NCBI GenBank assembly: GCA_964457585.1
Contig: CAYWFU010000003.1
Location: forward strand, 5,500-69,499
Source: an uncultured bacterium
GTDB taxonomy: Bacteria; JACRDZ01
Reading direction: 5' to 3'
DNA: 64,000 bases
In this document: positions 1 through 64,000 of the stretch, piece after piece
How the letters are laid out: the number at the start of each line of letters is the position of its first letter
Position numbering within the stretch: position 1 is the stretch's first letter
Program-made: the position numbers and the translations under genes
The notes under the pieces: generated by a model
The model's database searches: none
What the model was told of the DNA's origin: nothing
The model's input: the letters and a program-made list of their open reading frames with translations, nothing else

Positions 1-2
1 TT

Positions 3-458
3 GTGAATGTGATAAGACCGTTTAGTTCGCATAAACCAACAGAGATTATTTCTGCCCCAAAGGTATATGCCTTTGATACCGGGTTTGTTTCGTATTATCG
101 TGGTTGGTATGAACTCAGGTCCGAAGATTTCGGTTATCTCTGGGAACATTATGTTTTGAATGAAATGTTCGCACATTTTCAAACTCGAAATGTTTTCTAT
201 TGGCGGGATAAACAGGGGCATGAAGTAGATTTTATCTTGATTGCCCATCAAAAAAAGCCTGTTGCAGTTGAATGTAAATGGAATACATCTGAATTTGAAG
301 CAACTAATATCAAAGTGTTTCGCAAAATATATCCCGATGGAGAAAATTTTGTTGTTGGAAAAGATATAGAAAAATCTTTTTATCGGCAATATGACAATAT
401 TAAGGTAAAATTTGTAAACCTAAAAGATTTAATTGAGACAATATCGTCTATTGTTTGA
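3..458 (+). CDS. C-terminal part of an AAA-family ATPase carrying a DUF4143-like domain (5'-partial at window edge)
   Basis: ORF runs off the left edge. The translation (…KVYAFDTGFVSYY…HEVDFIL…) resembles the DUF4143 C-terminal region of ATPases from memory. No N-terminal P-loop is visible because the gene is truncated by the window. Confidence 0.5.
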   Translation: MNVIRPFSSHKPTEIISAPKVYAFDTGFVSYYRGWYELRSEDFGYLWEHYVLNEMFAHFQTRNVFYWRDKQGHEVDFILIAHQKKPVAVECKWNTSEFEATNIKVFRKIYPDGENFVVGKDIEKSFYRQYDNIKVKFVNLKDLIETISSIV

Positions 459-772
459 TTTTTGCCCCTGCATTTAATATGACTATATGGTCACAGAAGT
501 ATCCCAAAAAAAATATAAGAAATAATATACTGTACCATTGTCATTATAAGTGCTATTTGTCCATGTTCCGCTTAATGAATCACCTTGTATAGAGTCTTTA
601 AAACTGATATTTTTATCAACGGACGCAAAGACATAGTTATTTCTATCAACGGTTCCGCTAATTTCTCCCTATCTCAATTTCTTCCTTTCAATTGATGTCT
701 AAGATCAGCGAAAAAATAAAATTTATGGCCTACCTTACCAGGGATATCAGTTTTTAATTTAAAACAATGACT

Positions 773-1324
773 TTAGAATTTTAGTATTAATCCTAAAGTT
801 GGACCTGCTACAGAATAAGAAAAGTCATCATCTATAAAATTTCCATTAAGAAAACGATAATTAATATCTAATCCTGCGTTTTCATGAAAAAGGTAAAGAA
901 ACCCTATCTTACCTTCACCAACGCTACCATTCATGAAGTTGTCTGTTAAATCTTCCAGTTTAAAATTTGAAATACCATAACCTGCTGAAAAATAAAAATC
1001 AAAATTTTGTTGTACAGGAAAATAAAATCCTTCCCTTAGTATAAATCTTATTTCTTCTGTATTTATATATTTTTCATAATCATAAGTGAAACCTAGAGAA
1101 ATATAATCTGCTAATACATAGTCTATTCCGATATTAAAAATTTTTCTTTTAACATCAGCCTCATCCCCTTTTAAATTACCCTTTCCTTCTAGCCAATCCA
1201 TTCCAAAATTTCTTGTCGATATAAGCCAATCCCCCTTTTTTACCTCAGTTCCCTCAGTTGAAAAAACATTTAAAGGAAATAAAATAAGCAAACTTAATAC
1301 AACTAACATTTTTTTCATAACCAT
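773..1324 (-). CDS. Outer-membrane beta-barrel protein (hypothetical)
   Basis: N-terminal signal peptide MKKMLVVLSLLILFPLNVFS. Alternating hydrophobic beta-strand pattern. C-terminal …LILKF ends in aromatic Phe, typical of OMPs. Confidence 0.5.
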   Translation of the reverse strand: MVMKKMLVVLSLLILFPLNVFSTEGTEVKKGDWLISTRNFGMDWLEGKGNLKGDEADVKRKIFNIGIDYVLADYISLGFTYDYEKYINTEEIRFILREGFYFPVQQNFDFYFSAGYGISNFKLEDLTDNFMNGSVGEGKIGFLYLFHENAGLDINYRFLNGNFIDDDFSYSVAGPTLGLILKF

Positions 1325-1627
1325 CCTCCTTGAATTTTATTTGATTAAAAGTTTAATAAAAGCAATGGATAATAAGTTCAAATTTGTATCAAATTACAGA
1401 CAAATTAGTATATGAATTTTTTAATTAAGGTAGAATTAAATTAAGACATATCACTCCCTCCTTTCGTCCAAATTTCATCTACTTTAAAACAGTTTAGGAA
1501 TCGAAAAAATATAAACACGATTTTATGATTGTTAGGTTATAAATATAACACTGTGCAATATTTATGTCAAGCAAATTATTACAATGTGAAATTGTTTTAT
1601 ATTGCATGATGTTATAAAATAATTTTT

Positions 1628-2011
1628 ATGAAAGAAAAAAATATCGTTGGAGAAAATATAAAACAATTACGAACTAAAATAGGATTTACGCAAGAGGAAC
1701 TTGCTTTAAATAGCGGATTATCTCAAGGTTATATAAATCAGTTAGAGAGCGGGAAAAGAAGGTTTACTCAAAAATCTCTGGAAATGATTGCAAATGCGTT
1801 GTCTGTTTCTATAGGTGACCTATTTGAGAAAAACGAAAAATCTAATGATGTTTCAGTAGTTGTTGAAGAGAAGGTCGAAAAATATCGAAAAATCCGTTCA
1901 AGTAAAAAAGAATTTTTCGCATTACTTGATGCCCTTCCTGAACATATAGTGGAACATTACCTTATACTGCTAAGGTTAGAGAAAAAAATTTGGAGCTCAA
2001 AAAAGACATAA
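1628..2011 (+). CDS. XRE-family helix-turn-helix transcriptional regulator
   Basis: HTH_3-like segment IKQLRTKIGFTQEELALNSGLSQGYINQLESGKRRFTQKSLEMIANAL. Confidence 0.7.
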   Translation: MKEKNIVGENIKQLRTKIGFTQEELALNSGLSQGYINQLESGKRRFTQKSLEMIANALSVSIGDLFEKNEKSNDVSVVVEEKVEKYRKIRSSKKEFFALLDALPEHIVEHYLILLRLEKKIWSSKKT

Positions 2012-2148
2012 AAGAATAAAAGCACTTAAATTATATTGAAGAACAGAAAATTGAAAACATAAAAAATAACACAAAATTTACCACAATTCACAGATTACTT
2101 TTGTTATCTATTTTTATTATCCAATTTAAACTTTGAAGCATATATATT

Positions 2149-2835
2149 TCATAAAAGCCTATTTTCCTTAAAACTAAAGTAATTATTCCCGCCAATAATA
2201 ATATGATCTAATAATCCCACATCAATTGTTTTAAGCGCGTTTTTAATATTTTCAGTTACTTTGATATCTTCAACAGAAGGTTCAAGGGATCCGCCTGGAT
2301 GATTATGAGCAATAATTACATTTATGGAATGATTGTATAACGCGCGCTCAACAATTTTTCTTGGATAAATAACTGATTGATTAACAGTTCCTTTTTGAAT
2401 TGTTTCAATAGCCAGTAAAAAATTTCTATTATTTAAAAATATTGCTTTAAGTTCTTCATCAGGCATTCCTTTTAGAGAAATTTTCAAATAATTATAAACA
2501 TCATCTGGACAGGTTATTAAATCCTTATTAAAAAGCTCTTTTGACATATAGATTATGGATATATCTTTTAAGAATTTGAGGAATAAAGCTGAATGTTCGG
2601 AAATTCCTGTTACTTCCATAAGCTTTTCTTTATCAGCATCCAGCACACGATTAATGGTTTTGAATTTAGATAATAATTCTTTAGCTATTGATTTTGTATC
2701 TTTTCTTGGGATTGAATAAGAAAGAGCTAATTCCAATATTTCATAATCCAGCCATCCGTTCAAACCATTTATTCTATATTTTTCTTTTATCCTTTTGCGA
2801 TGGCCTAAATAATCTGGTTTTGAATTATCAATCAT
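2149..2835 (-). CDS. radC: RadC-family JAB/MPN domain protein (UPF0758)
   Basis: JAMM motif HNHPGG with downstream SxxD, plus an N-terminal helix-hairpin-helix-like region. Start set at the internal Met (MIDNSKPDYLG…, 'cat' at 2833-2835). The longer ORF to 2997 would read through a hairpin-rich intergenic segment. Confidence 0.75.
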   Translation of the reverse strand: MIDNSKPDYLGHRKRIKEKYRINGLNGWLDYEILELALSYSIPRKDTKSIAKELLSKFKTINRVLDADKEKLMEVTGISEHSALFLKFLKDISIIYMSKELFNKDLITCPDDVYNYLKISLKGMPDEELKAIFLNNRNFLLAIETIQKGTVNQSVIYPRKIVERALYNHSINVIIAHNHPGGSLEPSVEDIKVTENIKNALKTIDVGLLDHIIIGGNNYFSFKENRLL

Positions 2836-3023
2836 TTTGTATCCCCCAAATCCCGCGATAGCGGGATTTGAAATCGCCAATTCATCCCGAAATACTGCGT
2901 TCTCGGCGATTTTACTCCTCACCGTACAGATAAAGTACGGTTGCGTCATAAAATCGCCTGCGGCCTTGTCTTTCGGGCGACTTGGCGATTTACCCAAATT
3001 CCTAAATCGGAATTTGGGTATCC
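2836..3023. other. Cluster of four or more consecutive stem-loops between the recG stop and the radC start
   Basis: Several inverted repeats seen directly: aaatcccgcgatagcgggattt; aaatcgcc…ggcgattt (twice); cccaaattcc…ggaatttggg. The recurring arm is AAATCGCC. Locally GC-richer than the flanks. Confidence 0.35.
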
Positions 3024-5108
3024 TTACATAGTAAAATTTTTAAGTTTATTTTCAATAAAAGACTTAAGCAATAAATAAGCGGGTGATGACAACGTATTAT
3101 CTTTTTCAATAATTGCAAACGCATCCCGCCTTGCTTTTGTCAGGATCTCCCCGTCTCTTAAAAGATTTGCAATTTTAAAATCTGGAATACCATGCTGTTT
3201 AGTACCCATAAATTCACCTGGACCGCGTATATTCAGGTCCTCTTCTGCAATACGGAAACCATCTGTTGTTTGAGTGAAAATTTTCAATCTCTGCACGCCT
3301 TCTTCACCAAGCATTTTGCCAGTTAATAGAATGCAATAAGATTTATATGAACCTCTGCCAATTCTGCCGCGCAGTTGATGAAGCTGTGAAAGCCCAAAAC
3401 GCTCTGCATGTTCAATAAGCATAATTGAAGCATTAGGAACATCTACTCCAACCTCAATTACAGTTGTAGATACAAGAATATCAATTTTTTTATTTTTAAA
3501 ATTATTCATTATATTATCTTTTTCTTCAGCTTTCATTCTGCCGTGTAAAAGTTGTACTTTTAATTCAGGAAAAATATCGCGAGTGAGGTGTTCAGCCATT
3601 TCTGTTGCAGCTTTTAAGTCTATTTTTTCTGATTCTTCGACTAAAGGATACACAATGTATACCTGCCTGCCTTCATTAATCTGCTTGCGGATAAAATCAT
3701 AAATTATATTTCTTTTTTCCTCTTTACTCCAGCGTGTTAAAGGCGGAATTCTGCCGGGAGGCAATTCATTTATTATAGAAACATCCATATCGCCATAAAG
3801 CGTTAAAGCAAGTGTTCTTGGTATTGGAGTAGCGGTCATAACTAAAATATCAGGATTATTTCCTTTTTGAACAAGTTTGCTTCTTTGTATCACGCCAAAT
3901 CTATGCTGTTCATCAATAATTACCAGCCCAAGTTTATGAAAATTAACTTTTTCCTGAATAAGAGCTTGAGTCCCAACTACTATATTTATTTCGCCATTTC
4001 CTATACTATTATAAAGTTTATCTCGTTCGCTTTGTTTTATTTTTCCAACCAGAAGAGCAGATTTCAATAGAGTATTGCTTAATAAATTTTTTAATGTCAT
4101 GTAATGCTGTTCAGCCAGGATTTCTGTGGGAGCCATCAATGCGCATTGATAACCATTTGCACAGCATACCAGCATTGCATATATTGCGATGATTGTTTTC
4201 CCTGAACCAACATCGCCCTGCAATAATCTAAGCATAGGCTGTGGGGACTCCATATCAGCAAAAATTTCATCAAGCACTTTTTTTTGAGCATTGGTAAGTT
4301 TGAATGGTAAACTTTGTGTAAACCCTGTAATTAAGGTTGAATGAACTGAAAAACTTATACCAGGTAAAATTTTTATCTCAACACGTCTTTTACCCAGAGC
4401 AAGTTCAAGTAAAAAAAATTCTTCATATACTAGCCGCTCACGCGCTTTTTTCAATGAAGACAAATTGGTTGGGAAATGTACTTCGTATAAAATTTTATTT
4501 AAAATCGGAAAAGAATATTTAGTCTTAATTTCTTCAGGAATAATATCCGGTATTTTGTCTGCATACTGATTTAATAACGAATAAATTGTTTTGCGCAGAA
4601 ATTTTTGAGTGATAGATTCAGTGAGCGGATAAATAGGTACAATTCGTCCAATATTAATATTTTCATCCGGATTTTCATCTTTTTCATTATTATCATCTAA
4701 AATTTCATATTCAGGTGAGTTTATCTGTAAACGGCTGAATTTATTATATTCCACTTTACCAACCAGAATTATATCAATGTCTTTTTTAAATATATTTTTA
4801 AGATAGGGTTGATTAAACCATATTGCTTCAATAAAACCTGAATTATCTCCAATAATAATTTTCAAAATATGTTTTATACTTCCGGATCGTGGAATATATT
4901 CACCAATACTTAAGACTTTTCCATGCACAACAGCCTTTTGTCCTATTGCAAGCTGTTTGATTGGAATAATATTAGACCGGTCATCATAATCGCGCGGGAA
5001 AAAATAAATAAGATCATAAACTGTATTGATATTCAGTTTTTGCAGTGTAAAAGCTCTTTTGGGGCCAACACCTTTAATATATTGAATAGGAGTATTTATA
5101 TCTGTCAT
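3024..5108 (-). CDS. recG: ATP-dependent DNA helicase RecG
   Basis: 694 aa. N-terminal wedge/OB region. Helicase motifs GDVGSGKT (Walker A) and DEQHRFG (DExH). C-terminal helicase domain. Overall architecture typical of RecG. Confidence 0.9.
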   Translation of the reverse strand: MTDINTPIQYIKGVGPKRAFTLQKLNINTVYDLIYFFPRDYDDRSNIIPIKQLAIGQKAVVHGKVLSIGEYIPRSGSIKHILKIIIGDNSGFIEAIWFNQPYLKNIFKKDIDIILVGKVEYNKFSRLQINSPEYEILDDNNEKDENPDENINIGRIVPIYPLTESITQKFLRKTIYSLLNQYADKIPDIIPEEIKTKYSFPILNKILYEVHFPTNLSSLKKARERLVYEEFFLLELALGKRRVEIKILPGISFSVHSTLITGFTQSLPFKLTNAQKKVLDEIFADMESPQPMLRLLQGDVGSGKTIIAIYAMLVCCANGYQCALMAPTEILAEQHYMTLKNLLSNTLLKSALLVGKIKQSERDKLYNSIGNGEINIVVGTQALIQEKVNFHKLGLVIIDEQHRFGVIQRSKLVQKGNNPDILVMTATPIPRTLALTLYGDMDVSIINELPPGRIPPLTRWSKEEKRNIIYDFIRKQINEGRQVYIVYPLVEESEKIDLKAATEMAEHLTRDIFPELKVQLLHGRMKAEEKDNIMNNFKNKKIDILVSTTVIEVGVDVPNASIMLIEHAERFGLSQLHQLRGRIGRGSYKSYCILLTGKMLGEEGVQRLKIFTQTTDGFRIAEEDLNIRGPGEFMGTKQHGIPDFKIANLLRDGEILTKARRDAFAIIEKDNTLSSPAYLLLKSFIENKLKNFTM

Positions 5109-5160
5109 ATTTTTTTAAGTTGACATATTTGGAATTTTTTTATATATTAAAAAAACATTT

Positions 5161-5247
5161 GGAGGGCTAGTCCTAACTGGCAAGGCAGCGGACTTGAAAT
5201 CCGCCGGGTGAAAGCCCTTGGGGGTTCAAATCCCTCGCCCTCCGCCA
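5161..5247 (+). tRNA. tRNA-Ser (anticodon UGA), class II with long variable arm, encoded CCA
   Basis: Acceptor GGAGGGC/GCCCTCC (7 bp). Anticodon arm GCGGA-CTTGAAA-TCCGC gives anticodon TGA. Long variable arm CGGGTGAAAGCCCTTG. T-arm GGGGG-TTCAAAT-CCCTC. Discriminator G followed by CCA. Closely parallels E. coli tRNA-Ser(UGA) as recalled. Confidence 0.85.
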
Positions 5248-5296
5248 AAAATATTATTCCAAATAAATGAAGAACCCTGTGTCAGAGCCACAGAGT

Positions 5297-5321
5297 ATCT
5301 TCTGTCTCTGATAGGAATATT
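5297..5321. repeat. Left copy of a 25-26 bp inverted repeat (ATCTTCTGTCTCTGATAGGAATATT)
   Basis: Exact reverse complement found at 6785-6809. Lies 50 bp downstream of tRNA-Ser. Confidence 0.8.
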
Positions 5322-6284
5322 TAATATTTATATTGTACCAACATCCCTGTATTAAAATGCAGAGTATTCTTGGCACTTCCAGATAATACCTAACACTATT
5401 CATAAAAGCAAGAAAAAATTGTATAACAAATGATATAACCTCGCTGGGGGATAAATTTTTATCTATAATAAATTTAAATAAATAGATATTGTACCTAAAT
5501 TATAAAACTCCGCGAATTGCATGTGTAAATGATATTTGGAAAATTCAAGCTCTTAGCTATTCGAACTTTTCTATTAAATTAAAAATAATCTAATAAAATA
5601 CGATCAATCGCTCAATGTAGAACAACTATTGCCATTCTATAGGTATTAGCATTTCTTCTATATGAACGAGAACTAGCTTCTATGGGTGTAGCTAGAAAGC
5701 TTGGGAAAATGAGTAAATGGGAGTTTATCGAAGGATTATCACTAAGTACAGCACCACAGAATTAAGTCTACAAAATCTATATCCCCGATAAACCATGTCG
5801 GGGATGACATGCAGGAGGTTGTGTCATTCTCGACATGTTTTATCGGGAATCCATGTTTTATTTTTTTAACTTTCTTTTTGTATACTTAATTCTGTGGAGC
5901 TGTACTAAGAGGGATAAAAAGACATTATGACCAAAAAGAACTTGAGGAAGATATAAAATATGCAAAAAGTAGTTAGCAATTCATCTCCAAATAAAGAACA
6001 CAACGAAGATGGCATATTTCGACCAATAAATACAATTAAAGGATTTAAAAAATATCAAAAAGTTATTATAACTTTAAAGAAATTCTTAAATAAAAAGATA
6101 AATATCTTCTTGTTTTAAAAGAATATAAAAAATAAAAATTTTAGACCCTAAATCTTTTTTAATGTATTTTATTAAGGAGGAAATATAGGGGTGGTGCGGA
6201 GAGTACATCTAACGACAAAAATGAAATTATTTAAAAGGAGCTTTAACAGTTGTGCAATGCACTAACTGCACCCCCTGATTATAC

Positions 6285-6719
6285 TCATGGTATTTTAGGG
6301 GGAGCAGACTTTATCTCTACATCTTTGTCATTTCCATGAATTTCTGTTTTTATCAAACGATCAGTTATTTCTTCAAGGTATGAATGTAATATTTTATTCA
6401 ATTCCTGAAATTCTGGCCATAAAATATCATCCACAAAAGTTTTTGGTACATTAACCATGACCGTAGTATATCTTTGTCCATTATATCTGTATGGTTTAAG
6501 ATTATATCTTCTCAGCAAAGCAATAAAAAGCTTTTTAGACCACATATCTGTCATTGTAAATTGATATTCAATAGCAGCATTATTATTTTGCAAAACTCTA
6601 AGTTTTTCACAAATACGCGTGCGCGCGTTTTCAGCAGCAATTTTTTCTCCAGGTGTAGTTGCTCCTGCGTACAGTGCTTCAATTTTTTGAAGTTTTTCAA
6701 TTAAATTTTTTTCATCCAT
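6285..6719 (-). CDS. Hypothetical protein; the N-terminus resembles the DUF2786 helix seen on plasmids and phages (weak)
   Basis: 144-aa ORF. N-terminal IEKLQKIEALYAGATTPGEKIAAENA resembles the DUF2786 consensus from memory only. Only sizeable ORF inside the inverted-repeat-flanked segment. Confidence 0.35.
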   Translation of the reverse strand: MDEKNLIEKLQKIEALYAGATTPGEKIAAENARTRICEKLRVLQNNNAAIEYQFTMTDMWSKKLFIALLRRYNLKPYRYNGQRYTTVMVNVPKTFVDDILWPEFQELNKILHSYLEEITDRLIKTEIHGNDKDVEIKSAPPKIP

Positions 6720-6784
6720 AATTGTATCCCGTATTATACACGTATTAATAGGAGATAAAGGAAAGGAGCTTTATAAATAATAAA

Positions 6785-6809
6785 ATATTCCTATCAGAGA
6801 CAGAAGATT
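6785..6809. repeat. Right copy of the 25-26 bp inverted repeat (AATATTCCTATCAGAGACAGAAGAT)
   Basis: Reverse complement of 5297-5321. Together they bracket about 1.5 kb. Confidence 0.8.
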
Positions 6810-6827
6810 AATTTTTTTCTGTAAAAA

Positions 6828-7724
6828 TTAATCTTTCATTCGTGTTGGATGATAATGCACATGAACACGCTGCAATAAATCAATTTTTTTATATAATGCA
6901 TGTTCAGCCTGTTGAGAGATTCTGTCGCCTTCGGTTACGCTTAGTGAACCGTCAATCCCAATTGTGATATTAACTACTAAATACGGTCCAAAACGGTGTG
7001 ACTGAATCTCTTCTACTTCTTGTATTTCAGGTATAAACTTCAATACCTGGTTAATTTGCTGGTCTAACACATAACCGGGGACAGTATCCATTAGATCATC
7101 AGATGATTCTCGCAAAATTTCAATTCCAGTTCGTAAAATTATAATTGCAACTAGCGCACCAGCTAAGGGATCTACCCAAAAATAACCTTCTCTGGATAAC
7201 AATATACCTATACTTGCAGCAGTGGCAGCAAAAATATCATTACGATGATCATAAGCAAGAGCGAATATTGCCGGGTTATTGGTTTTTTTACCAACTCGTT
7301 TAGTAAATATAGTTAATCCAATTTTTATTATAACAGTGAGAAGCGCGACAACTAATGCGCTGGTAGATGCATTAGTAAAATCACTTTTCCCAATCCATAT
7401 ATCATAAATTTTATTAATTGAATCCCAGAAAATTGCAACAGCAGTTGTTAAAACAAAAGATCCAACAACAACAGAAGAAATGCTTTCTAATTGACGATGT
7501 CCATAAGGGTGTTTCTCATCTGCCGGCTTATGAGCAAGCCCCATAAATATGCGTACAATAATATAATAAGCTACATCAGATGTTGAATTAATACCGTCAG
7601 CTAATAGCGCCGGACTGTGACCAATAACACCTATTACAGTTTTAACTGCAGCAAGTAAAATATTTACCCCCAGCCCTAAATTTATTGCAAAAACACTTGA
7701 TTTTTCTCGTTGTTCAGTTTGCAT
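6828..7724 (-). CDS. Cation diffusion facilitator (CDF) family divalent-metal efflux transporter
   Basis: Six predicted TM helices. Conserved CDF residues in TM2/TM5 (…HSPALLADGINSTSD…, …DHRNDIFAA…). C-terminal cytoplasmic domain. Confidence 0.8.
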   Translation of the reverse strand: MQTEQREKSSVFAINLGLGVNILLAAVKTVIGVIGHSPALLADGINSTSDVAYYIIVRIFMGLAHKPADEKHPYGHRQLESISSVVVGSFVLTTAVAIFWDSINKIYDIWIGKSDFTNASTSALVVALLTVIIKIGLTIFTKRVGKKTNNPAIFALAYDHRNDIFAATAASIGILLSREGYFWVDPLAGALVAIIILRTGIEILRESSDDLMDTVPGYVLDQQINQVLKFIPEIQEVEEIQSHRFGPYLVVNITIGIDGSLSVTEGDRISQQAEHALYKKIDLLQRVHVHYHPTRMKD

Positions 7725-8269
7725 TTTTCTCCAAATGGTTTTTTAATAAGCATTTTTTCTTCTGCAAGAGTTAGAAAACGCCATTTGCCTGATTCTACAT
7801 TCAGCTTTAAGTCACCGATTTGCATACGCTTTAATTCCAATACTTTTAAAGGTGTTCCGAATTTAGGATCTTTCAGCGCTCCAAAGAGGCGGCGGATGTG
7901 ACGGTTTTTCCCTTCGCCGAGTTCAATCTCAAGCCTTGTTTTATGTCCTGCATTCCCAATTCTTTTAACTCGTCGGACTTTTAACAATCCTTGTGGAGTT
8001 ATAACACCTTTAATTACTGAATCCATATGATCATCGGTAAAATAACCTCTGACCCATACTTCGTAAATTTTGTTACAATTTCCAGGTCTTGTAAGCGTGT
8101 CTAAAATTTTACCATCGGTTGTGAAAATAAGAAGACCTTTAGAATCCATGTCCAGACGGCCAATTGGTATCCATCCATCTGTTTTTGCCCATGCTGGCAG
8201 GAGCTCATAGACAGTTTTACGGTTTAATTCATCGGCGCATGTGACTACATAACCCTTTGGTTTATTCAT
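7682..8269 (-). CDS. rRNA pseudouridine synthase, RsuA/RluE-like, lacking an S4 domain
   Basis: Catalytic-Asp motif IGRLDMDSKGLLIFTTDG and KxYEVWV motif. Start placed at the internal Met (MNKPKGYVV). The long ORF would overlap the CDF gene by 43 nt. Confidence 0.75.
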   Translation of the reverse strand: MNKPKGYVVTCADELNRKTVYELLPAWAKTDGWIPIGRLDMDSKGLLIFTTDGKILDTLTRPGNCNKIYEVWVRGYFTDDHMDSVIKGVITPQGLLKVRRVKRIGNAGHKTRLEIELGEGKNRHIRRLFGALKDPKFGTPLKVLELKRMQIGDLKLNVESGKWRFLTLAEEKMLIKKPFGEKCKLNNEKNQVFLQ

Positions 8270-8317
8270 AAGCAGAAGTTTTTGAGAATTTTGTGGTGAT
8301 GTAGTGATGCCCATATT

Positions 8318-8871
8318 TATTTACCAATCAATAGGAAAATAGTCTTTTAGAAATTTACCGCACCAATGTACGCCTGATAGAATACCGTGAAAAAATGGGT
8401 CACACACCCGGGCTGCTCCATCAACTATATCCAGAGGAGGCTGAAAATCATGTATTTCCTGTTTTCGTGCAGAAAGAGCTATCGGGTCTTCATCCGTAAC
8501 CCAGCCTGTATCAACAGCATTCTAAAAATACCGTCTTTTGCAAGACCGCTTGCGGAGGTATGAGTAAGCATATTTAAAGCGGCTTTTGCCATATTTGTAT
8601 GAGGATGACGATCCCCTTTTTTAAAGCGATAAAATTTCCCTTCCATAGCAGTTACATTTACAATGTGTTTTTGTCCAGTGTTATCACGTCTCATCATTGG
8701 TATCAGCTTGTTGCATAATACAAAAGGTGCAATTGCATTAACCAGTTGAACTTCAAACATTTCAGATGTTTGTATATCTCCAATATTAACCAGGCTTTCA
8801 AGAACTGAAATACAATCTGTTATCTTCTCATTAAAATTAATAGTTTCAATATTTTTATCTAGGTTACTCAT
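8318..8871 (-). pseudogene. Short-chain dehydrogenase/reductase (SDR) remnant: N-terminally truncated and frameshifted
   Basis: The ORF encodes only the central SDR region (NAIAPF…[10 protein letters not shown]…NMAKAAL). A stop codon lies immediately upstream of the Met, so the Rossmann TGxxxGxG segment is absent. The C-terminal [11 protein letters not shown]…FPIDW continues in a different frame after a T5 run near 8520. Confidence 0.5.
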
Positions 8872-9182
8872 TTATGAATTATAACATATAAAGGGAAAAA
8901 GTTGAATGGTGAAAAAATTATCATTTCCGTATAAGCTATAAATATTTTGAACTTTTTTCTATCCTGTTTGTCCTGAGATATTTTATTTTTTTCAATTCCT
9001 TAATTATGATATACTGATATTAAGGGCTTGCGCTAAAATACCAAGTTATTTTTTCGCAAGCTCTAAGATAGACTTTTATCTGATTATACCCGAAAAGGAT
9101 TTTTTCTAAAGTTTATATTCTATTTTGCCGTTAATATAATCAAGTGTAAAATTTATATTATATTTATTAGAATGGGGGGAAT

Positions 9183-9467
9183 ATGGCTATAAAACAAAAT
9201 TGTTGGGAATTTAAACAATGCGGTAGAATACCAGGAGGAGCTAGGGCTGCTGAAATTGGTGTGTGTTTAGCATTTTCTGATGCTTCATGCAATGGATTAA
9301 ATGAAGGGAAAAATGCAGGTAGATTTTGCTGGGCTGTTGCCGGTACACTTTGTGGCGGAAAAATACAGGGAGATTTTGCACAAAAAAGGATTACTTGTTT
9401 AACGTGTGATTTTTTTAAAAAGGTCAAACAAGAAGAAGGTGATAATTTTAAATTAACAAATGGTTAA
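9183..9467 (+). CDS. Small Cys-rich protein with two Cys-Trp motifs (two-CW-domain-like)
   Basis: 94 aa. NCWEFKQCGR… and …GRFCWAVAGTLCGG…CLTCDFF. The NCWEFxxCG signature matches my recollection of the 'two-CW domain' family. Nine Cys overall. Confidence 0.5.
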   Translation: MAIKQNCWEFKQCGRIPGGARAAEIGVCLAFSDASCNGLNEGKNAGRFCWAVAGTLCGGKIQGDFAQKRITCLTCDFFKKVKQEEGDNFKLTNG

Positions 9468-9565
9468 GTTGAATAATTGAACGGGAAAGAGTTTAAAAAA
9501 TAAAATGAAAATTATAAAAGATAAAAAGTAACTATTTAGGTATTTTAGCTGAAGACTGAAGTTTT

Positions 9566-10519
9566 CTATTTCCTCGTTTGCAATAATATTAACTGCAAAA
9601 CTTCTTTTGCGCCTAATGATAAAAGTTTCTCACCAAGTTCTATACCCAGTTTTTCCGGATATTCAATTTCTCCTTCCATTTCCGCTTTATAAATTTGTTT
9701 CCCATCAAGGCTTGCGACTAATGCTTTTAGTTTAATTTTATTATTTTCAATTTTTGCATTAGCTCCTATCGGGATTTGACAACCGCCTTCAAGGTGTCTC
9801 ATTAAACCCCGTTCAGCTAATATTGCGATATATGTAGGTTTGTGCAGTAATGTTTCAACAACCATATTTTCTATTAATGGATCATTCTGACGTATTTCTA
9901 TTCCCACTGCTCCCTGTCCAACAGCCGGCAGCGAAACTTCAAAAGGCAGATATTGTGTGATTTTGTCAGCCAGTCCAAGACGTTTTACTCCTGCACATGC
10001 CAGAATCATACCGCTATATTCACCCGATGCTAATTTACTAAAACGGGTATTTAGATTTCCTCTTAGATCTTTAAAAACAAGACCCGGTTTATATTTCGAA
10101 AGCTGAGCTATACGGCGTAAACTGCTTGTACCTATAACTGCGCCATCTGGGAGATCTTCCAATTTTTTATTATCAGCGGATATAAAAACATCACGCGGGT
10201 CTTCTCTTTCACAGATAGCCCCGATTTTTAGTTCTTCAGGGATAATTGTAGGAACATCTTTCATACTGTGTACTGCTAGATCAACCTCTTTTCTAATTAA
10301 TGCTTCTTCAATTTCTTTAACAAAAAGTCCTTTATCACCGACTTTTGCAAGAGCCACATCTAAAATTTTATCACCTTTGGTTTTTATTTTAACTAATTCA
10401 AACTTATATTCTGGATAAGCTGAAGTTAATTTTTCTTTAACCCAATTAGCCTGCCATAGAGCCAGAGCGCTGGCTCTTGTGCCTATTAATATTGTTTTTT
10501 TATTCATATTGCCTTTCAT
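9566..10519 (-). CDS. hemC: Hydroxymethylbilane synthase (porphobilinogen deaminase)
   Basis: Full-length similarity pattern (ILIGTRASALALWQA…; dipyrromethane cofactor Cys in CQIPIG). ATGA overlap with the hemA stop. Confidence 0.9.
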   Translation of the reverse strand: MKGNMNKKTILIGTRASALALWQANWVKEKLTSAYPEYKFELVKIKTKGDKILDVALAKVGDKGLFVKEIEEALIRKEVDLAVHSMKDVPTIIPEELKIGAICEREDPRDVFISADNKKLEDLPDGAVIGTSSLRRIAQLSKYKPGLVFKDLRGNLNTRFSKLASGEYSGMILACAGVKRLGLADKITQYLPFEVSLPAVGQGAVGIEIRQNDPLIENMVVETLLHKPTYIAILAERGLMRHLEGGCQIPIGANAKIENNKIKLKALVASLDGKQIYKAEMEGEIEYPEKLGIELGEKLLSLGAKEVLQLILLQTRK

Positions 10520-11850
10520 TCAATCACATTGTTGTCAGTAACTTCGATAACAGTTTCTTTTGAAACAGTATTTGATTCAATATTATTTTCCTTTAAGTCA
10601 AAAAGTTCTCTTACAACACTTGAATATAAATATTCATCTTTTTCACCGGATGCTTCTTTTAATTTTATAATTGGTTTATGAAGCAATTTATTGATAATAG
10701 CTTTGCTCATCGCATTTATTAAATTTTTATCACTTTCAGTTAAATTTTTTAATTTACCAAGAATTTTATCAAATTCTTTTTGTCTGATATCTTCCATTTC
10801 CTTGCGCAGTAAAACAATTGTCGGCACAACATCCAGGCTGTTATACCAGCTAAAAAAATTAGATTGCTCCTGAACAATTATAAATTCCACCTTAGGAATT
10901 TCTTTTGCCCGTTCCTGAATGTTTGTATTAACAACTTCTTTTAAATCATCTATATCATATAAAAAAACATTATCTATTTCATTTACTTTTGGATCAATAT
11001 CTCTTGGAACAGCAATATCAATAAAAAAAATCGGTTTATTTTTACGTAAATGGATAATTTTTTTAGCATCCTCCTGTTTGATTATAAAATTTGGCGCGCC
11101 GGTTGAACTTATAATTATATCTATATTTGTAATATTATTTAAAATATCATCAAATTTTATTGGAGTTCCATTGAAGATTTTAGCCATATCACAGGCTCTT
11201 TCATAAGTTCGATTTGCAACGAAAACTTTTTTTACTCCATTTGTTACAAGATGTTTGGCTGTAAGTTCACTCATTTTTCCTGCGCCAATAATCATTACAG
11301 TTTTTCCTTCAATTGAATCAAATATTTTTTTAGCGAGTTCCACTGCGGCAAAACTGATTGAAACAGCGCTTTTTGCAATTTCGGTATCAGTTCTAACTTT
11401 TTTACCCACTGATATTGCATTTTTAAACAGGGTATTAAAAATAAATCCTGTTGATTTATTTTCAAATGAAAGCTGATATGCTGTTTTAATTTGTCCAAAT
11501 ATCTGAGGTTCTCCAACAATCATTGACTCAAGGCTGGATACTACTCTGAATAGATGTTCTACGGCTTTATTTTCACTATGTATATATAAACACCCATCCA
11601 GATCTGAAAGATTAACCTGATGATAATTGCAGATAAATTCTTTAATACTGGTAATGCCTTTTTCCAATTCTTTAACAACAGCATAGATTTCCACACGATT
11701 GCAGGTTGATAGAATTACTATTTCTTTAATATCCTGATATTCTTTTAATTTATTCAATGCGAGATTTAAATTTTTTTCAGGAAAACATACTTTTTCTCTT
11801 ATTGCCACTGGTGTGGTTTTATGACTTAAACCTACTACAACTATTTGCAT
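10516..11850 (-). CDS. hemA: Glutamyl-tRNA reductase
   Basis: N-terminal catalytic domain (LSTCNRVEIY, active-site Cys). NADPH-binding GAGKMSE. C-terminal dimerisation helix. Confidence 0.9.
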   Translation of the reverse strand: MQIVVVGLSHKTTPVAIREKVCFPEKNLNLALNKLKEYQDIKEIVILSTCNRVEIYAVVKELEKGITSIKEFICNYHQVNLSDLDGCLYIHSENKAVEHLFRVVSSLESMIVGEPQIFGQIKTAYQLSFENKSTGFIFNTLFKNAISVGKKVRTDTEIAKSAVSISFAAVELAKKIFDSIEGKTVMIIGAGKMSELTAKHLVTNGVKKVFVANRTYERACDMAKIFNGTPIKFDDILNNITNIDIIISSTGAPNFIIKQEDAKKIIHLRKNKPIFFIDIAVPRDIDPKVNEIDNVFLYDIDDLKEVVNTNIQERAKEIPKVEFIIVQEQSNFFSWYNSLDVVPTIVLLRKEMEDIRQKEFDKILGKLKNLTESDKNLINAMSKAIINKLLHKPIIKLKEASGEKDEYLYSSVVRELFDLKENNIESNTVSKETVIEVTDNNVIE

Positions 11851-11866
11851 TTTATTCCTTTACTCC

Positions 11867-12700
11867 TTAAAAATTATGAAAGCCTACTCGTAAATAGTTC
11901 AATCCTAAATATGTAAAAAATACTAAAAAAAATCCTATAATAGACAGAAAAGCTGTTTTGCGTCCGCGCCAGCCGGAAGTAATTCTAGCGTGTAAATGTA
12001 TAGCGTAAAGTATCCATATTGTTAATGCAGAAGTTTCTTTTGGTTCTGCCCAGTTCCAGAATGAACCCCATACTTGTTGTGCCCAGATCATACCAATAAT
12101 AATTGTTAAAGTTAGCAATGGGAAACCAAATGTAATCGAGCGGTAATTGACTTCATCCAATACTTCAAGCGATGGCAGACGATAATGCCAGATACTTTTA
12201 CTTTTAGATTTTATTTGTTTTTCCTGATAGAGATACATTACCCCTGTTGCAAAAGCAATTACAAAAGAAGCGTAGCTTAGAAAAGCGACAATAATGTGAA
12301 TCTCGAATAATTTACTGTCAAGGATAGGATGCAGAGGTGATATTGTTTTAGGTATTGTTAAAGCATAACCAAGACAGATGAAAGCAAGCGGTAAAACCAG
12401 TATCCCTATTATCCGCAGATTATATAAATAATTAATAATAAAAAATAAGAGTACAATACACCATACAAAAAAGGAAAGCGTTTCATATAAATTGGAAAAT
12501 GGAGAATATCCGATTGCCATACCTCTAAAGATAATTGCCAGAGTGTGTGTGGCAAACGCAAACCATGCAGTATAATTACCATATCTGGCTAATTTTTCAT
12601 ATTGATGAGATAATGCCACAATATAAAATACGAATCCTGTAAAATAACCAAGAAGAGCAATTAATATAAATATACTATTTAATAATGATAAATTACTCAT
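11867..12700 (-). CDS. Cytochrome c assembly protein of the CcsA/ResC/HemX-like family, as in hemA operons
   Basis: Polytopic membrane protein with the W-rich region (WAQQVWGSFWNWAEPKE) characteristic of the CcmC/CcsA/HemX family. Position downstream of hemA as in Firmicutes hemAXCDBL. Confidence 0.7.
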   Translation of the reverse strand: MSNLSLLNSIFILIALLGYFTGFVFYIVALSHQYEKLARYGNYTAWFAFATHTLAIIFRGMAIGYSPFSNLYETLSFFVWCIVLLFFIINYLYNLRIIGILVLPLAFICLGYALTIPKTISPLHPILDSKLFEIHIIVAFLSYASFVIAFATGVMYLYQEKQIKSKSKSIWHYRLPSLEVLDEVNYRSITFGFPLLTLTIIIGMIWAQQVWGSFWNWAEPKETSALTIWILYAIHLHARITSGWRGRKTAFLSIIGFFLVFFTYLGLNYLRVGFHNF

Positions 12701-13338
12701 GATAATCCTTTCACTTGAAGTATATTTTTAATTTTAGTTATCCATACCTGTGGATGGCTATTTCTAACAAGGTTTAATATTTTATTACTTGATATTTTTT
12801 TTATCAATTCTTCACGGTCTTTTTTATTTTTTATTTCTTTTAATATAGTCTGACGAATTTTTGAAATAAATTTAAAATATTTCTCTAAATTTTTATCGAA
12901 GTTTTTTTCTATTTCTTCTTTTATTATTTTAGCTAAACAGGGATTTAGTCCGCTTGTTGAAACAGCAATTTTTATTAAACCTTTATTAAATGCTGCCGGC
13001 ATTATAAAACTGCTATTAGTATTACCAGCAGTATTTACTAAAATATCCATTTTGCCGGCAATATTTGCAATTTGCATATTTAGTTTATTGTCATCAGTTG
13101 CGGTAATTATAAAATTAAAACTTTTTAAATCTGCCGTACGATATTTTCTTAATTTAAGTTTTATTTTTTTTTGTTTATAGATTTTTTTTATCGTAGGTGT
13201 AATAATTGGACTTATAATAGTTATATCAGCATCATATTTAAGTAAAGTTGCTATTTTTCGTTCAGCAACCTTACCCCCGCCAATTACTAAACACTTAAAT
13301 TTTTTTAAATTAATAAAAACCGGATAATATTTTACCAT
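12697..13338 (-). CDS. Precorrin-2 dehydrogenase / sirohydrochlorin ferrochelatase (siroheme synthase N-terminal domain, SirC/CysG-N type)
   Basis: Rossmann motif VIGGGKVAERKIATLL near the N-terminus. Roughly 210 aa, like stand-alone SirC/Met8-type proteins. Follows hemA-hemC in the same direction with a 4-nt overlap. Confidence 0.75.
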   Translation of the reverse strand: MVKYYPVFINLKKFKCLVIGGGKVAERKIATLLKYDADITIISPIITPTIKKIYKQKKIKLKLRKYRTADLKSFNFIITATDDNKLNMQIANIAGKMDILVNTAGNTNSSFIMPAAFNKGLIKIAVSTSGLNPCLAKIIKEEIEKNFDKNLEKYFKFISKIRQTILKEIKNKKDREELIKKISSNKILNLVRNSHPQVWITKIKNILQVKGLS

Positions 13339-13353
13339 TTTAAATACAAAATT

Positions 13354-13746
13354 TCATCTTTTAAAAGTATTATTCTCTATAAACTCTATATCTTTGATTA
13401 GAGGTTTATTAAAATATCTATTCAATTGAGTGGTTATATCTTTTCTAAATTTAATTAGCTGTTTATACCATAAGGATTCATTTATTACCATAATTAATTT
13501 CCCATTTCTAAATGATACAGGATGCGCATGATTATATAAAGTTGTTCCCATTCCTTTCCATGCTTTTTTTATTTCATCTAATAGTATTACATTGTTTAAA
13601 TCTAAATTATCTAAAATATTTTTTGTAATATTTTGTAATTTTATATTTTTTTCTATCTTCTGTCTTCTGTCTTCTGCCTTCTGCCTTCTGTCCTCTGTAC
13701 TCTGTGCTCTGTCTTCTGTGCTCTGTCTTCTGTCTTTTATTCTCAT
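13354..13746 (-). CDS. DUF721/DciA-like protein with an N-terminal extension encoded by heptanucleotide tandem repeats
   Basis: C-terminal AWKGMGTTLYNHAHPVSFRNGKLIMVINESLWYKQLIKFRKDITTQLNRY matches the DUF721 (DciA) pattern from memory. The only ATG start lies upstream of the repeat tract, giving a DRRQSTE/DRRQKAE-type 7-aa periodic N-terminus. Confidence 0.55.
   Translation of the reverse strand: MRIKDRRQSTEDRAQSTEDRRQKAEDRRQKIEKNIKLQNITKNILDNLDLNNVILLDEIKKAWKGMGTTLYNHAHPVSFRNGKLIMVINESLWYKQLIKFRKDITTQLNRYFNKPLIKDIEFIENNTFKR
13654..13737. repeat. About 12 tandem copies of a 7-bp unit (TGTCTTC and variants; complement GAAGRCA) inside the 5' coding region
   Basis: Read directly: tgtcttc tgtcttc tgccttc tgccttc tgtcctc tgtactc tgtgctc tgtcttc tgtgctc tgtcttc tgtcttt. 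Unit length is not a multiple of 3. Confidence 0.8.
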
Positions 13747-13786
13747 CTCTCAACCCTCTTGTTTAAAAAGGTAATGTCAAAAATTA

Positions 13787-13968
13787 ACCACAGAGAACAC
13801 AGAGAAACTTTTAAATATTAATGAGTTAGAAGAGTTCCCCCTCTGTGCCCTATAAATTTCCAGCTTATTTAAGCTATTTTTTAAATAGAAACAATGAAAC
13901 CTCTTGAGAACACAGAGAATTAAAAAATTATAAAAATAAACTCTGTGATCTCTGTGGTTCATTTTTTT
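13787..13968. repeat. About 180-bp element bounded by an 18/19-bp inverted repeat (AACCACAGAGAACACAGAG / CTCTGTGATCTCTGTGGTT) with extra internal CACAGAG copies
   Basis: Inverted repeats and internal ctctgtg/cacagag copies at ~13841 and ~13906 seen directly. Lies in the dciA-like promoter / bamA 3' intergenic region. Confidence 0.5.
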
Positions 13969-13974
13969 ATCCCT

Positions 13975-16386
13975 TTAAAAAAATCCCCATCCCAGGTTAA
14001 AATGGAATCTTCCTTTTTCATCTCCGGGCTCGAGGTTTAAACCCCAGCCATAATCAAGCCGTAAAGGACCAATTGGGGTTTCCAGATGGAATCCTAATCC
14101 TGCTCCGGATTTTAAGTCTTTAAGTCTGATTTCCTGAGTTCTATCCCATGCATTACCGCTATCAATAAATATCACAAAATTTATATTTTGTTCTAATGGA
14201 TAGCTATGTTCCAGATTAACATAAAATTCTCTTTTTTTACGATCAGCAATACCTCTTTCTGAATAGCCGCGTACGGTGCTTCCTCCTCCAATACTGAATT
14301 TTTCTATTGGAGGTACGTCATCTGATGGGCTATAATGATCAACCACACCTAATTGGGTGTGTATCATAAATACAAATTTTGAAAAAGTTCTTTGATACCA
14401 GAATGTATCTGAAATAACTTTATGATAATTATTATCACCATTTAAAAATCCGCCGGCTTTTTCAAATGAAAGACTATATTTTACACCTTTTGTAGGATTA
14501 AATACATTGTCTCTATTATCATAAACTAAAACAGGTGTCATACTGCGTGTAAGATTTTCACCAAGTATAACATCATGAGGTATACGCGTGTCGCCAATAG
14601 AACGATATTCCCCGTCTTCATAATTATAATATATTGAAAAACGCAGATTTTCGCTCAGGGGTCTGCCAATTCTTAAACCAATACCTTTTTTGCGGTATTC
14701 ATAAGCAGTTTGTTTTTTTATGAGTTCAACATAACCATCAGCATTCCTTTCCCCAAAGTAATCATATCCTCTTCGTGAACGTATAGTATTAAATATGTTA
14801 AAACCAAATAAAAATTTAGTATCCAGAATATAAGGATCTGTAAAACCCAATTCATAATTCTGCAGATCCTTGCCGAATTCCCATGTTACATCAACACGCT
14901 GTCCATAACCAAAAAGATTATTTTTAGCAATTTGAATTTGTCCGATAAGCCCATCTGTACCGCTGTAGGTAGCTCCAAAACTAGCCTGTCCTGTTGGTTT
15001 TTCTTTTAATCTCAATTTTAAATTAAGATTATCATCCCTATTCCCGGTTTCTGTATCAATATTTACATCTTCAAAAAAGCCAAGATTATATACACGTTCA
15101 ACACTGCGTCTGACTTTTTTGGTATTAAATATTTCACCCGGAAAAATAGTTAATTCTCTGCGTATTACTTTATCTTTAGTCACATCATTACCGTTAAATA
15201 TAATATTATTAAGATACATTTGCGTATTTTCATGGATAGTAAATAATATTGATACTGTTCTTTTTTCTTCATCAATAGTCTCATCAGGTTTTACTTGAGC
15301 ATAAATATATCCATGTTCACCATATTTAGAAGTTATGGCATTTATGCTTTCATCTATTTTTTTATAATTATATATTTCATCAGATTTAACTGACAGAACA
15401 GGAAGAATCTCCGGACTGGAAAAAATCGTATTGCCTTTTATTTTTGCTTCATAAAATGTATATTGAGAGCCTTCATAGAGTTCAATTTCAATAAGCATTC
15501 TGCCTTTCTTATCAAAATCAATAGAATGTTTTAAAACTTTAGCATTTACATATCCGCGTTCTTTATAAAAATCAATAATTTTTTTCAAATCGCCCTTGAA
15601 AATTTCTTCTTTATAATAACCATCTTCCAGAATAAAAATATATGCTTTTGTTTCCATCTGTCTTCTTAATCTAAAACCGCTAAAAGCATTATTCCCTTTA
15701 AAATTTATTTTTTTGATTACTACTTCTTTTTTAGAACCTTCATCAATAATAAAACGAATTATTATTCTGTTAAGCTGTCCATCTAATTCCTTTTCAACAT
15801 TAGCTGATACATAGAAAAATCCTTTAGTACGATAATAATCAATAATTCGATTCAATGTGGCAGTCTCTTTCCCTTCGGAATATCCGATGCCCAGAGGCAT
15901 TTTTTCGCAGGCAGACATTTTATCCAATTCTTCTTTTAATTCCTTATTGGAGATATTTTCATTCCCTATGAATTCGATATTATGCAGGACAGGATTTTCT
16001 TTTATAATAAAAATAAGAAGAATTCCTTCTTCTAAATCAGTAGTTTTAACTTGAATATCAGTAAAAAAACCAAGCTGGTATAATTTGTTAATATCTGATC
16101 GAATTGTCTGGCGGGAAACAAAGTCTCCTTTATGTATTGAAATTGTATTTAATACTATTTCCGGAGAATGATTTTGAATTCCTTCAATTTCAATTTTAAA
16201 TATTTTTTTTTCATTAATTTGTTCATTTTTGTTTGCATTTATATTTTTATCAGGATTGATCTCTTCAGTTTGAACTATTTCTAAATTAACCAATAAATAA
16301 TAAAAAAATACAAAAAGGAAAATTTTTGAGCATTGCTTTACTTGCTTTATAGAATTAAACACCGTATTTTTTGTCTCCTTGATCAT
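13975..16386 (-). CDS. bamA: Outer membrane protein assembly factor BamA
   Basis: 803 aa. N-terminal signal/TM. Multiple POTRA-like repeats. C-terminal Omp85 barrel ending …LGWGFF. Confidence 0.9.
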   Translation of the reverse strand: MIKETKNTVFNSIKQVKQCSKIFLFVFFYYLLVNLEIVQTEEINPDKNINANKNEQINEKKIFKIEIEGIQNHSPEIVLNTISIHKGDFVSRQTIRSDINKLYQLGFFTDIQVKTTDLEEGILLIFIIKENPVLHNIEFIGNENISNKELKEELDKMSACEKMPLGIGYSEGKETATLNRIIDYYRTKGFFYVSANVEKELDGQLNRIIIRFIIDEGSKKEVVIKKINFKGNNAFSGFRLRRQMETKAYIFILEDGYYKEEIFKGDLKKIIDFYKERGYVNAKVLKHSIDFDKKGRMLIEIELYEGSQYTFYEAKIKGNTIFSSPEILPVLSVKSDEIYNYKKIDESINAITSKYGEHGYIYAQVKPDETIDEEKRTVSILFTIHENTQMYLNNIIFNGNDVTKDKVIRRELTIFPGEIFNTKKVRRSVERVYNLGFFEDVNIDTETGNRDDNLNLKLRLKEKPTGQASFGATYSGTDGLIGQIQIAKNNLFGYGQRVDVTWEFGKDLQNYELGFTDPYILDTKFLFGFNIFNTIRSRRGYDYFGERNADGYVELIKKQTAYEYRKKGIGLRIGRPLSENLRFSIYYNYEDGEYRSIGDTRIPHDVILGENLTRSMTPVLVYDNRDNVFNPTKGVKYSLSFEKAGGFLNGDNNYHKVISDTFWYQRTFSKFVFMIHTQLGVVDHYSPSDDVPPIEKFSIGGGSTVRGYSERGIADRKKREFYVNLEHSYPLEQNINFVIFIDSGNAWDRTQEIRLKDLKSGAGLGFHLETPIGPLRLDYGWGLNLEPGDEKGRFHFNLGWGFF

Positions 16387-16389
16387 TAT

Positions 16390-18852
16390 CTATCGAATTC
16401 CACTACCTGATAACTCAGCAAGCTCTGGATTATTTTCCACTGTAGAAAAAGTCAGTTTATTATTTTCCACCTCCACTTTTATACAGGTTCCATCTTGTAT
16501 TTTTCCCATTAAAATATCGTCAGTTAAAGGGTCTTCTATATATTTCTGAATAATTCTTTTTAAAGAACGAGCTCCATATGACGGATTATCTCTATGTGAA
16601 ATTAAGAATTCTTTTGAACTTTCTGAAAGAACGATTTTTATTTTTTTATTTTCAATTCTTTTTTCTAAATCAATCAAAAATATATCTATTATTTTTTTAA
16701 GTTCTTCAATAGTAAGAGAATTAAAAACAACAACTTCATCAATACGATTTAAAAATTCCGGTCTGAAAATTTCTTTTAGTTCCTTAATGATTTTTTCTTT
16801 TATCTTATCATAATTTTCAAGTGCGCTGGAGCTAACAAATCCTAATGTTGTATCTTTTTCAATTAATCTAGCACCTATATTAGAAGTCATTATTATAACA
16901 GTATTGCGAAAATCTACTTTGTGTCCAAGACTATCGGTAACATGTCCATCTTCAAGTATTTGTAGGAAAAGGCTGAAAATATCAGGATGCGCTTTCTCAA
17001 CTTCATCCAGGAGGATAACAGAATAGGGTTTTCTGCGGATTTTTTCTGTTAAAAGCCCCCCTTCTTCATAGCCAACATAACCAGGAGGAGATCCAATTAA
17101 GCGGGATAACGAATGTTTTTCCTGATATTCAGACATATCAAATGTTAAAAGTGAAGATTCATTTCCAAATAAAAATTCAGCTAATGAGCGGGCTAATTGG
17201 GTTTTACCTACACCGGTAGGCCCAAGAAAAATAAATGAACCAATAGGGCGTTTCGGGTCCTTAAGTTTTGCTTTAGCCCTTTTTATTGCCTGACAGATAG
17301 TTTTTACAGCTTCCTCCTGCCCGATAAGACGTTTATGTATTTCTTCATTCATTTTTAAAAGACGTTCAGTTTCTTTGGCTTCCAGTCTGGCAACAGGAAT
17401 CCCTGTCCATCGGAAAACCACAGATGCAACATCTTCTGCTGTTATAACCGGAGTAGTTATTTTTTCATTAAGACTATTTTTAATAGCAGATATTTGCATT
17501 TTTAATTCTCTTTCTTTATCTCTCATTTCAGATGCTTTTTCAAATTCCTGATTTTTTACAGCTATTTCTTTTTTTTCTGTAATATCTTCAAGCTGTTTTT
17601 CAAATTTCAGCAATTCATCAGGGCGTTTATTAATACCCATACGGCTTTTAGAACATGCTTCATCTATTAAATCTATAGCTTTATCAGGTAAGAAACGCTC
17701 TACCACATATCTATCTGATAGATTAACTGCAGCAATAATAGCTTCATCTGATATTTTTATTTTATGGTATTCTTCATATTTTGGTTTCAAGCACTGGATA
17801 ATCTTAATTGTTTCTTCCGTAGTAGTTGGAAGAACTGTAATAGGTTGAAAACGTCTTTCAAGCGCTCCGTCTTTTTCTATATATTTACGATATTCATCAA
17901 GAGTTGTAGCTCCAATACACTGCAGTTCTCCCCGTGACAAAACCGGTTTTAACATATTGGATGCATCTATTGCACCTTCTGCTGCACCGGCTCCGACTAA
18001 AGTATGGATTTCATCAATAAATAAGATAATATTTCCATTAGATTCTTTTACTTCTTTAATAATAGTTTTAATCCGTTCTTCAAACTGACCGCGGTATTTT
18101 GTCCCTGCAACTACTGAAGCAAGATCCAAGGTTATAAGTTGTTTATCTAATAAAATCTCCGGGACACAGGCATTTACAATACGGCTTGCCAACCCTTCAA
18201 CTATAGCAGTTTTGCCAACGCCCGGTTCTCCTATTAATATTGGATTATTTTTTGTGCGTCTTGATAATATCTGTATTACTCTTTCTATTTCTTTATCTCT
18301 GGAGATTACCGGATCAAGTTTATTTTCTTTTGCAAGCAGAGTCAGGTCTCTGCCAAATTCATCCAGAATTGAATTTTTACCTTTTATTTTTTTATTGCTT
18401 ATATATGATTCCTGTATTCCTAATAGATTCATAATTTCTTTTTCAACTTTTTCAAATGTAGCTCCGAGATTCTTTAATACTATTGAAGCAATCCCTTCTC
18501 CTTCTTTAATTAAACCTAATAATAAATGTTCAGTCCCGATATAATTATGTCCCAATATTTTAGCTTCCTGCGCTGCAATCTCTATGACTTTTTTTACTGC
18601 AGGGCTGAATGGTTTATCAGATTGGGAAAAAGAATATCCGGCTTTAATCCCGATAATTTCTTCTGTTTCTATTCGTATGCTTTCCAAATCTATTCCCAAA
18701 TTTTGCAAAGCAATTGCAGCTATTCCTTCACCATCTATTACCAGTGCAAGTAGAATATGTTCTGTATTAACATAATCACTATTAAATTTTGCCGCTTCTT
18801 TTTTTGATACATTTAATACTTTTCTTGCTCTTTGTGTGAAGCTTTCGAACAT
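16390..18852 (-). CDS. clpC: ATP-dependent Clp protease ATP-binding subunit ClpC
   Basis: Two N-terminal Clp repeats. Two AAA modules (GEPGVGKT; GPTGVGKT). UVR-like coiled-coil linker ([16 protein letters not shown]). ClpP-binding loop region. Confidence 0.9.
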
Positions 18853-18869
18853 GGTATTTTCCTTTTTAA

Positions 18870-19907
18870 TTAATTACTTAAGCAATTCCTGATAAATTCA
18901 GCACGTAATATATTTTCATTTTTATAATCAAATCCCTTTATAGAATTAAGATGCCCTGGCTGGATTGCCCATAAAAGTTTATTAATCTGTTCAAAATTTA
19001 ATTTTGGAATAATATTCAATAATATACCAAGACGCAAAGTAGAAAGTAAATTAATTGCTTCTGTAACAGCAATGTCTCTTGTGGTTTTTAATATACCATA
19101 TGAACGCCAAACATTATCAATAAATTTTGAATTCATCTTAAGATTCGCACGTGTATTTGTTTCCTCTCCGATTAATTTCATTGTAATTTCTTCAATATTA
19201 GAGATTATCTCTTTTTCATTAAAACCATAAGATAATTTATTTGAAATCTGAAAAAAATCGCCGCATGGTTCACTGCCTTCTCCATAAATACCTCGTATTG
19301 TAAATCCCAGTTTACTAATTGAATTAAAAATGTCCTTAAGTTTATTTTCAAAAGATAATGAACCAAGATGTATCATAACAGATGCGCGCATCCCGGTTCC
19401 TATATTTGTCATGCAACTGGTTAAATAACCATATTCTTTGGAAAAAGCATATTCAATATTTTTATCGAAAATATTATCTATTTTATTAATTATCTGCCAT
19501 GCTTTTCTTAATGAATAACCGGATTTTATTATCTGCAATCTAATATGATCTTCTTCATTTACCATTATACTTACAGAACATTTATTATCAAATAATACAG
19601 CTCTTCCTTCACATTTTTCAACCTGCATAGGACTTATTATATATTTTTCCATTAGAAATAATTTATCATTAATATCGATGGAATCAAGTTCTAAAAAATA
19701 AAAATTTTTTAAAAAATCAGATTTTGAATATATTTTTTTAATTTTTTCAAGTACATTATATAATTCTTGTTTATTTGCACGGTGCGGGAAAATATTTTCC
19801 TTAATATTTCTTGCAAGTCTTATTCTCGATGAAATAACTATATCAGAGAATTGTCCGGTTTCTCCCAGCCATGGGACATCAATTTCAATTGTTTTATGCT
19901 GATTCAT
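18870..19907 (-). CDS. mcsB: Protein-arginine kinase McsB (ATP:guanido phosphotransferase family)
   Basis: Phosphagen-kinase-like core (…CMTNIGTGMRASV…). Sits immediately between mcsA and clpC as in the canonical operon. Start at the internal Met MNQHK with an upstream AAAGG. Confidence 0.85.
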   Translation of the reverse strand: MNQHKTIEIDVPWLGETGQFSDIVISSRIRLARNIKENIFPHRANKQELYNVLEKIKKIYSKSDFLKNFYFLELDSIDINDKLFLMEKYIISPMQVEKCEGRAVLFDNKCSVSIMVNEEDHIRLQIIKSGYSLRKAWQIINKIDNIFDKNIEYAFSKEYGYLTSCMTNIGTGMRASVMIHLGSLSFENKLKDIFNSISKLGFTIRGIYGEGSEPCGDFFQISNKLSYGFNEKEIISNIEEITMKLIGEETNTRANLKMNSKFIDNVWRSYGILKTTRDIAVTEAINLLSTLRLGILLNIIPKLNFEQINKLLWAIQPGHLNSIKGFDYKNENILRAEFIRNCLSN

Positions 19908-19940
19908 GTAACTGCCTTTCATAACAAAAGTGTCAGAGAG

Positions 19941-20438
19941 TCAAAGTATTAAATTTTTAATATTCGAAATCATATCCCTGATTTTTGCTGCTTCTTCATA
20001 ATTTTCACGGACAATTGCTTTTCTAAGATTTAATTTTAAATGAGATAATGTATTTGCATTTTTAACTTCTTTTTTAAATCTTGATGGAATTTTTCCTGTA
20101 TGTTCAGAATATCCGTGTATCTTTTCTTTTATTATTTTTATATAATCATTAAAAAAATCGTAACATTCGATACAGCCAGTTTTTTTATCATTTTGAAAAT
20201 CTTTATAAGTTGTTCCGCATAGTTTGCATTTTAAGTCTAAATTTACAACTGGCTGCATACTAAAATCAATCAAACCGGAAAGTATATCCATAATAGAAAT
20301 TTTTATTTGTGGTGAAATGTCTGTAATTCCTTTTTTTTCAGCACAATCCTGACAAATATAGAATTCCTGTACATTATTATTAATGTTTTCTATGTAATGA
20401 ATAGTAGCATCCCCTGTTTTGCAAATATGGCAATGCAT
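19941..20438 (-). CDS. mcsA: McsA-like activator of protein-arginine kinase (zinc-finger plus UVR domain)
   Basis: Pairs of CxxC motifs (CHIC…CQDC; CKLC…CIEC) and a C-terminal UVR motif (EEAAKIRDMISNIK). Position upstream of mcsB. Confidence 0.75.
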   Translation of the reverse strand: MHCHICKTGDATIHYIENINNNVQEFYICQDCAEKKGITDISPQIKISIMDILSGLIDFSMQPVVNLDLKCKLCGTTYKDFQNDKKTGCIECYDFFNDYIKIIKEKIHGYSEHTGKIPSRFKKEVKNANTLSHLKLNLRKAIVRENYEEAAKIRDMISNIKNLIL

Positions 20439-20447
20439 ATTATCTCC

Positions 20448-20638
20448 TTAATTAAATAGCTGTCAGCTATCAGCATTCAGCTTTCAGTTAAAAATACAAT
20501 TTCATATACCCAATATTAATTATCGCTCTTTTTTATCTTGAGTTTAATAAAAAATTATTAAGCGTTCAGTTATCAGGGATTATCTATCAGTTTATTGCTT
20601 TTTTTTAGCTGAATGCTGAAAGCTGATAGCTGAACGCT
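20448..20638. repeat. MITE/REP-like palindromic element built from NNTTCAG heptamers (arms AGCTGTCAGCTATCAGCATTCAGCTTTCAG / CTGAATGCTGAAAGCTGATAGCTGAACGCT)
   Basis: Arms at 20448-20477 and 20607-20638 are near reverse complements. There is an additional internal arm AGCGTTCAGTTATCAG at 20561-20576. Lies between mcsA and ilvE. Confidence 0.6.
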
Positions 20639-20653
20639 TGCTTAAATCATTAA

Positions 20654-21568
20654 TTAAACATATGACAGCCAATTTTCATATTTTTTATTTCTACCATGAA
20701 CAATATCAAAAAATTTTGCCTGAAGATTTTTTGTTATTAATCCGGGTTTGCCTTCTCCAACTGTTCTATGATCGATAGCTCTAATTGGAGTAATTTCCGC
20801 TGCTGTCCCGCACATGAAAACCTCATCGGCAATATACATATCATCTCTGGTAAAAGGTTCTTCTTTAACGCAATATCCTTCATCTCGCGCTATTGTTAAT
20901 ACTGTATCCCGGGTAATTCCTATTAAAATCGAAGTAGGCGGAGGTGTTTTGATTATACCATTTCTAACCATAAAAATATTTTCTCCTGACCCTTCAGATA
21001 CATATCCCTGATTATCAAGTAGAATTGCTTCATCATATCCGTCTTCAAGCGCTTCTCTTTTTGCAAGAATAGAATTAACATAATGTCCGCATACTTTAGC
21101 TCTTGCCATACTGCTGTTTACATGATGTCTGGTAAAAGAAGAGATTTTTACTGAAATTCCATTATTGATACCTTCTTCACCAAGGTATTTCCCCCATTTC
21201 CATACTATAATAGCTGCATTAACAGGGCTATTAATTGGGTTCAATCCCATTACTCCATAACCCAAATAAATCATAGGTCTTATATAGCATTCATCCATTT
21301 TGTTTATGCGAATAAGTTCCTTTGCAGCTTCTATTAAATCATTAACAGCATAAGGTATCTTTATCCGCACTATATGAGAAGAATCAAAGAGTCTTTTGAG
21401 ATGTTCATCTAATCTGAATACAGCAGGACCTCGATCAGTTTTATAACATCTTATACCTTCAAAAACTCCTAATCCATAATGTAATGTGTGGGTTAAAATA
21501 TGCACATTGGCATCCTGCCAATTAACCAGCTTGCCATCCATCCAAATTTTACTTACAGGTTCTAACAT
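20654..21568 (-). CDS. ilvE: Branched-chain amino acid aminotransferase
   Basis: Class IV PLP-dependent aminotransferase pattern, with the PLP-binding Lys in …[17 protein letters not shown]… context. Length 304 aa. Confidence 0.9.
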
Positions 21569-21661
21569 AAAAAATTGCCTCCTTAATTTTGAGTAAAAGT
21601 ATATAACATTATACTAATTTTTTAATATTAAATCCAGTTTTTTTGCTTTATTAAAAAAATT

Positions 21662-21762
21662 AGGCACAAAGGCACAAAGTAGCAAAGGCACAAAGTTTAA
21701 AAGAAAACCAAAAACTCTATGCTTTGGGATTATTTTTACTTTGTGCCTTTGTTACTTTGTAA
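21662..21762. repeat. Imperfect long palindrome built from GGCACAAAG 9-mers; probable bidirectional terminator / structured element
   Basis: aggcacaaaggcacaaagtagcaaaggcacaaagt … actttgtgcctttgttactttgt. Sits between the lolD stop and the ilvE start. Confidence 0.45.
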
Positions 21763-21763
21763 C

Positions 21764-22441
21764 TTACTTTTCAATTTTCCCATCCAAAATTCTTATTATT
21801 CTATCAGTATTTTTGGCTAATGTTTCATTATGAGTTACAATAATAACTGTCTGCTTTTTTTGTCTTGCAAGATTAATTAATAATTCCTGAACTTTTTCGC
21901 TGTTTTCTCTGTCAAGATTTCCTGTTGGTTCATCTGCCAGAATAAATCTGGGTATTGTAACCATAGCTCTTGCAATAGCAACACGCTGTTGCTCTCCGCC
22001 TGAAAGCTCATTGGGTCTATGGCCCATTCTTGATTCCAATCCCAATTCTTTAAGAATTGAACTTGCTTTATCACGGGCGGTATCAAAATTTTCATGTCTG
22101 ATCAATAAAGGAATAGTCACGTTTTCAAGAGCAGTAAACTCAGGCAGTAAATAATGGAATTGAAAAATAAATCCAATATATTGATTTCTGAAATTAGATA
22201 ATTTTTTCCCGTTTTGGATATATATATTATTCTTTTCATATTTTACTTCACCTGAAGTTGGTTTGCTTAAACCTCCAATCATATGCAGAAGTGTGCTTTT
22301 CCCTGCGCCAGATGGACCAATAACGCCAATTATTTCAAATTCTTTTATTGTTAAATCAATACCTTTAATAATTTCAAGTTGATTTTCGCCGTCTTTAAAA
22401 CTTTTTTTAATATCAAATAATTCGATTAAGTTATTATTCAT
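21764..22441 (-). CDS. lolD: Lipoprotein-releasing system ATP-binding protein LolD (ABC ATPase)
   Basis: Walker [13 protein letters not shown] signature [14 protein letters not shown]. Walker [12 protein letters not shown]. Start at the internal Met MNNNLIELF, with an 8-nt overlap of the lolE stop. Confidence 0.8.
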
Positions 22442-23648
22442 TGCGTAATGCCTCAACAGGATCAAGTCTGGATGCCTGTAATGCCGGATAAAGTGCTGCA
22501 AAGGAACTTATAATAATTGCGGCTATGCCAACTAACAAAATATCCTCAGCGCGCATTTCTATAGGCAATGTATCAATATAATATACATCGCCGGGAAGTT
22601 TAATAAATTGATATTTTTCTAATGACCATGAAAGCAATATACCGCCAACAGTACCTGAAATTGTACCAATAATGCCAATGATAAAGCCTTCTAAAAGAAA
22701 TATTTTGGCAATGCTTTTCTGTGTTGCGCCCAATGATTTTAATATCCCAATATCCTTTGTTTTTTCCATAACGACCATAATTAAAGTACTGGCAATATTA
22801 AAAGCTGATACCAGGACAATAAAGGTGAGAATAATAGATAATGTTATTTTTTCTAATTTTAAAGCGGAAAACAGATTCCTATTCATCTCCATCCAGCTTC
22901 TGGTCCAGAAAGGATATCTTAGTTTTTGCTGCGCAAGAACAGCTATTTTTTCTGCTGCAAAAATATCATCCAGCTTCACTTCTATTCCTGAAACACCTTT
23001 TCCCAATCCATATAATTTTTGCGCTGTTTGAAGAGAAATATAAACTAGAGAGGTATCATATTCATACATACCTGTCTGGAAAATCCCGACTATTTTAAAT
23101 TCTGTAGAACGAGGCATATATCCCATTGGAGTTTGTACTACTTTGGAGATAACAAGGATTTTATCACCAATACGTACTCCTAGTTTATAAGCTAACTCTA
23201 TTCCAATAATAATACCTTCTTCGCCGGGATTAAGCTCACCTTCAACCATATTTTTTTTTATTTCTGTTACTGAAGATTCCTGTATCGGATCTATTCCTCT
23301 AATAACCACACCTTCCATGTTACCGCCTGGGGACTGAAGCATAGCCTGCGCAAATACAAAAGGTGTAGTAGCAACAACATGAGGTAATTGAGAAATGCGT
23401 GACATGATTTTTTTGTATTCGTTGAACCCTTCATCTCCCTGTTTTGTTACTGTAATATGTGCCATAGTACCAAGAATTTTATTGCGTAGATCTTTTTCAA
23501 ATCCATTCATTACTGCCAGCACAGTAATAAGAACCATAACACCTAATGCAACACCGCCAATAGAAATAAAAGTAATCAGAGAGATAAAAGCACGTTTTTG
23601 TTTGGCTTTAATATATCGTAATCCAACAAACCATTCAAATGAAGGCAT
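22434..23648 (-). CDS. Lipoprotein-releasing system permease LolC/LolE (FtsX-like)
   Basis: N-terminal TM. Large periplasmic domain. C-terminal 3-TM FtsX domain. Immediately upstream of lolD. Confidence 0.8.
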   Translation of the reverse strand: MPSFEWFVGLRYIKAKQKRAFISLITFISIGGVALGVMVLITVLAVMNGFEKDLRNKILGTMAHITVTKQGDEGFNEYKKIMSRISQLPHVVATTPFVFAQAMLQSPGGNMEGVVIRGIDPIQESSVTEIKKNMVEGELNPGEEGIIIGIELAYKLGVRIGDKILVISKVVQTPMGYMPRSTEFKIVGIFQTGMYEYDTSLVYISLQTAQKLYGLGKGVSGIEVKLDDIFAAEKIAVLAQQKLRYPFWTRSWMEMNRNLFSALKLEKITLSIILTFIVLVSAFNIASTLIMVVMEKTKDIGILKSLGATQKSIAKIFLLEGFIIGIIGTISGTVGGILLSWSLEKYQFIKLPGDVYYIDTLPIEMRAEDILLVGIAAIIISSFAALYPALQASRLDPVEALRNE

Positions 23649-23657
23649 TGAAGTTCC

Positions 23658-25124
23658 TTACCTGCCAGTTTCCGGCCTCATATGCGGAAAGAAAATTACG
23701 TCTCGTATTGAACTGGAATTAGTTAACAGCATTACCAATCTGTCAATTCCAATGCCAAGCCCTGCTGTTGGCGGCATTCCATATTCTAAAGCGCGGACAA
23801 AATCTTCATCCATCATCTGAGCTTCCTGATTTCCAGCTTTGCGTTCTTCCATCTGTTTTTCAAACCGTTTTTTCTGCTCCACCGGGTCATTTAATTCAGA
23901 ATATGCATTAGCCAATTCCATTGCACCTATAAATAATTCAAAACGTTCTGCAACTTCCGGATTGGATTTTTTTGTTTTAGTTAATGGGCAAAGTTCAACA
24001 GGGTAATCAATTATGAAAGTCGGTTGAATTAAATTTTTTTCAACCAGTTCTTCGAAAATTATATTTTTAATATAAACTTCTCTTTTTTCAATACCAATTT
24101 TTTCTTTAACTTTATTAATTAAATTCGTACTTAAAGGTTCTTCCCCTGTATATTTTTTAATTGCTTCATCTATACTTAATCTTGGCCATGGCGGGGTAAA
24201 ATCAATAGTATGTTCTTGATATTCAAATATCAGTTTTCCAAAAATATTTTTTGCAACAGTTGAAATTAAATTTTCAGTTAAAGTCATTAATTCAGTATAA
24301 TCCGCATAAGCTTGATATAATTCCATCATTGTAAATTCAGGATTATGACGGATTGAAAGCCCTTCATTCCGAAAATTACGATTTATTTCATAAACTCTTT
24401 CCATTCCTCCGACAACCAGCCGTTTAAGATATAATTCCGGTGCAATACGCAAAAAAAGATCAATATCAAGCGCGTTATGATGAGTAGCAAATGGTTTTGC
24501 TGCTGCTCCACCCGGGATAGGCTGCATCATTGGAGTTTCAACTTCCAGAAAATTTTTTTCTTCAAGAAATTTTCTTATTGAAGATATTATTTTACTGCGG
24601 GTAATAAAAACCTGTTTTACATCCGGATTTACAATCAAGTCCACATATCTCTGCCTGTATCGGATTTCTTTATCTTTTAATCCATGCCATTTTTCCGGAA
24701 GCGGATGTAGAGATTTTGTCAGCAGAGTAAAAGTATTTGCAAATATTGTAATTTCACCTGTTCTTGTTTTAAAAACAGTACCGGTAGTTCCAATGAAATC
24801 TCCAATATCGACAGTGGAATCAAATATCTCAAAGTTTTTTTTTCCTAACTTATCCTGTTTAAAATAAACCTGTACTTTTCCTGTAGCATCAAAAATATTA
24901 GCAAATACACTTTTCCCGTGTTTGCGTAAAGCAGTAATTCGTCCTGCAGTAGAAATTTCAATTTTACTTTCCTCCCCTTCGTTAAGGGAAGAAAAGGTAT
25001 TTAAAATATCGATTGCTTTATGAGAAATATCATATCTATTTATATAGGGATTAATATTATTATTTTTTAATATAGTTAATTTTTGTATTCTTTGCTGTAT
25101 TAAATCATTAATATCGTCTAACAT
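23658..25124 (-). CDS. lysS: Lysine--tRNA ligase (class II)
   Basis: N-terminal OB anticodon-binding domain. Class II motifs (…FRNEG…; …GGAAAKPF…; C-terminal GLGIGIDRL). Confidence 0.9.
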
Positions 25125-25231
25125 AAATAAATCCTTTTTTTTAATTATTAAACTAATAGCTGAACGCTTATCAACAATTGTTGTTTGCCAATTATATTAT
25201 TTAAATGAACTTTGTCAAGGAAATATATTTT

Positions 25232-28200
25232 TTAAATATCCCTAGGCAAACATAACAAAAATATTTCCCATTTTTCATCTTCTTTTAATTTTTCCGGACC
25301 AAATTGCTTATAATTAAGTCGGGATACATTTTTTGTATCAGTAACATTTATTCCTAAAAGCGCTTTTACTGGTTTATTTGATTTGTGATTTTTTATAAGA
25401 ATGGTATACATGCCAGTATCAGCCTGCTGTAAAAAAACAACTTCCTGACTGATTAACTTATTATTGCTATACAGGTTTAGCTTAACAGAAAAAGTATCTG
25501 TTTTTAATTTGTATATAAAATCAGCTTTTTTTTCAGAAAGTACCATCCTGGTGGTTTTTGTCATATCATAAGCAATACGTGATCTGGATTTGCGTGAAAT
25601 GAATTTTCCACCCGGATTTCTCAATGCCAGATCAACAATTGCATCAGAGACATCCCAATTTAAATCAATTACAATATCATATATTTTTAATCCGATTGTT
25701 CTTATGGTTACAGGTTCACTAATACCAAGCTCACCCTTGCTGTTCTTAACTTCCACAACATAGCTATTTATTTTATCAACAGGTACTATTTTTTGTGAAA
25801 AGTATCCATTGGTAACTTTTGTATCCATTGTTATGTGATTACCTGTAATTCTAGCATCAGTAATATTCGGATCGCTGACAGTACCGCAGATTTCAACTGA
25901 TGGGTTATCCAATAAGTTTATTATTTCTCCATCTGCCGGAGATGTTATTGTTACTTTTGGACCTACATATTGATTTTTTGGAAAATTTACTTCTATTTTA
26001 TCAGAGAAAGTATTTCCATATAAATCATTTCCGGTAACTTCTATAATATTATCCCCTTCATTTAACTTTGTATCATGTTTAAAATAACCTTTATCCACAG
26101 GAACAGTATATTTAATTTTATTAACTGCAATTGTTACATTTTTTATATTAGGATCATTAACTACTCCTGTAATTGTTTGAACAGCATTTTCAACTGTAGC
26201 AACTGATGGTGTAACAATACTTATCCCCGGTGTTGTATCAATATTAACAGTTCTATTACAGGTCAAAGAAGATATTAAATATTCATTATTAATTAAATAA
26301 CCTGTTATATTTGCATTAACAGCATTATCCCCTTTTACTACTCGATATGTACCGCGGTATACTCCGGAAGAAACTTCATTCATAATGATTTTTGTTTTAA
26401 ATGACCCAATATCAAAAGTTGCTACGTTTTTCGGATCTCCTTCCATTGTAATTTCAATTTCCTCACCTTCACCAAGAGTATGTGTGGCATTATGATTTAC
26501 AATAAGGATATTTGGCATTTTGCTGATTTTTTTGTAAGCTTCTTTTTCTGGTTTAGATGCCATTTTATTGGCACTGTCAGAAATTTTCATCCTATGTCCT
26601 GATTCAAATAATTTTTTGTCACTTCCAATTGATAAACTTTTCTTTTCAGCATTCATCTGTAAATCAATATTATTTTTTTCTGTTAATCTGGTTGTAATTA
26701 ATCTTCCTTTAGGTGGAGTGATTCTATCTGATTTTTCTTCTTCTTGAATTTTTGATAAAATCAGACTTGAATCATTTGTAAATTTTTTAAGTTTTTTTTC
26801 TTTTATTTCTTTCTTTTCTTCAGATTTTTGTTTATTTTCCTTAAGAGTGATTTTTTTCAGATCATCTTTTTTATTTTTTATATCAGAGACAATAGTTTCT
26901 TTTTTTCTTGTTTTATCAAGATCTGGAGAGCTATTTGAATTGGTTTTTTTAGCAGAAGAGGAACCTGCTGCTGTTCTTATGACTGACCCACCTTTACTCA
27001 CCATTGTCAAAGGTGTTGCTTTTTTTGATACAGCCACTAGATTACGGTCAATCATTCTTTTAATTTTTGGAATTTTATTAATATCTATATTATCTGTTTC
27101 TATTTTTTTATCTTTAATTTTAATATTTTCATCAACTGATTTTGTCTTTTCAGTTATTTTTTCCTGTGAAAAAAGTTTATCAGAATCTTTTTCGATTTTT
27201 ATCGGGGCATTAACTAACTTATCAAGTTCTTCTTTGTCACCTTCTTCTAAAACCGGATGAGTATTTTCATTTGATGCAATTTTAATATTATCTATTTCTT
27301 TTAATTTTTCTTTTAGCATTAAATATTTTTTTATTAATTCTTTATCTAAAGTATCATTAATGGTTTCAGTCTCTTTTTTTTTCTGCGTTTGAATTTTTGA
27401 TATTGTTTGGATTGAGGATGTTTTAATTTGTTTTCCTTTTGTTTTTATTAAATCAGGATTATTGTAATTTTTTTGTTTTAAATTAGTATCTTCATTAATA
27501 TTTTTTAATATTTTATTATATTTTTTTATTTTATTGACAGGAAGTTCCATTATTTCATTTTCTGCCAGAATTTTATTTTTTGAGAAACGTTTTTCACTAA
27601 ATGAAGATGCCAGGCTTTGTTTTTTTTCGCCGGATTTAGAATATTTTTTATTTGAATCTTTTTCTTTATCAGAAAGCTGTATTTGTGATTGTTCAAGGTT
27701 GGAAATATTTTCAATCCTGCCGGTGAATTCTTTTTCTAATATACCTTCACGTAAACCTTTGTTAAATACAGCAACATTACTGACTTTTTGAATTTTTTTT
27801 TCAAGTTCCGGTGTAATTCTGGTTATTTTTTTTTTATCATCTTCATTATTTCTTGCAATATTGATAATATTAGACGGTGTATTAATAGTTTTTACTTCAT
27901 TTTTAGGTTTAAGTTCATTTTTAACCTGCTGTTTATAAGCGTTTTTTTCCTGAAGCAAAACATTTTTTTTCTCATTGGTTTTTACAATTTCAGGAGTTTT
28001 TAAGTTAGTGTTGATATTTTTTATTTTTTCTTCATATATAATATTTTTATCAATAATTCTTTTATATGATTTGGTAAAATTTTTATCTCCTTTTTGCGCA
28101 AAAGATATAGGTTCTTCAGTCACGGATATATCTTTAATTTTATTATCCGTCATACCTTTTAAAGACCCGAGTTTAAATTGGGTTTCTATATTTATTTTTT

Positions 28201-29134
28201 CAATATTCTTTTCAATTTCGGAAGTGATCTCAGGTTTACCCTGTCCCTTCATAGGAATGTCAATATCATTAACTATTTTTTTTATGCTTTTAATTGCATT
28301 TTTTGGTTTATGTTCAAATCGAATATCCTGTCTACCCGGCAGATTTTTTTTAATTGACAATTCTCTTTTATCCGAGACTTCTGACATTTCAGGCATTTTA
28401 ATATTACTGATTTTATTTTCTTTATTTTCATATTTTATTTTTTTATCAATAATTCTCTTATATGGTTTACTTAATTCTTTATCACCTTTTTGGGCTAAAT
28501 TTAAAATATTTTCACCGGGTGATATTTCTTTGATTTTATTTTCAAATACGCTTTTCGATACACCTGTTTTAATTAAAGATTCTTTATCAAGTTTTTGAAC
28601 AATTTTTTCCATTTCAGAGATGATTGCTGCTTTTTCTTTCAGATGACTAACCAATGGTGATTTTTCTGTAATAGAATGCACCCCTCGTTTAACTTCCAGA
28701 AATGGGAATGGTAGCTGGTTATTGTTTTTTATTCCCTGAAAGATTTTTTCCAGGTTATTATCTACTGAATTTTTTTGATTAACTAATTTCTTAAAATCAT
28801 TTTCATCCTTTTTATCCGGCAGAGTTTTTAATGAATTAATTATAGGTTTTAATTTTGATTTAAATTTTGTTTTAATAAGAGGAGACAGCTTCCCTCTTTT
28901 TTCTTTAATTTTAGCATTATCAGTTCCTATTAAATTTATAATATCTATTGCTGTTCTGATATGAATTTGTTGAGTCTGCCGTTTATACACATGCTTTTTT
29001 TCATATGGAATTATGTTAGAGTCATGGGGTACATTATTTAATATAAAAAAGAGTACAATATGAATACATATCGATGAAAGAGCCCGAATAAATTCATTTT
29101 TATATAATATTCGTTTATGATTTTTGTTATTCAA
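25232..29134 (-). CDS. Large (1300 aa) membrane-anchored hypothetical protein with a Lys/Glu-rich low-complexity centre and C-terminal Ig-like beta domains
   Basis: Single N-terminal TM (IHIVLFFILNNV). A long K/E/N-rich region with an internal duplication (…FAQKGDKNFTKSYKRIIDKNIIYEEKIKN… vs …LAQKGDKELSKPYKRIIDKKIKYENKENK…). C-terminal ~450 aa is rich in beta-strand/Ig-like patterning. Confidence 0.45.
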   Translation of the reverse strand: MNNKNHKRILYKNEFIRALSSICIHIVLFFILNNVPHDSNIIPYEKKHVYKRQTQQIHIRTAIDIINLIGTDNAKIKEKRGKLSPLIKTKFKSKLKPIINSLKTLPDKKDENDFKKLVNQKNSVDNNLEKIFQGIKNNNQLPFPFLEVKRGVHSITEKSPLVSHLKEKAAIISEMEKIVQKLDKESLIKTGVSKSVFENKIKEISPGENILNLAQKGDKELSKPYKRIIDKKIKYENKENKISNIKMPEMSEVSDKRELSIKKNLPGRQDIRFEHKPKNAIKSIKKIVNDIDIPMKGQGKPEITSEIEKNIEKINIETQFKLGSLKGMTDNKIKDISVTEEPISFAQKGDKNFTKSYKRIIDKNIIYEEKIKNINTNLKTPEIVKTNEKKNVLLQEKNAYKQQVKNELKPKNEVKTINTPSNIINIARNNEDDKKKITRITPELEKKIQKVSNVAVFNKGLREGILEKEFTGRIENISNLEQSQIQLSDKEKDSNKKYSKSGEKKQSLASSFSEKRFSKNKILAENEIMELPVNKIKKYNKILKNINEDTNLKQKNYNNPDLIKTKGKQIKTSSIQTISKIQTQKKKETETINDTLDKELIKKYLMLKEKLKEIDNIKIASNENTHPVLEEGDKEELDKLVNAPIKIEKDSDKLFSQEKITEKTKSVDENIKIKDKKIETDNIDINKIPKIKRMIDRNLVAVSKKATPLTMVSKGGSVIRTAAGSSSAKKTNSNSSPDLDKTRKKETIVSDIKNKKDDLKKITLKENKQKSEEKKEIKEKKLKKFTNDSSLILSKIQEEEKSDRITPPKGRLITTRLTEKNNIDLQMNAEKKSLSIGSDKKLFESGHRMKISDSANKMASKPEKEAYKKISKMPNILIVNHNATHTLGEGEEIEITMEGDPKNVATFDIGSFKTKIIMNEVSSGVYRGTYRVVKGDNAVNANITGYLINNEYLISSLTCNRTVNIDTTPGISIVTPSVATVENAVQTITGVVNDPNIKNVTIAVNKIKYTVPVDKGYFKHDTKLNEGDNIIEVTGNDLYGNTFSDKIEVNFPKNQYVGPKVTITSPADGEIINLLDNPSVEICGTVSDPNITDARITGNHITMDTKVTNGYFSQKIVPVDKINSYVVEVKNSKGELGISEPVTIRTIGLKIYDIVIDLNWDVSDAIVDLALRNPGGKFISRKSRSRIAYDMTKTTRMVLSEKKADFIYKLKTDTFSVKLNLYSNNKLISQEVVFLQQADTGMYTILIKNHKSNKPVKALLGINVTDTKNVSRLNYKQFGPEKLKEDEKWEIFLLCLPRDI

Positions 29135-29202
29135 TTTAAATTTCCTTTTGCATTACAAACATAAATATAGTTTACCATAAATAATAAAAGTTTCAAAATA
29201 TA

Positions 29203-29343
29203 CTCGGCAAGGTCATAAATTAGCATTTTTTCGGTGAGGATTGGGCATTGAGAGCAAGGCGCGAAGCCTTGCACTATTTCGAACCTGAGCAACGCAGCTA
29301 TCGATGTCCAAGACCAGCGCAAAAATGCTAATTTATGACCTTG
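29203..29343. other. GC-rich structured element: 29-bp inverted repeat (ACTCGGCAAGGTCATAAATTAGCATTTTT / AAAAATGCTAATTTATGACCTTGCCGAGT) flanking ~80 bp with an internal GCAAGGCGCGAAGCCTTGC hairpin
   Basis: Read directly. Conspicuously GC-rich island in AT-rich DNA. Includes a ~42-bp near-copy of the lptD start region (see findings). Confidence 0.45.
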
Positions 29344-30115
29344 CCGAGTATGACAAACTATTATCTATTATGCGATCAATTCCCAATTCCAGTAAATTAT
29401 CAGGTAAAGTATCATTTCTGAAAAATTGAGTATTTCCTTTAAGATAAATTTCCATTTTCAATGAAGGGTAATTAAGCTTAAAATTTTTGTCAAGACATTT
29501 ATGTCTACAATTTTCATCCCATTTTTTCTTATTATATTTAAAGAAACAGCTTTGAGTTGTGGTTAAATAACCAAAGGGATAATAAATTGATATTTTTAAA
29601 TTTTTAAAAAATAGGATTGGAGAAATTCCTCCTGGAAGATTATCAATTTCAATTCGATTGACATTATATTCTTTTAAAAATTTTCCCCATATCGGGGTAT
29701 TAATTCCAGAAATAGAAATGAATTTTTTTTCATTTTCTGATAATTTTTCAATTGGAGTGATTGGAAGACATCTTCTTTGTCTGGTTAGAAGTCTACCCAT
29801 TATAGGTATAAATTGAGGGAAATCCTGATGAATTAAATATAAGCTTCCCCAATCATTAATAACAATTTCACATGGGGTAGGGGATAAGACATTAAGAATT
29901 TTTTGTAATTTTTTAATCCCATTTTCAGTAAAATAAGGCGTTACACAGGTAAATTTGATTCCAAGATATTTGGTTTTTTCCTGTGCTTCTTTGAAGTTAT
30001 CCGGATCCGTGATATTCCATTGACAGAATTCTTCGCCAAAATAAACTCTATCAAAACCATCACAGTTTTTTTTAGAGATTTGATTTATTTTTGAAATGAA
30101 AATTGCTTTTTCCAT
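29333..30115 (-). CDS. Peptidase U32-like (collagenase-family TIM-barrel) protein, short form
   Basis: Pattern DRVYFGEEF…NF…E…KYLGIKFTCVTP…EIVINDWGSL parallels the U32 N-terminal consensus (DAVYLG…NFS…YVTLN…DAIIVQDLG) from memory. Confidence 0.4.
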   Translation of the reverse strand: MEKAIFISKINQISKKNCDGFDRVYFGEEFCQWNITDPDNFKEAQEKTKYLGIKFTCVTPYFTENGIKKLQKILNVLSPTPCEIVINDWGSLYLIHQDFPQFIPIMGRLLTRQRRCLPITPIEKLSENEKKFISISGINTPIWGKFLKEYNVNRIEIDNLPGGISPILFFKNLKISIYYPFGYLTTTQSCFFKYNKKKWDENCRHKCLDKNFKLNYPSLKMEIYLKGNTQFFRNDTLPDNLLELGIDRIIDNSLSYSARS

Positions 30116-30127
30116 ATTTTTTCTCTT

Positions 30128-32500
30128 TTAAAAGTTATAGTAAGTAGAATAAGGCGATAAACTTGGTTCTTTAAATTCAAATTTTTGCCCCGGTAAAGCT
30201 TTTAAGCTGATATTAAACCAAAATTCTTTGACCAAGATATTATCGTAAGGTGATAAACGCTGTCTTACACTGAATATTGCTTCCCAGCAATGCAAATCTC
30301 GTATTAATTCAATATCCTGTCTTTCACGTTCAAAATCTCTTATATGAAATTTATTAGTTATTTCAGCATTTTTAAAAGAATCTCTATAAATTACCGACCA
30401 GTTTTTTGTAAGTTTCAATTGAAGCGTCCCTCCGATTGATGCGAAACTACTGATTTTAGCAGGTTCTGGACCTATACCGTCAATATATACTTTATAATAT
30501 TTTGAATTAAGATTAAATGAAGCTTCTTTCCCTATTTTTTCTGTAAATTCAATAGACGTATCATTTAACTTGAATTTTTTTCTATGCCATTTTTGATATT
30601 CCGGTGTATATGAATCATATTCATCGAGATAAATATCCCAGTATAAATTACTGATAATTTTAATATTATCATCTTTTTTCACATAGATAGAGGTTTTTAA
30701 ATCACTAAATCTGGACCGATAATCACGATACGTTGTCTCATAAATACTTTTTCGCAATTCATAATTACTTTCAACTGAGATACCTGTACTTTGTTTAGTA
30801 TTTTCAAGATAAATAATATTATTTAATTTATTTTTAATTAAACCTTTATAAAGAAAATATTCAGTTCCATCCAGTTCATCAAGCTGTTTAGAATAATCAT
30901 GCGTTAATTCATTTCTAATATTTCGGGTTATATTTGTAACTAGCTTCAGTTGTGTCCCATATACACCAAAATTACGGTCATTAAGATTTACCGGATTATG
31001 ATCCGAATACCAGTTCTGATCATATTTTATTGTTGGACTGAGAGAAGTTCTTTGAAATGGATAAAAACTTGTCATTAATGCTTGAGATATGTTAAAGCTG
31101 CGGTAATAGTAATCATCAGCTTTAATATTCAAATAAGTATTTTCATAATACTTCTGGAAACGATTTGCATATAATAAATCAAGCTTATAATAAATTGGTT
31201 GTTCGAGTATTTCAATTATTGGTTTTCTTGCGAAATCAATTTTCATTTCAGGAGTTGCTTTATTGTCAATAAGAAATTCATTTTTGTTATTTTTATTCGG
31301 TTTCCAGCTTTTTAATTCTTGAAAAAATAAAGAAATATTATGAGTATCACTTGTTTTTAAAAGTGTAAAATTAATATTTTCTGTTGTACGTTTTCCCTGT
31401 ATATCTTCATAATCGAATAAAAAGTCAGGGTCGCTTAATCTGTCATAATTTAATTTGGCAAAAAAATTTGGATATAATTCATGAGTAAAATAAACTTGAG
31501 ATTTCCAGCGATCAATAGTATCTTCTCCCGCAGGATTATAAAATCTCCCTCTTGTAGTATCATACCATACAGGTTTTTGATCTATATCATAAAAATACAT
31601 AGTTCCTTTGCGTTTATCATCAACAAAGTAATTATATTCAAGTCCTCTTGCATAACCTCTGCGCTGCCAGAAATCCAATATAAAAGAACCATATGAATAT
31701 GGAGGCGCAGTATAATGCAATTTAGAATTATACCACCAGCCATATTTTGTGCTGTATCCCGGTTTAAAATAAAAAGGAGAATATTTTAATAAAAAGTAGT
31801 AATAAGGAGAATATAATACAGGTACATTCCCAACATAAAAAAATACATTAAAAGCAAGCACTTTATCATCTATATATACTATCATTTTTTTTGCCGTAAA
31901 ATTATAATGAGGATATTCCTTATCGCATGTAGTCATAATAATATTATTGTCAGCTTCAAAAGAATTTTTTTGATCTTTTTTAAATTTTGGTGTTTTAAAA
32001 TACCAGGGTTTGTTGTATATTTTACTGTTTAGAAAGGTTCCGGTGGATTTTTTTGTATTATAGTTTATTTTTTCACCTTTAAATATAGTTTCACCTTCTT
32101 TTAAATATACATTACCGGTGGCTTCAAGTTCATTTGTATCAATATTAAACTTAACTTCATCAGCATTAAGTATTTTTGACATCTGTTCTATTTTAACATT
32201 TCCTTTACCCTTAATAATTTTATCTGATGCAATATATTCCAGATAATCACCGGTTATTATAATTGCATTTGAACTTTCTGGTGATACAAATTGTTCAGTT
32301 AATCCAGATTGGGGAGGATATACTTGATATTGGATCAGACTACTTTCCCCAGTAATATTTTTGTCTGGATTTAATTGGCTAGGATCAGTCGAAATGGTTA
32401 TTTTTGTTGAGTCGGCTGAAAATGCAGAACCTGCAAAAGAGAAAAATATACAAGTAAGTAATATTGCTATCGATGTCCAAGACCGGCGGAAAAATCGCAA
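30128..32500 (-). CDS. lptD: LPS-assembly outer-membrane protein LptD (OstA family)
   Basis: Signal peptide. N-terminal OstA-like beta-jellyroll (…NADEVKFNIDTNELEATGNVYLKEGETIFKGEKINYN…). Large C-terminal beta-barrel ending …YYNF. Confidence 0.7.
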   Translation of the reverse strand: MRFFRRSWTSIAILLTCIFFSFAGSAFSADSTKITISTDPSQLNPDKNITGESSLIQYQVYPPQSGLTEQFVSPESSNAIIITGDYLEYIASDKIIKGKGNVKIEQMSKILNADEVKFNIDTNELEATGNVYLKEGETIFKGEKINYNTKKSTGTFLNSKIYNKPWYFKTPKFKKDQKNSFEADNNIIMTTCDKEYPHYNFTAKKMIVYIDDKVLAFNVFFYVGNVPVLYSPYYYFLLKYSPFYFKPGYSTKYGWWYNSKLHYTAPPYSYGSFILDFWQRRGYARGLEYNYFVDDKRKGTMYFYDIDQKPVWYDTTRGRFYNPAGEDTIDRWKSQVYFTHELYPNFFAKLNYDRLSDPDFLFDYEDIQGKRTTENINFTLLKTSDTHNISLFFQELKSWKPNKNNKNEFLIDNKATPEMKIDFARKPIIEILEQPIYYKLDLLYANRFQKYYENTYLNIKADDYYYRSFNISQALMTSFYPFQRTSLSPTIKYDQNWYSDHNPVNLNDRNFGVYGTQLKLVTNITRNIRNELTHDYSKQLDELDGTEYFLYKGLIKNKLNNIIYLENTKQSTGISVESNYELRKSIYETTYRDYRSRFSDLKTSIYVKKDDNIKIISNLYWDIYLDEYDSYTPEYQKWHRKKFKLNDTSIEFTEKIGKEASFNLNSKYYKVYIDGIGPEPAKISSFASIGGTLQLKLTKNWSVIYRDSFKNAEITNKFHIRDFERERQDIELIRDLHCWEAIFSVRQRLSPYDNILVKEFWFNISLKALPGQKFEFKEPSLSPYSTYYNF

Positions 32501-32530
32501 TTTATGCCCCCTCTGGGTATATCATGTATA

Positions 32531-33847
32531 TCATAAAGCAGATTTGTTTTTTCTTAAAATACTTATTGCTTCTCCTATTACATATAAAGAACCAGCAATG
32601 CATATTAAATCATTTCGCGATGCAAGAGTTTTAGCATGATTTATACTTTCATTTATATTTAGAATAATTTTAATATTTTTATTATATTTAATAGCAATTT
32701 TATATAATTCTCCAGGATCCGAAGCACGTTCATATGCTATTGTTGTTAAAATAACTTCATATGCTATTGGACATAAAAGTTCAAGTATTTTTTCTCTATC
32801 TTTATCTTTTAAAATACCTATAATTAAATATATACGTTTATTAGGAAAGAATTTTTCCAGACTATAACGAAGAGTGCGCGCTCCATCCGGATTATGTGCT
32901 CCATCGAGTAAAATAATTGGATCTGAAGAAATAACCTCCATTCTGCCGGGCCAATAAGCAGATTTCAGTCCATTATAAATATTTTCTTTTTCAATAGATA
33001 TTATTTTTAGCTGATTTAGTATTTCAATCCCAGCCAGTGATAAGCAAGCATTATTTATCTGATGTTCCCCGGCCAGAGATACAAATAAATCCTTCCATGT
33101 ATTATTTATTCCATAATAATTGAAGCAATTTCCTTTTATATCAATAGATTTAATTTCAGAATGAAAATTTTTTCCTGATACATAAAGAGGAGCTTGTTTT
33201 TCTTGTGCTATTTGATTTATTGTTTCCAGTGCTTCAGAAGATGCTCCTGTTATGACAGGAATATTTTGTTTTATTATACCTGCTTTTTCCCGGGCAATTT
33301 TAGGAATAGTATCTCCTAAGATGTCTGTATGTTCCAATCCAATTGAAGTAATAATACTTAAAAGAGGAGTTATTACATTAGTAGCATCAAGACGTCCGCC
33401 CATTCCAACTTCAATAATGGCAAAATCAACTTTTTCTTCCGCAAAATATTTAAATGCCTGAGCTGTTGTAACTTCAAAATAAGTCGGATGCGCATTTTTA
33501 AAATCAGGTGTATTTTGGATTATATTAACTATTTCGTTCGTAAGTTCTATAATTTTTTCATGAGAAATAGTAATTCCATTTACTGTTATTCTCTCACAAT
33601 AATCAACAAGATGAGGGGAAGTATAAATACCGACTTTGTGCCCATATGATTTTAAAATACTTCCCAATATAGTCGCTACACTGCCTTTGCCATTTGTTCC
33701 TGCAATATGAATACTTCTAAATTTATTATGCGGTGAATCCAGCGCATTAAGTAAAATTGAGATATTATTCAGCCCAAATTTTATTCCAAATCGCTGTAAG
33801 CTATAAAGATAATCAATACATTCAGTATAATTGTTAAATTCTTTCAT
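32531..33847 (-). CDS. folC: Bifunctional folylpolyglutamate synthase / dihydrofolate synthase
   Basis: Mur-ligase-family P-loop [10 protein letters not shown]. Overall Mur ligase middle and C-terminal domain pattern. Confidence 0.85.
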
Positions 33848-34650
33848 ATTATTAAAAGATCAAGTATATGACTGACTGTGTTTTTAATATCTTTTCTTTC
33901 AACAATCATATCAATCATACCATGTTTAAGTAGAAATTCTGCTTTTTGAAATCCTTCAGGCAATTTTTCACCAATTGTTTGCTCAATTACACGTGGACCA
34001 GAAAAAGCTATCATTGCTTGAGGTTCAGATATAATTATATCACCCAAAGAGGCAAAGCTTGCTATTACACCACCGGTAGTAGGGTTTGTAAGAATGGAAA
34101 TATAGGGTAATCTATAATCTCCAAGACGAGCAATGGAACTTGATATTTTTGCCATTTGCATAAGAGAAATAGCCCCCTCCTGCATTCTGGCACCTCCTGA
34201 ACATGATACAATAATCAATGGGATACGGTTTTCTATGGCTCTATCTATTGCTCTGCAAATTTTTTCTCCTACAACCGATCCCATACTGCCGCCCATAAAT
34301 TCAAAAATCATAATACAAATATTTACTTTTATTCCATTTATTTTACCTTCTCCTGAAACAATAGCATCATTAAGCCCGGTTTCTTTTTGTCCACTTTTCA
34401 AACGGTCTTTATATTTTTTATGATCCTTAAATTTTAAAGGGTCATTTGACTCGATTAATTTATCAAACTCAATAAAAGTATTTGAGTCTAAAAGCAAATT
34501 AATACGTTCTTCCCATGTAAGTCTAAAATGATAATTGCATTTTGGACATACTTTTAAATTGCGGTCTAATTCTTTCTGATAAATAATTTCATTACATCCC
34601 TCACATTTTATCCATAAACCATGAGGTATTTCTTTTTTTAACCAGGCCAT
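33844..34650 (-). CDS. accD: Acetyl-CoA carboxylase carboxyltransferase subunit beta
   Basis: N-terminal Zn-ribbon CEGC…CPKC. Carboxyltransferase domain ([12 protein letters not shown]…GGARMQEG). Start placed at the internal Met MAWLKKE; the ORF could extend to 34707. Confidence 0.85.
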
Positions 34651-34714
34651 ATGTTGAACTCCTATTTGTTTATACTGCAATTTATCAAAAAAAAACTGGA
34701 AAGTCAAATTTAAC

Positions 34715-34743
34715 TTGAAAAAATAGGATATGTATGTTATAAA
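34715..34743 (+). promoter_or_regulatory. Putative sigma70-type promoter (TTGAAA-N17-TATAAA) for the ferredoxin gene
   Basis: Hexamers read directly with a 17-nt spacer. Would place the TSS ~8 nt upstream of the palindrome. Confidence 0.35.
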
Positions 34744-34757
34744 ATTACATAATTAGC

Positions 34758-34785
34758 TGTGGAGACGCAAAATTTTGCGTCTCTA
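34758..34785. promoter_or_regulatory. 28-bp near-perfect palindrome GTGGAGACGCAAAATTTTGCGTCTCTAC in the ferredoxin 5' leader (copy 1 of 2)
   Basis: Differs at one position from the perfect palindrome at 47961-47988. Lies between the putative promoter and the RBS (AAAGGAGG), 25 nt before the ATG. Confidence 0.55.
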
Positions 34786-34810
34786 CTTTCATAAAAGGAG
34801 GTGTAAAATA

Positions 34811-34993
34811 ATGCCAATTAAATGCGATTTTGATAAATGCACTGGTGATGGTGAATGTGAAAAAGTTTGCCCGGTAGACCCAAATGTATTTAAAATAGCT
34901 GATGGCAAAACACATATTATTAATCCTGATGCATGTATTGATTGCGGAAGTTGTGTTGATGTATGTCCAGAAAAATGTTTACATTTAGAATAA
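34811..34993 (+). CDS. 2x[4Fe-4S] ferredoxin
   Basis: Two Cys clusters: C…CTGDGECEKVCP and CIDCGSCVDVCP. 60 aa from MPIKCD with a strong RBS. Confidence 0.8.
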   Translation: MPIKCDFDKCTGDGECEKVCPVDPNVFKIADGKTHIINPDACIDCGSCVDVCPEKCLHLE

Positions 34994-34998
34994 TTAAG

Positions 34999-35046
34999 TA
35001 TCAGTGTCAGATATCGATAAGTTATATTTGATAACTGGCACTGATT
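34999..35046 (+). terminator. Probable Rho-independent terminator after the ferredoxin gene
   Basis: About 16-bp imperfect stem (ATCAGTGTCAGATATC / GATAACTGGCACTGAT) followed by TTTTATTTCTTTTT. Confidence 0.5.
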
Positions 35047-35089
35047 TTATTTCTTTTTAAACCCGTTCAAGTTATTTTTTTTCGTAATT

Positions 35090-35630
35090 ATTCAGGTATT
35101 TAGCCTGAAGGCTGAAGTCTATTAGTTATCACTCATGGCTCGGATCAAGCCATTCAAGACCTTCTCAGCATCGATAATCTTTGGTCCAATCAGTTACGAA
35201 TCCTGGTTACACAAGAATCTTAAGAGCTTCGAAAAAATTAATTGATAATACATCCCTTTAATGATTATTACTACATGTTTTATACCTAAATGGTAATCCC
35301 TTGGTTACCAGTGGTAGTCACAGGCTTTAGCCTGCGTAATATTAGGGGTTGTATAAAAAGTCTGTAAAATGTAGGGGTTCGATTCATCGAACCCGAAAAA
35401 ACATTGAAAAATCAGGGGCTGTCCAAAAAGGTTACAAAATATTTATTTAGTCAAAATAATATAATTGTAAATACGATAAATATTGGATTTTTCGAACTTA
35501 AGGTACTTTATATTTAGATAAATAGAAGTTTATTCGTCAAAGTCGCGACCTTTATGGACAGCCCCACTACAATTTCCACCGATTACCCTAAATGCCTTTC
35601 ACCTTCAGTCTATTTACCTGAATAGTTACT
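35090..35630. repeat. About 540-bp non-coding segment with nested inverted repeats: outer TTATTCAGGTA…CTGAAGG / CCTTCAGTCTATTTACCTGAATA; inner GGGGCTGTCCAAAAAGG / CCTTTATGGACAGCCCC; plus a perfect hairpin GGGTTCGATTCATCGAACCC
   Basis: All repeats read directly. No ORF of 60 aa or more. MITE-like or structured-RNA candidate. Confidence 0.35.
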
Positions 35631-37110
35631 TCTTTTCAATAATCCCAATATATTTTAAAGCCTGTCTATTAAGTTCATTATCAGGATACTTTTCTGTTAA
35701 AACTTTAAAAGCTTCTGATGCTTCATTAAATTTTTTCATGTTATAAAGTGAAAGCCCGATTTTAAATTGTGCTGCTGCATCTTTATTGCTTTTAATACTA
35801 TTTATAATAGCTTTTTGAAAATATTCCATAGCTTTTTCAAAATCCTGCTGTGAATAATAAGTTTCTCCCATCCAATATAAAGCATTGTCAAGTAATGATT
35901 CATTTGGAGGAGATATAATCACCATTTCGAGTTTCTCTCGTGCTTTTTCAACCTGTTTTTCTTTTAAGAGTAAATCCAGCGCTTCTTTGTATATTTTATT
36001 AGCTGCCTCTTTATTTTTTGGAGGTTCAACTTTTTTAACAGGTTCTTCTTTTGGTTTTTCAGATGGAGCTTCAATAATTATTTGTTCTTCATTCGCTTTT
36101 TCCTGAGCAGCTTTTTTTAAAAATTTGCTTTTTAAATCTATATCCAGATGATCTTTTGATTGAAATGCCCATTCTGTATTTGGATAATTATTAATTACAA
36201 ATTGAAACATCTCTTTTGCCCGATCAAAATTGTCAAATTCCTCAAAACAGATTCCGGTTAAAAAATAACCCTCAGGAATATATTTACTATCAGAATAATC
36301 ACGGATAAATTTACGCAGCTTAAAATAAGCTTCCCCGAAATTTTTTACTTCAACTGTTTTCTTTATATCAGCAAAAAATGCATCGCCGTTAATTTTGTCT
36401 AATGTCTTTTTTAATTCAATTTCCAAATTTTGTGTTAAATTATCTATTTCGTCAACCGAATTTTTAATTGTTTTATAATCTTCATTCAATAGCGCTTTCT
36501 CTGCTTTATTTAGAAGGACATTAATTCTTTCTATACTTTGAGGCAGGTATCTATTCATTTCAGGAGTAACTATTCTTTCTGTTTTTGATTTGGAATTTTT
36601 AATCATATCAGCAGCTAAATTTTTTTCACGGATTTTTCGTGCTTCTTCAGCTTTTTTTTGTGTTTCAAGAATTTCTTTTCTTTTTTTCGCATCTTCATCT
36701 TTTTTCTTATCTTCTTCAGCTTTTATTTTACTTTCTTCTACTGCTTTATTAATTCCCTGTCTTGCTCTATCAACGAAATCCAGAATCTGAATAAAATTTT
36801 CTTGATCCAGTAAGGCAGAAGCCTCTTCCAGATATTTTTTGCTTTCTTTTAATTTTTCATTTGAATATTTTATGACCTGTAAGGTTGATGATTCCTTAAG
36901 AAGTGCCTGTACAGTTTCAATTGCCAGAACGCATCTTAATTTTTCTTTGTTTCTTTCCTCATCTTCCTGTTTTTTCTTTATTTCTGCTTTAGTAATTTCA
37001 AGTTTAGGTGATTCATAAGTTACAGGTAAAATCGGTAGTTGCCTGGAAGCACAGCCATAAAATATTAAGTTTAATATAATGAATAAAAATACAATTTGAT
37101 TTTTTTTCAT
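35626..37110 (-). CDS. TPR-repeat lipoprotein (hypothetical)
   Basis: Lipoprotein signal with lipobox (LIFYGC). Lys/Glu-rich coiled-coil middle. C-terminal TPR-like repeats (…ALYWMGETYYSQQDFEKAMEYFQKAI…). Confidence 0.55.
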   Translation of the reverse strand: MKKNQIVFLFIILNLIFYGCASRQLPILPVTYESPKLEITKAEIKKKQEDEERNKEKLRCVLAIETVQALLKESSTLQVIKYSNEKLKESKKYLEEASALLDQENFIQILDFVDRARQGINKAVEESKIKAEEDKKKDEDAKKRKEILETQKKAEEARKIREKNLAADMIKNSKSKTERIVTPEMNRYLPQSIERINVLLNKAEKALLNEDYKTIKNSVDEIDNLTQNLEIELKKTLDKINGDAFFADIKKTVEVKNFGEAYFKLRKFIRDYSDSKYIPEGYFLTGICFEEFDNFDRAKEMFQFVINNYPNTEWAFQSKDHLDIDLKSKFLKKAAQEKANEEQIIIEAPSEKPKEEPVKKVEPPKNKEAANKIYKEALDLLLKEKQVEKAREKLEMVIISPPNESLLDNALYWMGETYYSQQDFEKAMEYFQKAIINSIKSNKDAAAQFKIGLSLYNMKKFNEASEAFKVLTEKYPDNELNRQALKYIGIIEKK

Positions 37111-37304
37111 TTTTTCACTCCACTGACAAATTATAGCACATAAATTTATCTGTAGATACTTTCTAACTCAAGTGGTTCTATTACAGGGTACTTCTATTGT
37201 ATATATATTTCGGTAAAATCAGTTTTATCTTTAATTAAAAGGTTAACTATTGACAAAATATATCTGTATGATAGGATATTAGTACTTTAAGGAGATAATA
37301 AATT

Positions 37305-38507
37305 ATGTTCCCTGATAACAAAGGACACTTTGGAATTTTTGGCGGGAAATTTGTTCCTGAAACATTAATGTCAGCTCTGGAAGAATTGGAACAGGCATAT
37401 AATAAAAATAAAAATAATAGAGAATTTAAAAAAGAATTTAATTACTATCTTGAAGAATATGCTGGACGGCCAAATCCGCTTTATTTTGCAGAACGATTCA
37501 CTAAAAAATTAGGCGGAGCAAAAATTTATTTAAAAAGGGAAGACCTTAATCATACTGGTGCACATAAAATAAACAATACGCTTGGACAAATAATTTTAGC
37601 GCGGTATATGGGGAAGACCAGAATAATTGCTGAAACCGGCGCCGGTCAGCACGGAGTAGCAACTGCTACTGTATCTGCAATGTTTGGGCTTAAATGTGTT
37701 GTTTATATGGGGGAGGAAGATATAGAGCGTCAGGCGTTAAATGTTCTGCGTATGAAATTTTTAGGAGCAGAAGTTGTCCCTGTTTCTTCTGGATCGAGAA
37801 CATTAAAAGATGCCATGAATGAAGCTATTCGCGATTGGGTAACCAATGTTAAAGATACATATTATTTGATAGGTTCTGTGGCAGGTCCTCATCCATATCC
37901 AATGCTGGTCAGAGATTTTCAGTCAGTTATAGGCAAGGAGACTAAAAAGCAGATATTGCAAAAAGAAAAACGCTTGCCTGATTATCTTATAGCGTGTGTT
38001 GGCGGCGGGAGCAATGCAATGGGTTTATTTTATCCATTTTTGAAAACTGATATTAAATTTATTGGTGTTGAAGCTGCTGGATTGGGAATTGATACAAACC
38101 AGCATGCAGCAACTCTTGGTGCCGGTTCACCGGGTATCCTTCATGGTTCATTAAGCTATTTATTGCAGGATGAAAATGGGCAGGTGAAAATCGCTCATTC
38201 AATTTCAGCAGGGTTGGATTATCCAGGTGTTGGACCGGAACATAGTTATTTCAAAGAAACAGGCCGTGCGACTTACGTGTCAATTACTGATAAAGAAGCA
38301 TTAGAAGCATTTCATATGCTTGCACAAACAGAGGGAATTATCCCTGCTCTGGAATCAGCTCATGCGCTTGCATATGTTATGAAATTCGCACCGCAAATAC
38401 CAAAAGATAAAATTATAGTAGTATGTCTTTCAGGCCGCGGTGATAAAGATGTTGATGCAGTTAGTAAATATAGTAAAAATAGTCAACAGTCACAAAAAAA
38501 CAGATAA
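37305..38507 (+). CDS. trpB: Tryptophan synthase beta chain
   Basis: PLP-Lys motif [17 protein letters not shown] loop. Full-length 400 aa. Confidence 0.95.
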
Positions 38508-38682
38508 GCGTTCAGACGTCAGTTTTCAGCTATCAGTTTTAAAGATATAAAATTCAAAAAAGCTGGTTCCCTGTTACTAATTTCCATTTTTTGGTCATAA
38601 GTTACTGGCAATTAATCACTAACTAGTAGTATTAGTTTTTATAATGATTTAGCTGAATGCTGACTGCTGATAGCTGAATGCT
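38507..38682. repeat. MITE/REP-like element of the same family as 20448-20638 (arms AGCGTTCAGACGTCAGTTTTCAGCTATCAG / AGCTGAATGCTGACTGCTGATAGCTGAATGCT), inserted between trpB and trpA
   Basis: Arms at 38507-38536 and 38651-38682 are imperfect reverse complements around a ~110-bp AT-rich core. The first arm abuts the trpB stop codon. Confidence 0.6.
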
Positions 38683-38707
38683 TACAGTAAAGAATAGGAA
38701 TAAAATT

Positions 38708-39505
38708 ATGATACCTGAATTACAAAAGAAACTGCAGAAATTAAAAGATAGCAATAAGAAATTATTTATACCTTATATAACTGCCGGATATCCTTCAATA
38801 TCTATAACAGAGAAATTAGTTCTTGCAATTGAGGAAGCTGGCGCTGATGCGATTGAGCTTGGGATTCCATTTTCAGATCCTTTGGCTGATGGGTCTGTAA
38901 TTCAATATTCATCATACAAAGCGCTTCAGACTGGAACAACGCTTTCAGGTATTTTTGAAATGGTTAAAAGATTACGCGAACAAACAAAAATACCGATTCT
39001 ATTTATGAGTTATTATAATCCGATTTATAAATTTGGAGTTGAAAAATTCGCTCTGACTGCTGAAGCAAACGGAGTAAACGGAGTAATTGTTCCTGATTTA
39101 CCTCCTGAAGAAGCCGGTGAATTAATAAAAGAAACAAAAAAACATAATTTAGCATCAGTATTTCTTTTCACTCCAACAAGCAAAGAAAAAAGAATTAAAC
39201 TTATAACAAAAAAAAGTACAGGATTTATTTATTATGTTTCACTCGCTGGCGTTACCGGTGAAAGAGACAACCTTTCATCATCAATACAGCAAAATGTAGA
39301 ATCTGCCCGTAAATTTACCTCAAAACCAATTGCTGTTGGATTTGGGGTATCAACTCCCGAACAAGCTCGCGAAGTAGCAATGATTGCCGATGGAGTAATT
39401 GTTGGAAGCGCAATTATAAAGAAAATAACAGAAAATATAAATGAACCAGATTTAGTTGAAAAAGTCGGGAAGTTTGTAAAGGAATTAAGTAATGCGGTTC
39501 ACTAG
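38708..39505 (+). CDS. trpA: Tryptophan synthase alpha chain
   Basis: TIM-barrel TrpA pattern (…AGADAIELGIPFSDPLADG…; …GFIYYVSLAGVTG…). Start moved to MIPELQ (ATG 38708) because the longer ORF begins inside the repeat element. Confidence 0.9.
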   Translation: MIPELQKKLQKLKDSNKKLFIPYITAGYPSISITEKLVLAIEEAGADAIELGIPFSDPLADGSVIQYSSYKALQTGTTLSGIFEMVKRLREQTKIPILFMSYYNPIYKFGVEKFALTAEANGVNGVIVPDLPPEEAGELIKETKKHNLASVFLFTPTSKEKRIKLITKKSTGFIYYVSLAGVTGERDNLSSSIQQNVESARKFTSKPIAVGFGVSTPEQAREVAMIADGVIVGSAIIKKITENINEPDLVEKVGKFVKELSNAVH

Positions 39506-39599
39506 AGAGGCATAGGAGGCATATAGGGCATAGGGGGACGTTGTTTAAAATGTTTAATTTGCATTGAAGTAAACAATAAAATATGTTAGGATTCTAAAT

Positions 39600-40604
39600 A
39601 TGCCAAGACAAGCAAGAATAGATTATCCTGGAACACTCCATCATGTAATCGGGCGGGGAATTGAAAGAAGCAGTATTTTCAAGGAAGAAAAAGATAAAAA
39701 GGAATTTCTTCGCCGGGTGAAATTAAATTTAGATAAAAGCAGCATGCAATGTTATGCCTGGTGCATAATGGATAACCATTTTCATTTGCTGCTCGTTACG
39801 GGAGAAACAAAATTATCCGAGTTTATGAGACGTCTTTTAACAGGATATGCTGTTTATTATAATAAAGTCCATAAAAGAGTTGGGCATCTTTTTGAGAACA
39901 GATATAAATCAATAGTATGTGACACAGATGAATATTTGTTACCATTAATAAGATACATACATTTAAATCCTGTAAAAGTCGGAGCAATTCAAATTGAAGA
40001 ATTATCTAAATATAAGTGGACAGGCTATAGTGAAATCGTCGGAAAGTTAGAGAAAAGTAATGTGATTGAAGTAAATGAAGTGTTAAGTTATTTTGGTAAA
40101 ACAAAAGAAAAAGCCGAAAGAGCATATGTTAAATTTGTTAATGAGGGGATTGGATTAAATGAAAATTTTGAAGGTGGTGGATTAATAAGAAGTGCCGGTG
40201 GATTGCAAGAGGCGCTGAAGAAAAATAAAGAAGATAAAGAGATGTTTGATGAAAGAATATTGGGAAGAGGTGGATTTGTCGAAGAAATTTTAAAAAAAAC
40301 AAAAAAAGAAGAAAAGAATAAATCAAAAATACAAGATATAAATAAAATTATTGATATCGTAGGAAAATATTATAAAAAAGACCGGAAAGAAATACTAAAC
40401 AGCCGGATACAAGGAGTGAGAGAAGCAAGGGATTTGATTATTTATCTAGGTTCAATTTATATAGGAAAAAGCTTAACAGAGCTTGGTGAAATGTTGGGGA
40501 TAAAAAGGGCTGCGGCAAGTATCGCAATGTATCGAGGAAAAAACTTGGTAAAAAAAGAAGGTGCAGCAGAGGATATATTAAACATTTTAAACAACGTCCC
40601 GTAA
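39600..40604 (+). CDS. IS200/IS605-type Y1 (HuH) transposase-like protein with a C-terminal DnaA-C-like HTH; RAYT-related
   Basis: N-terminal MPRQARIDYPGTLHHVIGRG…; HuH motif NHFHLLL; catalytic Tyr region (LTGYAVYYN). C-terminal …LTELGEMLGIKRAAASIAMYRGKN resembles the DnaA C-terminal HTH. Single gene without obvious flanking TIRs. Confidence 0.65.
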   Translation: MPRQARIDYPGTLHHVIGRGIERSSIFKEEKDKKEFLRRVKLNLDKSSMQCYAWCIMDNHFHLLLVTGETKLSEFMRRLLTGYAVYYNKVHKRVGHLFENRYKSIVCDTDEYLLPLIRYIHLNPVKVGAIQIEELSKYKWTGYSEIVGKLEKSNVIEVNEVLSYFGKTKEKAERAYVKFVNEGIGLNENFEGGGLIRSAGGLQEALKKNKEDKEMFDERILGRGGFVEEILKKTKKEEKNKSKIQDINKIIDIVGKYYKKDRKEILNSRIQGVREARDLIIYLGSIYIGKSLTELGEMLGIKRAAASIAMYRGKNLVKKEGAAEDILNILNNVP

Positions 40605-40621
40605 GCCGTAAGCTCCCCCCG

Positions 40622-43600
40622 CTATCTGCTGCTAACATGCGAAAGCCCCATCACATTCCCTGCTAAATCCTGTACTTTTGTAATTGAAAGATCTATTGGT
40701 TGAAGAAGTTTCCCGTATCTTGGAATAACAGGTGTAATATAAGTATCATTTTTTTTATTTGTTGTAGTAAAAGTCCCTTCTTCTGTCAAAAGAACATTTT
40801 CACCTTTCACATCGGATACAACAATTGATGGAATGAAATTATTATCTAAAGATTCATTAAATATTATCTTTATCTGTGCAGCAAGATTTATATCATCTTC
40901 AGGAAAAATCGATTTAACAATTACCGGTTGTGTTTTATCCAGATATACCTTAATATTTGAATTTTCTATTTTCCCATCTTTATATTTCACAGAAATATAA
41001 AGATATTTTTCACCTTGAGTACCTTTTAATGTATATCTGACTTTTTCTGAATATTTAGACCATTTACCGCTTTTATATCCGGAATCTTCACTTATTTTTA
41101 TTTCATCAGCATCCTTAATATTAAAAAGTAAAGTAATATCCTCTCTTTTAGTATAGTCACCTTCCTTAACTTTAATTTTTTTCTGACGCGGATCTTCTTC
41201 TCCTGCATAAAATAGTAGTTTACTGAAAGTATCCATTTTATTACCTGTTGGATCTATAACCTGATCCATAACAAAAATAATGGCTCCTTTCATACTTTCA
41301 TCTAAAATAATTTCAGGGGTAATATATGTATCATTTTTGTTCTTATCCGAGGCAAAAGTGCCTTCATTTGCTATTAAATAATTTAAATGACTGCTGCTCA
41401 TGAGTACTATAGCCGGTTTTTCAGACTTTACTTCCTCGCTAAAATGGATGGTAATATTAAATGGTTTATTAAATTCGACTTTAGGAGGAAAATCAAACGC
41501 AGTAATAACAGGTTTATTTCTATCGAGTGTAACTTCTACCCTTTGAGGTTTGGATATATTTTTATTTTCGTCTTCAAATTTAAAGTATATTTTTTTTACT
41601 CCATCTTCTTGTGATAAATTAAATTCAAGGTCAGATGCATAATCTTCCCATTTAGTATTTTTAAAATCTACATCTTCTGACAGCATCATTTTTAATGCTC
41701 CAACTACAGAAATTGAAAAATTGATTTTTGGATTACGTACAAAAAGCCCTTCTTTAACAGCAATTTGCGTGGCAACAGGAGCATAAGTATCGAAATTAAA
41801 GCTTTTTTTCATATCCAGTTCCATTTCATTTTTTGCAAGATCAATGGCATTTTTTACTATAATTGTGATTGCTCCGCCCATGCTTTCATCAAATATAACA
41901 GGAGGTGAAGCAAAAGTATCATTTGGGAAGCGGATTGTCATAAAGCTTCCTTCACCAGACATTTCAGGACTTTTTTCACCAGTACTTACCATGCTTATTT
42001 CAGGGAAATAAGTTGTATCAAGAGATTCGTTGAATTGGACTTTAATTTGAGAACTTTCCCCAACTTTAATTGGGCTTGGATAAAAATAATTTATTATTTT
42101 TGGCGGTATTTTGTCAATGAAAACTGTAATTTTCTGCACTTCTGAAATATAACCAATTTTATCGCGGAATTGTATATATATATCTTTTTCCCCTTCTCCG
42201 CTTGATAATTTAAATCCATGTTCTTTTTTCAAAATCTCCCATTTGGCATTTTTAAAATTTTTATCTTCACTTAAAATCATTTCAACATTTTTACGATCTT
42301 TTTGTTCGTCAAATAAAAGAATAATATCATTTTTAATTGTATAATTTCCTCCTTCAACCTTAACATGCGGTGAAGGCGGAACTATATCATATCGGAATAA
42401 ATTATTCATAGTAGTTGGATCCATTATATTACCTGCTGTATCTTTAACTTCTTCAACCAGTACAGAGATATATCCTTCAAGTTTTTCAGGTAAAATAATC
42501 GGTGAAGTTATATATGTATCATTCATTAGTGTTGTTGATGAAATATTTCCATCTGGTAAAGTTAATGTTTCTTTCGACATGTTTTTTAATGTTATTTTCG
42601 GTTTCACAGAAGTATTAATTGGTTCATTAAATAGGAGCTTTATTTTGAAAGGTTCTTTTATTTTTGGAATATTGTATATCTGGTTTATTATTCGCGGAGG
42701 AGTTTTATCCAGATTTACAGCAAATTGACTTGTTGCTGAAAGCACACCGCTTTTACTACGTGTACGAAAATAAATATTCTTTTTCCCTTCGGTGGAAGAT
42801 AGATTAATTTTTTTCTCATTAGAGAATGGTTCAAAATTTTTCCCTTGAAAATTTGGATCCTCACCAATAATCATATTATCAGCTTCAGGTGCTTTTATAA
42901 GCAAAGTAATCTCCTGATTTGAAATATAATCACCTTCCTTAACTAAAAGAGCAGTATTCAAAATAAATTTACCCACAAAAATTTTATCCATTTTATTTCC
43001 GGTCAGGTCAAGAACGTTTTCAATATAAATTTCAATTTCCCCTGTCATATTTTCATCAAGAGTAATATCAGGAGTAATATATGTATCATTTTCTGCTCTG
43101 ACAAAAGAAAATCTGCCAGGCGCAATCTCTATCTCGTTTCCCTTTTCTTTTTCTTCTTCTTTCTGCCTTTTGCCTTCTGCCTTCTGCCTTTTGTTCACCA
43201 GAGTTACCTTTGGCAATATAAAAGGATTGCATGGTTCACTGAATATAAATGAAATTTGGAAATGAGTTGTAATATTTGCAGGATTTTGATATTCAGATGT
43301 TAACAATATTGGAGGTATTGTATCTGTTACAATACTCAAATTCCTTAAGACAACGGGTGATTCCATGATTGGTGCAAGAATTAATTTTCCTAAAGCATTG
43401 TCGTCAAAGTAATCATAAACAAATTTACTGATTATTACAGTATTCAATACTCCCCACCAGTTTTTAGAAACATCCAGATTTTGGTCGAATTTTGATAATT
43501 TAAAAGCATATTCTTTATTATTTAATATATTATTATTTTTTACAAGAAACGGACTATAAAATTCTTCACAATAAATACCCGTCATGTTTTCAGTGATATT

Positions 43601-45430
43601 ATTTTTAAATATCATAGGAGACGATCTATTTATATAAATACCATATTCAACATTTTGAGAAATATCATTATCGGAGATTGGCGGAGAAGACATTTCAATA
43701 CATTTTATACCGATTTGTGTATTTTTTATTATGCTATTGTTTGTAATTTTTGGAGATGATACACTTTCGCATTGTATCCCAATTTCATTAAATGAAAAGT
43801 AGCTGTTATTTATTTCAGGACTTGAAAAATTGATTGCAATTACTCCAACATTATTTTTCCGAAATTCACAAAAAGAGATATCGGGATTAGAATGATTATT
43901 GCAGATTAAACCTGAAATATTATTTTCAAATCTGGCATTTTCGATTTTAGCATTTGAACCAATAAGAACAAGCCCGCGATTGGCATTTTCAATATTAATA
44001 TATTTTAAAGAATTTTCTTCTGAATTTAAAATTTCTATCCCTTCCCAATCACCGGATTTTGGTTTTACGGAATTTGAATTGAAAGATATCTTATCCTCTT
44101 CCGTACCATTGGCAATTAGTTTCCCAAGAACTGAAATTTTAATATTTTTTTGACTTGTTGCATCAACCCAGAATTGCGTTCCCTGTTCAATCTGGAGTGT
44201 TGCGTCTGGTTCTATTTTAAAAGATTTTTGAATAAGGAATGGGCCCATGCTTTGCGTTAAAATCACATTTTGTTTAATATCTTTATTCAGAATAGCATTA
44301 TACTGTATAGGGATAAAATTAATTTTTACTGTAAATACTTCTGATTCAGCATTAAATGAATTTTTAAATTTAAGATAAAGAGTTTTAATTCCGGCTTTGC
44401 TGCTTAAAATAAAATTTTTTTTATCCTGATATTGTTCCCATTTAGCACCTGTAAAATCAGCATTTTCACTGATAATCATCTTAGTAGCTTGAGGAACAGT
44501 TATATTTAAATTTATATTTATAATTCTTGTAATTTCTCCTTCTTCTATATAAACAGGATTTTTATTTTTAATATAAAATAAGTCTGGATTAATAAAAAAT
44601 GTTTCTTTATCTTCGCGATCAATAATATTACCATTCAAACCGCGTGCATTTTCAATTATTATACGTGTAGCGCCTTTCATTTCTCTGGTTATTTTTAGCG
44701 GAGGGGTAAGTAAAGTATCATTATTAATGTATGTTGAATTGTATTCAATAAAATTGTAAGTAACTGTAAAATTATCTTTGTTTTCAACAGTAATCAACTT
44801 ATCTCCGGGATCTACCCATCTGCCAAATTCTATTTCTCCTAAAAATACTCCCGGATGCGTAATAAGTTCTTTAAGAGTATAGAATTCCCCTTCCGGTTCA
44901 TTTGCTGAAGAAGCTTTAATAATAATTTCATCATTGCCTGCGCCTGGTATTTTATTTTTACCGGAATCTTTTATAAGAATTTGCGGTTTAGATTCATATC
45001 CAAAATATTCTTTTGAATTCATCAATATCTCACCTTGCTTAATATCATTAAAAACTTGCTGTTCAAAAAGCGGAACCTGTTCAAAACGTCCAAAAAAATT
45101 TCCCTGGGCAGAGATCTGGGTTTCCAGCACAATAGTTTTTTGAGCACTGGTAACAATATATATAAAAGGAGCTACATTATTATCCATTGGCTGGTCAAAG
45201 ATAATTTTCATCTGGAATTCATCAGTTAAAGTAACGGGTTTTTGATATTCATAAGCAATAATCTTAGGTTTACGCGTATCAACTGTAACAATAAGTTCAT
45301 CAGATGAGCCGCTTTTTCCATCCATATTAGTTGCAAGAACTCTTATTATATTTTTGCCATCTATAAATACTACCTGTTCAGTAAATTGTCCATCTAATAC
45401 TGATATCACATTTGGTTTTCCATTTATCAA
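40622..45430 (-). CDS. Giant (1602 aa) repetitive surface/extracellular protein: right-handed parallel beta-helix repeats plus five or more tandem ~110-aa Ig-like modules
   Basis: Beta-helix repeats (NNSIIKNTQIGIKC…NDISQNVEYGIYI…NNITENMTGIYC…). Recurring module V(K/A)EGDY…ITLL(I/F)KA.DAD…SED..FKN.KWE.Y…F.LS…GEK.IY..F(R/K)D..G..S…V..D(K/R).(P/K)P.I. Immediately downstream of, and co-directional with, the 761-aa cytochrome gene. No clear N-terminal signal peptide at the annotated Met. Confidence 0.6.
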   Translation of the reverse strand: MINGKPNVISVLDGQFTEQVVFIDGKNIIRVLATNMDGKSGSSDELIVTVDTRKPKIIAYEYQKPVTLTDEFQMKIIFDQPMDNNVAPFIYIVTSAQKTIVLETQISAQGNFFGRFEQVPLFEQQVFNDIKQGEILMNSKEYFGYESKPQILIKDSGKNKIPGAGNDEIIIKASSANEPEGEFYTLKELITHPGVFLGEIEFGRWVDPGDKLITVENKDNFTVTYNFIEYNSTYINNDTLLTPPLKITREMKGATRIIIENARGLNGNIIDREDKETFFINPDLFYIKNKNPVYIEEGEITRIININLNITVPQATKMIISENADFTGAKWEQYQDKKNFILSSKAGIKTLYLKFKNSFNAESEVFTVKINFIPIQYNAILNKDIKQNVILTQSMGPFLIQKSFKIEPDATLQIEQGTQFWVDATSQKNIKISVLGKLIANGTEEDKISFNSNSVKPKSGDWEGIEILNSEENSLKYINIENANRGLVLIGSNAKIENARFENNISGLICNNHSNPDISFCEFRKNNVGVIAINFSSPEINNSYFSFNEIGIQCESVSSPKITNNSIIKNTQIGIKCIEMSSPPISDNDISQNVEYGIYINRSSPMIFKNNITENMTGIYCEEFYSPFLVKNNNILNNKEYAFKLSKFDQNLDVSKNWWGVLNTVIISKFVYDYFDDNALGKLILAPIMESPVVLRNLSIVTDTIPPILLTSEYQNPANITTHFQISFIFSEPCNPFILPKVTLVNKRQKAEGKRQKEEEKEKGNEIEIAPGRFSFVRAENDTYITPDITLDENMTGEIEIYIENVLDLTGNKMDKIFVGKFILNTALLVKEGDYISNQEITLLIKAPEADNMIIGEDPNFQGKNFEPFSNEKKINLSSTEGKKNIYFRTRSKSGVLSATSQFAVNLDKTPPRIINQIYNIPKIKEPFKIKLLFNEPINTSVKPKITLKNMSKETLTLPDGNISSTTLMNDTYITSPIILPEKLEGYISVLVEEVKDTAGNIMDPTTMNNLFRYDIVPPSPHVKVEGGNYTIKNDIILLFDEQKDRKNVEMILSEDKNFKNAKWEILKKEHGFKLSSGEGEKDIYIQFRDKIGYISEVQKITVFIDKIPPKIINYFYPSPIKVGESSQIKVQFNESLDTTYFPEISMVSTGEKSPEMSGEGSFMTIRFPNDTFASPPVIFDESMGGAITIIVKNAIDLAKNEMELDMKKSFNFDTYAPVATQIAVKEGLFVRNPKINFSISVVGALKMMLSEDVDFKNTKWEDYASDLEFNLSQEDGVKKIYFKFEDENKNISKPQRVEVTLDRNKPVITAFDFPPKVEFNKPFNITIHFSEEVKSEKPAIVLMSSSHLNYLIANEGTFASDKNKNDTYITPEIILDESMKGAIIFVMDQVIDPTGNKMDTFSKLLFYAGEEDPRQKKIKVKEGDYTKREDITLLFNIKDADEIKISEDSGYKSGKWSKYSEKVRYTLKGTQGEKYLYISVKYKDGKIENSNIKVYLDKTQPVIVKSIFPEDDINLAAQIKIIFNESLDNNFIPSIVVSDVKGENVLLTEEGTFTTTNKKNDTYITPVIPRYGKLLQPIDLSITKVQDLAGNVMGLSHVSSR
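43158..43195. repeat. Heptanucleotide tandem repeat (CTGCCTT x ~5; coding-strand AAGGCAG) inside the giant surface-protein gene
   Basis: Read directly: ctttctgcc ttttgcc ttctgcc ttctgcc ttttgtt. Encodes KRQKAEGKRQKEEEKEK. Same GAAGRCA-type unit as the dciA-like repeat. Confidence 0.6.
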
Positions 45431-45478
45431 TACCAGAGCTCTTGTTAATGATTGGTCATCAATGTTACCTGAACTAAT

Positions 45479-47764
45479 TTATTCATATTTTGTTAAAACA
45501 GCATTTTTTTTAGGTGATGTGATTTCTATTTTTGGACCGCTGGAAGATATAATAAAAGTAGTATCACTTTTTTCATCATCCAAATGAATATAAGCAGATT
45601 TTTTTCCTTCCTCTTCCTTTTTTTCTTTATCACGTATCATTTTAATATTTAATTCTCTTAGATGACAGGCTTCACATAATTGTTTTTCATCATTTTTAAT
45701 ACGTAAAAAACTATTTAGATTATCACCCTCAGCAATTTCCCTGTTTTTTGGTTCTTCAGGATCCCATTGGTGCACATCATGACAGGTTGCGCAGCTAACA
45801 TAATCCCAGAAACCGATATTTCCATCAATATCGTATAATGCCATAAAAGTTGGAGGAGGTGTGAGTTCTATATTACTTGGAGGAAATAATTTAGTTGAGT
45901 GATGTGCTGATAGTACTTTGGTACTTGCAGCACCTCCGGGACGATGGCAGAAATTACAGGATTTGGTAATATTATCTAAATTTTCCTGACGTGCAATATT
46001 TAATGTGAAAAGATATACAATTTCAGCATTATGCGGTGAATGACAGGCAGAACACGGTCCTGATAAAGAGACTTTTTCTCCTTTTAGATTAACGTAATTT
46101 GGATAGTTTAAAAATAAATCATGTTTGGTTTTTAATATTGTTTCTTTATCTTTATGACAATCTAAACATAATTCTGAATTGCTATTGGTCATATTCAAAA
46201 AACTATTTGTTCCATCACCTGTAATTGATCCGCTGAGTGAGATATTTAATAGCTGAAGATTAAATACAATATCTCCCTTTTTTATTTTTTCAATATTTTC
46301 TTCGGAAATAATTAAAGCAAAGATTTCTGATTCCTTGGCAAAAGGATTATAATTTAATACTTTTATTTTACCAATAATTTCACCATCTGCAAAAATAGAT
46401 AAAAGATTATCCTTTTTTACTTCTATTTTCATATTTTGATGGTCAACATATACATTTTTTCCTTTAATAAATATAATTTCTCCAATAGTCCCATTCTGGA
46501 GCATAGTTTTGTCTAATTTTATTTTTTCTTTTTTTACTTCACGTCCTAATTTTGACTTATCGGGTGACCATTGATGAACATTATGGCATGTGGTGCACTT
46601 TATCATTCCTTTACTTGATATTTTTCCATCTCTGCCAAAAAGAGGAAGGCTTGTAGTCATTTTCCATGAAGCTAATGCCAGATTTATAGGATGATAATTA
46701 TTCCCAATTAATTTTTTTTCAGCTATTTTACCTGATATATGACAACTGGTGCATTTTTTTGCTATAGTATCATCCTCAGGACCATATTCTCTGGCAAAAT
46801 TTTCTTTATCCTTCGCATTATGTACCAGATGACACGCGGAACATTGACCTGAATCGCCTGAAGATTTACCCCTGATATTTTTTTCATTAAAAGCTATTTC
46901 AAACATATCATGCGGACTGCCAATTATAAATCCCTGTGTTTTATGACAATTTACACATAAAGCAGAATTTAGCTGGTTGTTTATTCTTAAAAAACTGTTT
47001 TTTCCAATTCCATCTTCATTTTTATTTATTCCTGGTTTTTTTTCATCAGGAGACCATATATGAATATTATGACATGTTGCGCAGTTTATTTTTCCTTCAT
47101 ATTTTGGTTTACCATCGTCATCATAAAGCGGAAGAGTAGTAGTCAATCCCTTTTTTAACACTTCAATATTTAATGGATGGGAAAAATTATTCAAATTTTT
47201 AGATTTAGCGCAGCCGTTTTCATTATGACAGCTTTTACATAGCATTGTTAATATGTCTTCTGCAATATAAAAATTTTTAGCCCATAATTTTACCGTCTGG
47301 CCATTGTGCGCCAGATGACATGAAGAACATGGCCCCATTTTTCCTGTTGTCTGTTCTAAAATATTTTTTTCATCTGGAGCTGTAACTTTCATATCATGAT
47401 CTGTCCCAATAACAAATTTTTTATCATCATGACAGTTCACACAAAGAGAAGAAACGGGTAAATTAGGAATACGGAGCAAAAAAGTATAAGTTGTATCCTG
47501 CTTTTTTTGTCGTGCATAAGGATCATCAGTATGATATTTATGACAGGTTAAGCATGTAATTTTATCATCAAATAAAGGAAGAGTTGTGCGAAGTCCTGAG
47601 TCCTTCATTGAAATATTTACAGGATGCATCGTATATTTAGATGCAAAATGGCATGCATTGCAGGCAAGAGATGTATCATAATCAGCAGATGCAGCAGAAA
47701 AAATTTTTATTGAAAATATAGTTAGAAATATTAAAATTAGTGTTATTCTGTAATAAGAAATCAT
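45479..47764 (-). CDS. Multiheme c-type cytochrome, 15 CxxCH sites, secreted
   Basis: Signal peptide MISYYRITLILIFLTIFSIKIFSA. Manual count of 15 CxxCH motifs (CNACH, CLTCH, CVNCH, CSSCH, CKSCH, CATCH, CVNCH, CSACH, CTSCH, CTTCH, CLDCH, CSACH, CNFCH, CATCH, CEACH). Many are followed by a distal His (CxxCHxxH). Confidence 0.85.
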   Translation of the reverse strand: MISYYRITLILIFLTIFSIKIFSAASADYDTSLACNACHFASKYTMHPVNISMKDSGLRTTLPLFDDKITCLTCHKYHTDDPYARQKKQDTTYTFLLRIPNLPVSSLCVNCHDDKKFVIGTDHDMKVTAPDEKNILEQTTGKMGPCSSCHLAHNGQTVKLWAKNFYIAEDILTMLCKSCHNENGCAKSKNLNNFSHPLNIEVLKKGLTTTLPLYDDDGKPKYEGKINCATCHNIHIWSPDEKKPGINKNEDGIGKNSFLRINNQLNSALCVNCHKTQGFIIGSPHDMFEIAFNEKNIRGKSSGDSGQCSACHLVHNAKDKENFAREYGPEDDTIAKKCTSCHISGKIAEKKLIGNNYHPINLALASWKMTTSLPLFGRDGKISSKGMIKCTTCHNVHQWSPDKSKLGREVKKEKIKLDKTMLQNGTIGEIIFIKGKNVYVDHQNMKIEVKKDNLLSIFADGEIIGKIKVLNYNPFAKESEIFALIISEENIEKIKKGDIVFNLQLLNISLSGSITGDGTNSFLNMTNSNSELCLDCHKDKETILKTKHDLFLNYPNYVNLKGEKVSLSGPCSACHSPHNAEIVYLFTLNIARQENLDNITKSCNFCHRPGGAASTKVLSAHHSTKLFPPSNIELTPPPTFMALYDIDGNIGFWDYVSCATCHDVHQWDPEEPKNREIAEGDNLNSFLRIKNDEKQLCEACHLRELNIKMIRDKEKKEEEGKKSAYIHLDDEKSDTTFIISSSGPKIEITSPKKNAVLTKYE

Positions 47765-47865
47765 AATAATTCCTTTTTTATAATTATTTATATATTAAGA
47801 TAATAACAAATTTACCGATAATTATGCAAGTTAATAAAAATATATAATTTTAAAATAAAATTCCC

Positions 47866-47895
47866 TTGACTTTTTAAGTTGAAAATATATATAAT
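47866..47895 (+). promoter_or_regulatory. Putative sigma70-type promoter TTGACT-N18-TATAAT for the NHL/cytochrome operon
   Basis: Hexamers read directly in the divergent intergenic region. Would place the palindrome at about +60 to +90 of the leader. Confidence 0.35.
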
Positions 47896-47960
47896 ATATA
47901 TAATATAAAAAAATTATTAATTGAAACCTTTTAATAGAAAATAAAGTATACTAAAATATA

Positions 47961-47988
47961 GTAGAGACGCAAAATTTTGCGTCTCTAC
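47961..47988. promoter_or_regulatory. Perfect 28-bp palindrome GTAGAGACGCAAAATTTTGCGTCTCTAC, 16 nt upstream of the NHL-protein ATG (copy 2 of 2)
   Basis: Perfect dyad (14+14). Followed by RBS GAGGGAG and the ATG at 48005. Same sequence (1 mismatch) at 34758-34785. Confidence 0.6.
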
Positions 47989-48004
47989 AGTATGAGGGAG
48001 AATA

Positions 48005-49036
48005 ATGGACAAAACTCTTAAAGATTTTTTAATATGTTGTTTTTTTTTATTATTTTCAACTTTAATATATTCTGCTGAAGAAAAAAAAGGAACATCAAAT
48101 CCCCCGCCGCATGTGCTTTATACTATCCCTTCTGATAAATTTAGACTTGAAAAAAAATTAAGTCGTCCAACCGGTGTTACTGTTTTTAATGGTGATATAT
48201 ATATATCAGATTCATTAAATAACAGGATTGTTGCATTTAATGACATGGGGGAACTTCTTTTTATTATTGGTAAAAAAGGCAGTGGACAGTGTGAGTTTCA
48301 AACCCCATCAGGTATTATTGCTGATGAAGAAAATATTTATGTGGTTGATACTTATAATTCCAGAATTCAGATTTTAGACAGAAAATACGGAGATTATAAA
48401 TATGAAATAAATTTTAGGGAAAAAGTAAGTGAGGAAGATCAGGATAAAAAGAAATTAGAAAAAGAAGAACCTGCTGAGAAAAAAATAGGTGGAGAAGAAT
48501 TGGTAGTTCAAAAGTCAGTCCCTGTTCCTATTGATTTTGAAATGGATACAAAAGGTAAAATATATGTAACTTTTAAACGAAATAGTACAGTCAGAGTATA
48601 TGATAAAAAAGGAAATTTTAAATATAAATTTGGTAAACCCGGGCAGAATGATGGAGAATTTTCAATAGCTACCTCAATAGCAGCAAACAATATTACCAGT
48701 GAAGTTGAAACAAAAATATATATAGTTGATACAATGAACTATCGTGTGCAGATTTTTAATGAAAGCGGTAAATTTTTGAATAAATTTGGCCGTCATTCAG
48801 ATGAAATGGATGGTTTTTTAATGCCAAGTTTAATCAGTTTAGATAACAATAGCAGAGTTTATGTTTATGATCGGGCTAAAGGTAAAATTCTCGTATACGA
48901 TAAAGATAGAAAATATCTATTCTATTTTGGTCGTAGTGAAAAGCTTGCTTTTGCTGAAGATCTTTTTATAGACCGCGATAATACTATTTACGTGGCAGAT
49001 ACATTAAATAATCGTATTGTAGTGTATGGGTATTAA
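48005..49036 (+). CDS. NHL-repeat six-bladed beta-propeller protein, secreted
   Basis: Signal peptide. Repeated NHL signatures (…SDSLNNRIVAF…, …DTYNSRIQIL…, …DTMNYRVQIF…, …DTLNNRIVVY…). Confidence 0.8.
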   Translation: MDKTLKDFLICCFFLLFSTLIYSAEEKKGTSNPPPHVLYTIPSDKFRLEKKLSRPTGVTVFNGDIYISDSLNNRIVAFNDMGELLFIIGKKGSGQCEFQTPSGIIADEENIYVVDTYNSRIQILDRKYGDYKYEINFREKVSEEDQDKKKLEKEEPAEKKIGGEELVVQKSVPVPIDFEMDTKGKIYVTFKRNSTVRVYDKKGNFKYKFGKPGQNDGEFSIATSIAANNITSEVETKIYIVDTMNYRVQIFNESGKFLNKFGRHSDEMDGFLMPSLISLDNNSRVYVYDRAKGKILVYDKDRKYLFYFGRSEKLAFAEDLFIDRDNTIYVADTLNNRIVVYGY

Positions 49037-49053
49037 ATAAAAGAGGATAGAGG

Positions 49054-52000
49054 ATGAATAAAAAAAGAAACATTTTTATTGTTATTTCTATTATTTTCAT
49101 TTTATTATGTGCAACTCTTATTTTAGCTCTTCAAGGTCCTCATGGGAATCAAAAATTAGCAGATAAATTAGGAGGAGAATTTGATCCTGGTATTTTATGG
49201 GGTACATGTGCTCAGTGTCATAAAGTACATGGTGGTTTAAAAAGTGCTCGTTTATGGTATGAAGATATTTCACCTAATCCGGATAAAGCGTCATTAGTTG
49301 AAAGATTATGCCGTTTTTGCCATACAACTGATGGATTGGGAAATGAATTTACTGATATAGAAGGAACTGTGCATGAGCGAAAAGGACATATCTTTCAGAA
49401 ATCAGGCAGGTATGATAAAGATGGTAATTTAATGGAAGGTTTTGATAGCATGTATTCCTATGAATTAGTATATGATACCCCAACAGGAGGTTCTCTTGTT
49501 TCATGTTATGTATGTCACGATCCGCATGGCAGTCAATATTTTGAAACACATGAATATATTGATAGAACAGATGCAAATACAAAATATTCAACTAAATATC
49601 CAAGTCCAACCTATGATACAGCATATAGAATGAGATTAGCTGATAATTATTTTGTGACAAGAGTATGGAGAAATATTAATCCTGAAAACTCTAATTTGCA
49701 ATGGGATAAAAAATTTTTAAAAAGTAGATTAGGTCTGGGTTTTTCCGCTGTCTCAAAAACTACTTATAGAGAATTTGCATATGGCAGTACGGAATTGTAT
49801 GGAGACAGAACAGTTAATATACGTGATTTATGTTTTAATTGTCATCGTCCTGAAGGTGTTATTCAAGATCCAGCAAAAAGTGGAGCTATAAATATCTGGG
49901 GAGATACAACTGTAAGAGCTGAAGAATATAGCAAAGTTTTTTCAACTGATACTACTGAAATAGTTACCCCGCCTATAGGTGAAATTATGATTTCATCCGG
50001 GAGACAACTGGGAGATGTTTATGATACAATATTATGGTTTTATAATAAAACAACGATAGACAGTCCTGGTCCTAATGCATTTTATGATAATGCAACTCAT
50101 ACCTGTGTAACAGGTTGCCATAATCCAATAGTTGGTGAAGAAAAACCTGATGTACCTGGCAATAATGAAGCATATTATAATACTGCTTATTGGTATTCAG
50201 TATCACAAGAAGTATTAGATCAGGATGTAGCTTTAAATAAATATGAAACAGTAAATCTTGGGAAAGATGAAACAGGTATTAATAATAGATATGGAACAAC
50301 TTATCTTTATTATTCTAAGTTAGCTTGTGTTTCATGTCATAACCAGCATGGTGAGTATTTCAGGTCAAAAACAACTCATCATCCATATGATTCAACAATA
50401 CCTTTGTATATTTCTAGGACAGATGGATTTAATCAAGATAAGTCGCGTAGATTCTGTCTTGGTTGTCATGATGAACATATAAAATTTCAGGCGCCTCGTC
50501 CGGTAGGATTAGGTGTAACTGTACCGGCAATTGTCCCTGCACATTTTGATGATACAACTAGTGATGTCAGAAATGATTTATGTACATATTGCCATTCATG
50601 GGATAAGCCATTAATAATTGGTGGTTCTGTTTGCGGCAGTTGTCATGGATTTCCTCCAAATTATTTTGATGATAAAAAAAATGATAAACCTGGTGTGCAT
50701 GAGACTCATGTAATAGCGGAAGGTTATTCATGCATAACATGTCATTATAAATATCAGCATAATCAAAATAAAATAGACAAACCTGAAGATTTTCGAAATC
50801 CGGATAAACCTTTTGACTCTTCATTTATTAATGTCACACTCGATTCATCTGCTAAAATATTTTATAAAACAATAGCTGAATATGGCAAGCCATTTGATAC
50901 AGCTTATAAAATAGACAGACGATATAATAGAAGAAGAGGTACACATACATATGGATATATCATTTTTAATAATGTTGATTATCAGGACACAACTCTTAAA
51001 AAAATGAGGCCTCTTATTCCTGATACTACACTGCACTTAAATATTTATTCTACTACTTCGGTAAGGTTGACTTTCCCGTATGACTCAGCAGACCCGGTAA
51101 GAACAGAAATTAAAAAATTTTCAAGATCAGAAATGTGCTTGATGTGTCATGATAATGAAGTTGTGATTAACGGGATTCTAACAACGGGTTATAAATATCC
51201 TATTGATGGACCATATATAGAATTGCCATTAACGATTAATGAAGTTTTTCGTAAACCATTGCCAATTATAAATATTCAAAAATACTATTTTCTTGTTGGT
51301 CATGGAACAAGTTTTACATCTACTCGCAAAAAACCGCATAATCCGTTTTATAATCAATATGAAGATATATCCAGAACAGATTGTACTGATTGTCATGTTC
51401 CTCATGGTTCAGATACATTTCCATTGATTAGAGAGTGGATTAAAGATCCGCATAAACCTTATAACTCTACTGCAACATTTAATTCAACTACAGTCGCATC
51501 AGATAATAGAATTTGTTATGCATGTCATTCAGACAGATTGGATAATGGTTTTTGGCCAGGGCGGCAGAAATATGAAACTTCTATTCATTATCAATATTAT
51601 GATGATAACGATAATGCAATTTCACGTGTTTTTGATAGAGATACCTCAAAACCGTGGGTTACAGATTTTAGTCAAAATCCAAAATATGGCGATAGATATA
51701 GATGGAGATTCAGGCATGATAGTACAATGTCAAATAACGGGTCTGGTGTAAATGCCCGCGGCGGCGGACGCTGTGTTAATTGCCATAATCCGCATGGTGA
51801 TGGGTCGTCAAATATTAATAAACCAACATATGATATTATGGATAGCTCCTATAAAAATATGACAAATTATGGAGGCTCAAAATTATGTTATCGTTGTCAT
51901 GTAAATCCAGCTCAGGATAATACAGGGGTAAGCAGAGTTGCATGGAAAGATGTAAATAGTAACTGGAACGATTATAATACTACATCATGGATAGATGCTG

Positions 52001-54684
52001 ATATCCAGAGACAATTTGAATCTACAAGAGAACCAAATATCCGTTACCCCGGATATAGAGGATCACATCATGATGTTGGTGGAACCCGTTATAATAGCAC
52101 AGGAAGAAATTGGGTGCAAAGAGGTGATTGGGGTTATTTAAGATATAATAACGGTTCATATTATGAGACTGTTTTTGACTGGAGAGGCTACGATCAAATA
52201 ATTAATTTATATGATTCATCAGGTGATGACTCAAGGATAGAATGTATAAACTGTCATAATCCGCATATTGTGCAAAGGGATAATCCATATACGACTACTG
52301 CAATTGAGTCCTTAATAAATCCGGATCCAAATAATGGTGTACATCCAGATTCGGTAAATAAGGAATCCCCATATGTAGAAGAAACAAAATTTGATACTTT
52401 CTTTTTAGTAAGTGGGTTAACGCGAATTAATAAACAAAAAGTATTAAATCGTTTTTGTTTGCGATGCCATGACCATGATGCCAATTTAACAAGCCACAAA
52501 GATTTTGATTTATATTCTGAGTTAGATCCGCCAGAATGGTTATATAATTATGATTCACTGCAAATTGGTTATGAAATATGGAAGAAAAATCCAAGTATTA
52601 ATCCGGAACTTTTCAGGATGAGAAATGGAATATCCGCTGCTAATAATAAATTTTATGGTGAATTACCACGAGCAGTGGTATTTCCAAAAATAGAAAGAAA
52701 TATCTTTGTATGGGAGAAATGGGATAAATCATGGTTTTATTTCAGATCAGGACATGGAAAATTTGAAGATAATCCTGGAAATAATTATGATACTACCACT
52801 TCATGTATGGGATGTCATTATCCTCATGGAAGTTATATCCCAAAACTTTTAAGAACAGATACAACTGATACTAAAATAGTGCCGCAGGACAATGGTGCAG
52901 TTTACTGCTATAGATGTCATGAATTCCCGATAAATAATGGCTTCTGGAATGGAAAAGCAGGATGGAATGATGGTCCAAATAGAATTGCAATTCCTGAAGT
53001 TTTTGCGCAATATCAAAAAGGATTTGATAGTTCAATTCATAGTAAATATCCAAAAAGCTTTGAATCGCGTACATTCCCGAATAATAAAAATGTGAATATG
53101 TATAATTCAACATTGGGTTATGATACATCTGATGCAGGAAAATGTATTAATTGTCATGATCCTCATGGAACAGTGCGGCAGTCAGAAGGAAATGGATATT
53201 ATCAAACAATGGGATATCCAAATATGACCTATGGATATAAAGAAAATCTTTGTTATGATTGTCATGATGATAAAGCAACAAGATGGAAAAATGTAACAGG
53301 TGATGATGCAAATGGAATGGATCTAAAATCTATTTTTGGCAGTACTAATATTTCCCGTTCAAGGCATGATGTAGATACAACATCTGAAATGGGCGGAGAT
53401 AAAGCCTGGGATACAACACTGGATTATATATTAGGTGCCAATGGAGTAAATAGGGGCGATGATAGACGTATTGAATGTATCAGTTGTCATAATGTGCATG
53501 TAATAACAGGTAAATATGAAACAGGTAAAATTTATACCCCGGTTACACATCCGGAAAATCCTGCGTTATTAATTCGTGATTATGATACTGTTAATAACTG
53601 GCGGAATGGAAGAGCAATGAACACATTTTGTTTAGAATGTCATGATACAGGATGGGATACAACAGTTAATCTGTCAACAACAGTTGATAGAAGATATAAA
53701 TCACCGACTTATTTAATATTAAATAATGAATTTTTACCGCGTCCCGTTGTTTTCCCTAATTCAACAACAATCGTAGATAATAGTTACGATAATCAAGGAG
53801 ATCAACCTGCTGATCGCACAATTTGGTGGGCTGGCAACAAAAAGAGATTTTCTTTATATTATAATAAAGCGCCATATTATTACATTAATGGTCATGGGTC
53901 AGACAGTACAAGATCATATGGTGTGCCTGACGGACCAAATTTAATCCGTGTACCAATGAATGTATTATGTATTGATTGTCATGATCCTCATGCATCAACA
54001 AATATTAAACTTATCAGGGATATTGTTTTAAGATTTATTAGAAAATATAGAGTAGATACATCATTGGTTACAAATTATAAAAATAAGGTTCGGAATGAAA
54101 CAAAACTTTCAAGAGTAGACCCGCCTGGAGCAGCAGGCAGAGCAAAAGAATTATATTGCAACTGGGCATGTCATAATCCGGAATATAAGCATATTTTTAC
54201 TTATGTGCGTGATGATGACGGAAATTATTACGATTGGCCAAGCGGTGATCCTGAACAATTATTGGTTGATACAACTTCCTATCATGCGTATCGTTTAGAA
54301 ACTTATAGTGCAACAGGAAGATATATTAAAAGAGGAGATCTTGATGTTGGTTTTGCACATGGTAATGATTATTTACCAGGGCAGATCGGATATAAACAAT
54401 TTTCACCAAAATTCACTGCTGATCAATCAGATGTTGATGAAATGAAAGATACATTTAATCCAGTTACAAATACATATTTAGCCGTAGATAGCAGTAAAGT
54501 AATACCAGTAGGCGGCAGTGCGGAAGGTGATTATTATCGTCTTATGTGCTTAACATGTCATAATCCGCATGGTACAACAGATGATACAACAGATTTTAGA
54601 GAAGATAGACGCGGAATGACAGTATATGATCCAGATTCTGATGATATTAATTTATGTGCTCATTGCCATTGGAGAGCAAGATAA
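49054..54684 (+). CDS. Giant multiheme c-type cytochrome (1876 aa; about 25 CxxCH plus 2 CxxxCH sites)
   Basis: N-terminal signal/anchor MNKKRNIFIVISIIFILLCATLILA. Manual count of 25 CxxCH motifs, many in the form CxxCH(D/N)PHG, plus CVTGCH and CNWACH variants. RBS-coupled 17 nt after the NHL gene. Confidence 0.85.
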   Translation: MNKKRNIFIVISIIFILLCATLILALQGPHGNQKLADKLGGEFDPGILWGTCAQCHKVHGGLKSARLWYEDISPNPDKASLVERLCRFCHTTDGLGNEFTDIEGTVHERKGHIFQKSGRYDKDGNLMEGFDSMYSYELVYDTPTGGSLVSCYVCHDPHGSQYFETHEYIDRTDANTKYSTKYPSPTYDTAYRMRLADNYFVTRVWRNINPENSNLQWDKKFLKSRLGLGFSAVSKTTYREFAYGSTELYGDRTVNIRDLCFNCHRPEGVIQDPAKSGAINIWGDTTVRAEEYSKVFSTDTTEIVTPPIGEIMISSGRQLGDVYDTILWFYNKTTIDSPGPNAFYDNATHTCVTGCHNPIVGEEKPDVPGNNEAYYNTAYWYSVSQEVLDQDVALNKYETVNLGKDETGINNRYGTTYLYYSKLACVSCHNQHGEYFRSKTTHHPYDSTIPLYISRTDGFNQDKSRRFCLGCHDEHIKFQAPRPVGLGVTVPAIVPAHFDDTTSDVRNDLCTYCHSWDKPLIIGGSVCGSCHGFPPNYFDDKKNDKPGVHETHVIAEGYSCITCHYKYQHNQNKIDKPEDFRNPDKPFDSSFINVTLDSSAKIFYKTIAEYGKPFDTAYKIDRRYNRRRGTHTYGYIIFNNVDYQDTTLKKMRPLIPDTTLHLNIYSTTSVRLTFPYDSADPVRTEIKKFSRSEMCLMCHDNEVVINGILTTGYKYPIDGPYIELPLTINEVFRKPLPIINIQKYYFLVGHGTSFTSTRKKPHNPFYNQYEDISRTDCTDCHVPHGSDTFPLIREWIKDPHKPYNSTATFNSTTVASDNRICYACHSDRLDNGFWPGRQKYETSIHYQYYDDNDNAISRVFDRDTSKPWVTDFSQNPKYGDRYRWRFRHDSTMSNNGSGVNARGGGRCVNCHNPHGDGSSNINKPTYDIMDSSYKNMTNYGGSKLCYRCHVNPAQDNTGVSRVAWKDVNSNWNDYNTTSWIDADIQRQFESTREPNIRYPGYRGSHHDVGGTRYNSTGRNWVQRGDWGYLRYNNGSYYETVFDWRGYDQIINLYDSSGDDSRIECINCHNPHIVQRDNPYTTTAIESLINPDPNNGVHPDSVNKESPYVEETKFDTFFLVSGLTRINKQKVLNRFCLRCHDHDANLTSHKDFDLYSELDPPEWLYNYDSLQIGYEIWKKNPSINPELFRMRNGISAANNKFYGELPRAVVFPKIERNIFVWEKWDKSWFYFRSGHGKFEDNPGNNYDTTTSCMGCHYPHGSYIPKLLRTDTTDTKIVPQDNGAVYCYRCHEFPINNGFWNGKAGWNDGPNRIAIPEVFAQYQKGFDSSIHSKYPKSFESRTFPNNKNVNMYNSTLGYDTSDAGKCINCHDPHGTVRQSEGNGYYQTMGYPNMTYGYKENLCYDCHDDKATRWKNVTGDDANGMDLKSIFGSTNISRSRHDVDTTSEMGGDKAWDTTLDYILGANGVNRGDDRRIECISCHNVHVITGKYETGKIYTPVTHPENPALLIRDYDTVNNWRNGRAMNTFCLECHDTGWDTTVNLSTTVDRRYKSPTYLILNNEFLPRPVVFPNSTTIVDNSYDNQGDQPADRTIWWAGNKKRFSLYYNKAPYYYINGHGSDSTRSYGVPDGPNLIRVPMNVLCIDCHDPHASTNIKLIRDIVLRFIRKYRVDTSLVTNYKNKVRNETKLSRVDPPGAAGRAKELYCNWACHNPEYKHIFTYVRDDDGNYYDWPSGDPEQLLVDTTSYHAYRLETYSATGRYIKRGDLDVGFAHGNDYLPGQIGYKQFSPKFTADQSDVDEMKDTFNPVTNTYLAVDSSKVIPVGGSAEGDYYRLMCLTCHNPHGTTDDTTDFREDRRGMTVYDPDSDDINLCAHCHWRAR

Positions 54685-54757
54685 GAAGATCTGGATTTTT
54701 GACATTCTTGTTATTCAGGTGTCATAATTTAGTCATACTTTATATTGTACTGTAGTT

Positions 54758-54773
54758 GCTCGATTTATCGAGC
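54758..54773 (+). terminator. Probable intrinsic terminator hairpin GCTCGATTTATCGAGC followed by TTAATTTTAATTT
   Basis: 6-bp stem, 4-nt loop, T-rich tail. Nearly identical 35-bp module recurs at 58810-58845. Confidence 0.5.
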
Positions 54774-54957
54774 TTAATTTTAATTTAAAAAAAAATAAAC
54801 TTTTTTGAAACGCATTTGTATATTGCTAATGAAGGTACAAAAAAAGATAAAGCCTGCATTGAGAAGTTTTATGAGATGTAGATGTAGTGGCTGGATTACT
54901 ATCCAGCTCTCAAATAAGCAATGTTTTTAACTATTCAAGGTTTGCGGGAGAATTGCA

Positions 54958-57900
54958 ATGGGAAAGAATGAAAGTAATTATAAATTATATATAACTGTAT
55001 TAATAACTGCAATAGCTTTATTGTGGAGTTTTAGCCCACCTGCTTTATCATATCCTCCAAGAGATCACAATACCTGGTGTTACTTTTGCAAAGGAGACGG
55101 TTTTATAGATTATGGAGATCCTCCGACAATATTTTTTCCGCGTTTTCCAAATGGAGAAGGCACATGGGTACCAAGCAAAGCAGCAGATGCTTATATCAGA
55201 ACATATTATTCTAATTGGAATCTGGGTATGCCAATACGTCCTCAGTCAGTTGCTGATCAGGGGATACCATTTCCCTCAACAGATTCAAGTTTTATTACAA
55301 CAAGATATCCATGTAGATTTGACCTATGCGGTAGTAATTCTTTAGGCAGCAATTATATTAAATATAATAAATCAGCAGTTGTTGGACCGGTTAAATGTTA
55401 TGATTGTCATAGTTTAAATAAAGCAGTAATTGCCAGAAAAACAAGAGCAGTTAACAAACTGATAGTTAAGGAAGATACTGCATGTGATTGGTGCCATAAT
55501 GTAAAATCATTTGAAGGCGGCAAAATTGATTATGATTCAATGACTTATTGGTCAAGACAAAATGCCTCACAGGCGCAAAAAGATATTTTAAAAAGAGAAA
55601 ATGTAGTTCATCCATATAGTGCTTCAGCCCATCCTTTCCCTGCAGGTAATACAACTTATATTGCTGGACAGGCTGGTGACTATAGAAAACCAAGAAAAAT
55701 GGTTTGCGGAGATTGTCATGATACCAAGCAGGTTACCCTTCCGAATGACATTATTGGCAAGCTTTTTCATGAAAAATATTCAACACGTTTTAGATTAAGA
55801 GGCGGTGCAGAAGGACCTGATATTGATGGACAAACTGATACAGCTAGAATTGGTACTTTATGGGAGTGGATGCAAAGAAGAGAAAATGGGTTAGATACTA
55901 CCAGATCTTCTGCTCCAATAGGAACTTTGGCTGATGATTCTTCGTTAGCATCATCGTTTATGACATTTAGATTCAAACGGGGTGATGGTAGAGTAAAAGC
56001 ATTTTATTCAAATGATTTTTGTTTGCAGTGCCATGATAAAGGCGGCAAATTTGGGGGTGGAGGCTTATCAGATACTTCTTTAAGATCCCCATATTATGCG
56101 CCTGATATAAGATTTTCATGGTATGGTTCTAATAGAAATGGACATATTATAAGACAGAAAGGAAAATATTTAAAACCCGGTGATAAGATGCCGTGTACTT
56201 TCTGTCATGATCCGCATAGTTCTGAAAATAATTTGTTTATGTTAAAGGATTTAATATCACAAAATGGAATAGTTGAGGGTGGAAATCCTCTTATATCGAG
56301 AGCTTTCTGTCGAAGATGCCATATTAATCCTTATAAAAGAGATGGAGAGCTTAATCCTAGCATAAATTTACAGAGTACTTATATATATTCATGGGATACT
56401 TCTTATAATATATATGATAGTGTAATGATTTATGGAATAGGAGGGATTGATATAGACCCAATTCTGGAAGGAGTAGTTATTCCAATCTCACCTAAAACAG
56501 TAGATAAAATACTTAAGAAAAAATATTATCTTGATACAAACCCTGATCCAAGAAATACGGCTGAAGCGCATACAAATAGAGATAATACACAGAATTGTGT
56601 AAGTAAATGGGATTTTAATAGAAATACGTATTATATCCCGGAAAATAACGGGTCGCCAAATAATATTACACCAATTACTCAAAGAGATCTTTCTCCTCCG
56701 CCTCCGGGCAAAGACATTCATGATGGATGTCATTCATCAGCTCATGCACCAGCAGTATTATCCTGTGATGGATGTCATAAGGAAGAATTTGATTGGGCAT
56801 TTTATTCAAATAGTAAAGAGGGTGCGGGGAAACCAAAATATACACGCAAATCATTTATTAAACCTGGATTATGGATTAATTTTACCCGTCATCCGGTTAA
56901 TGTTAATTTATATACCAAGTTTGGCAATGCGCAGGTAATTGATCAAGGCGGTCAGGGTATTGAAGTAGATGTGGATGCGGAAGTTAAAAATTGGCTATTT
57001 AATCCAGATATTCAAAAAGCATTAAAAGAGTTTTTTATGGATCCGAATAATGATGGAGATAAAAGCGATAAAATAACGCCTTTTTTTGATACTTCATATA
57101 CAGCATGGGAAACAACCTGGCTTGGTAAATCCTATAGAGGTCCGGAAATGGATCAAACTGGCAGTGGTATAATATGTTTAAGCTGTCATAATGATCATTA
57201 TATCAGAAACAAATATATTGAACCATGGAAAACTCAGGCTTTCCTTAGAATGGATATGCCTTATATTTGTTTGACATGTCATCCAAAAGGAATTGTTTAT
57301 GATGAAGCAACTAAAAAAATAAGAGCATCATATAATAGACATGGAGGATTCCTCCCGGGTGATGGAAATTCAACAGTTAAGTGCAATTCCTGTCATAGCA
57401 TGCATGGAAGACATCCTGTGGATTCTACAGATCGTTATAGTTATGTATATAATTCAACTGGTGATTATCGTGCAATTGAACTGCGATATAAAATGTATAA
57501 AAGTGAAATGGATATGACTCTGGAAGAACTTTATGTAGATAGATTTGGCAATTATCAGACAACAGCATCTCTGGCAGATACAACTTTTGATGGGCAGCGA
57601 ATATATAAAGATATTAGTGGTACTTTTTATTCAAAGAATAAAGTTTTGATTTATGGAGATAAAGCAAGAAGTCAGCCTTATGCTCATTTGATGCATAATA
57701 GAAATCAGATTATAACATGCGGCAGGTGTCATGGTCTGGATCCAGCAGTTAATTTGCGCAGAGCATTAGGCAATCCAGATACAAGTCTTATTACTAATCC
57801 AAATTTCCGCTGGCCTTCAAATATTTTATATCCTGCAGCAGGTGATCCAAAAAATTATCCTCATACTGGAAATTTTGGCAGAGATGATACGTATTTTACT

Positions 57901-58749
57901 ACTGGACTCTGGAGAGATGATGTGCAAAATAATTTTAAAAATGTCAGGAGAAGCTATAAAGGCGGTACAGAGCATGATATAGATTTAACTGATGATCAAA
58001 ATGATGCTTATGATACTATTCCATCAAGCGGTGGTTATAGCCTGCATTTAAGATGCGGATATTGTCATGATCCGCATGGAAATGATAATTATGTTCAATT
58101 GCGAAATAAAATTCCAATAGCCTATTCAGCTTCTGCTGAAGATACTACTTTATGGAAATGGAATGGAAATGTTGAATCCCCTGGAGCTGATAATTATACA
58201 TATACTCCGGATGGCAAACCATTAATTGTGGTCAAAGGAGATAATAAATATTCAGTAACTCCGGGTAATTTTAGAAGTTATTATTATACAACTGGAATTG
58301 TAGATTTTTGTACTTCATGCCATATAAGATTGGATGATCAGTCAATTGAATGGTATAGAAGTCCATCTAATTTTGATACAAGAAGAATGGAAACTGTATT
58401 TATAGATGGTATAGGAAATAGAATTATTGGTAAAAGCTTTGCGCGTCATCCGACAAATATAAGTATGCGGACTTTAATTAATAGAGTAACATATACCAAA
58501 GGTGATACAACTAAGATATTCGAAGAATTGGATAAACAATGGGATTCAATTGTATTGCAGAAAAAATGCGCAGCAGAAAATAAGCGTACTGATCCGATTA
58601 TAGGTGAAGTTACATGTCTTACATGCCATAATGCGCATGCTTCACCAAATACGAGTGGAAGACTTAGAAAATCTTATGATTTTGGAATAAATTCATGTGT
58701 TAGGATTTGTCATCCGTATATTAAATTGAATAATAAAGGTGCATATTAA
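54958..58749 (+). CDS. Giant multiheme c-type cytochrome (1263 aa; about 14 CxxCH sites)
   Basis: Signal peptide MGKNESNYKLYITVLITAIALLWSFSPPALS. Manual count of 14 CxxCH motifs plus a possible CVRICH variant. Confidence 0.85.
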   Translation: MGKNESNYKLYITVLITAIALLWSFSPPALSYPPRDHNTWCYFCKGDGFIDYGDPPTIFFPRFPNGEGTWVPSKAADAYIRTYYSNWNLGMPIRPQSVADQGIPFPSTDSSFITTRYPCRFDLCGSNSLGSNYIKYNKSAVVGPVKCYDCHSLNKAVIARKTRAVNKLIVKEDTACDWCHNVKSFEGGKIDYDSMTYWSRQNASQAQKDILKRENVVHPYSASAHPFPAGNTTYIAGQAGDYRKPRKMVCGDCHDTKQVTLPNDIIGKLFHEKYSTRFRLRGGAEGPDIDGQTDTARIGTLWEWMQRRENGLDTTRSSAPIGTLADDSSLASSFMTFRFKRGDGRVKAFYSNDFCLQCHDKGGKFGGGGLSDTSLRSPYYAPDIRFSWYGSNRNGHIIRQKGKYLKPGDKMPCTFCHDPHSSENNLFMLKDLISQNGIVEGGNPLISRAFCRRCHINPYKRDGELNPSINLQSTYIYSWDTSYNIYDSVMIYGIGGIDIDPILEGVVIPISPKTVDKILKKKYYLDTNPDPRNTAEAHTNRDNTQNCVSKWDFNRNTYYIPENNGSPNNITPITQRDLSPPPPGKDIHDGCHSSAHAPAVLSCDGCHKEEFDWAFYSNSKEGAGKPKYTRKSFIKPGLWINFTRHPVNVNLYTKFGNAQVIDQGGQGIEVDVDAEVKNWLFNPDIQKALKEFFMDPNNDGDKSDKITPFFDTSYTAWETTWLGKSYRGPEMDQTGSGIICLSCHNDHYIRNKYIEPWKTQAFLRMDMPYICLTCHPKGIVYDEATKKIRASYNRHGGFLPGDGNSTVKCNSCHSMHGRHPVDSTDRYSYVYNSTGDYRAIELRYKMYKSEMDMTLEELYVDRFGNYQTTASLADTTFDGQRIYKDISGTFYSKNKVLIYGDKARSQPYAHLMHNRNQIITCGRCHGLDPAVNLRRALGNPDTSLITNPNFRWPSNILYPAAGDPKNYPHTGNFGRDDTYFTTGLWRDDVQNNFKNVRRSYKGGTEHDIDLTDDQNDAYDTIPSSGGYSLHLRCGYCHDPHGNDNYVQLRNKIPIAYSASAEDTTLWKWNGNVESPGADNYTYTPDGKPLIVVKGDNKYSVTPGNFRSYYYTTGIVDFCTSCHIRLDDQSIEWYRSPSNFDTRRMETVFIDGIGNRIIGKSFARHPTNISMRTLINRVTYTKGDTTKIFEELDKQWDSIVLQKKCAAENKRTDPIIGEVTCLTCHNAHASPNTSGRLRKSYDFGINSCVRICHPYIKLNNKGAY

Positions 58750-58821
58750 AATTATAATTTAAGTACAGGAAATTGAAAAAGCCCAATGAATTGGGCAACT
58801 ACAATATATTGTAATGTAGTT

Positions 58822-58837
58822 GCTCGATTTATCGAGC
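58822..58837 (+). terminator. Second copy of the GCTCGATTTATCGAGC hairpin module (possible terminator/attenuator; weaker T-tract)
   Basis: Flanking sequence TTGTAATGTAGTTGCTCGATTTATCGAGCCTAATTTA matches the 54745-54785 module almost exactly. Confidence 0.4.
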
Positions 58838-58852
58838 CTAATTTAAGGAGTT

Positions 58853-59074
58853 ATGATGGCAACAACAGGAGTTCTAAAAAATATAGCGCGTAAAGTTACG
58901 CTTGAATTGATTTATGAAGTAGTTGATGAGCGAACTAAAGAACTAAAAGAAGAAATTCAGGAAATAAATGTAGAAATAAGAGCTATGAATACACGTATGG
59001 ATCAGCAATATATGGCTCTAAATGCAAGATTAGATCAAATATATGCAATATTACTGCAGGAGAAAAAGGTATAG
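58853..59074 (+). CDS. Small coiled-coil hypothetical protein (73 aa) between giant cytochrome genes
   Basis: ORF with RBS AAGGAG upstream. Heptad-like pattern (…ELKEEIQEINVEIRAMNTRMDQQYMALNARLDQIYAIL…). Followed by a perfect palindrome AGCGAATTGCAATTCGCT (59081-59098). Confidence 0.4.
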   Translation: MMATTGVLKNIARKVTLELIYEVVDERTKELKEEIQEINVEIRAMNTRMDQQYMALNARLDQIYAILLQEKKV

Positions 59075-59170
59075 GCAGCGAGCGAATTGCAATTCGCTGT
59101 TTCCAGGAGATTATTCATCATGGCTATTAAAGACAAACAAAAACACAATTTGTTTATAAAGGGTAAAATC

Positions 59171-62100
59171 ATGAAAAACATTAAAAAAATAGGACTTGCA
59201 TTAATTTTAATAAGTTCAATATTAATTACAGTATTAATCTGGATGCAGGATAAAGCTATTTCAATGATTCCAGGTACACCTCATGATTTTAACAATCGTA
59301 ATTTAATTGCATGTTTAGGCTGTCATAGCTTCCATTTTTCTGAACAAGGGATGGCAGGAATAGATTCTTCAAGAGTATTCTGGCCTGGAAAAGTTCTTGA
59401 TACAGATTCAGAAAAAACAATACAAACTGTATGCTGGGGTTGTCACGGACCAGGCGGAGTACCTGATGGAGTAACAGCATTTCAACAGCAAGGCTGGACA
59501 AAAGGGCAGAATTGCAAAAAATGTCATACTTCAGGTGAAATTGCTGTTTTTGAGCAGCTAGGTTTTAATACAACTTTTGTTCCTCCCAATATTAAAGATA
59601 AATTTTTAAGAACATATTCTCACCATCCGATTGACACAGATTCTACTATAGGTTTATTAGGTAATACTAATCATAGTTGTATAGGATGTCATACACCTCA
59701 TGGAGCATGGGATTCGGGATATACTTATTATGGGAAAAAAGATACATATCCTTATCCAAAGCTATTGCGCGTAAAAGTTACAGATACAAGTTCAGCGCGA
59801 GGTTATAGAGGTTATGTATTTGGAACAGAAAAGTTCTGTTTTACCTGTCATGATTTATTATTTCCTAATATGAAAGATCCTGCAAACATAGCTTTTTGTT
59901 CAAATCCATCCTGTCATATAACAGGACAACCTTCAATCAGTGATCTGGGAAATGGATATTATAACTCTTCGCATGTATATAAATATACATCGCATACAGA
60001 AAGAGATATGACAAATGATTTTACAGATAGCCCGACTTATGAAGTTGGTCCAACCTTAACTCAACAATATATGTGGCATAAGAAAAGAAGAAGAAGTGAT
60101 TATTATCTGGGCAGTGCGCATAAGTTTATGAATCGGCTAAACAATCCATATAGATCAGGCATACGAACAGATGGGAAGATAGATTCAAGCGATATTTCAT
60201 GTTTAATATGTCATGAAATACATGGCGGCAGCAAAGATCCTAGAAGTAATAATTTGATGCGCGGAATAGAAACGCCGGATGGATATAAAGCATATTCACA
60301 AAATACATTATGTTATCAATGTCATGATGCTCAATGGCATTATGACTCTATAGTAGTAAATCCTAATTTTACATATCGTTATTACCGCTGGCAGACAACT
60401 GGTCAGGCGTCAGGGACATATGGTACGGATTATATAATACCATTATCCCCAAAACCTCATCGTGCGGATAAAGCAGGAAATAGAAAAGGGCATGGCGCTC
60501 AATTAGTAATAGATTATATAAAAGGGCAGACTTCTGATACTGCCGGAATAATATTTTCTGAAGGTGTACCTTGCTCAAAATGTCATGAACCTCATGGTAC
60601 AGGACAGGAAAAAATGATTAAAGTTATTACTCAGGATGTTCATCGAAATGAAGATGACGGTCCAAGCACAGGACATCCAACAGGCGGACTTTATATTACC
60701 ACACGTATTTATCCAAATTATTCAACAGTTTCAGTAAACAAATATAACACTACTTTTTTTAATAATTTTTGTTATGGATGTCATACTTCACCAGCTTTTT
60801 CAACAGTTGCTGTATATTCTGATGCTGGTCCAACTTATATTGATTGGAAAACAGGAAGTGCTGCTACTGGTTTATTTTATTCTGGTAAAAGTAAATTCGA
60901 TTCCAGCAGTCATAAAAATGCTAAAAATATTTATGAAAGTATGTTCGGCAGACCTTCCGCAGGTTGCCGTGCATGTCATGAACCTCATGGTACAGATTAT
61001 CCGGCAACAACATTAAAATTTGAAGAAAAATTGTGTTTTGATTGTCATCAATATGGAATAAGCAATCATAAAATAAGTTTTAAAGAATTATATGAAAGTG
61101 TTAGTGCAATTATGGAAAGGTCTGATCGTAAAGCAGGTTCAATGCATACTGTTTTTGATAGTTTTCAGACAGGATTCCTGACAGGTCCTGTAAATAGAAA
61201 AGTGGAATGTACAAACTGTCATAATACACATACTGCAAATCGACAATATCCATTAATGGATCCTGATTCACCAAAAGATATATTTAATACAACAACATTG
61301 CGAAGTGCTAATTCATTCTGCTTCAAATGTCATGGTGGAGATAGAGCAAATCCATATGTGCAAGGAGCCGGAGCAATTCCCTTTCCGGGTTATCGTCTAT
61401 TTGGTTATAAATATGGAGATACGCTTTCAATAGCAAAAATAACACAAGCAGGTACCCCTGATATCAGATTACGTGATATTACTCAGCAAAATGCTGGAGC
61501 ATGGGGTTATCTTTATAATAATCCATCGTTTGGTCAAGGTAGAGGAGATAGCGATAACAATTATGGACATCTAACAATAGATGCTACAGCTTTAGATGGT
61601 ATTGAGGGTATAGGAGAACCAAATAAGATTCTTTGTATTGATTGTCATGAAATACACGCATCATCTAATATAAGATTAATTAAAGATGTCCCATTCCGTT
61701 ATTCACGCAACCCATTTGGTGCTGCAACCATGAATTATGGTTATGATTCAACATCAGATTCAACAGTTACACGAGCCTTCTGTTTTTCATGCCATGTATT
61801 TGGAGTTAATGAGGGCGGTTCAGGAAGTATTGTATACTATTACAATAACGCAAAAAAAGTTGATCCATATAAATCAGCAAAAGGATATATAATCAGTACT
61901 CCAAACAATGACACAACAGGATATGGAGGAATTAAAAAAGGCGGATGGCTTGCCAGAGAATTAAGCAGACCATCAGTAGGTACTGGTTATGTTCTTCAGC
62001 ATGAAACAACAGGTCAGGTTAAGGATTGGTTGTGTATAAACTGTCATTTACCTCATAATCCAAGACCTGTTTATACAAGCAGATGCCTCACAGATGGCAG

Positions 62101-64000
62101 GGAAAATGATATTGGTTATAGAGGCTGTCATAGCAGTACTGATGCGGTAACTCAAGGTCCTACTGGTAATCCATACAGCAGTACTTATAATGAATTTTTT
62201 GCTCCCCAATTTATTTCGCAGCATTCTGTGAAATATGATACAACCGGACAATCAAGCCTTGGTTCATATGGTTCTTATATTGATAATGAATGCGCTAAAT
62301 GTCATGCAGTTGGTTCATTATATGATAATTTAGGTGCAGGTGCTGGTACTAATTATGGACATAATAATCATGGTATAAATTATAATTCAATAATTTCATC
62401 ACGGGGCGCATCCCCAGTTGTTCGTGATGCAAATGCAAAAAATAATTTTATATTTTATGGATTTAAAGAATTTTTAAAACCTTTTGAAGTTAATTATACT
62501 TATAGTAATGAATTTTGTCTGGATTGTCATAGTAATGCCAAGTATGATGATCATGATGCATTTCCTTATACTTATGGCGCTCCTCCTGGTGGAAGTTTGG
62601 CTTCAGAAACTAATACAGACCCAGAATGGCCAAAATTTTCAGGTCCAAAAGCAAGTATAGATACAAATGGTGATGGGCTTATAGATAAAAATTCCATGTA
62701 TGCTTCTGAATTAATTAGCGGTTATGAAAGACAATATGGAACAACATATCGTGTAATATATAGATTGGACAAAGCATGGTCCTATTATGGCGGGGGTCAT
62801 GGAAATAAAGTATGGGAAAGTACAAAAGAAATGAAATCCTTTATTGGTGAAGGTAATATCCGCAGTGATACGACAACATTTGATAAAGTGTCTACATGGG
62901 ATGAGGATATACTTGATGTCCCGGGCGGCAAAGGCGTACTATGCTTTGATTGTCATGAACAGCATGGATCACGTTTGCCAAAAAATTTAAGAATAATTGA
63001 AACATCATCAATAAAAATAAATAGAATAATTGGAATGAATAATGAGTATTTCTGCTATCAATGCCATGCAACACGATTTGACAATAATCGCCTGCCTTTA
63101 TGGCCTGGTGAAATGATTTATGAATCCAGTGTTCATGGTTATGGTATTCAATATGATGGAGGCGTTCCTGCTCCAAGCGGTGGTGCATGGGATTCAACAC
63201 TTCATGGAAATAGAGGTCCTGCAGCAACAAATATTGCCAAAGGTACATGTACAAACTGCCATGACCCTCATGGAAAAGGCTGGCGTGATGATAATTTAGA
63301 TGGAAGAGCTGATTCAACCTATCCATCAATGTTAGAGGAACCGGAAGAAAGAGTATGCTATATCTGTCATTCAAATAAAAATACTCCAGCACCAAATTTA
63401 TGGACAGGATTGGGTTATAAAACAGTTGTTGAAGTTCAAAATGCATTCCCTGGTAAAAATCGCGCTAAAAATATGAAAATTCAGTTTGACATGCCGCAAT
63501 ACTATAATACTGCCAGCGCTCATAATATATATAATAATGATACATCAAAAATAGAATGTACAGATTGTCATAACCCGCATTCAATGAAACGAAAGAATAA
63601 GATTGTTGCCTGGGGTGAGTCAACAGTTATGTCAAATTTAAGCAAAAATTACTGGAATCTGGATATAGATTCTACTGCGCGTGCAGTAGGTTTCTGTATA
63701 CAATGTCATGGTAATGACACAAATAGCGATGGATATCCTGATTCTACAGGTGCATGGGGTCCAAGGATAGCAATAGCTCGCAATGATTTGCGTCCGGTAA
63801 ATAAAAGAGTTAAATTCTGGAATGTGTTTAGAGGCGGAGTTGCTCAATGGGTATGGGATAAATCAACTCATGGCAATGTAGCTCAGGGTAATTTATCACG
63901 TCGAAAATATCAGGGGACTAATGGTGTATATCCGGGTCCAGATGGAGAACCAGGTTATAATTGGGGTGCAGTAGCGGAAATTTTCTGTATATACTGTCAT
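59171..64000 (+). CDS. Giant multiheme c-type cytochrome, 3'-partial (more than 1610 aa in window; at least 25 CxxCH sites)
   Basis: My own translation from ATG 59171 (MKNIKKIGLALILISSILITVLIW…) runs open in-frame to the window end (…FCIYCH). Manual count of 25 CxxCH motifs plus a CSNPSCH variant. An in-frame ATG at 59120 is an alternative start. Confidence 0.8.
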   Translation, partial: MKNIKKIGLALILISSILITVLIWMQDKAISMIPGTPHDFNNRNLIACLGCHSFHFSEQGMAGIDSSRVFWPGKVLDTDSEKTIQTVCWGCHGPGGVPDGVTAFQQQGWTKGQNCKKCHTSGEIAVFEQLGFNTTFVPPNIKDKFLRTYSHHPIDTDSTIGLLGNTNHSCIGCHTPHGAWDSGYTYYGKKDTYPYPKLLRVKVTDTSSARGYRGYVFGTEKFCFTCHDLLFPNMKDPANIAFCSNPSCHITGQPSISDLGNGYYNSSHVYKYTSHTERDMTNDFTDSPTYEVGPTLTQQYMWHKKRRRSDYYLGSAHKFMNRLNNPYRSGIRTDGKIDSSDISCLICHEIHGGSKDPRSNNLMRGIETPDGYKAYSQNTLCYQCHDAQWHYDSIVVNPNFTYRYYRWQTTGQASGTYGTDYIIPLSPKPHRADKAGNRKGHGAQLVIDYIKGQTSDTAGIIFSEGVPCSKCHEPHGTGQEKMIKVITQDVHRNEDDGPSTGHPTGGLYITTRIYPNYSTVSVNKYNTTFFNNFCYGCHTSPAFSTVAVYSDAGPTYIDWKTGSAATGLFYSGKSKFDSSSHKNAKNIYESMFGRPSAGCRACHEPHGTDYPATTLKFEEKLCFDCHQYGISNHKISFKELYESVSAIMERSDRKAGSMHTVFDSFQTGFLTGPVNRKVECTNCHNTHTANRQYPLMDPDSPKDIFNTTTLRSANSFCFKCHGGDRANPYVQGAGAIPFPGYRLFGYKYGDTLSIAKITQAGTPDIRLRDITQQNAGAWGYLYNNPSFGQGRGDSDNNYGHLTIDATALDGIEGIGEPNKILCIDCHEIHASSNIRLIKDVPFRYSRNPFGAATMNYGYDSTSDSTVTRAFCFSCHVFGVNEGGSGSIVYYYNNAKKVDPYKSAKGYIISTPNNDTTGYGGIKKGGWLARELSRPSVGTGYVLQHETTGQVKDWLCINCHLPHNPRPVYTSRCLTDGRENDIGYRGCHSSTDAVTQGPTGNPYSSTYNEFFAPQFISQHSVKYDTTGQSSLGSYGSYIDNECAKCHAVGSLYDNLGAGAGTNYGHNNHGINYNSIISSRGASPVVRDANAKNNFIFYGFKEFLKPFEVNYTYSNEFCLDCHSNAKYDDHDAFPYTYGAPPGGSLASETNTDPEWPKFSGPKASIDTNGDGLIDKNSMYASELISGYERQYGTTYRVIYRLDKAWSYYGGGHGNKVWESTKEMKSFIGEGNIRSDTTTFDKVSTWDEDILDVPGGKGVLCFDCHEQHGSRLPKNLRIIETSSIKINRIIGMNNEYFCYQCHATRFDNNRLPLWPGEMIYESSVHGYGIQYDGGVPAPSGGAWDSTLHGNRGPAATNIAKGTCTNCHDPHGKGWRDDNLDGRADSTYPSMLEEPEERVCYICHSNKNTPAPNLWTGLGYKTVVEVQNAFPGKNRAKNMKIQFDMPQYYNTASAHNIYNNDTSKIECTDCHNPHSMKRKNKIVAWGESTVMSNLSKNYWNLDIDSTARAVGFCIQCHGNDTNSDGYPDSTGAWGPRIAIARNDLRPVNKRVKFWNVFRGGVAQWVWDKSTHGNVAQGNLSRRKYQGTNGVYPGPDGEPGYNWGAVAEIFCIYCH

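What the first reader, a model, noticed from the sequence alone, without database searches (positions are those of the whole stretch)
5297..6809. 1.5-kb segment bracketed by perfect 25-bp inverted repeats immediately 3' of tRNA-Ser
Seen: ATCTTCTGTCTCTGATAGGAATATT at 5297-5321 and its exact reverse complement at 6785-6809, starting 50 bp after the tRNA. Inside there is no transposase or integrase, only a 144-aa ORF (possible DUF2786-like), a 52-aa ORF and a heavily palindromic non-coding core. Established: tRNA 3' ends are preferred integration sites, and TIR-bounded non-autonomous elements (MITEs or decayed IS) lack their own transposase. Inference: a degraded IS or non-autonomous element, or alternatively an invertible segment.
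Basis: partly seen in the sequence, partly recalled or inferred. Interest (0 to 1): 0.55.

Follow-up and report, generated by a model that had tools for sequence, protein, structure and literature searches.

The report
Transposase-less cassette bounded by inverted repeats
A 1.5-kb patchwork of DNA next to a tRNA gene is framed by near-perfect 36/37-bp inverted repeats and is most likely a small hitch-hiking mobile cassette with no transposase of its own, which is ordinary for bacteria and cannot be proven with the data at hand.

Summary
The inverted repeat is real and not chance.

The interior is a patchwork:
- a relic of a UPF0175/DUF3368 toxin-antitoxin pair, truncated on both sides;
- one intact 144-aa gene with promoter-like and terminator-like signals of its own.

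The 144-aa gene is not DUF2786. It belongs to a widespread unannotated family that sits in unrelated contexts across phyla. On sphingomonad plasmids it lies inside recombinase-in-trio (RIT) elements.

No transposase, integrase or invertase lies in the segment or within about 10 kb. There is no target-site duplication. The repeat has no other copy in the window or in three public collections. No relative is close enough for a synteny test.

One indirect clue points to more copies. Contigs from the source sequencing run break exactly at both edges of the right 37-mer, as expected if that 37-mer also occurs elsewhere in the sample.

Best reading (about 0.45): a transposase-less, MIC-like cassette or its relic. 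Inversion is not supported. Interest is low to moderate.

The parts
5161..5247 (+). tRNA-Ser (anticodon UGA); it reads towards the segment
   Evidence: ARAGORN; Rfam tRNA, 44.8 bits
5277..5293 (+). Short terminator-like hairpin just before the left repeat arm
   Evidence: Consensus scan. In the RNA fold of 5245-5345, flank bases pair with the first ~18 nt of the arm, z -2.6
5297..5332 (+). Left repeat arm, 36 nt; the perfect core is 5297-5322
5333..5640 (.). About 300 bp with no recognisable coding or RNA content
   Evidence: All six frames are full of stops; no Rfam match
5641..5741 (+). UPF0175 antitoxin pseudogene, proximal part; the N-terminal ~30 codons are lost or scrambled
   Evidence: tblastn: 84% identity to antitoxin residues 30-61 of L078, and 78% DNA identity; in-frame stops upstream
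5742..5746 (.). CTAAG, left copy of the 5-bp target-site duplication of the nested MITE
   Evidence: Exact 5-bp direct repeat; longer lengths do not match
5747..5904 (.). Nested 158-bp MITE-like element. Its TIRs are about 29 nt, or 34 nt at 91% if the near-palindromic CTAAG is counted. The whole element folds into one long hairpin.
   Evidence: the repeat finder I1. DNA fold -43.7 kcal/mol, z -10.9. Removing the element plus one CTAAG restores the reading frame, and the product hits Pfam UPF0175 at E 8.4e-13 and has homologs at up to 85% identity over its full length
5905..5909 (.). CTAAG, right copy of the target-site duplication
5905..5976 (+). UPF0175 antitoxin pseudogene, distal part (…RGIKRHYDQKELEEDIKYAKSS, then the stop codon)
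5960..5989 (+). First 10 codons (MQKVVSNSSP) of a DUF3368 PIN-like toxin gene, overlapping the end of the antitoxin. Homology stops at 5988.
   Evidence: In L078-L082 the homologous antitoxin is followed by a DUF3368 gene with a 20-nt overlap. That toxin starts MPRVVSNSSP. DNA identity of 80% ends at 5988
6235..6278 (-). Terminator-like hairpin followed by a U-run, just after the stop codon of the 144-aa gene
   Evidence: RNA fold of 6200-6295 on the minus strand, z -3.3
6285..6719 (-). Intact 144-aa gene of an unannotated, widely distributed family. Its 5' end faces the right repeat arm.
   Evidence: 762 homologs at 53-69% identity across phyla; 32 invariant columns; no Pfam, NCBIfam, PHROG or PADLOC family; AF2 model with pLDDT 78.6 and no PDB fold match
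6721..6748 (-). Promoter-like site upstream of the 144-aa gene (TTAATA, 16 nt, TACAAT)
   Evidence: Consensus scan, 9 of 12; weak evidence
6772..6808 (-). Right repeat arm, 37 nt; the perfect core is 6783-6808
   Evidence: Logan contigs end at 6801 and start at 6779, which leaves exactly 6772-6808 as an unreported node
6804..6835 (-). Perfect 13-bp A+T-rich hairpin that overlaps the stop codon of the cation-efflux gene and the last 5 nt of the right arm
   Evidence: the repeat finder I19; RNA fold z -3.4
6828..7724 (-). Cation diffusion facilitator gene; it reads towards the segment
   Evidence: Pfam Cation_efflux at 7.9e-40 and ZT_dimer

Best explanation
The 1,512-bp segment (5297-6808) is a small transposase-less cassette, or the relic of one. 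Its 36/37-bp repeats are the terminal inverted repeats of an IS-type element family present in this genome, and a transposase encoded elsewhere would have to move it in trans. That makes it a 'mobile insertion cassette' (MIC) type of non-autonomous element. It lies between two genes that converge on it, tRNA-Ser and a cation-efflux gene, just past the end of each. Its content is accessory DNA: one intact, self-contained 144-aa gene from a horizontally wandering family; a dead UPF0175/DUF3368 toxin-antitoxin pair; and a later MITE insertion into the antitoxin relic. Shown: the repeats, the cargo, the absence of any recombinase, and the nested MITE. Inferred: that the repeats are transposase-binding ends, that a cognate transposase exists, and that the segment arrived as one unit.
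For: 1. The repeat is far beyond chance and has sharp edges: 26 nt perfect, 36/37 nt overall, and similarity stops abruptly on both sides.
2. No transposase or recombinase is inside, and no remnant of one.
3. The cargo is typical accessory DNA. The toxin-antitoxin relic is truncated at both ends and carries a MITE with an exact 5-bp TSD.
4. Homologs of the 144-aa gene sit in unrelated contexts in different phyla. They also occur on 25 alphaproteobacterial plasmids. In three sphingomonad plasmids they lie inside RIT elements bounded by 33-93-nt inverted repeats.
5. Two contigs of the source run SRR12113406 match the window exactly: 5880-6801 and 6779-8810. Logan uses k=31 and does not report contigs under 150 bp. 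The missing k-mers therefore form a 37-nt node, 6772-6808, with branches on both sides. That node is exactly the right arm, which implies at least one more copy of the 37-mer in other flanks in that sample. The other end of the first contig (5880 = 5910 minus 30) coincides in the same way with the MITE boundary.
6. The genome carries other TIR-type small elements: a 152-bp MITE-like element at 29200-29351, and a Y1-transposase gene framed by a perfect 24-bp IR at 39535-40600.
Against: There is no target-site duplication at any offset from -3 to +5 or length from 2 to 12. The only match is the self-complementary dinucleotide AT, which cannot be told apart from the repeat itself. No further copy exists in the 64-kb window. 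The 25-mer is absent from 185,579 species-representative genomes and from JGI metagenomes, and its 19-nt core is absent from IMG/VR. No cognate transposase is known, and the ends resemble no IS family I can name. No empty site could be examined. The interior looks like several separate events rather than one designed cassette. Other members of the 144-aa family are not framed by inverted repeats. The evidence for a third copy is indirect.
Confidence: 0.45

Rival explanations
1. The two arms are independent copies of a short (~37-nt) dispersed repeat, or solo ends left by separate IS events. Each landed just downstream of a gene, and the 1.4 kb between them is simply a variable intergenic 'junkyard' rather than a unit.
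For: Both arms lie in the same orientation relative to the gene that reads into them, directly after a hairpin at that gene's 3' end. There is no TSD around the pair. The inferred third copy shares only the 37-mer, not the interior or the flanks. The interior is a patchwork of unrelated relics.
Against: No solitary copy exists anywhere in 64 kb holding roughly 50 genes, so this is not an abundant REP-like repeat. The 37-mer has no internal dyad symmetry of the REP type (sequence read directly). Two copies in inverted orientation 1.5 kb apart is what element ends look like.
Confidence: 0.25
2. The segment is invertible (an inverton). A site-specific recombinase flips it between the repeats and so changes which internal strand the converging flanking transcripts read.
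For: A perfect 26-bp inverted repeat 1.46 kb apart has the right geometry. Both flanking genes transcribe into the segment.
Against: No serine or tyrosine recombinase lies in the segment or in the genes checked from position 1 to about 20.4 kb. An inversion would make the right-flank contig break at 6783, but it starts at 6779 and runs on unbroken. An inversion also cannot explain the break at 6801. No switchable promoter/gene pair is evident.
Confidence: 0.07
3. The segment is a cassette moved by tyrosine recombinases acting in trans, either a stripped-down RIT-type element or a Xer/dif-module-like unit, with the repeats as recombinase sites. This would explain the missing TSD.
For: The 144-aa family lies inside RIT elements framed by inverted repeats in three plasmids. 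It sits directly upstream of a tyrosine recombinase in L004 and near integrase genes on an Agrobacterium Ti plasmid. RIT ends are reported as 34 bp (PMC10214605), close to 36/37. Plasmid dif modules often carry toxin-antitoxin genes (own knowledge).
Against: No recombinase and no relic of one in the window. The arms show no sequence similarity to the RIT ends found here (read directly). The gene's orientation relative to the nearest end is opposite to that in RITs. By eye the arm fits the XerC-spacer-XerD consensus poorly, and the two arms differ exactly where a XerD arm would lie. The partner gene found in RITs (orf215) is absent.
Confidence: 0.08
4. Non-mobile origin: a local inverted duplication, for example by template switching or gene conversion, with no function.
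For: No TSD, no second pair, no transposase.
Against: The unit has sharp edges, and a further identical 37-mer is inferred in other flanks. Such duplications are rare.
Confidence: 0.1

Closest known systems
Mobile insertion cassettes (MICs), e.g. MIC231 of Bacillus cereus and the TnXax1-derived MICs of Xanthomonas
   Same: Passenger genes framed by IS-type inverted repeats, with no transposase of their own and a size of one to a few kb. The definition is in PMC4337579.
   Different: Known MICs share their ends with an identified IS or transposon and have target-site duplications (5 bp in Xanthomonas). Here no cognate element is known and there is no TSD.
MITEs
   Same: Non-autonomous, TIR-bounded, no transposase. 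A textbook example (158 bp, 5-bp TSD, hairpin-forming) is nested inside this very segment.
   Different: The outer element is 1.5 kb, carries an intact gene, does not fold back on itself beyond the 37-nt ends, and lacks a TSD.
Recombinase-in-trio (RIT) elements
   Same: Terminal inverted repeats of about 34 bp. In sphingomonad plasmids, homologs of the 144-aa gene lie within the RIT ends.
   Different: The three defining tyrosine recombinase genes are absent, the end sequences are unrelated, and the gene's orientation relative to the nearest end is opposite.
Invertible DNA segments (invertons, Hin/Fim/Mpi-type switches)
   Same: An inverted repeat pair bracketing a segment of about a kb.
   Different: No recombinase nearby, no switchable promoter/gene logic, and no sign of the inverted junctions in the source assembly graph.
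REP-associated tyrosine transposase loci (a RAYT gene framed by inverted REP copies)
   Same: A gene framed by a perfect inverted repeat. A RAYT-like example lies in the same window at 39535-40600.
   Different: The repeat sequences are unrelated, the 37-mer is not itself palindromic, and there is no Y1 transposase in the segment.

Membership tests
Mobile insertion cassette (MIC) | Terminal inverted repeats at both ends | tested here: met
   26 nt perfect, 36/37 nt overall
Mobile insertion cassette (MIC) | Passenger gene(s) and no transposase inside | tested here: met
   One intact 144-aa gene plus toxin-antitoxin relics; no transposase or recombinase signal
Mobile insertion cassette (MIC) | Ends shared with a cognate autonomous IS or transposon | not testable with these tools
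   No other copy in the window or in public collections. The only evidence is an inferred extra 37-mer in the source run.
Mobile insertion cassette (MIC) | Target-site duplication flanking the ends | tested here: not met
   None at offsets -3 to +5 and lengths 2-12, apart from the ambiguous palindromic AT
Mobile insertion cassette (MIC) | Presence/absence polymorphism or several copies (evidence of movement) | not testable with these tools
   The closest recG relatives are at most 56% identical (best full-length 52%) and not syntenic. Cation-efflux relatives are at most 72% identical and not syntenic.
MITE (for the nested 158-bp element) | Small size, TIRs, TSD, no coding capacity | tested here: met
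   158 bp, TIRs of about 29 nt, exact 5-bp CTAAG duplication, and precise in-silico excision restores a UPF0175 reading frame
MITE (for the nested 158-bp element) | Several copies in the genome | tested here: inconclusive
   No second copy in the window. A Logan contig ends exactly 30 nt inside the element's right boundary, as expected for a repeat.
Inverton / invertible segment | Site-specific recombinase (invertase) encoded nearby | tested here: not met
   Pfam on the neighbouring genes and tblastn with tyrosine recombinases found none. Serine invertases were covered only through Pfam on the ORFs scanned.
Inverton / invertible segment | Both orientations present in sequencing reads | tested here: inconclusive
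   Reads are not available. The contig ends of the source run do not fit inversion junctions.
RIT element | Three adjacent tyrosine recombinase genes | tested here: not met
   tblastn with RitA, RitB and RitC from L045 against the window: best E 0.032, far from the segment
RIT element | Terminal inverted repeats of about 34 bp | tested here: met
   The length fits (36/37 nt), but the sequence is unrelated to the RIT ends seen in L043, L045 and L046
tRNA-targeted integrative island | Integrase gene, and direct repeats that duplicate the tRNA 3' end | tested here: not met
   No integrase. No direct repeat of the tRNA 3' end in 5000-7100. The repeats are inverted and start 50 nt beyond the tRNA.
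DUF2786 (for the 144-aa protein) | Match to the Pfam DUF2786 model | tested here: not met
   No hit at E<=1 for the protein, and none at E<=0.01 for 31 family members
UPF0175/DUF3368 toxin-antitoxin pair (for the relic) | UPF0175 antitoxin followed by an overlapping DUF3368 PIN-like toxin gene | tested here: met
   The reconstructed antitoxin hits Pfam UPF0175 at 8.4e-13. The homologous pairs L078-L082 have the same overlap. The toxin start MQKVVSNSSP matches MPRVVSNSSP. Both genes are dead here.

The most novel reading that the evidence does not exclude
The segment is a recombinase-less derivative of a tyrosine-recombinase transposon of the RIT kind. It would be moved in trans without a target duplication, with the conserved 144-aa protein acting as an accessory factor of such elements. 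That would make it the first 'mini-RIT' cassette, and it would give a function to a large unannotated protein family.
Probability: 0.05. Interest if true: 0.55.

Novelty: new member of a known kind. Interest (0 to 1): 0.3.

Why it matters
If the cassette reading is right, this is one more example of how small transposase-less units move accessory genes into the gaps between housekeeping genes. In this case the host is a poorly sampled, low-G+C lineage with no close sequenced relative. The useful by-products are more concrete. One is a clean MITE insertion with a reconstructable empty site. The other is the observation that a large protein family of at least 762 members, with no Pfam model, travels with mobile DNA, including RIT elements. 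Nothing here challenges current understanding.

Tried and rejected
1. Other copies of the repeat. I searched for the exact 25-mer in species-representative genomes and JGI metagenomes, for a 19-mer core in IMG/VR, and for a 15-mer in all fetched loci. All came back empty.
2. Loose searches of the window with both arms, the MITE and the whole segment. Only the known pairs appeared.
3. Synteny in relatives. recG relatives in genomes and metagenomes are at most 56% identical (best full-length 52%), and none of the ten genome-derived loci scanned for tRNAs carries tRNA-Ser directly upstream of recG. Cation-efflux relatives are at most 72% identical and sit in other contexts.
4. The source contig. 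Exact look-ups returned only two short Logan contigs. recG is not on record, and cluster look-ups gave no names.
5. Function of the 144-aa protein. Pfam, NCBIfam, PHROGs, PADLOC, a PDB profile search and an AlphaFold model searched against PDB with Foldseek gave nothing significant.
6. Inverted repeats or conserved upstream DNA around homologs of the 144-aa gene in other genomes. None, apart from the RIT ends.
7. RNA families in the segment. Only chance miRNA-like hits on the MITE hairpin.
8. DNA similarity of the segment to plasmids, and the MITE end in viral contigs. None.
9. A dif/Xer-site reading of the arm, compared by eye with the E. coli and B. subtilis dif consensus from memory. The fit is poor and the two arms differ where the XerD half would be. 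Rejected.
10. A terminator-motif reading, in which the arm is a common 3'-end signal. Rejected because no other gene in 64 kb has it.

Full report
**Observation**

The 25-mer is present at 5297-5321 on the plus strand and at 6784-6808 on the minus strand. These are the only two matches in 64 kb even with three mismatches allowed, and none occurred in 100 shuffles.

The perfect match is 26 nt. Ungapped it runs 29 nt at 97%. With one gap it runs 36/37 nt, 5297-5332 against 6772-6808. Similarity stops abruptly at both the outer and inner edges, so the repeat is a discrete unit of about 37 nt.

tRNA-Ser(UGA) is at 5161-5247.

**Surroundings**

recG (3024-5108, minus strand) and tRNA-Ser lie to the left. 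A cation diffusion facilitator gene (6828-7724, minus strand) and a pseudouridine synthase gene lie to the right.

tRNA-Ser and the efflux gene both read into the segment. Each arm sits directly after a hairpin at the 3' end of the gene that reads into it.

The scanned genes from the start of the window to about 20.4 kb are housekeeping: radC, recG, haem synthesis, cytochrome c assembly, DciA, and an McsA/McsB-like pair. None is a recombinase.

**What is inside**

1. A toxin-antitoxin relic.
   - I noticed that the sequences on either side of the 'palindromic core' read like the two halves of a UPF0175 antitoxin.
   - Removing 163 nt (the core plus one CTAAG) restores one reading frame. Its product matches Pfam UPF0175 at E 8.4e-13 and has 85-aa homologs at up to 85% identity over its whole length.
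   - In relatives this antitoxin is followed by a DUF3368 PIN-like toxin gene that overlaps it by 20 nt.
   - The window has the same overlap, and the ORF there starts MQKVVSNSSP against MPRVVSNSSP in the relative. Homology ends after 10 codons, and DNA identity is confined to 5641-5734 and 5908-5988.
   - The antitoxin's first ~30 codons are also lost or scrambled.

2. The 'palindromic core'.
   - It is a 158-bp MITE-like element (5747-5904) with TIRs of about 29 nt.
   - It has an exact 5-bp CTAAG duplication.
   - It folds into a single long hairpin, z -10.9.

3. The 144-aa gene (6285-6719, minus strand).
   - It is intact, with a promoter-like site and a terminator-like hairpin of its own.
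   - It is not DUF2786. No Pfam model matches it or any of 31 relatives, and NCBIfam, PHROGs and PADLOC give nothing.
   - A reasonably confident structure model (pLDDT 78.6) has no PDB neighbour.
   - The family is large, with 762 hits, and strikingly conserved: 53-69% identity among proteins labelled cyanobacterial, deltaproteobacterial, actinobacterial and planctomycetal.

4. About 300 bp on each side of the toxin-antitoxin relic have no recognisable content.

**Where the 144-aa family lives**

Its neighbours differ from genome to genome:
- after an SNF2/DUF3670 helicase gene;
- between fabD and a Xer-like recombinase gene followed by hslVU;
- beside a Uma2 gene;
- near ybeY.

It also occurs on 25 alphaproteobacterial plasmids.

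In three sphingomonad plasmids it lies, together with a 215-aa partner, inside recombinase-in-trio elements. The strongest inverted repeat in each locus (33 nt at 97%, 91 nt at 100%, 93 nt at 83%) brackets exactly the three recombinase genes plus these two ORFs. RIT elements are described as three tyrosine recombinases with 34-bp terminal inverted repeats (PMC10214605).

On Bradyrhizobium and Roseomonas plasmids the gene abuts the ends of IS66-type transposase genes. On an Agrobacterium Ti plasmid it follows integrase-like genes.

This is the pattern of a gene that travels with mobile DNA.

Outside the RITs its relatives are not framed by inverted repeats, and their upstream DNA is not conserved. 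The window holds no RIT gene or relic, and no partner ORF.

**Is the repeat multi-copy?**

Direct searches failed. There is no other copy in the window, none in 185,579 species-representative genomes, none in JGI metagenomes, and none in IMG/VR.

There is one indirect clue.
- Exact look-ups of two window proteins returned contigs from run SRR12113406 that are identical to the window. They span 5880-6801 and 6779-8810.
- Logan assemblies use 31-mers, each 31-mer occurs once, and contigs under 150 bp are not reported (PMC12424806).
- The two contigs overlap by 23 nt rather than 30. The seven 31-mers starting at 6772-6778 must therefore form a separate 37-nt node, 6772-6808, with branches at both ends. 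That node is exactly the right arm.
- The simplest cause is at least one more identical 37-mer in different flanks in that sample.
- The left arm cannot be that copy, because it shares only 26 exact bases.
- The first contig's other end (5880 = 5910 minus 30) coincides in the same way with the outer edge of the MITE plus its CTAAG.
- Three of the four contig ends coincide to the base with repeat edges, which makes a coverage accident unlikely.
- This remains an inference from contig ends, not a sighting of the third copy.

**Inversion**

If the segment flipped in an appreciable fraction of cells, the right-flank contig should break at 6783, where the two arms first differ. It starts at 6779 and continues unbroken. 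The break at 6801 would also stay unexplained. No invertase is nearby. I regard inversion as unsupported, though rare inversion cannot be excluded without reads.

**Target-site duplication and integration**

The outer pair has no flanking direct repeat at any plausible offset or length. The one exception is the self-complementary AT, which is equally part of the repeat.

There is no duplicated tRNA 3' end and no integrase, so a tRNA-targeted island is not supported.

**Relatives**

- The best recG relatives are at most 56% identical (best full-length 52%) in genomes and at most 50% in metagenomes. None of the ten genome-derived loci scanned for tRNAs has tRNA-Ser directly upstream of recG.
- The best efflux-gene relatives are 72% identical and sit in other contexts.
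- The lineage is poorly sampled. One antitoxin homolog is labelled Nitrospirota, but that says little about the host.

**Interpretation**

The anatomy is discrete 36/37-nt inverted ends, no recombinase, accessory cargo, a probable further copy of the end sequence, and a genome that holds other small TIR elements.

This fits best a transposase-less cassette of the MIC type. MICs are defined as passenger genes framed by IS-related inverted repeats and mobilised by a cognate transposase in trans (PMC4337579).

Two defining features are unmet or untestable: there is no target duplication, and no cognate element is known. So I file it as 'works like a MIC' at about 0.45, not as an established member.

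The main rival, at 0.25, is that the two arms are independent copies of a short dispersed repeat or solo IS ends, and the interior is just a variable intergenic dump. Smaller shares go to:
- a tyrosine-recombinase or Xer-type cassette, 0.08;
- an inverton, 0.07;
- a non-mobile inverted duplication, 0.10.

**Verdict**

In kind this is ordinary, a new member of the family of non-autonomous TIR-bounded elements, and interest is low to moderate.

The firmest new facts are the nested MITE with its reconstructable empty site, the identity of the toxin-antitoxin relic, and the link between the unannotated 144-aa family and mobile DNA, including RIT elements.

Noticed in passing
window 39535-40600: A 334-aa gene (39600-40604, plus strand) with an IS200-like Y1 transposase domain and a DnaA-C helix-turn-helix is framed by a perfect 24-bp inverted repeat (39535-39558 / 40577-40600). 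This is the layout of a REP-associated tyrosine transposase locus. It is a second 'gene bracketed by perfect IRs' in the window, with an unrelated repeat sequence.
   Followed up: partly
window 29200-29351 and 32466-32520: A 152-bp MITE-like element with 37-nt terminal inverted repeats (95%) lies between two genes. A partial copy, 55 nt at 80%, lies 3.2 kb away.
   Followed up: partly
L043 1987-6998; L045 1024-5560; L046 989-5611 (sphingomonad plasmids): RIT elements here carry two extra conserved ORFs inside their inverted repeats: a protein of about 215 aa with no Pfam match, and a homolog of the window's 144-aa protein. These may be unrecognised accessory genes of this RIT subgroup.
   Followed up: partly
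window 6285-6719 (protein family): The family has at least 762 members and 32 invariant columns among 31 diverse sequences. Some members carry a C-terminal lysine/arginine-rich tail. It has no Pfam, NCBIfam, PHROG or PADLOC model and no PDB fold match.
   Followed up: partly
window 34757-34787 and 47960-47990: Two copies of a 28-nt perfect palindrome, GTAGAGACGCAAAATTTTGCGTCTCTAC, lie 13 kb apart. It may be a shared terminator or another small repeat family.
   Followed up: no
window 13633-13754, 21656-21778, 20604-20639, 38648-38683, 43129-43208: Several tracts of tandem heptanucleotide repeats (CTTCTGY, GGCACAAAG-like, GCTGAAx). The first shares 12 nt with the start of the repeat arm, probably by chance. 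At least the first and the last of these tracts fall inside long ORFs.
   Followed up: no
window ~49800-63600: Many repeats of a TGTCATGATCCTCATGG-like motif, which encodes the haem-binding CXXCH motif. This indicates a large cluster of multihaem cytochrome genes.
   Followed up: no
window 8479-8871: A 130-aa ORF matches only the middle (positions ~88-174) of short-chain dehydrogenase models, so it is probably a truncated gene. One Logan contig of the source run also ends inside it, at 8810.
   Followed up: no
window 40622-45430: A 1,602-aa ORF with internal repeats of about 590 bp (four copies of a 108-nt block at 41230-43092).
   Followed up: no

What the first reader, a model, noticed from the sequence alone, without database searches (positions are those of the whole stretch)
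13654..13737. Twelve tandem 7-bp repeats form the 5' coding end of a DciA-like gene
Seen: TGTCTTC-type heptamers (complement GAAGRCA) begin 7 nt after the only available ATG and encode a DRRQSTE/DRRQKAE periodic N-terminal extension fused to a DUF721 (DciA-like) domain. Unit slippage would switch the frame, so this is a second candidate contingency tract, here in a gene normally considered a housekeeping helicase-loader. The same heptamer family recurs in the giant surface-protein gene and resembles the ends of the 26-bp inverted repeat near the tRNA (…CTTCTGTCTCTG…). Inference: a genome-specific slippage-prone SSR family, or the remnants of a mobile element's ends.
Basis: partly seen in the sequence, partly recalled or inferred. 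Interest (0 to 1): 0.6.

Follow-up and report, generated by a model that had tools for sequence, protein, structure and literature searches.

The report
Repeat DNA rebuilt a dciA start
A 12-unit, 7-bp repeat really does form the first 28 codons after the start of a DciA (helicase-loader) gene, but it looks like a worn repeat array that arrived with a neighbouring palindromic mobile-like element and now encodes a charged helical tail, not like an on/off switch; the neighbouring element belongs to a large family found in very different bacteria that I could not find described.

Summary
There are 12.3 units of a 7-bp repeat at 13651-13736. They lie inside the only ORF that reaches a bona fide DciA/DUF721 domain, behind an ATG with a good Shine-Dalgarno sequence.

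The contingency-locus reading is not supported. The array is degenerate, with at most 3 perfect units in a row. The gene class is wrong for phase variation. No population data exist.

In the nearest relative, bamA and dciA are 14 bp apart and the protein has no extension. Here about 300 extra bases lie between them: a 188-bp palindromic element with CACAGAG arms, a new SD and ATG, and the tract. A likely ancestral RBS and ATG remain stranded next to bamA.

The tract is read as four DRRQ[KS][TAI]E heptads in rare codons. AlphaFold2 predicts these as one long basic helix in front of a confident KH-like DciA fold.

The upstream element is the real surprise. Its two arms, with a 120-150 nt gap, match at least 120 metagenome contigs of 29-70% GC. 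Each arm typically has three CACAGAG units at 9-bp spacing. Interiors and neighbouring genes are unrelated. One sub-family shows 5-bp target duplications. The element has no Rfam match, and I found no description in the papers searched.

Seven-bp arrays of this unit are no commoner than control heptamers.

The parts
13651..13736 (-). Degenerate heptanucleotide array, 12 units of NACAGAR. It is read as codons 5-32 of dciA, four DRRQ[KS][TAI]E heptads.
   Evidence: TRF. Units and frame. GC is 48% against 21% for the rest of the gene. Codon adaptiveness is 0.51 against 0.78 for the rest of the gene. At most 3 perfect units in a row.
13354..13746 (-). dciA-like gene, 130 aa. It has a 36-aa N-terminal extension followed by a DUF721/DciA domain (residues 37-122).
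   Evidence: ORF. Pfam PF05258, E 6.7e-10. PDB profile hit 7ykm, E 2.4e-14. AF2 pLDDT 89.4, with helix 7-32 and a domain pLDDT of 96-98. Foldseek top hits are DciA structures.
13744..13759 (-). Present ribosome-binding site (AGAGGG, 13759-13754) and start codon (ATG, 13746-13744).
   Evidence: Sequence. The spacing and motif match those of other genes in the window.
13779..13966 (.). Palindromic MITE-like element. The outer arms are CCACAGAGATCACAGAG (13957-13941, - strand) and CTCTGTGTTCTCTGTGG (13804-13788, - strand). An inner inverted CTCTGTG/CACAGAG pair lies at 13917-13911 and 13847-13841.
   Evidence: Inverted repeat I1, 41-nt arms, 78% complementary. Six of the window's 8 CACAGAG sites lie in the element and a seventh in the tract. 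RNA fold -64 kcal/mol, z -5.1. The arm pattern is found in at least 120 metagenome contigs.
13960..13974 (-). Probable ancestral dciA RBS and start: AGGGATAAAAAA followed by ATG (13962-13960), directly after the bamA stop. It is now cut off from the gene and heads a 61-aa ORF (13777-13962) that runs through the element.
   Evidence: Alignment with the relative's junction, TAA-AGGATAGAAATTAA-ATG. ORF list.
13975..16386 (-). bamA (Omp85 with five POTRA domains), the upstream neighbour. The same gene order is seen in the nearest relative.
   Evidence: Pfam. Locus L008 has BamA followed by DciA with a 14-bp gap.
43153..43193 (-). Second, short array of the same unit type (GGCAGAA/GCAGAAG, about 5 units), in frame inside a 1602-aa beta-helix protein. 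It encodes KRQKAEGKRQKEEE.
   Evidence: TRF. Sequence. Translation. Pfam.
5277..5320 (+). Small hairpin just after tRNA-Ser. Its arms combine CCACAGAG and CTTCTGTCTCTG, the element's unit and the tract's unit.
   Evidence: Sequence. tRNA.

Best explanation
The tract is a worn short-tandem-repeat array. It is part of a block of about 300 bp of repetitive DNA that came to lie between bamA and the conserved body of dciA. The block consists of a CACAGAG-armed palindromic, MITE-like element (13779-13966), a short spacer carrying a new Shine-Dalgarno sequence and ATG, and the 84-bp array.

The block separated the gene from its original ribosome-binding site and start codon, which still sit next to the bamA stop. 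Translation now starts at ATG 13746 and reads through the array in the one frame that joins the DciA domain. Twelve units of 7 bp make 84 bp, or 28 codons.

The product is a DciA protein with a basic, highly charged N-terminal helix of about 26 residues (pI 10.5) in front of an otherwise ordinary KH-like DUF721 fold. This turns a 'domain-only' (Group 4) DciA into a Group 1 architecture.

What is shown: the anatomy, the family assignment, the absence of the block in the nearest relative, the rare-codon and high-GC make-up of the tract, and the degeneracy of the array. What is inferred: that the ATG at 13746 is used, that the tail is tolerated or mildly useful (for example for ssDNA or DnaB contacts, as in other DciA extensions), and that the array is not a working switch.
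For: - Anatomy of the tract and ORF.
- DciA membership: Pfam, PDB profile hit 7ykm at 2.4e-14, AF2 model with pLDDT 89.4, and Foldseek top hits 7ykm, 8a3v VcDciA and DnaA domain I.
- Extension is unusual in the family. Of 55 homologues, most start 5-10 residues before helix 1. The closest (P0005, 53% identity, 106 aa) has no extension.
- Nearest relative's locus. In L008 bamA and dciA are 14 bp apart. The junction alignment shows about 300 nt extra in the window and a conserved TAA-AGG(G)ATA...ATG motif next to bamA.
- Start site. AGAGGG lies 8 nt upstream of ATG 13746, as at other genes here. There is no alternative canonical start.
- The tract looks like DNA-level repeat rather than selected coding sequence. 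GC is 48% against 21%. Codon adaptiveness is 0.51 against 0.78 for the rest of the gene and 0.63-0.76 for reference ORFs. Of about 10 unit substitutions I counted in the sequence, 8 are non-synonymous.
- The array is degenerate.
- Kinship with the element. The element and the tract share CACAGAG units. The element family is real and widespread and transposon-like in one sub-family, with 5-bp target duplications.
- N-terminal extensions are a known, variable and sometimes functional feature of DciA (bioRxiv 10.1101/2022.01.24.477630; PMC12547741).
Against: - No expression, proteomic or read-level data exist for this uncultured organism. Use of ATG 13746 is therefore inferred.
- Only one relative, at 53% identity, is available. 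The order of events (element insertion, new start, array expansion) cannot be reconstructed.
- An in-situ origin of the array is equally possible. It could have grown from an ancestral CAGAAACCAGATAAAAAAAT-like stretch.
- The link between the tract and the element's arms rests on a shared heptamer. By my own rough estimate, a random heptamer array would lie within 2 mismatches of CACAGAG in some register roughly 10-20% of the time.
- No target-site duplication is visible around the window's own element.
- AF2's confident helix for residues 7-32 has no homologous sequences behind it in the alignment.
Confidence: 0.55

Rival explanations
1. Contingency (phase-variable) locus. Slipped-strand mispairing changes the number of 7-bp units and switches DciA translation on and off, or in steps of three units changes the tail length.
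For: The unit length is not a multiple of 3 and the tract lies just after the start. Adding or removing 1 or 2 units gives 28-48-aa truncated products. The present count of 12 is a multiple of 3. Heptameric SSRs are known to phase-vary, for example the H. influenzae hmw 5'-UTR with 11-63 units (PMC12721329).
Against: The array has only 84% matches, at most 3 perfect units in a row (21 nt), and a 33-nt stretch of 14-bp periodicity. Working contingency tracts are long and uninterrupted (established knowledge; hmw has at least 11 identical units). The gene is a replication helicase-loader homologue, not a surface or restriction-modification gene. No second copy is seen in the window. No polymorphism data exist: the protein is a singleton cluster and the Logan contig stops at 13598.
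Confidence: 0.1
2. RNA-level control element. The tract acts as a third 'arm' that pairs with the element's right arm (13804-13788). This loops out and occludes the SD and ATG, in competition with the left-arm:right-arm hairpin. It would be a translational gate or RNase III target, analogous to the hmw heptamer hairpin.
For: Without the left arm, the fold pairs CUCUGUGUUCUCUGUG with the 5' half of the tract and encloses the SD and ATG (-31.1 kcal/mol, z -2.6). The 337-nt fold chooses the same pairing. The alternative left:right hairpin folds at -64 kcal/mol, z -5.1. A small hairpin, CCUUUUU/AAGAGGG, covers the SD in all folds. Precedent: PMC12721329.
Against: The complementarity follows automatically from the shared motif. 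No covariation can be tested, because there are no relatives carrying the tract. The z-scores are modest. None of the 120 related loci has a comparable 7-bp third arm.
Confidence: 0.15
3. Non-coding leader. Translation starts downstream of the tract at a non-canonical codon (ATA or ATT near residues 35-44), so the repeats are 5'-UTR or promoter sequence. This would resemble the TAACTGA heptamer repeats found just upstream of start codons in Beggiatoaceae.
For: Homologues start about where residues 25-40 lie. ATT at residue 40 aligns with the second Met of P0005. A weak promoter-like match (AAGACA-17-TAAAAT, 9/12) lies in the last units. Precedent for heptamer repeats before starts: PMC4679880.
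Against: There is no ATG, GTG or TTG before Met66, and Met66 would delete a third of the domain. No SD precedes the ATA or ATT codons. A proper SD and ATG sit just upstream of the tract. The unit count keeps the frame.
Confidence: 0.08
4. Assembly artefact or decaying pseudogene. The repeat block is mis-assembled, or dciA is no longer functional.
For: The source is a MAG-like singleton. The only independent contig ends 53 bp before the tract.
Against: The tract is 84 bp with distinguishable units and is shorter than a read, so it is easy to assemble. The DciA domain is intact, keeps the family's conserved W63, L84 and W93, and folds confidently. The independent contig is 99.9% identical over 1342 bp.
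Confidence: 0.05

Closest known systems
DciA proteins with N-terminal extensions (Group 1 of Blaine et al., bioRxiv 10.1101/2022.01.24.477630; Caulobacter and mycobacterial DciA)
   Same: A DUF721/KH-like domain preceded by at least 14 residues of unannotated, charged or disordered or helical sequence. [quoted passage not shown]
   Different: Here the extension is built from a heptanucleotide DNA repeat, uses rare codons, is absent from the closest homologue, and has no sequence relatives. Its function is untested.
Tandem repeats that create new disordered or repetitive protein regions (Borg aaTRs, PMC9879509)
   Same: DNA tandem repeats inside ORFs are translated into periodic, hydrophilic peptide repeats added to otherwise conserved proteins.
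   Different: Per that paper's abstract, Borg repeats in ORFs are under strong selection and give perfect amino-acid repeats. This one has a 7-bp unit, so it needs sets of three units to stay in frame. It is degenerate and sits at the very start of a bacterial housekeeping gene.
Heptameric SSR phase variation (H. influenzae hmw 5'-UTR ATCTTTC repeats, PMC12721329)
   Same: A 7-bp unit lies at the 5' end of a gene, and the repeat RNA can form one arm of a long hairpin.
   Different: The hmw tract is non-coding, perfect, 11-63 units long and demonstrably variable. This tract is coding, interrupted and of unknown variability.
Heptamer direct repeats shared by distant lineages (TAACTGA repeats in Beggiatoaceae, Cyanobacteria and Bacteroidetes, PMC4679880; cyanobacterial STRR sequences, from my own knowledge)
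   Same: Short heptamer units are repeated in tandem, mostly in intergenic DNA, with a scattered phylogenetic distribution and no known mechanism.
   Different: The unit differs. The CACAGAG units are mostly spaced at 8-9 bp, come in sets of about three, and are arranged as inverted arms around a variable core.
MITEs and REPIN-like palindromic intergenic elements
   Same: They are small (about 150-230 bp), non-coding, have inverted-repeat ends, fill intergenic gaps in any gene orientation, and occur in many copies. One sub-family has 5-bp target-site duplications.
   Different: Interiors fall into 72 unrelated clusters among 120 copies, while a 7-mer repeated three times per arm is kept identical across 29-70% GC hosts. 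The outer ends differ between sub-families. No autonomous partner was found.

Membership tests
DciA / DUF721 (PF05258) | Sequence match to the family profile above the curated threshold | tested here: met
   Pfam score of 39.5 bits against a cut-off of 24, E 6.7e-10, residues 37-122 covering profile positions 2-89 of 89. A profile of 49 homologues hits PDB 7ykm 'DciA DUF721 domain' at E 2.4e-14.
DciA / DUF721 (PF05258) | KH-like fold resembling DnaA domain I | tested here: met
   AF2 domain pLDDT is 96-98. Foldseek top hits are 7ykm (TM 0.76 on the target, rmsd 2.3), 8a3v VcDciA, 4tps DnaA domain I and RbfA.
DciA / DUF721 (PF05258) | Acts as a DnaB helicase loader in a genome lacking DnaC/DnaI | not testable with these tools
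   Only 64 kb of the genome is available, and there is no biochemistry.
Contingency locus (SSR-mediated phase variation) | Long uninterrupted run of identical units | tested here: not met
   The array has 84% matches. The longest perfect 7-bp periodic stretch is 21 nt, or 3 units.
Contingency locus (SSR-mediated phase variation) | Unit-number change alters the reading frame or expression | tested here: met
   Adding or removing 1 or 2 units gives 28-48-aa products. Adding or removing 3 keeps the frame.
Contingency locus (SSR-mediated phase variation) | Copy-number polymorphism within or between populations | not testable with these tools
   The protein is a singleton. The Logan contig from SRR12113406 ends at 13598. 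Look-ups of ORFs spanning the tract found nothing.
MITE (miniature inverted-repeat transposable element) | Terminal inverted repeats, small size, no coding capacity | tested here: met
   The arms are 41 nt and 78% complementary, and the element is 188 bp. The same architecture is seen in 120 loci.
MITE (miniature inverted-repeat transposable element) | Target-site duplication | tested here: inconclusive
   Exact 5-bp duplications (ATTAA, ATCAA, TTTAA, TTCAA) flank the CCTAAAAA...TTTTTAGG sub-family. None is seen around the window's copy or in other sub-families, whose flanks are themselves inverted repeats.
MITE (miniature inverted-repeat transposable element) | Many dispersed copies in unrelated contexts | tested here: met
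The 214 flanking ORFs fall into 170 clusters. Several copies occur per contig in L010, L028, L051, L099, L101 and L116.
MITE (miniature inverted-repeat transposable element) | Related autonomous element encoding a transposase with the same ends | tested here: inconclusive
   Ten sampled ORFs from five loci are housekeeping or have no Pfam hit, and no recurrent neighbour was found. Only about 7 kb of flank per locus was available, and no systematic transposase search was made.
Intrinsic terminator | Short GC-rich hairpin followed by a U run | tested here: not met
   The consensus scan finds 0 terminator-like sites in 13300-14100. The element's hairpin is far larger than a terminator stem, although UUAAUUUUU follows it.
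Any Rfam RNA family | Covariance-model match | tested here: not met
   There is no credible hit at E <= 1 in 13300-14100. Only tRNAs reach gathering score in the window plus 7 element-rich loci.

The most novel reading that the evidence does not exclude
The CACAGAG-armed palindromes may be a previously undescribed, cross-phylum class of mobile or regulatory intergenic module. Hosts include a Firestonebacteria/JACRDZ01-like genome, environmental Chlamydiae and unknown 60-70% GC bacteria. Each arm would carry three heptamer sites at 9-bp spacing, read by an unknown conserved factor. In this genome a derived third array would have been captured as the 5' end of the helicase-loader gene, so that repeat DNA both supplies a new protein tail and, by pairing with the element's arm, gates dciA expression.
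Probability: 0.12. Interest if true: 0.75.

Novelty: new variant of a known kind. Interest (0 to 1): 0.5.

Why it matters
For the gene, this is a clear natural example of repeat DNA cutting a housekeeping replication gene off from its start and then being used as a new start and N-terminal tail. It turns a minimal, domain-only DciA into an extended one. That bears on the open question of what DciA extensions do and how they arise.

For genome biology, the neighbouring element exposes a large family of intergenic palindromes. A 7-mer, repeated three times per arm, stays identical across hosts of 29-70% GC while everything else differs. That pattern implies a conserved recognising factor or an efficient horizontal spread. 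Either would be worth identifying.

The finding also warns annotators that heptamer arrays without stop codons inflate or fuse ORFs, as in the IDO-like gene of L009.

Tried and rejected
- **Source genome and closer relatives.** The BamA scan of 185,579 species genomes found only hits of 25-29% identity. Exact look-ups of the DciA protein failed. The full HMMER scan of 1.84 billion proteins gave a single close homologue, and searching with that homologue found nothing more. The evolutionary steps therefore cannot be ordered.
- **Copy-number variation.** The one Logan contig ends before the tract. Look-ups of two ORFs that span the repeat block found nothing.
- **A special cross-genome family of 7-bp [GC]ACAGA[AG] arrays.** This idea came from P0002/L009, which carries a 26-unit array. 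I rejected it because control heptamers of the same composition are as frequent or more frequent in viral contigs: 27 against 34 and 109. In addition, none of the 120 element loci carries such an array.
- **DnaA boxes.** The outer TTA[AG]CCACA resembles TTATCCACA. I dropped this because the nearly invariant T at position 4 of the box is a purine here and the inner units do not fit. This is reasoned from memory of the consensus.
- **CRISPR-like arrays in L116 and L031.** Rejected because the 'spacers' vary in length, are A-rich and similar to one another, and the array is mirrored.
- **Intrinsic terminator.** The scan was negative.
- **Known RNA family.** None matched.
- **Phage origin of the element.** There were 0 hits in 2.9 million viral contigs.
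- **Literature search by sequence strings.** The only hit was a PCR primer in a B. fragilis paper.
- **A sigma-70 promoter for dciA between the element and the ATG.** TTGACA at 13780-13775 has no matching -10 hexamer.
Full report
**1. The observation**

Tandem Repeats Finder gives 13651-13736, period 7, 12.3 copies, 84% matches and score 102. On the minus strand the units are GACAGAA GACAGAG CACAGAA GACAGAG CACAGAG TACAGAG GACAGAA GGCAGAA GGCAGAA GACAGAA GACAGAA GATAGAA. A two-unit probe with up to 2 mismatches hits ten times inside the tract, against 0.65 hits expected in the whole window.

The tract lies inside ORF 13354-13746(-), 130 aa. The ORF begins ATG AGA ATA AAA and then runs straight into the repeat, giving MRIK-DRRQSTE-DRAQSTE-DRRQKAE-DRRQKIE-KNIK....

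Pfam DciA (PF05258) matches residues 37-122 over the full profile, with E 6.7e-10 and 39.5 bits against a cut-off of 24. There is no ATG, GTG or TTG in frame between the tract and Met66, and Met66 lies well inside the domain. AGAGGG sits 8 nt upstream of the ATG. This is the same kind of Shine-Dalgarno sequence and spacing seen before many other genes in the window.

Simulated gain or loss of 1 or 2 units gives truncated products of 28-48 aa. Gain or loss of 3 units keeps the frame.

- A short GGCAGAA-type array at 43153-43193 is read in the same frame (KRQKAEGKRQKEEE) inside a 1602-aa beta-helix protein.
- The hairpin after tRNA-Ser pairs CCACAGAG with CTTCTGTCTCTG.

**2. The protein**

A full HMMER scan of 1.84 billion representative proteins with the domain part found 55 homologues. 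Only one is close: P0005, 53% identity, 106 aa, labelled by NCBI as coming from a 'Candidatus Firestonebacteria' MAG. Its WGS prefix, JACRDZ01, also names a GTDB placeholder phylum. That phylum has three genomes of 30.6-49% GC from black-smoker and groundwater samples (PMC11382960). This fits the window's 32% GC.

In an alignment of 49 family members, most start 5-10 residues before the first helix. The window's protein has about 26 extra residues.

AlphaFold2 with that alignment gives mean pLDDT 89.4, and the domain scores 96-98. Residues 7-32, which are the repeat-encoded part, form one long helix with pLDDT of about 88. Foldseek against the PDB puts D. radiodurans DciA DUF721 (7ykm) first. 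It is followed by V. cholerae DciA bound to DnaB (8a3v), DnaA domain I and RbfA. The family profile hits 7ykm at E 2.4e-14. DciA membership is therefore met by both sequence and fold.

The extension is basic, with pI 10.5, 13 K/R and 8 D/E. In the scheme of Blaine et al., extensions of at least 14 aa define the groups. The window's protein is Group 1 and its nearest homologue is Group 4, the domain-only class. [quoted passage not shown]

**3. The surroundings**

In the relative's locus (L008), bamA is followed by dciA after only 14 bp: TAA-AGGATAGAAATTAA-ATG. In the window the gene order is the same, but 228 bp of spacer plus the 84-bp tract intervene.

A junction alignment shows that homology runs through the bamA end into TAA-AGGGATAAAAAA-ATG (ATG at 13962-13960). 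It then breaks and resumes only near 13640, in ...GATTTAAAC...GATGAAATAAAAAAAGCATGG. The stranded ATG heads a 61-aa ORF (13777-13962) that simply reads through the spacer. I read this ATG as the ancestral RBS and start, now cut off from the gene. The A-rich context makes this likely rather than certain.

The spacer is not ordinary DNA. Seven of the window's eight CACAGAG heptamers lie between 13700 and 13956, where 2.4 would be expected for the whole window. They form an inverted repeat with 41-nt arms, 13779-13819 and 13926-13966. The outer arms are CCACAGAGATCACAGAG and CTCTGTGTTCTCTGTGG, and an inner inverted pair lies between them. As RNA the region folds at -64 kcal/mol, z -5.1. Rfam has nothing for it.

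**4. The element family**

I searched the metagenome collection for the two arms separated by 120-150 nt. That pattern has 34 specified bases, so by my own order-of-magnitude estimate well under one chance hit would be expected.

- **Hosts.** The contigs range from 29% to 70% GC.
- **Interiors.** They are unrelated between loci, falling into 72 clusters among 120.
- **Context.** The elements fill intergenic gaps in all gene orientations: 66 co-directional, 17 convergent, 12 divergent. The 214 flanking ORFs fall into 170 clusters with no recurrent neighbour. Ten sampled ORFs from five of the loci are housekeeping-type or have no Pfam hit.
- **Arm structure.** The third unit of each arm was not fixed by my search pattern. 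It is exactly CACAGAG in 135 of 240 arms and within one mismatch in 172 of 240, in low-GC and high-GC contigs alike. A fourth unit is rare. A typical arm is therefore three CACAGAG units at 9-bp spacing, sometimes 8-bp.
- **Spacer dinucleotides.** They match between the two arms only somewhat more often than chance: 88 of 120 against 60 expected, and 39 of 120 against 21 expected. The 7-mer itself, rather than mere hairpin complementarity, is what is conserved.
- **Flanks.** Sequences outside the arms are often inverted repeats too, and they define sub-families.
- **Transposition signature.** In one sub-family the element has discrete ends, CCTAAAAA...TTTTTAGG. These are flanked by exact 5-bp direct duplications: ATTAA, ATCAA, TTTAA and TTCAA. 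This is the signature of transposition.
- **Extreme cases.** Two AT-rich contigs (L116 and L031) carry about ten forward modules, a centre, and a comparable series of reverse modules. In L116 most intergenic gaps I examined hold such modules.
- **One identified host lineage.** A flanking UvrD gene of one 42% GC locus has its best named relatives in Parachlamydiaceae, Waddliaceae and Protochlamydia, at 59-69% identity. At least that group is therefore environmental Chlamydiae, far from the window's lineage.
- **Not viral, not in the literature searched.** No viral contig has the pattern. A full-text search for the arm sequences found only an unrelated PCR primer.

**5. How the tract relates to the element**

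The tract uses the same core (NACAGAR, including exact CACAGAG and GACAGAG units) in the same orientation as the element's bamA-proximal arm. It lies 40 bp beyond the other arm.

Its make-up is that of repeat DNA rather than of this genome's coding sequence:
- GC is 48%, against 21% for the rest of the gene and 32% for the window.
- Codon adaptiveness is 0.51, against 0.78 for the rest of the gene and 0.63-0.76 for reference ORFs. The tract contains four GAC, two AAG, one AGG and one GAG codon.
- Of the roughly ten substitutions between units, I count eight as non-synonymous in the sequence.

Two cautions apply. First, a 26-unit array of the same units in an unrelated 57% GC contig (L009, fused to an IDO-like ORF) suggested a cross-genome 7-bp family. 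Control scans say otherwise. Four or more units of [GC]ACAGA[AG] occur in 27 viral contigs, against 34 and 109 for two composition-matched scrambled heptamers. None of the 120 element loci has such an array.

Second, the last units (CAGAAGATAGAAAAAAAT) resemble the relative's codons 7-13 (CAGAAACCAGATAAAAAAAT). The array may therefore have grown in place from a proto-repeat rather than being imported.

I conclude that the tract and the element are probably kin, given the shared motif, their adjacency, and the tRNA-proximal hairpin that pairs the two unit types. This is inference, not proof.

The genome also has other intergenic 'inverted tandem array' elements:
- Arms of 7-bp NGCTGAW units at 20439-20653 and 38508-38677.
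- Arms of 8-bp AGGCACAA units around 21650-21770.
- A similar GGCACA[AG]AG element in the relative.

Building palindromes from short tandem units is therefore a habit of this lineage.

**6. Mechanism**

Best explanation (0.55): repeat DNA invaded the bamA-dciA junction and stranded the original RBS and start. The gene now initiates at ATG 13746 and reads through a 12-unit array that happens to be, or was selected to be, in frame. This adds a basic helical tail to a domain-only DciA. The tail is tolerated and possibly useful, by analogy with other DciA extensions.

The switch idea is weak (0.10). The longest perfect run is three units, whereas the well-studied heptameric switch in H. influenzae hmw has 11-63 identical units (PMC12721329). 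The gene class is also wrong, and no variation data exist.

An RNA-gate variant deserves mention (0.15). The element's right arm can pair with the 5' half of the tract and loop out the SD and ATG. This gives -31.1 kcal/mol, z -2.6, and the same pairing appears in the 337-nt fold. It competes with the left:right hairpin. However, this complementarity follows automatically from the shared motif and cannot be tested by covariation.

A downstream non-canonical start (0.08) and an artefact or pseudogene (0.05) are unlikely, for the reasons given under the rival explanations.

**7. Comparison with what is known, and novelty**

The gene is a member of DciA/DUF721. The tract works like other translated tandem repeats that add hydrophilic, periodic segments to proteins (Borg aaTRs, PMC9879509). 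It fails the key test for a contingency locus.

The element behaves like a MITE or REPIN: it is small, palindromic, intergenic and multi-copy, and it shows target duplications in one sub-family. It differs from them in keeping only a thrice-repeated 7-mer constant across very different hosts while its ends and interiors vary.

The nearest conceptual precedents are the heptamer repeats shared by distant lineages, namely TAACTGA (PMC4679880) and cyanobacterial STRR (from my own knowledge). Their mechanism is also unknown.

I rate the whole as a new variant of a known kind, with interest 0.5. The original 'contingency' claim is largely deflated. The start replacement and the widespread CACAGAG family are worth following up.

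**8. Limits**

- There are no reads, no expression data and only one distant relative.
- Host taxonomy is known for one locus group only.
- No autonomous element was found, but only a few kilobases around each copy were available.

Noticed in passing
L010-L129 (metagenome loci); window 13779-13966: There is a large family of intergenic palindromes. Their arms are typically three CACAGAG units at 9-bp (sometimes 8-bp) spacing. Contig GC ranges from 29% to 70%, interiors and neighbouring genes are unrelated, one sub-family has 5-bp target duplications, there is no Rfam match, and I found no description in the papers searched.
   Followed up: partly
L116 940-2020, 4390-4920, 6080-6280, 7380-7860; L031 1-1323: Two AT-rich contigs carry series of about 10 forward modules (AACCACAGAG(NNCACAGAG)n plus a 30-40 nt A-rich spacer), then a centre, then a comparable series of reverse modules. 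These form giant palindromes, and most intergenic gaps examined in L116 contain such modules. Some modules are tandemly duplicated. Nested insertion and duplication were not resolved.
   Followed up: partly
window 20439-20653 and 38508-38677: Two intergenic elements have the same architecture but a different unit. Their arms are tandem 7-bp units of NGCTGAW (TCAGCTA TCAGCAT TCAGCTT ... AGCTGAA TGCTGAA AGCTGAT AGCTGAA), in inverted orientation around a core of about 120 bp.
   Followed up: no
window 21650-21770; L008 3790-3945: Inverted arrays of 8-bp AGGCACAA/AGTAGCAA units flank a short core. The relative's contig has a similar GGCACA[AG]AG palindrome between convergent genes.
   Followed up: no
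window 39507-39534: Three tandem 9-bp units (GAGGCATAG-like) lie directly after the stop of the gene ending at 39505, with no inverted partner noticed.
   Followed up: no
window 13777-13962 (-): A 61-aa ORF starts at what looks like the ancestral dciA start codon and reads through the palindromic element. It ends at a TGA 30 nt before the present dciA ATG. Termination followed by reinitiation coupling is conceivable.
   Followed up: partly
L009 2981-3162: A 26-unit GACAGAG/GACAGAA/CACAGAG heptamer array in a 57% GC contig is fused by gene callers to the 3' end of a fragmented IDO-like gene (P0002). This shows how heptamer arrays without stop codons extend ORFs.
   Followed up: partly
window 49054-54684 and 54958-58749 (+): Two adjacent giant multihaem cytochromes (1876 and 1263 aa) have MtrC/MtrF-like and paired-CXXCH domains. 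This suggests extracellular electron transfer in this little-known lineage.
   Followed up: no
window 12257-13598 vs L007 (Logan, SRR12113406): A public sequencing run contains a 99.9% identical strain. Its contig ends 53 bp before the heptamer tract, with one mismatch near the contig end.
   Followed up: partly
window 13761-13770 with 13753-13760: A small hairpin (CCUUUUU ... AAGAGGG) pairs the dciA Shine-Dalgarno sequence in every predicted fold of the leader.
   Followed up: no

What the first reader, a model, noticed from the sequence alone, without database searches (positions are those of the whole stretch)
40622..45430. 1602-aa beta-helix + Ig-module protein directly downstream of a 15-heme cytochrome
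Seen: the giant gene starts 46 nt after the cytochrome stop on the same strand. It combines parallel beta-helix repeats with at least five tandem ~110-aa Ig-like modules. The annotated Met lacks a signal peptide. Inference: it could be an S-layer or adhesin that anchors or organises the cytochromes, or could even carry covalently unrelated cofactors. Either way the cytochrome/adhesin coupling is unusual.
Basis: partly seen in the sequence, partly recalled or inferred. Interest (0 to 1): 0.6.

Follow-up and report, generated by a model that had tools for sequence, protein, structure and literature searches.

The report
Giant haem protein split by stop
The "1602-aa protein next to a cytochrome" is the back two-thirds of one giant exported multi-haem protein that a single in-frame stop codon has cut in two, so the split is ordinary, but the intact protein family has not been studied.

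Summary
The ORF is real: 40622-45430, minus strand, 1602 aa, with a beta-helix and Ig-like modules. It is not a separate gene. It lies in the same frame as the upstream 15-haem cytochrome ORF (45479-47764), separated by one TAA (45479-45481) plus 16 sense codons. A Pfam Ig-like domain (Glucodextran_B) spans the stop. Orthologues from Firestonebacteria and Desantisbacteria MAGs are single polypeptides; the best is 2394 aa, 57% identical over 100% of the joined query. They align across the stop without a gap, and the 16 "spacer" codons are as conserved as the flanking coding sequence. No terminator, Shine-Dalgarno motif or signal peptide precedes the TTG.

The intact 2380-aa protein reads: signal peptide, 15-haem module, linker, Ig domain, A/B beta-sandwich modules, polysaccharide-enzyme-like beta-helix, then four and a half more A-B pairs. 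I infer a haem wire tethered in the cell envelope or matrix. As sequenced, only an 85-kDa cytochrome would be made.

Reads are needed to tell a real nonsense mutation (my preference) from a base-call error. The split is mundane. The bacterial cytochrome/beta-helix/Ig fusion family is uncharacterised and resembles the large ANME archaeal cytochromes that carry a pectin-lyase-like domain.

The parts
40622..47764 (-). One 7.14-kb reading frame of 2380 codons, interrupted once. It is the ancestral single gene for a giant multi-haem cytochrome / Ig / beta-helix protein. The final stop is TAG at 40622-40624.
   Evidence: Translating 47764 to 40622 gives only one internal stop, at codon 762. P0001 (2394 aa) covers 100% of the joined sequence at 57% identity. 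tblastn gives a single HSP over query residues 2-2377 in L001.
47693..47764 (-). Signal-peptide-like N-terminus (aa 1-24, MISYYRITLILIFLTIFSIKIFSA|AS).
   Evidence: Read by eye from the translation; no predictor was run. The orthologues also have hydrophobic N-termini. An AAGG Shine-Dalgarno-like motif precedes the ATG.
45650..47692 (-). 15-haem c-type cytochrome module (aa 25-705; CxxCH motifs from aa 35 to 701).
   Evidence: 15 CxxCH motifs, all invariant across 13 family members together with candidate distal His residues. Pfam Mtrc-MtrF_II-IV_dom 77.5 bits, Paired_CXXCH_1 75.5, Cytochrome_C7 59.7, Cytochrom_c3_2 52.2.
46205..46492 (-). Haem-free insert of about 95 aa inside the cytochrome module (aa ~425-520). 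It is conserved in the family (N473, P474 and G497 invariant).
   Evidence: There is a gap in CxxCH spacing between aa 390 and 533. The only Pfam hint is a sub-threshold SH3-like match, MSSS, E=0.011. Fold not determined.
45275..45544 (-). Ig-like domain (Glucodextran_B type, aa 741-830) that contains the in-frame stop.
   Evidence: With the stop masked, Pfam PF09136 scores 33.7 bits (cut-off 27) over profile positions 1-75 of 83. For the ORF alone it scores 17.1 bits over profile 39-75. In the AlphaFold2 model of the orthologue, the stop-equivalent residue H28 lies in strand E27-34 and strand E12-16 lies upstream of it.
45479..45481 (-). In-frame TAA (codon 762), reading TTA on the plus strand. 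This is the only interruption of the gene.
   Evidence: It aligns without gaps to H, V, A, Q, Q and E in P0001, P0002, P0003, P0004, P0005 and P0044. CAA or GAA is one substitution away from TAA.
45431..45478 (-). The 48-nt supposed intergenic spacer. It is 16 sense codons (ISSGNIDDQSLTRALV) of the Ig domain.
   Evidence: It is 56% identical to P0001, the same as the flanking coding regions (57%) and higher than the true linker at aa 706-740 (36%). It contains no terminator. No Shine-Dalgarno motif lies in the 25 nt before the TTG, whereas 16 of 25 other genes have one.
44597..45280 (-). A-type beta-sandwich module split by an insert of about 115 aa (aa 829-890 and 1007-1056).
   Evidence: An HMM built from the five C-terminal A modules hits both halves, at E=3.8e-13 and 8.4e-9. 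The region is all-beta in the orthologue model.
44309..44554 (-). B-type beta-sandwich module (aa 1071-1152).
   Evidence: This copy was part of the seed, so its score is not independent. The module type recurs in many haem-free giant proteins. Pfam has no model for it.
43340..44296 (-). Right-handed parallel beta-helix (aa ~1157-1475) with the conserved NWWG cap region.
   Evidence: Pfam Beta_helix and NosD. AlphaFold2 model with pLDDT above 90 over the core. Foldseek PDB matches are AlgG, AlgE4, the RbmB lyase, PL6 lyases, phage tailspikes and NosD, with E from 1e-4 to 1e-2 and 10-16% identity.
40625..43324 (-). Array A-B-A-B-A-B-A-B-A (aa 1481-2380). The protein ends at the last A module, with no recognisable anchor.
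   Evidence: Neither Pfam nor NCBIfam finds a sorting or anchor domain.
47961..47988 (.). 28-bp perfect palindrome in the divergent promoter region between this gene and the NHL/cytochrome operon. It is a candidate shared operator or 5'-UTR hairpin.
   Evidence: A second copy lies at 34759-34786, upstream of a small ferredoxin-like ORF. None is expected by chance.
48005..64000 (+). Divergently transcribed neighbours. These are an NHL beta-propeller (48005-49036) and three giant multi-haem cytochromes. The cytochromes are at 49054-54684 (25 CxxCH), 54958-58749 (14) and about 59120/59171 to beyond 64000 (at least 24-25; it runs off the window).
   Evidence: Pfam results and motif counts.

Best explanation
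The 1602-aa ORF is not an independent gene. It is the C-terminal two-thirds of a single gene of about 2380 codons (47764 to 40622, minus strand), cut by one in-frame TAA at 45479-45481.

The intact protein, as still encoded in related MAGs, has the following order:
- A Sec-type signal peptide.
- A 15-haem c-type cytochrome module with a haem-free insert.
- A Lys/Glu-rich linker.
- An Ig-like domain, which is where the stop falls.
- An A module with an insert, then a B module.
- A right-handed parallel beta-helix of the polysaccharide-binding / polysaccharide-modifying type.
- Four and a half more A-B beta-sandwich pairs.

Shown: the single frame, the domain spanning the stop, the collinear uninterrupted orthologues, and the absence of start, export or termination signals at the junction.

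Inferred, TAA: it is most likely a genuine and recent nonsense mutation, perhaps CAA or GAA to TAA. I put this at about 65-70%, from my own rough priors on pseudogene frequency versus consensus error rates. A base-call or assembly error is about 20-25%. As sequenced, the cell would export only an 85-kDa, 15-haem cytochrome carrying a 21-residue stub of the Ig domain. The 182-kDa remainder would not be made or exported.

Inferred, function (about 50%): the intact 269-kDa protein is an envelope or extracellular electron-transfer protein. Its haem chain would be tethered and positioned by a glycan-binding beta-helix and a long Ig-like stalk. It would work alongside the neighbouring NHL-propeller / giant-cytochrome cluster.
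For: - Same frame with one internal stop.
- Pfam Glucodextran_B spans the stop: 33.7 bits over profile 1-75 of 83, against 17.1 bits for the half domain.
- P0001 (Firestonebacteria, 2394 aa) is 57% identical over 100% of the joined sequence. P0002, P0003, P0004, P0005, P0006, P0007 and P0011-P0015 are also cytochrome plus beta-helix fusions.
- The junction aligns without gaps, with the stop opposite H/V/A/Q/Q/E.
- The 16 spacer codons are 56% identical to P0001 and the flanks 57%.
- The orthologue genes are single ORFs in their contigs: L001 2399 codons with 15 CxxCH, L003 2330 codons with 15 CxxCH.
- No terminator in the junction and no Shine-Dalgarno motif before the TTG.
- Searching with the 1602 aa alone, every strong homologue except the window's own database entry (P0043, called as 1595 aa) carries cytochrome domains.
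- In 1.84 billion representatives, the only new proteins with full-length collinear profile matches carry CxxCH motifs: P0168 has 9 and P0171 has 3.
- In the structure model the stop-equivalent residue sits inside a beta-strand of a confidently folded Ig domain.
- Function: all 15 CxxCH are invariant in 13 relatives. The beta-helix fold matches polysaccharide epimerases, lyases and tailspikes. The Ig arrays match giant adhesins and an S-layer protein. The adjacent NHL plus three giant MHC genes resemble published NHL/MHC electron-transfer clusters (PMC9769857, PMC10734462).
Against: - No reads or second assembly of this organism covering the junction could be obtained, so a real mutation cannot be separated from a sequencing error.
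- The 1602 codons after the stop are perfectly intact. This fits a very recent mutation, an error, or continued expression equally well.
- The function is inferred entirely from domain content and neighbours.
- The nearest orthologues do not sit next to NHL or cytochrome genes on their contigs, which are short.
- No outer-membrane secretion or anchoring signal was found in what appears to be a diderm (BamA, an LptD-like protein), so extracellular localisation is unproven.
- One distant relative (P0005) ends in a SPOR peptidoglycan-binding domain, which hints at a periplasmic attachment.
Confidence: 0.85

Rival explanations
1. The TAA is a sequencing, assembly or consensus artefact, or a minority allele. 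In the organism the gene is intact and makes the full 269-kDa fusion protein.
For: The downstream 1602 codons carry no further lesion. Identity to orthologues is as high after the stop as before it. Related MAG assemblies of this family do contain obvious assembly defects. One is a frame change with a deletion of about 47 residues in L002; another is a chimeric fusion of P0003 to CTP synthase.
Against: The defects seen in the relatives are indels or collapses within repeats. This one is a clean substitution in a non-repeated domain. By general knowledge, consensus substitution errors are rare in short-read assemblies. No reads were available to test it.
Confidence: 0.22
2. One reading: two genuine genes in an operon. 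One encodes a secreted 15-haem cytochrome. The other encodes a separately translated beta-helix/Ig 'adhesin' that organises it.
For: Gene callers split the region this way; P0043, 1595 aa from a GTG, is the database entry for this sequence. There is no terminator between the ORFs.
Against: - The ORFs share a frame, and the 16 intervening codons are conserved as protein.
- The ORF begins in the middle of an Ig domain.
- It has no Shine-Dalgarno motif and no signal peptide, although it consists entirely of exported-type domains.
- No collinear homologue was found as a stand-alone protein without haem motifs among the hits examined, from 5.8 billion proteins and 1.84 billion representatives searched.
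Confidence: 0.04
3. Programmed partial read-through of the TAA. This would give an abundant free 15-haem cytochrome and a rare tethered long form from one gene.
For: The stop lies exactly between the redox module and the tether. The downstream frame is intact, and both products would be plausible proteins.
Against: - TAA is the normal and commonest stop codon in this window: 20 of 30 long ORFs end with it.
- No orthologue has a stop at this position.
- The stop sits inside a beta-strand rather than in the linker.
- The RNA downstream folds no better than shuffled sequence, z = -1.4.
- No suppressor tRNA is present in the window.
- By general knowledge, efficient TAA read-through is not established in bacteria.
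Confidence: 0.04
4. Functional rival, compatible with the single-gene conclusion: the intact protein stays in the periplasm. There it would be attached to peptidoglycan or periplasmic glycan, as a periplasm-filling electron conduit or store or as a NosD-like maturation scaffold. It would not be a cell-surface or extracellular wire.
For: Only a Sec-type signal is present and no outer-membrane secretion signal was detected. The organism looks diderm (BamA, an LptD-like protein, a BamD-like TPR protein). There is a Pfam NosD match, and the structural neighbours AlgG and NosD are periplasmic. The distant relative P0005 ends in a SPOR domain.
Against: Twelve beta-sandwich modules plus a beta-helix plus a 15-haem chain look far longer than a periplasm is wide. 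That is my estimate from typical domain sizes and was not computed. The same B module and beta-helix blocks dominate haem-free giant proteins of 1000-7600 aa, which look like surface adhesins. No nos genes are present in the window.
Confidence: 0.25

Closest known systems
ANME archaeal giant multi-haem cytochromes: MHC type C (pectin-lyase-like domain) and types A/B (S-layer domain). Chadwick et al. 2022, PMC9012536.
   Same: One very large exported polypeptide joins many CxxCH haems to a haem-free carbohydrate-binding or cell-surface domain. In type C that domain is a pectin-lyase-fold beta-helix. The proposed role is extracellular electron transfer through or beyond the cell envelope.
   Different: - The organism here is bacterial and apparently diderm.
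- The domain order is reversed: cytochrome at the N-terminus and beta-helix internal, whereas type C has an N-terminal pectin-lyase region.
- It has 15 haems rather than 20-86.
- It carries an Ig domain and eleven A/B beta-sandwich modules.
- It has no S-layer (DUF1608) domain and no C-terminal transmembrane helix.
- Sequence homology to the ANME proteins was not tested, and they did not appear among the hits.
MtrC/OmcA-type outer-surface decahaem cytochromes (Shewanella).
   Same: Pfam's MtrC/MtrF domain II/IV model matches the haem module at 77.5 bits (cut-off 30) in three stretches. Both are multi-haem c-type cytochromes.
   Different: NCBIfam's decahaem model scores far below its cut-off, 36.5 against 192 bits. 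The module has 15 haems with a different insert. No MtrAB-type porin or periplasmic partner was identified next to it. No PDB chain matches by sequence.
NHL-propeller plus large-MHC gene clusters: Desulfovibrio ferrophilus DFE_0448-0451 / DFE_0461-0465, the Uet cluster of Tenderiales and Gallionella, and PCC3 giant cytochromes.
   Same: The divergent neighbours are an NHL beta-propeller followed by three giant MHCs with 25, 14 and at least 24 haems. This is the same gene-content pattern described in PMC9769857 and PMC10734462. The haem module's homologues include many 1300-2000-aa cytochromes from Nitrospirota, Desulfobulbaceae and Fe/S-oxidising Proteobacteria.
   Different: Those systems are not described as having a cytochrome fused to a beta-helix/Ig tether. 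Orthology of the window's NHL or MHC genes to DFE, Uet or PCC3 components was not tested. The closest orthologues of the fusion gene are not next to such clusters.
CASH / pectin-lyase-fold beta-helix proteins: NosD, AlgG, AlgE4, PL6 lyases, RbmB, phage tailspikes.
   Same: Pfam Beta_helix and NosD both score above their cut-offs. The confident AlphaFold2 beta-helix has these proteins as its nearest solved folds.
   Different: Only 10-16% identity and weak Foldseek E-values (1e-4 to 1e-2). Catalytic residues were not examined. No NosFY/NosZ or alginate genes lie nearby. Here the domain is one module of a 2380-aa cytochrome.
Giant Ig-repeat adhesins and S-layer proteins (SiiE, GhpA, Deinococcus HPI).
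   Same: A tandem beta-sandwich array; these are the top structural matches of the Ig / A / B region. The B module and beta-helix recur in many haem-free giant proteins of 1000-7600 aa.
   Different: About 10% sequence identity. No T1SS, SLH or other secretion or anchor signal was detected. The A and B modules are not covered by any Pfam model.

Membership tests
Multi-haem c-type cytochrome | Multiple CxxCH haem-attachment motifs in an exported protein | tested here: met
   15 CxxCH motifs in aa 35-701, all invariant in 13 relatives, with a hydrophobic signal-like N-terminus. Four cytochrome Pfam models score above their cut-offs. This applies to the upstream ORF and the joined protein. The 1602-aa ORF alone has none.
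MtrC/OmcA (DmsE-type) decahaem family | Whole-protein match to the decahaem family model, with ten haems in the MtrC four-domain layout | tested here: not met
   NCBIfam TIGR03508 scores 36.5 bits against a cut-off of 192.2. The protein has 15 haems. Only the Pfam domain II/IV model matches.
NosD (N2O-reductase maturation) | A beta-helix matching the NosD model | tested here: met
   PF05048 scores 43.6 bits (cut-off 23.6) over profile positions 15-176 of 212. NosD chains appear among the fold matches at E of about 1e-2.
NosD (N2O-reductase maturation) | Genomic and functional association with the NosFY ABC transporter, NosL and NosZ | tested here: not met
   No nos genes appear among the window ORFs scanned with Pfam. 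The one ABC/FtsX pair, at 21764-23648, is MacB-like and about 20 kb away.
ANME-type MHC fused to a surface or carbohydrate domain | A single polypeptide with more than 10 haems plus a pectin-lyase-fold or S-layer domain | tested here: met
   Architecture only. The joined frame and its orthologues carry 15 haems plus a beta-helix, as described in PMC9012536.
ANME-type MHC fused to a surface or carbohydrate domain | Sequence homology to ANME MHC-A, B or C; an S-layer DUF1608 domain; a C-terminal transmembrane helix | tested here: not met
   No S-layer domain hit in Pfam. The C-terminus ends in an A module with no hydrophobic tail. No archaeal proteins appear among the listed homologues. No direct comparison with ANME sequences was run.
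Cell-surface sorted proteins (LPXTG/sortase, PEP-CTERM, T9SS CTD, SLH) | A recognisable C- or N-terminal sorting or anchoring domain | tested here: not met
   None was found with Pfam at E<=0.01 or NCBIfam at E<=0.01.
Independent protein-coding gene (for the 1602-aa ORF) | Its own translation start (an SD and a start codon at a domain boundary), with homologues that begin at the equivalent position | tested here: not met
   No Shine-Dalgarno motif. The start lies inside an Ig domain. All collinear homologues continue upstream into a cytochrome.
Programmed stop-codon read-through / recoding | Conservation of the stop in relatives, a stimulatory RNA element, or codon reassignment | tested here: not met
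   Relatives have sense codons at this position. The downstream RNA fold has z = -1.4. TAA terminates most ORFs in the window. Other adjacent same-frame ORF pairs, such as ClpC and BamA, are unrelated genes.
Pseudogene (genuine nonsense mutation) | The stop is supported by the underlying reads or by independent isolates | not testable with these tools
   No reads were available. Exact-protein look-ups and two metagenome scans found no second copy of the junction. A Logan assembly of SRR12113406 holds the same organism's LysRS, but only on a 2.9-kb contig.

The most novel reading that the evidence does not exclude
The TAA is not a defect but a leaky stop placed between the redox module and the tether. 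One gene would then yield a free, diffusible 15-haem cytochrome and, at low frequency, a 269-kDa matrix-anchored form. That would be a bacterial example of functional TAA read-through that sets the ratio of soluble to tethered electron carriers.
Probability: 0.04. Interest if true: 0.75.

Novelty: new variant of a known kind. Interest (0 to 1): 0.35.

Why it matters
For annotation, this is a clear case of a single in-frame stop turning one giant gene into an "orphan" 1602-aa protein with no signal peptide. The same sequence is already deposited that way (P0043).

For biology, the intact gene defines a small, uncharacterised bacterial family found in MAGs labelled Firestonebacteria, Desantisbacteria and 'Poribacteria'. 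In this family a 15- to 37-haem wire is covalently joined to a glycan-type beta-helix and a long Ig-like stalk. The only published parallel I found is the ANME archaeal MHC with a pectin-lyase-like domain.

With the adjacent NHL/giant-cytochrome cluster, the locus holds at least 78 haem-attachment motifs. It therefore points to extracellular or envelope electron transfer in candidate phyla for which my searches found no such report. If that holds, the family offers a testable model for how cells fix haem conduits in a polysaccharide matrix.

Tried and rejected
- Exact-sequence look-ups of the window's 761-aa cytochrome, the NHL protein, P0002 and P0043 found no contig. The cluster look-up of P0043 gave no name or accession.
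- An exact DNA pattern across the stop with NNN at the codon, and a protein-guided scan of metagenome contigs, found no near-identical second copy. The stop therefore could not be cross-checked.
- The genome-contig scan did not return the window's own genome.
- PDB sequence searches with both ORFs found nothing.
- Systematic recoding was rejected. TAA is the main stop codon, and other same-frame neighbouring ORF pairs, such as ClpC and BamA 3 nt apart, are unrelated genes.
- A read-through-stimulating RNA structure was not supported.
- Rfam found only a tRNA-Ser in the window.
I modelled the P0001 orthologue across the junction instead.
- Conserved synteny with NHL or cytochrome genes was not found around the nearest orthologues, whose contigs are short.
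- Pfam at E<=10 does not recognise the A module, the B module, the A-module insert or the cytochrome insert.
- Literature searches for Desantisbacteria or Firestonebacteria together with multi-haem cytochromes gave nothing relevant.
Full report
**Observation.**
The ORF exists as described: window 40622-45430, minus strand, 1602 aa counted from a TTG. Immediately upstream on the same strand lies a 761-aa ORF (45479-47764). It has exactly 15 CxxCH motifs and a hydrophobic, signal-peptide-like N-terminus. Pfam confirms a right-handed beta-helix in the large ORF (Beta_helix 61.9 bits, NosD 43.6 bits) and several multi-haem cytochrome models in the upstream ORF. The open frame cannot be chance. At this base composition log10 P(no stop in 1602 codons) is about -62, and the two other frames of the same strand carry 126 and 211 stops. 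The gap between the ORFs is 48 nt, not 46.

The two ORFs are in the same reading frame. Translating 47764 down to 40622 gives 2380 codons with one internal stop, a TAA at 45479-45481. The 16 codons between that TAA and the TTG 'start' read ISSGNIDDQSLTRALV.

Three independent lines show the stop interrupts a single gene:
- **A domain spans the stop.** With the stop masked, Pfam's Glucodextran_B Ig-like domain matches across it. The score is 33.7 bits (cut-off 27) over profile positions 1-75 of 83. The 1602-aa ORF alone matches only profile positions 39-75, at 17.1 bits.
- **Orthologues are single polypeptides.** A search of 5.8 billion proteins with the joined sequence returns P0001, a 2394-aa Firestonebacteria MAG protein that is 57% identical over 100% of the query. 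P0002 (2171 aa), P0003 (2327 aa, Desantisbacteria), P0004, P0005, P0006, P0007 and P0011-P0015 all carry both cytochrome and beta-helix domains. In their contigs the P0001 and P0003 genes are uninterrupted ORFs of 2399 and 2330 codons, each with 15 CxxCH.
- **The junction aligns without gaps.** The stop sits opposite H, V, A, Q, Q and E in six relatives, so CAA or GAA to TAA is a one-step change. The 16 'spacer' codons are 56% identical to P0001. The flanking Ig sequence is 57% identical, and the real low-complexity linker at aa 706-740 only 36%.

**Start and export signals.**
No terminator-like site lies in the junction. No Shine-Dalgarno-like motif lies in the 25 nt before the TTG, whereas 16 of 25 other genes in the window have one. 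The ORF has no signal peptide, although it consists entirely of domains typical of exported proteins. An AlphaFold2 model of the P0001 segment (pLDDT 78) puts the stop-equivalent residue inside strand E27-34 of a confidently folded beta-sandwich, with strand E12-16 encoded upstream of it. The 1602-aa 'protein' therefore begins in the middle of a domain.

**Is the linkage to cytochromes general?**
I searched with the 1602 aa alone. The only strong hit without cytochrome domains is the window's own database entry, P0043: 100% identical, called as 1595 aa from a GTG, on a 104,788-bp NCBI contig. The other strong hits (P0044, P0001, P0002, P0003, P0004 and P0006) all carry cytochrome domains.

I then searched 1.84 billion representatives with a profile of the Ig / A / B / beta-helix region. 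Full-length collinear matches to proteins not already in the set occur only in P0168 (9 CxxCH) and P0171 (3 CxxCH). Of the 145 new hits, 144 have fewer than four CxxCH. They match only the B module or the beta-helix, often many times, in giant proteins of 1000-7600 aa. The non-haem part is therefore built from widespread giant-surface-protein modules, and a small clade has them fused to a haem module.

**Anatomy of the joined protein** (aa numbering of the 2380-codon frame):

| aa | feature |
|---|---|
| 1-24 | signal-like N-terminus |
| 25-705 | 15-haem module, all motifs invariant in 13 relatives |
| ~425-520 | conserved haem-free insert within the haem module |
| 706-740 | Lys/Glu-rich linker |
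| 741-830 | Ig-like domain, stop at codon 762 |
| 829-890 and 1007-1056 | A module, split by an insert |
| 1071-1152 | B module |
| ~1157-1475 | beta-helix |
| 1481-2380 | A-B-A-B-A-B-A-B-A, ending without any recognisable anchor |

Pfam has no model for the A or B modules. The window's own beta-helix models with pLDDT 83.5 and pTM 0.81. Its nearest solved folds are AlgG, AlgE4, the RbmB polysaccharide lyase, PL6 alginate lyases, phage tailspikes and NosD, all at low identity and weak E-values. The Ig / A / B region resembles the tandem arrays of giant adhesins (SiiE, GhpA) and the Deinococcus HPI S-layer protein.

**Genomic context.**
An NHL beta-propeller gene (48005-49036) is transcribed divergently, followed by three giant multi-haem cytochromes. 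They have 25 CxxCH in 1876 aa, 14 in 1263 aa, and at least 24-25 in an ORF that runs off the window. With the 15 haems here, the locus carries at least 78 haem motifs. NHL plus large-MHC clusters are described in Desulfovibrio ferrophilus and in the Uet system (PMC9769857, PMC10734462).

BamA, an LptD-like protein and a BamD-like TPR protein in the window suggest a diderm. LysRS is 79-80% identical to proteins from MAGs labelled Desantisbacteria and 'Poribacteria'. The nearest orthologues of the fusion gene are not flanked by cytochromes or NHL genes on their short contigs, so the neighbourhood is not demonstrably conserved.

**Most likely mechanism.**
- **Shown:** one ancestral gene, now interrupted.
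- **Inferred, product:** as sequenced, translation stops after the haem module. The cell would export an 85-kDa apo-protein with 15 haems and a 21-residue stub of the Ig domain. The 182-kDa remainder would not be made or exported (masses).
- **Inferred, nature of the TAA:** I judge a genuine, recent nonsense mutation most likely, at roughly 65-70%. This rests on my own rough priors that long genes are large mutational targets and that clean consensus substitutions are rare in short-read assemblies. A base-call or consensus error is about 20-25%.
- **Rejected alternatives:** programmed read-through is unlikely. TAA is the usual stop here, the relatives have sense codons, the downstream RNA folds no better than shuffles (z = -1.4), and the stop sits in a beta-strand rather than the linker. 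A truly separate gene is very unlikely.
- **Inferred, function (about 50%):** the intact 269-kDa protein is an envelope or extracellular electron-transfer component. Its haem chain would be held in place by a glycan-binding beta-helix and a long Ig-like stalk. The main functional rival is a periplasmic location. That rival is supported by the Sec-only signal, the periplasmic habit of NosD and AlgG, and the SPOR domain at the end of distant relative P0005.

**Comparison with known systems.**
- **Closest published analogue:** the giant ANME archaeal cytochromes. MHC types A and B carry S-layer domains and type C carries a pectin-lyase-like domain; all are proposed as conduits through the cell surface (PMC9012536). 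The present family shares the principle of many haems plus a beta-helix or surface domain in one polypeptide. [quoted passage not shown] Homology to the ANME proteins was not tested.
- **MtrC/OmcA family:** it is not a member (NCBIfam 36.5 against 192 bits).
- **NosD:** it matches the NosD domain model but lacks the nos gene context.

I found no paper on multi-haem cytochromes in Desantisbacteria and none relevant for Firestonebacteria. That library is limited to open-access full text.

**Verdict.**
The gene split is ordinary: a pseudogene or a sequencing error that misled ORF-based reading and also the database annotation. It belongs to an uncharacterised bacterial variant of a known kind of protein, so interest is moderate.

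Noticed in passing
window 47961-47988 and 34759-34786: A 28-bp perfect palindrome, GTAGAGACGCAAAATTTTGCGTCTCTAC, occurs twice; the second copy has one mismatch and none is expected by chance. Each copy lies just upstream of a Shine-Dalgarno motif and start codon. One precedes the NHL / giant-cytochrome operon, in the divergent region shared with the fusion gene. The other precedes a 60-aa 2x[4Fe-4S]-ferredoxin-like ORF with its ATG at about 34811. The flanks are unrelated, so it looks like a shared operator or 5'-UTR hairpin of an electron-transfer regulon rather than a mobile element.
   Followed up: partly
window 48005-64000 (+): An NHL beta-propeller gene is followed by three giant multi-haem cytochromes: 1876 aa with 25 CxxCH, 1263 aa with 14, and more than 1610 aa with at least 24 that runs off the window end. 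This resembles the published NHL/MHC electron-transfer clusters DFE_0448-0465 and Uet.
   Followed up: partly
window 39600-40604 (+): A 334-aa ORF combines an IS200-like Y1 transposase domain with a DnaA C-terminal helix-turn-helix. It converges on the giant ORF and ends 17 nt from that ORF's TAG stop. It could be a RAYT-like domesticated transposase. Any relation to the palindrome above was not established.
   Followed up: no
window 25232-29134 (-): A haem-free 1300-aa ORF with two Glucodextran_B Ig-like domains, the same domain type as at the junction, and no other recognisable domain.
   Followed up: no
L002 (JACQWU010000318.1) ~4578-4605; P0003 / L003 (JACQWU010000228.1) 3' end: The Desantisbacteria relatives show assembly-type defects in this gene family. 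L002 changes frame and lacks about 47 residues inside the A/B repeat array. P0003's last A module runs straight into a CTP synthase sequence and is named 'CTP synthase, partial'. Repeats in these genes are evidently hard to assemble and annotate.
   Followed up: partly
P0005 (2828 aa, unclassified MAG), C-terminus: This distant family member (32% identity) carries a long low-complexity tail that ends in a SPOR peptidoglycan-binding domain, PF05036. It is the only anchoring clue in the family and points to a peptidoglycan attachment.
   Followed up: no
window 13975-18852 (-) and 18870-19922 (-): ClpC (820 aa) and BamA (803 aa) lie in the same frame only 3 nt apart. They are unrelated genes, which serves as a control showing that a shared frame alone means little. 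An McsB-like ATP:guanido phosphotransferase sits upstream of ClpC in an organism that also has BamA and an LptD-like protein.
   Followed up: yes
L099 (Logan SRR12113406_6403): A LysRS identical to the window's (23658-25124) is present in a Logan assembly of run SRR12113406. That run therefore contains this organism and could settle whether the TAA is real.
   Followed up: partly
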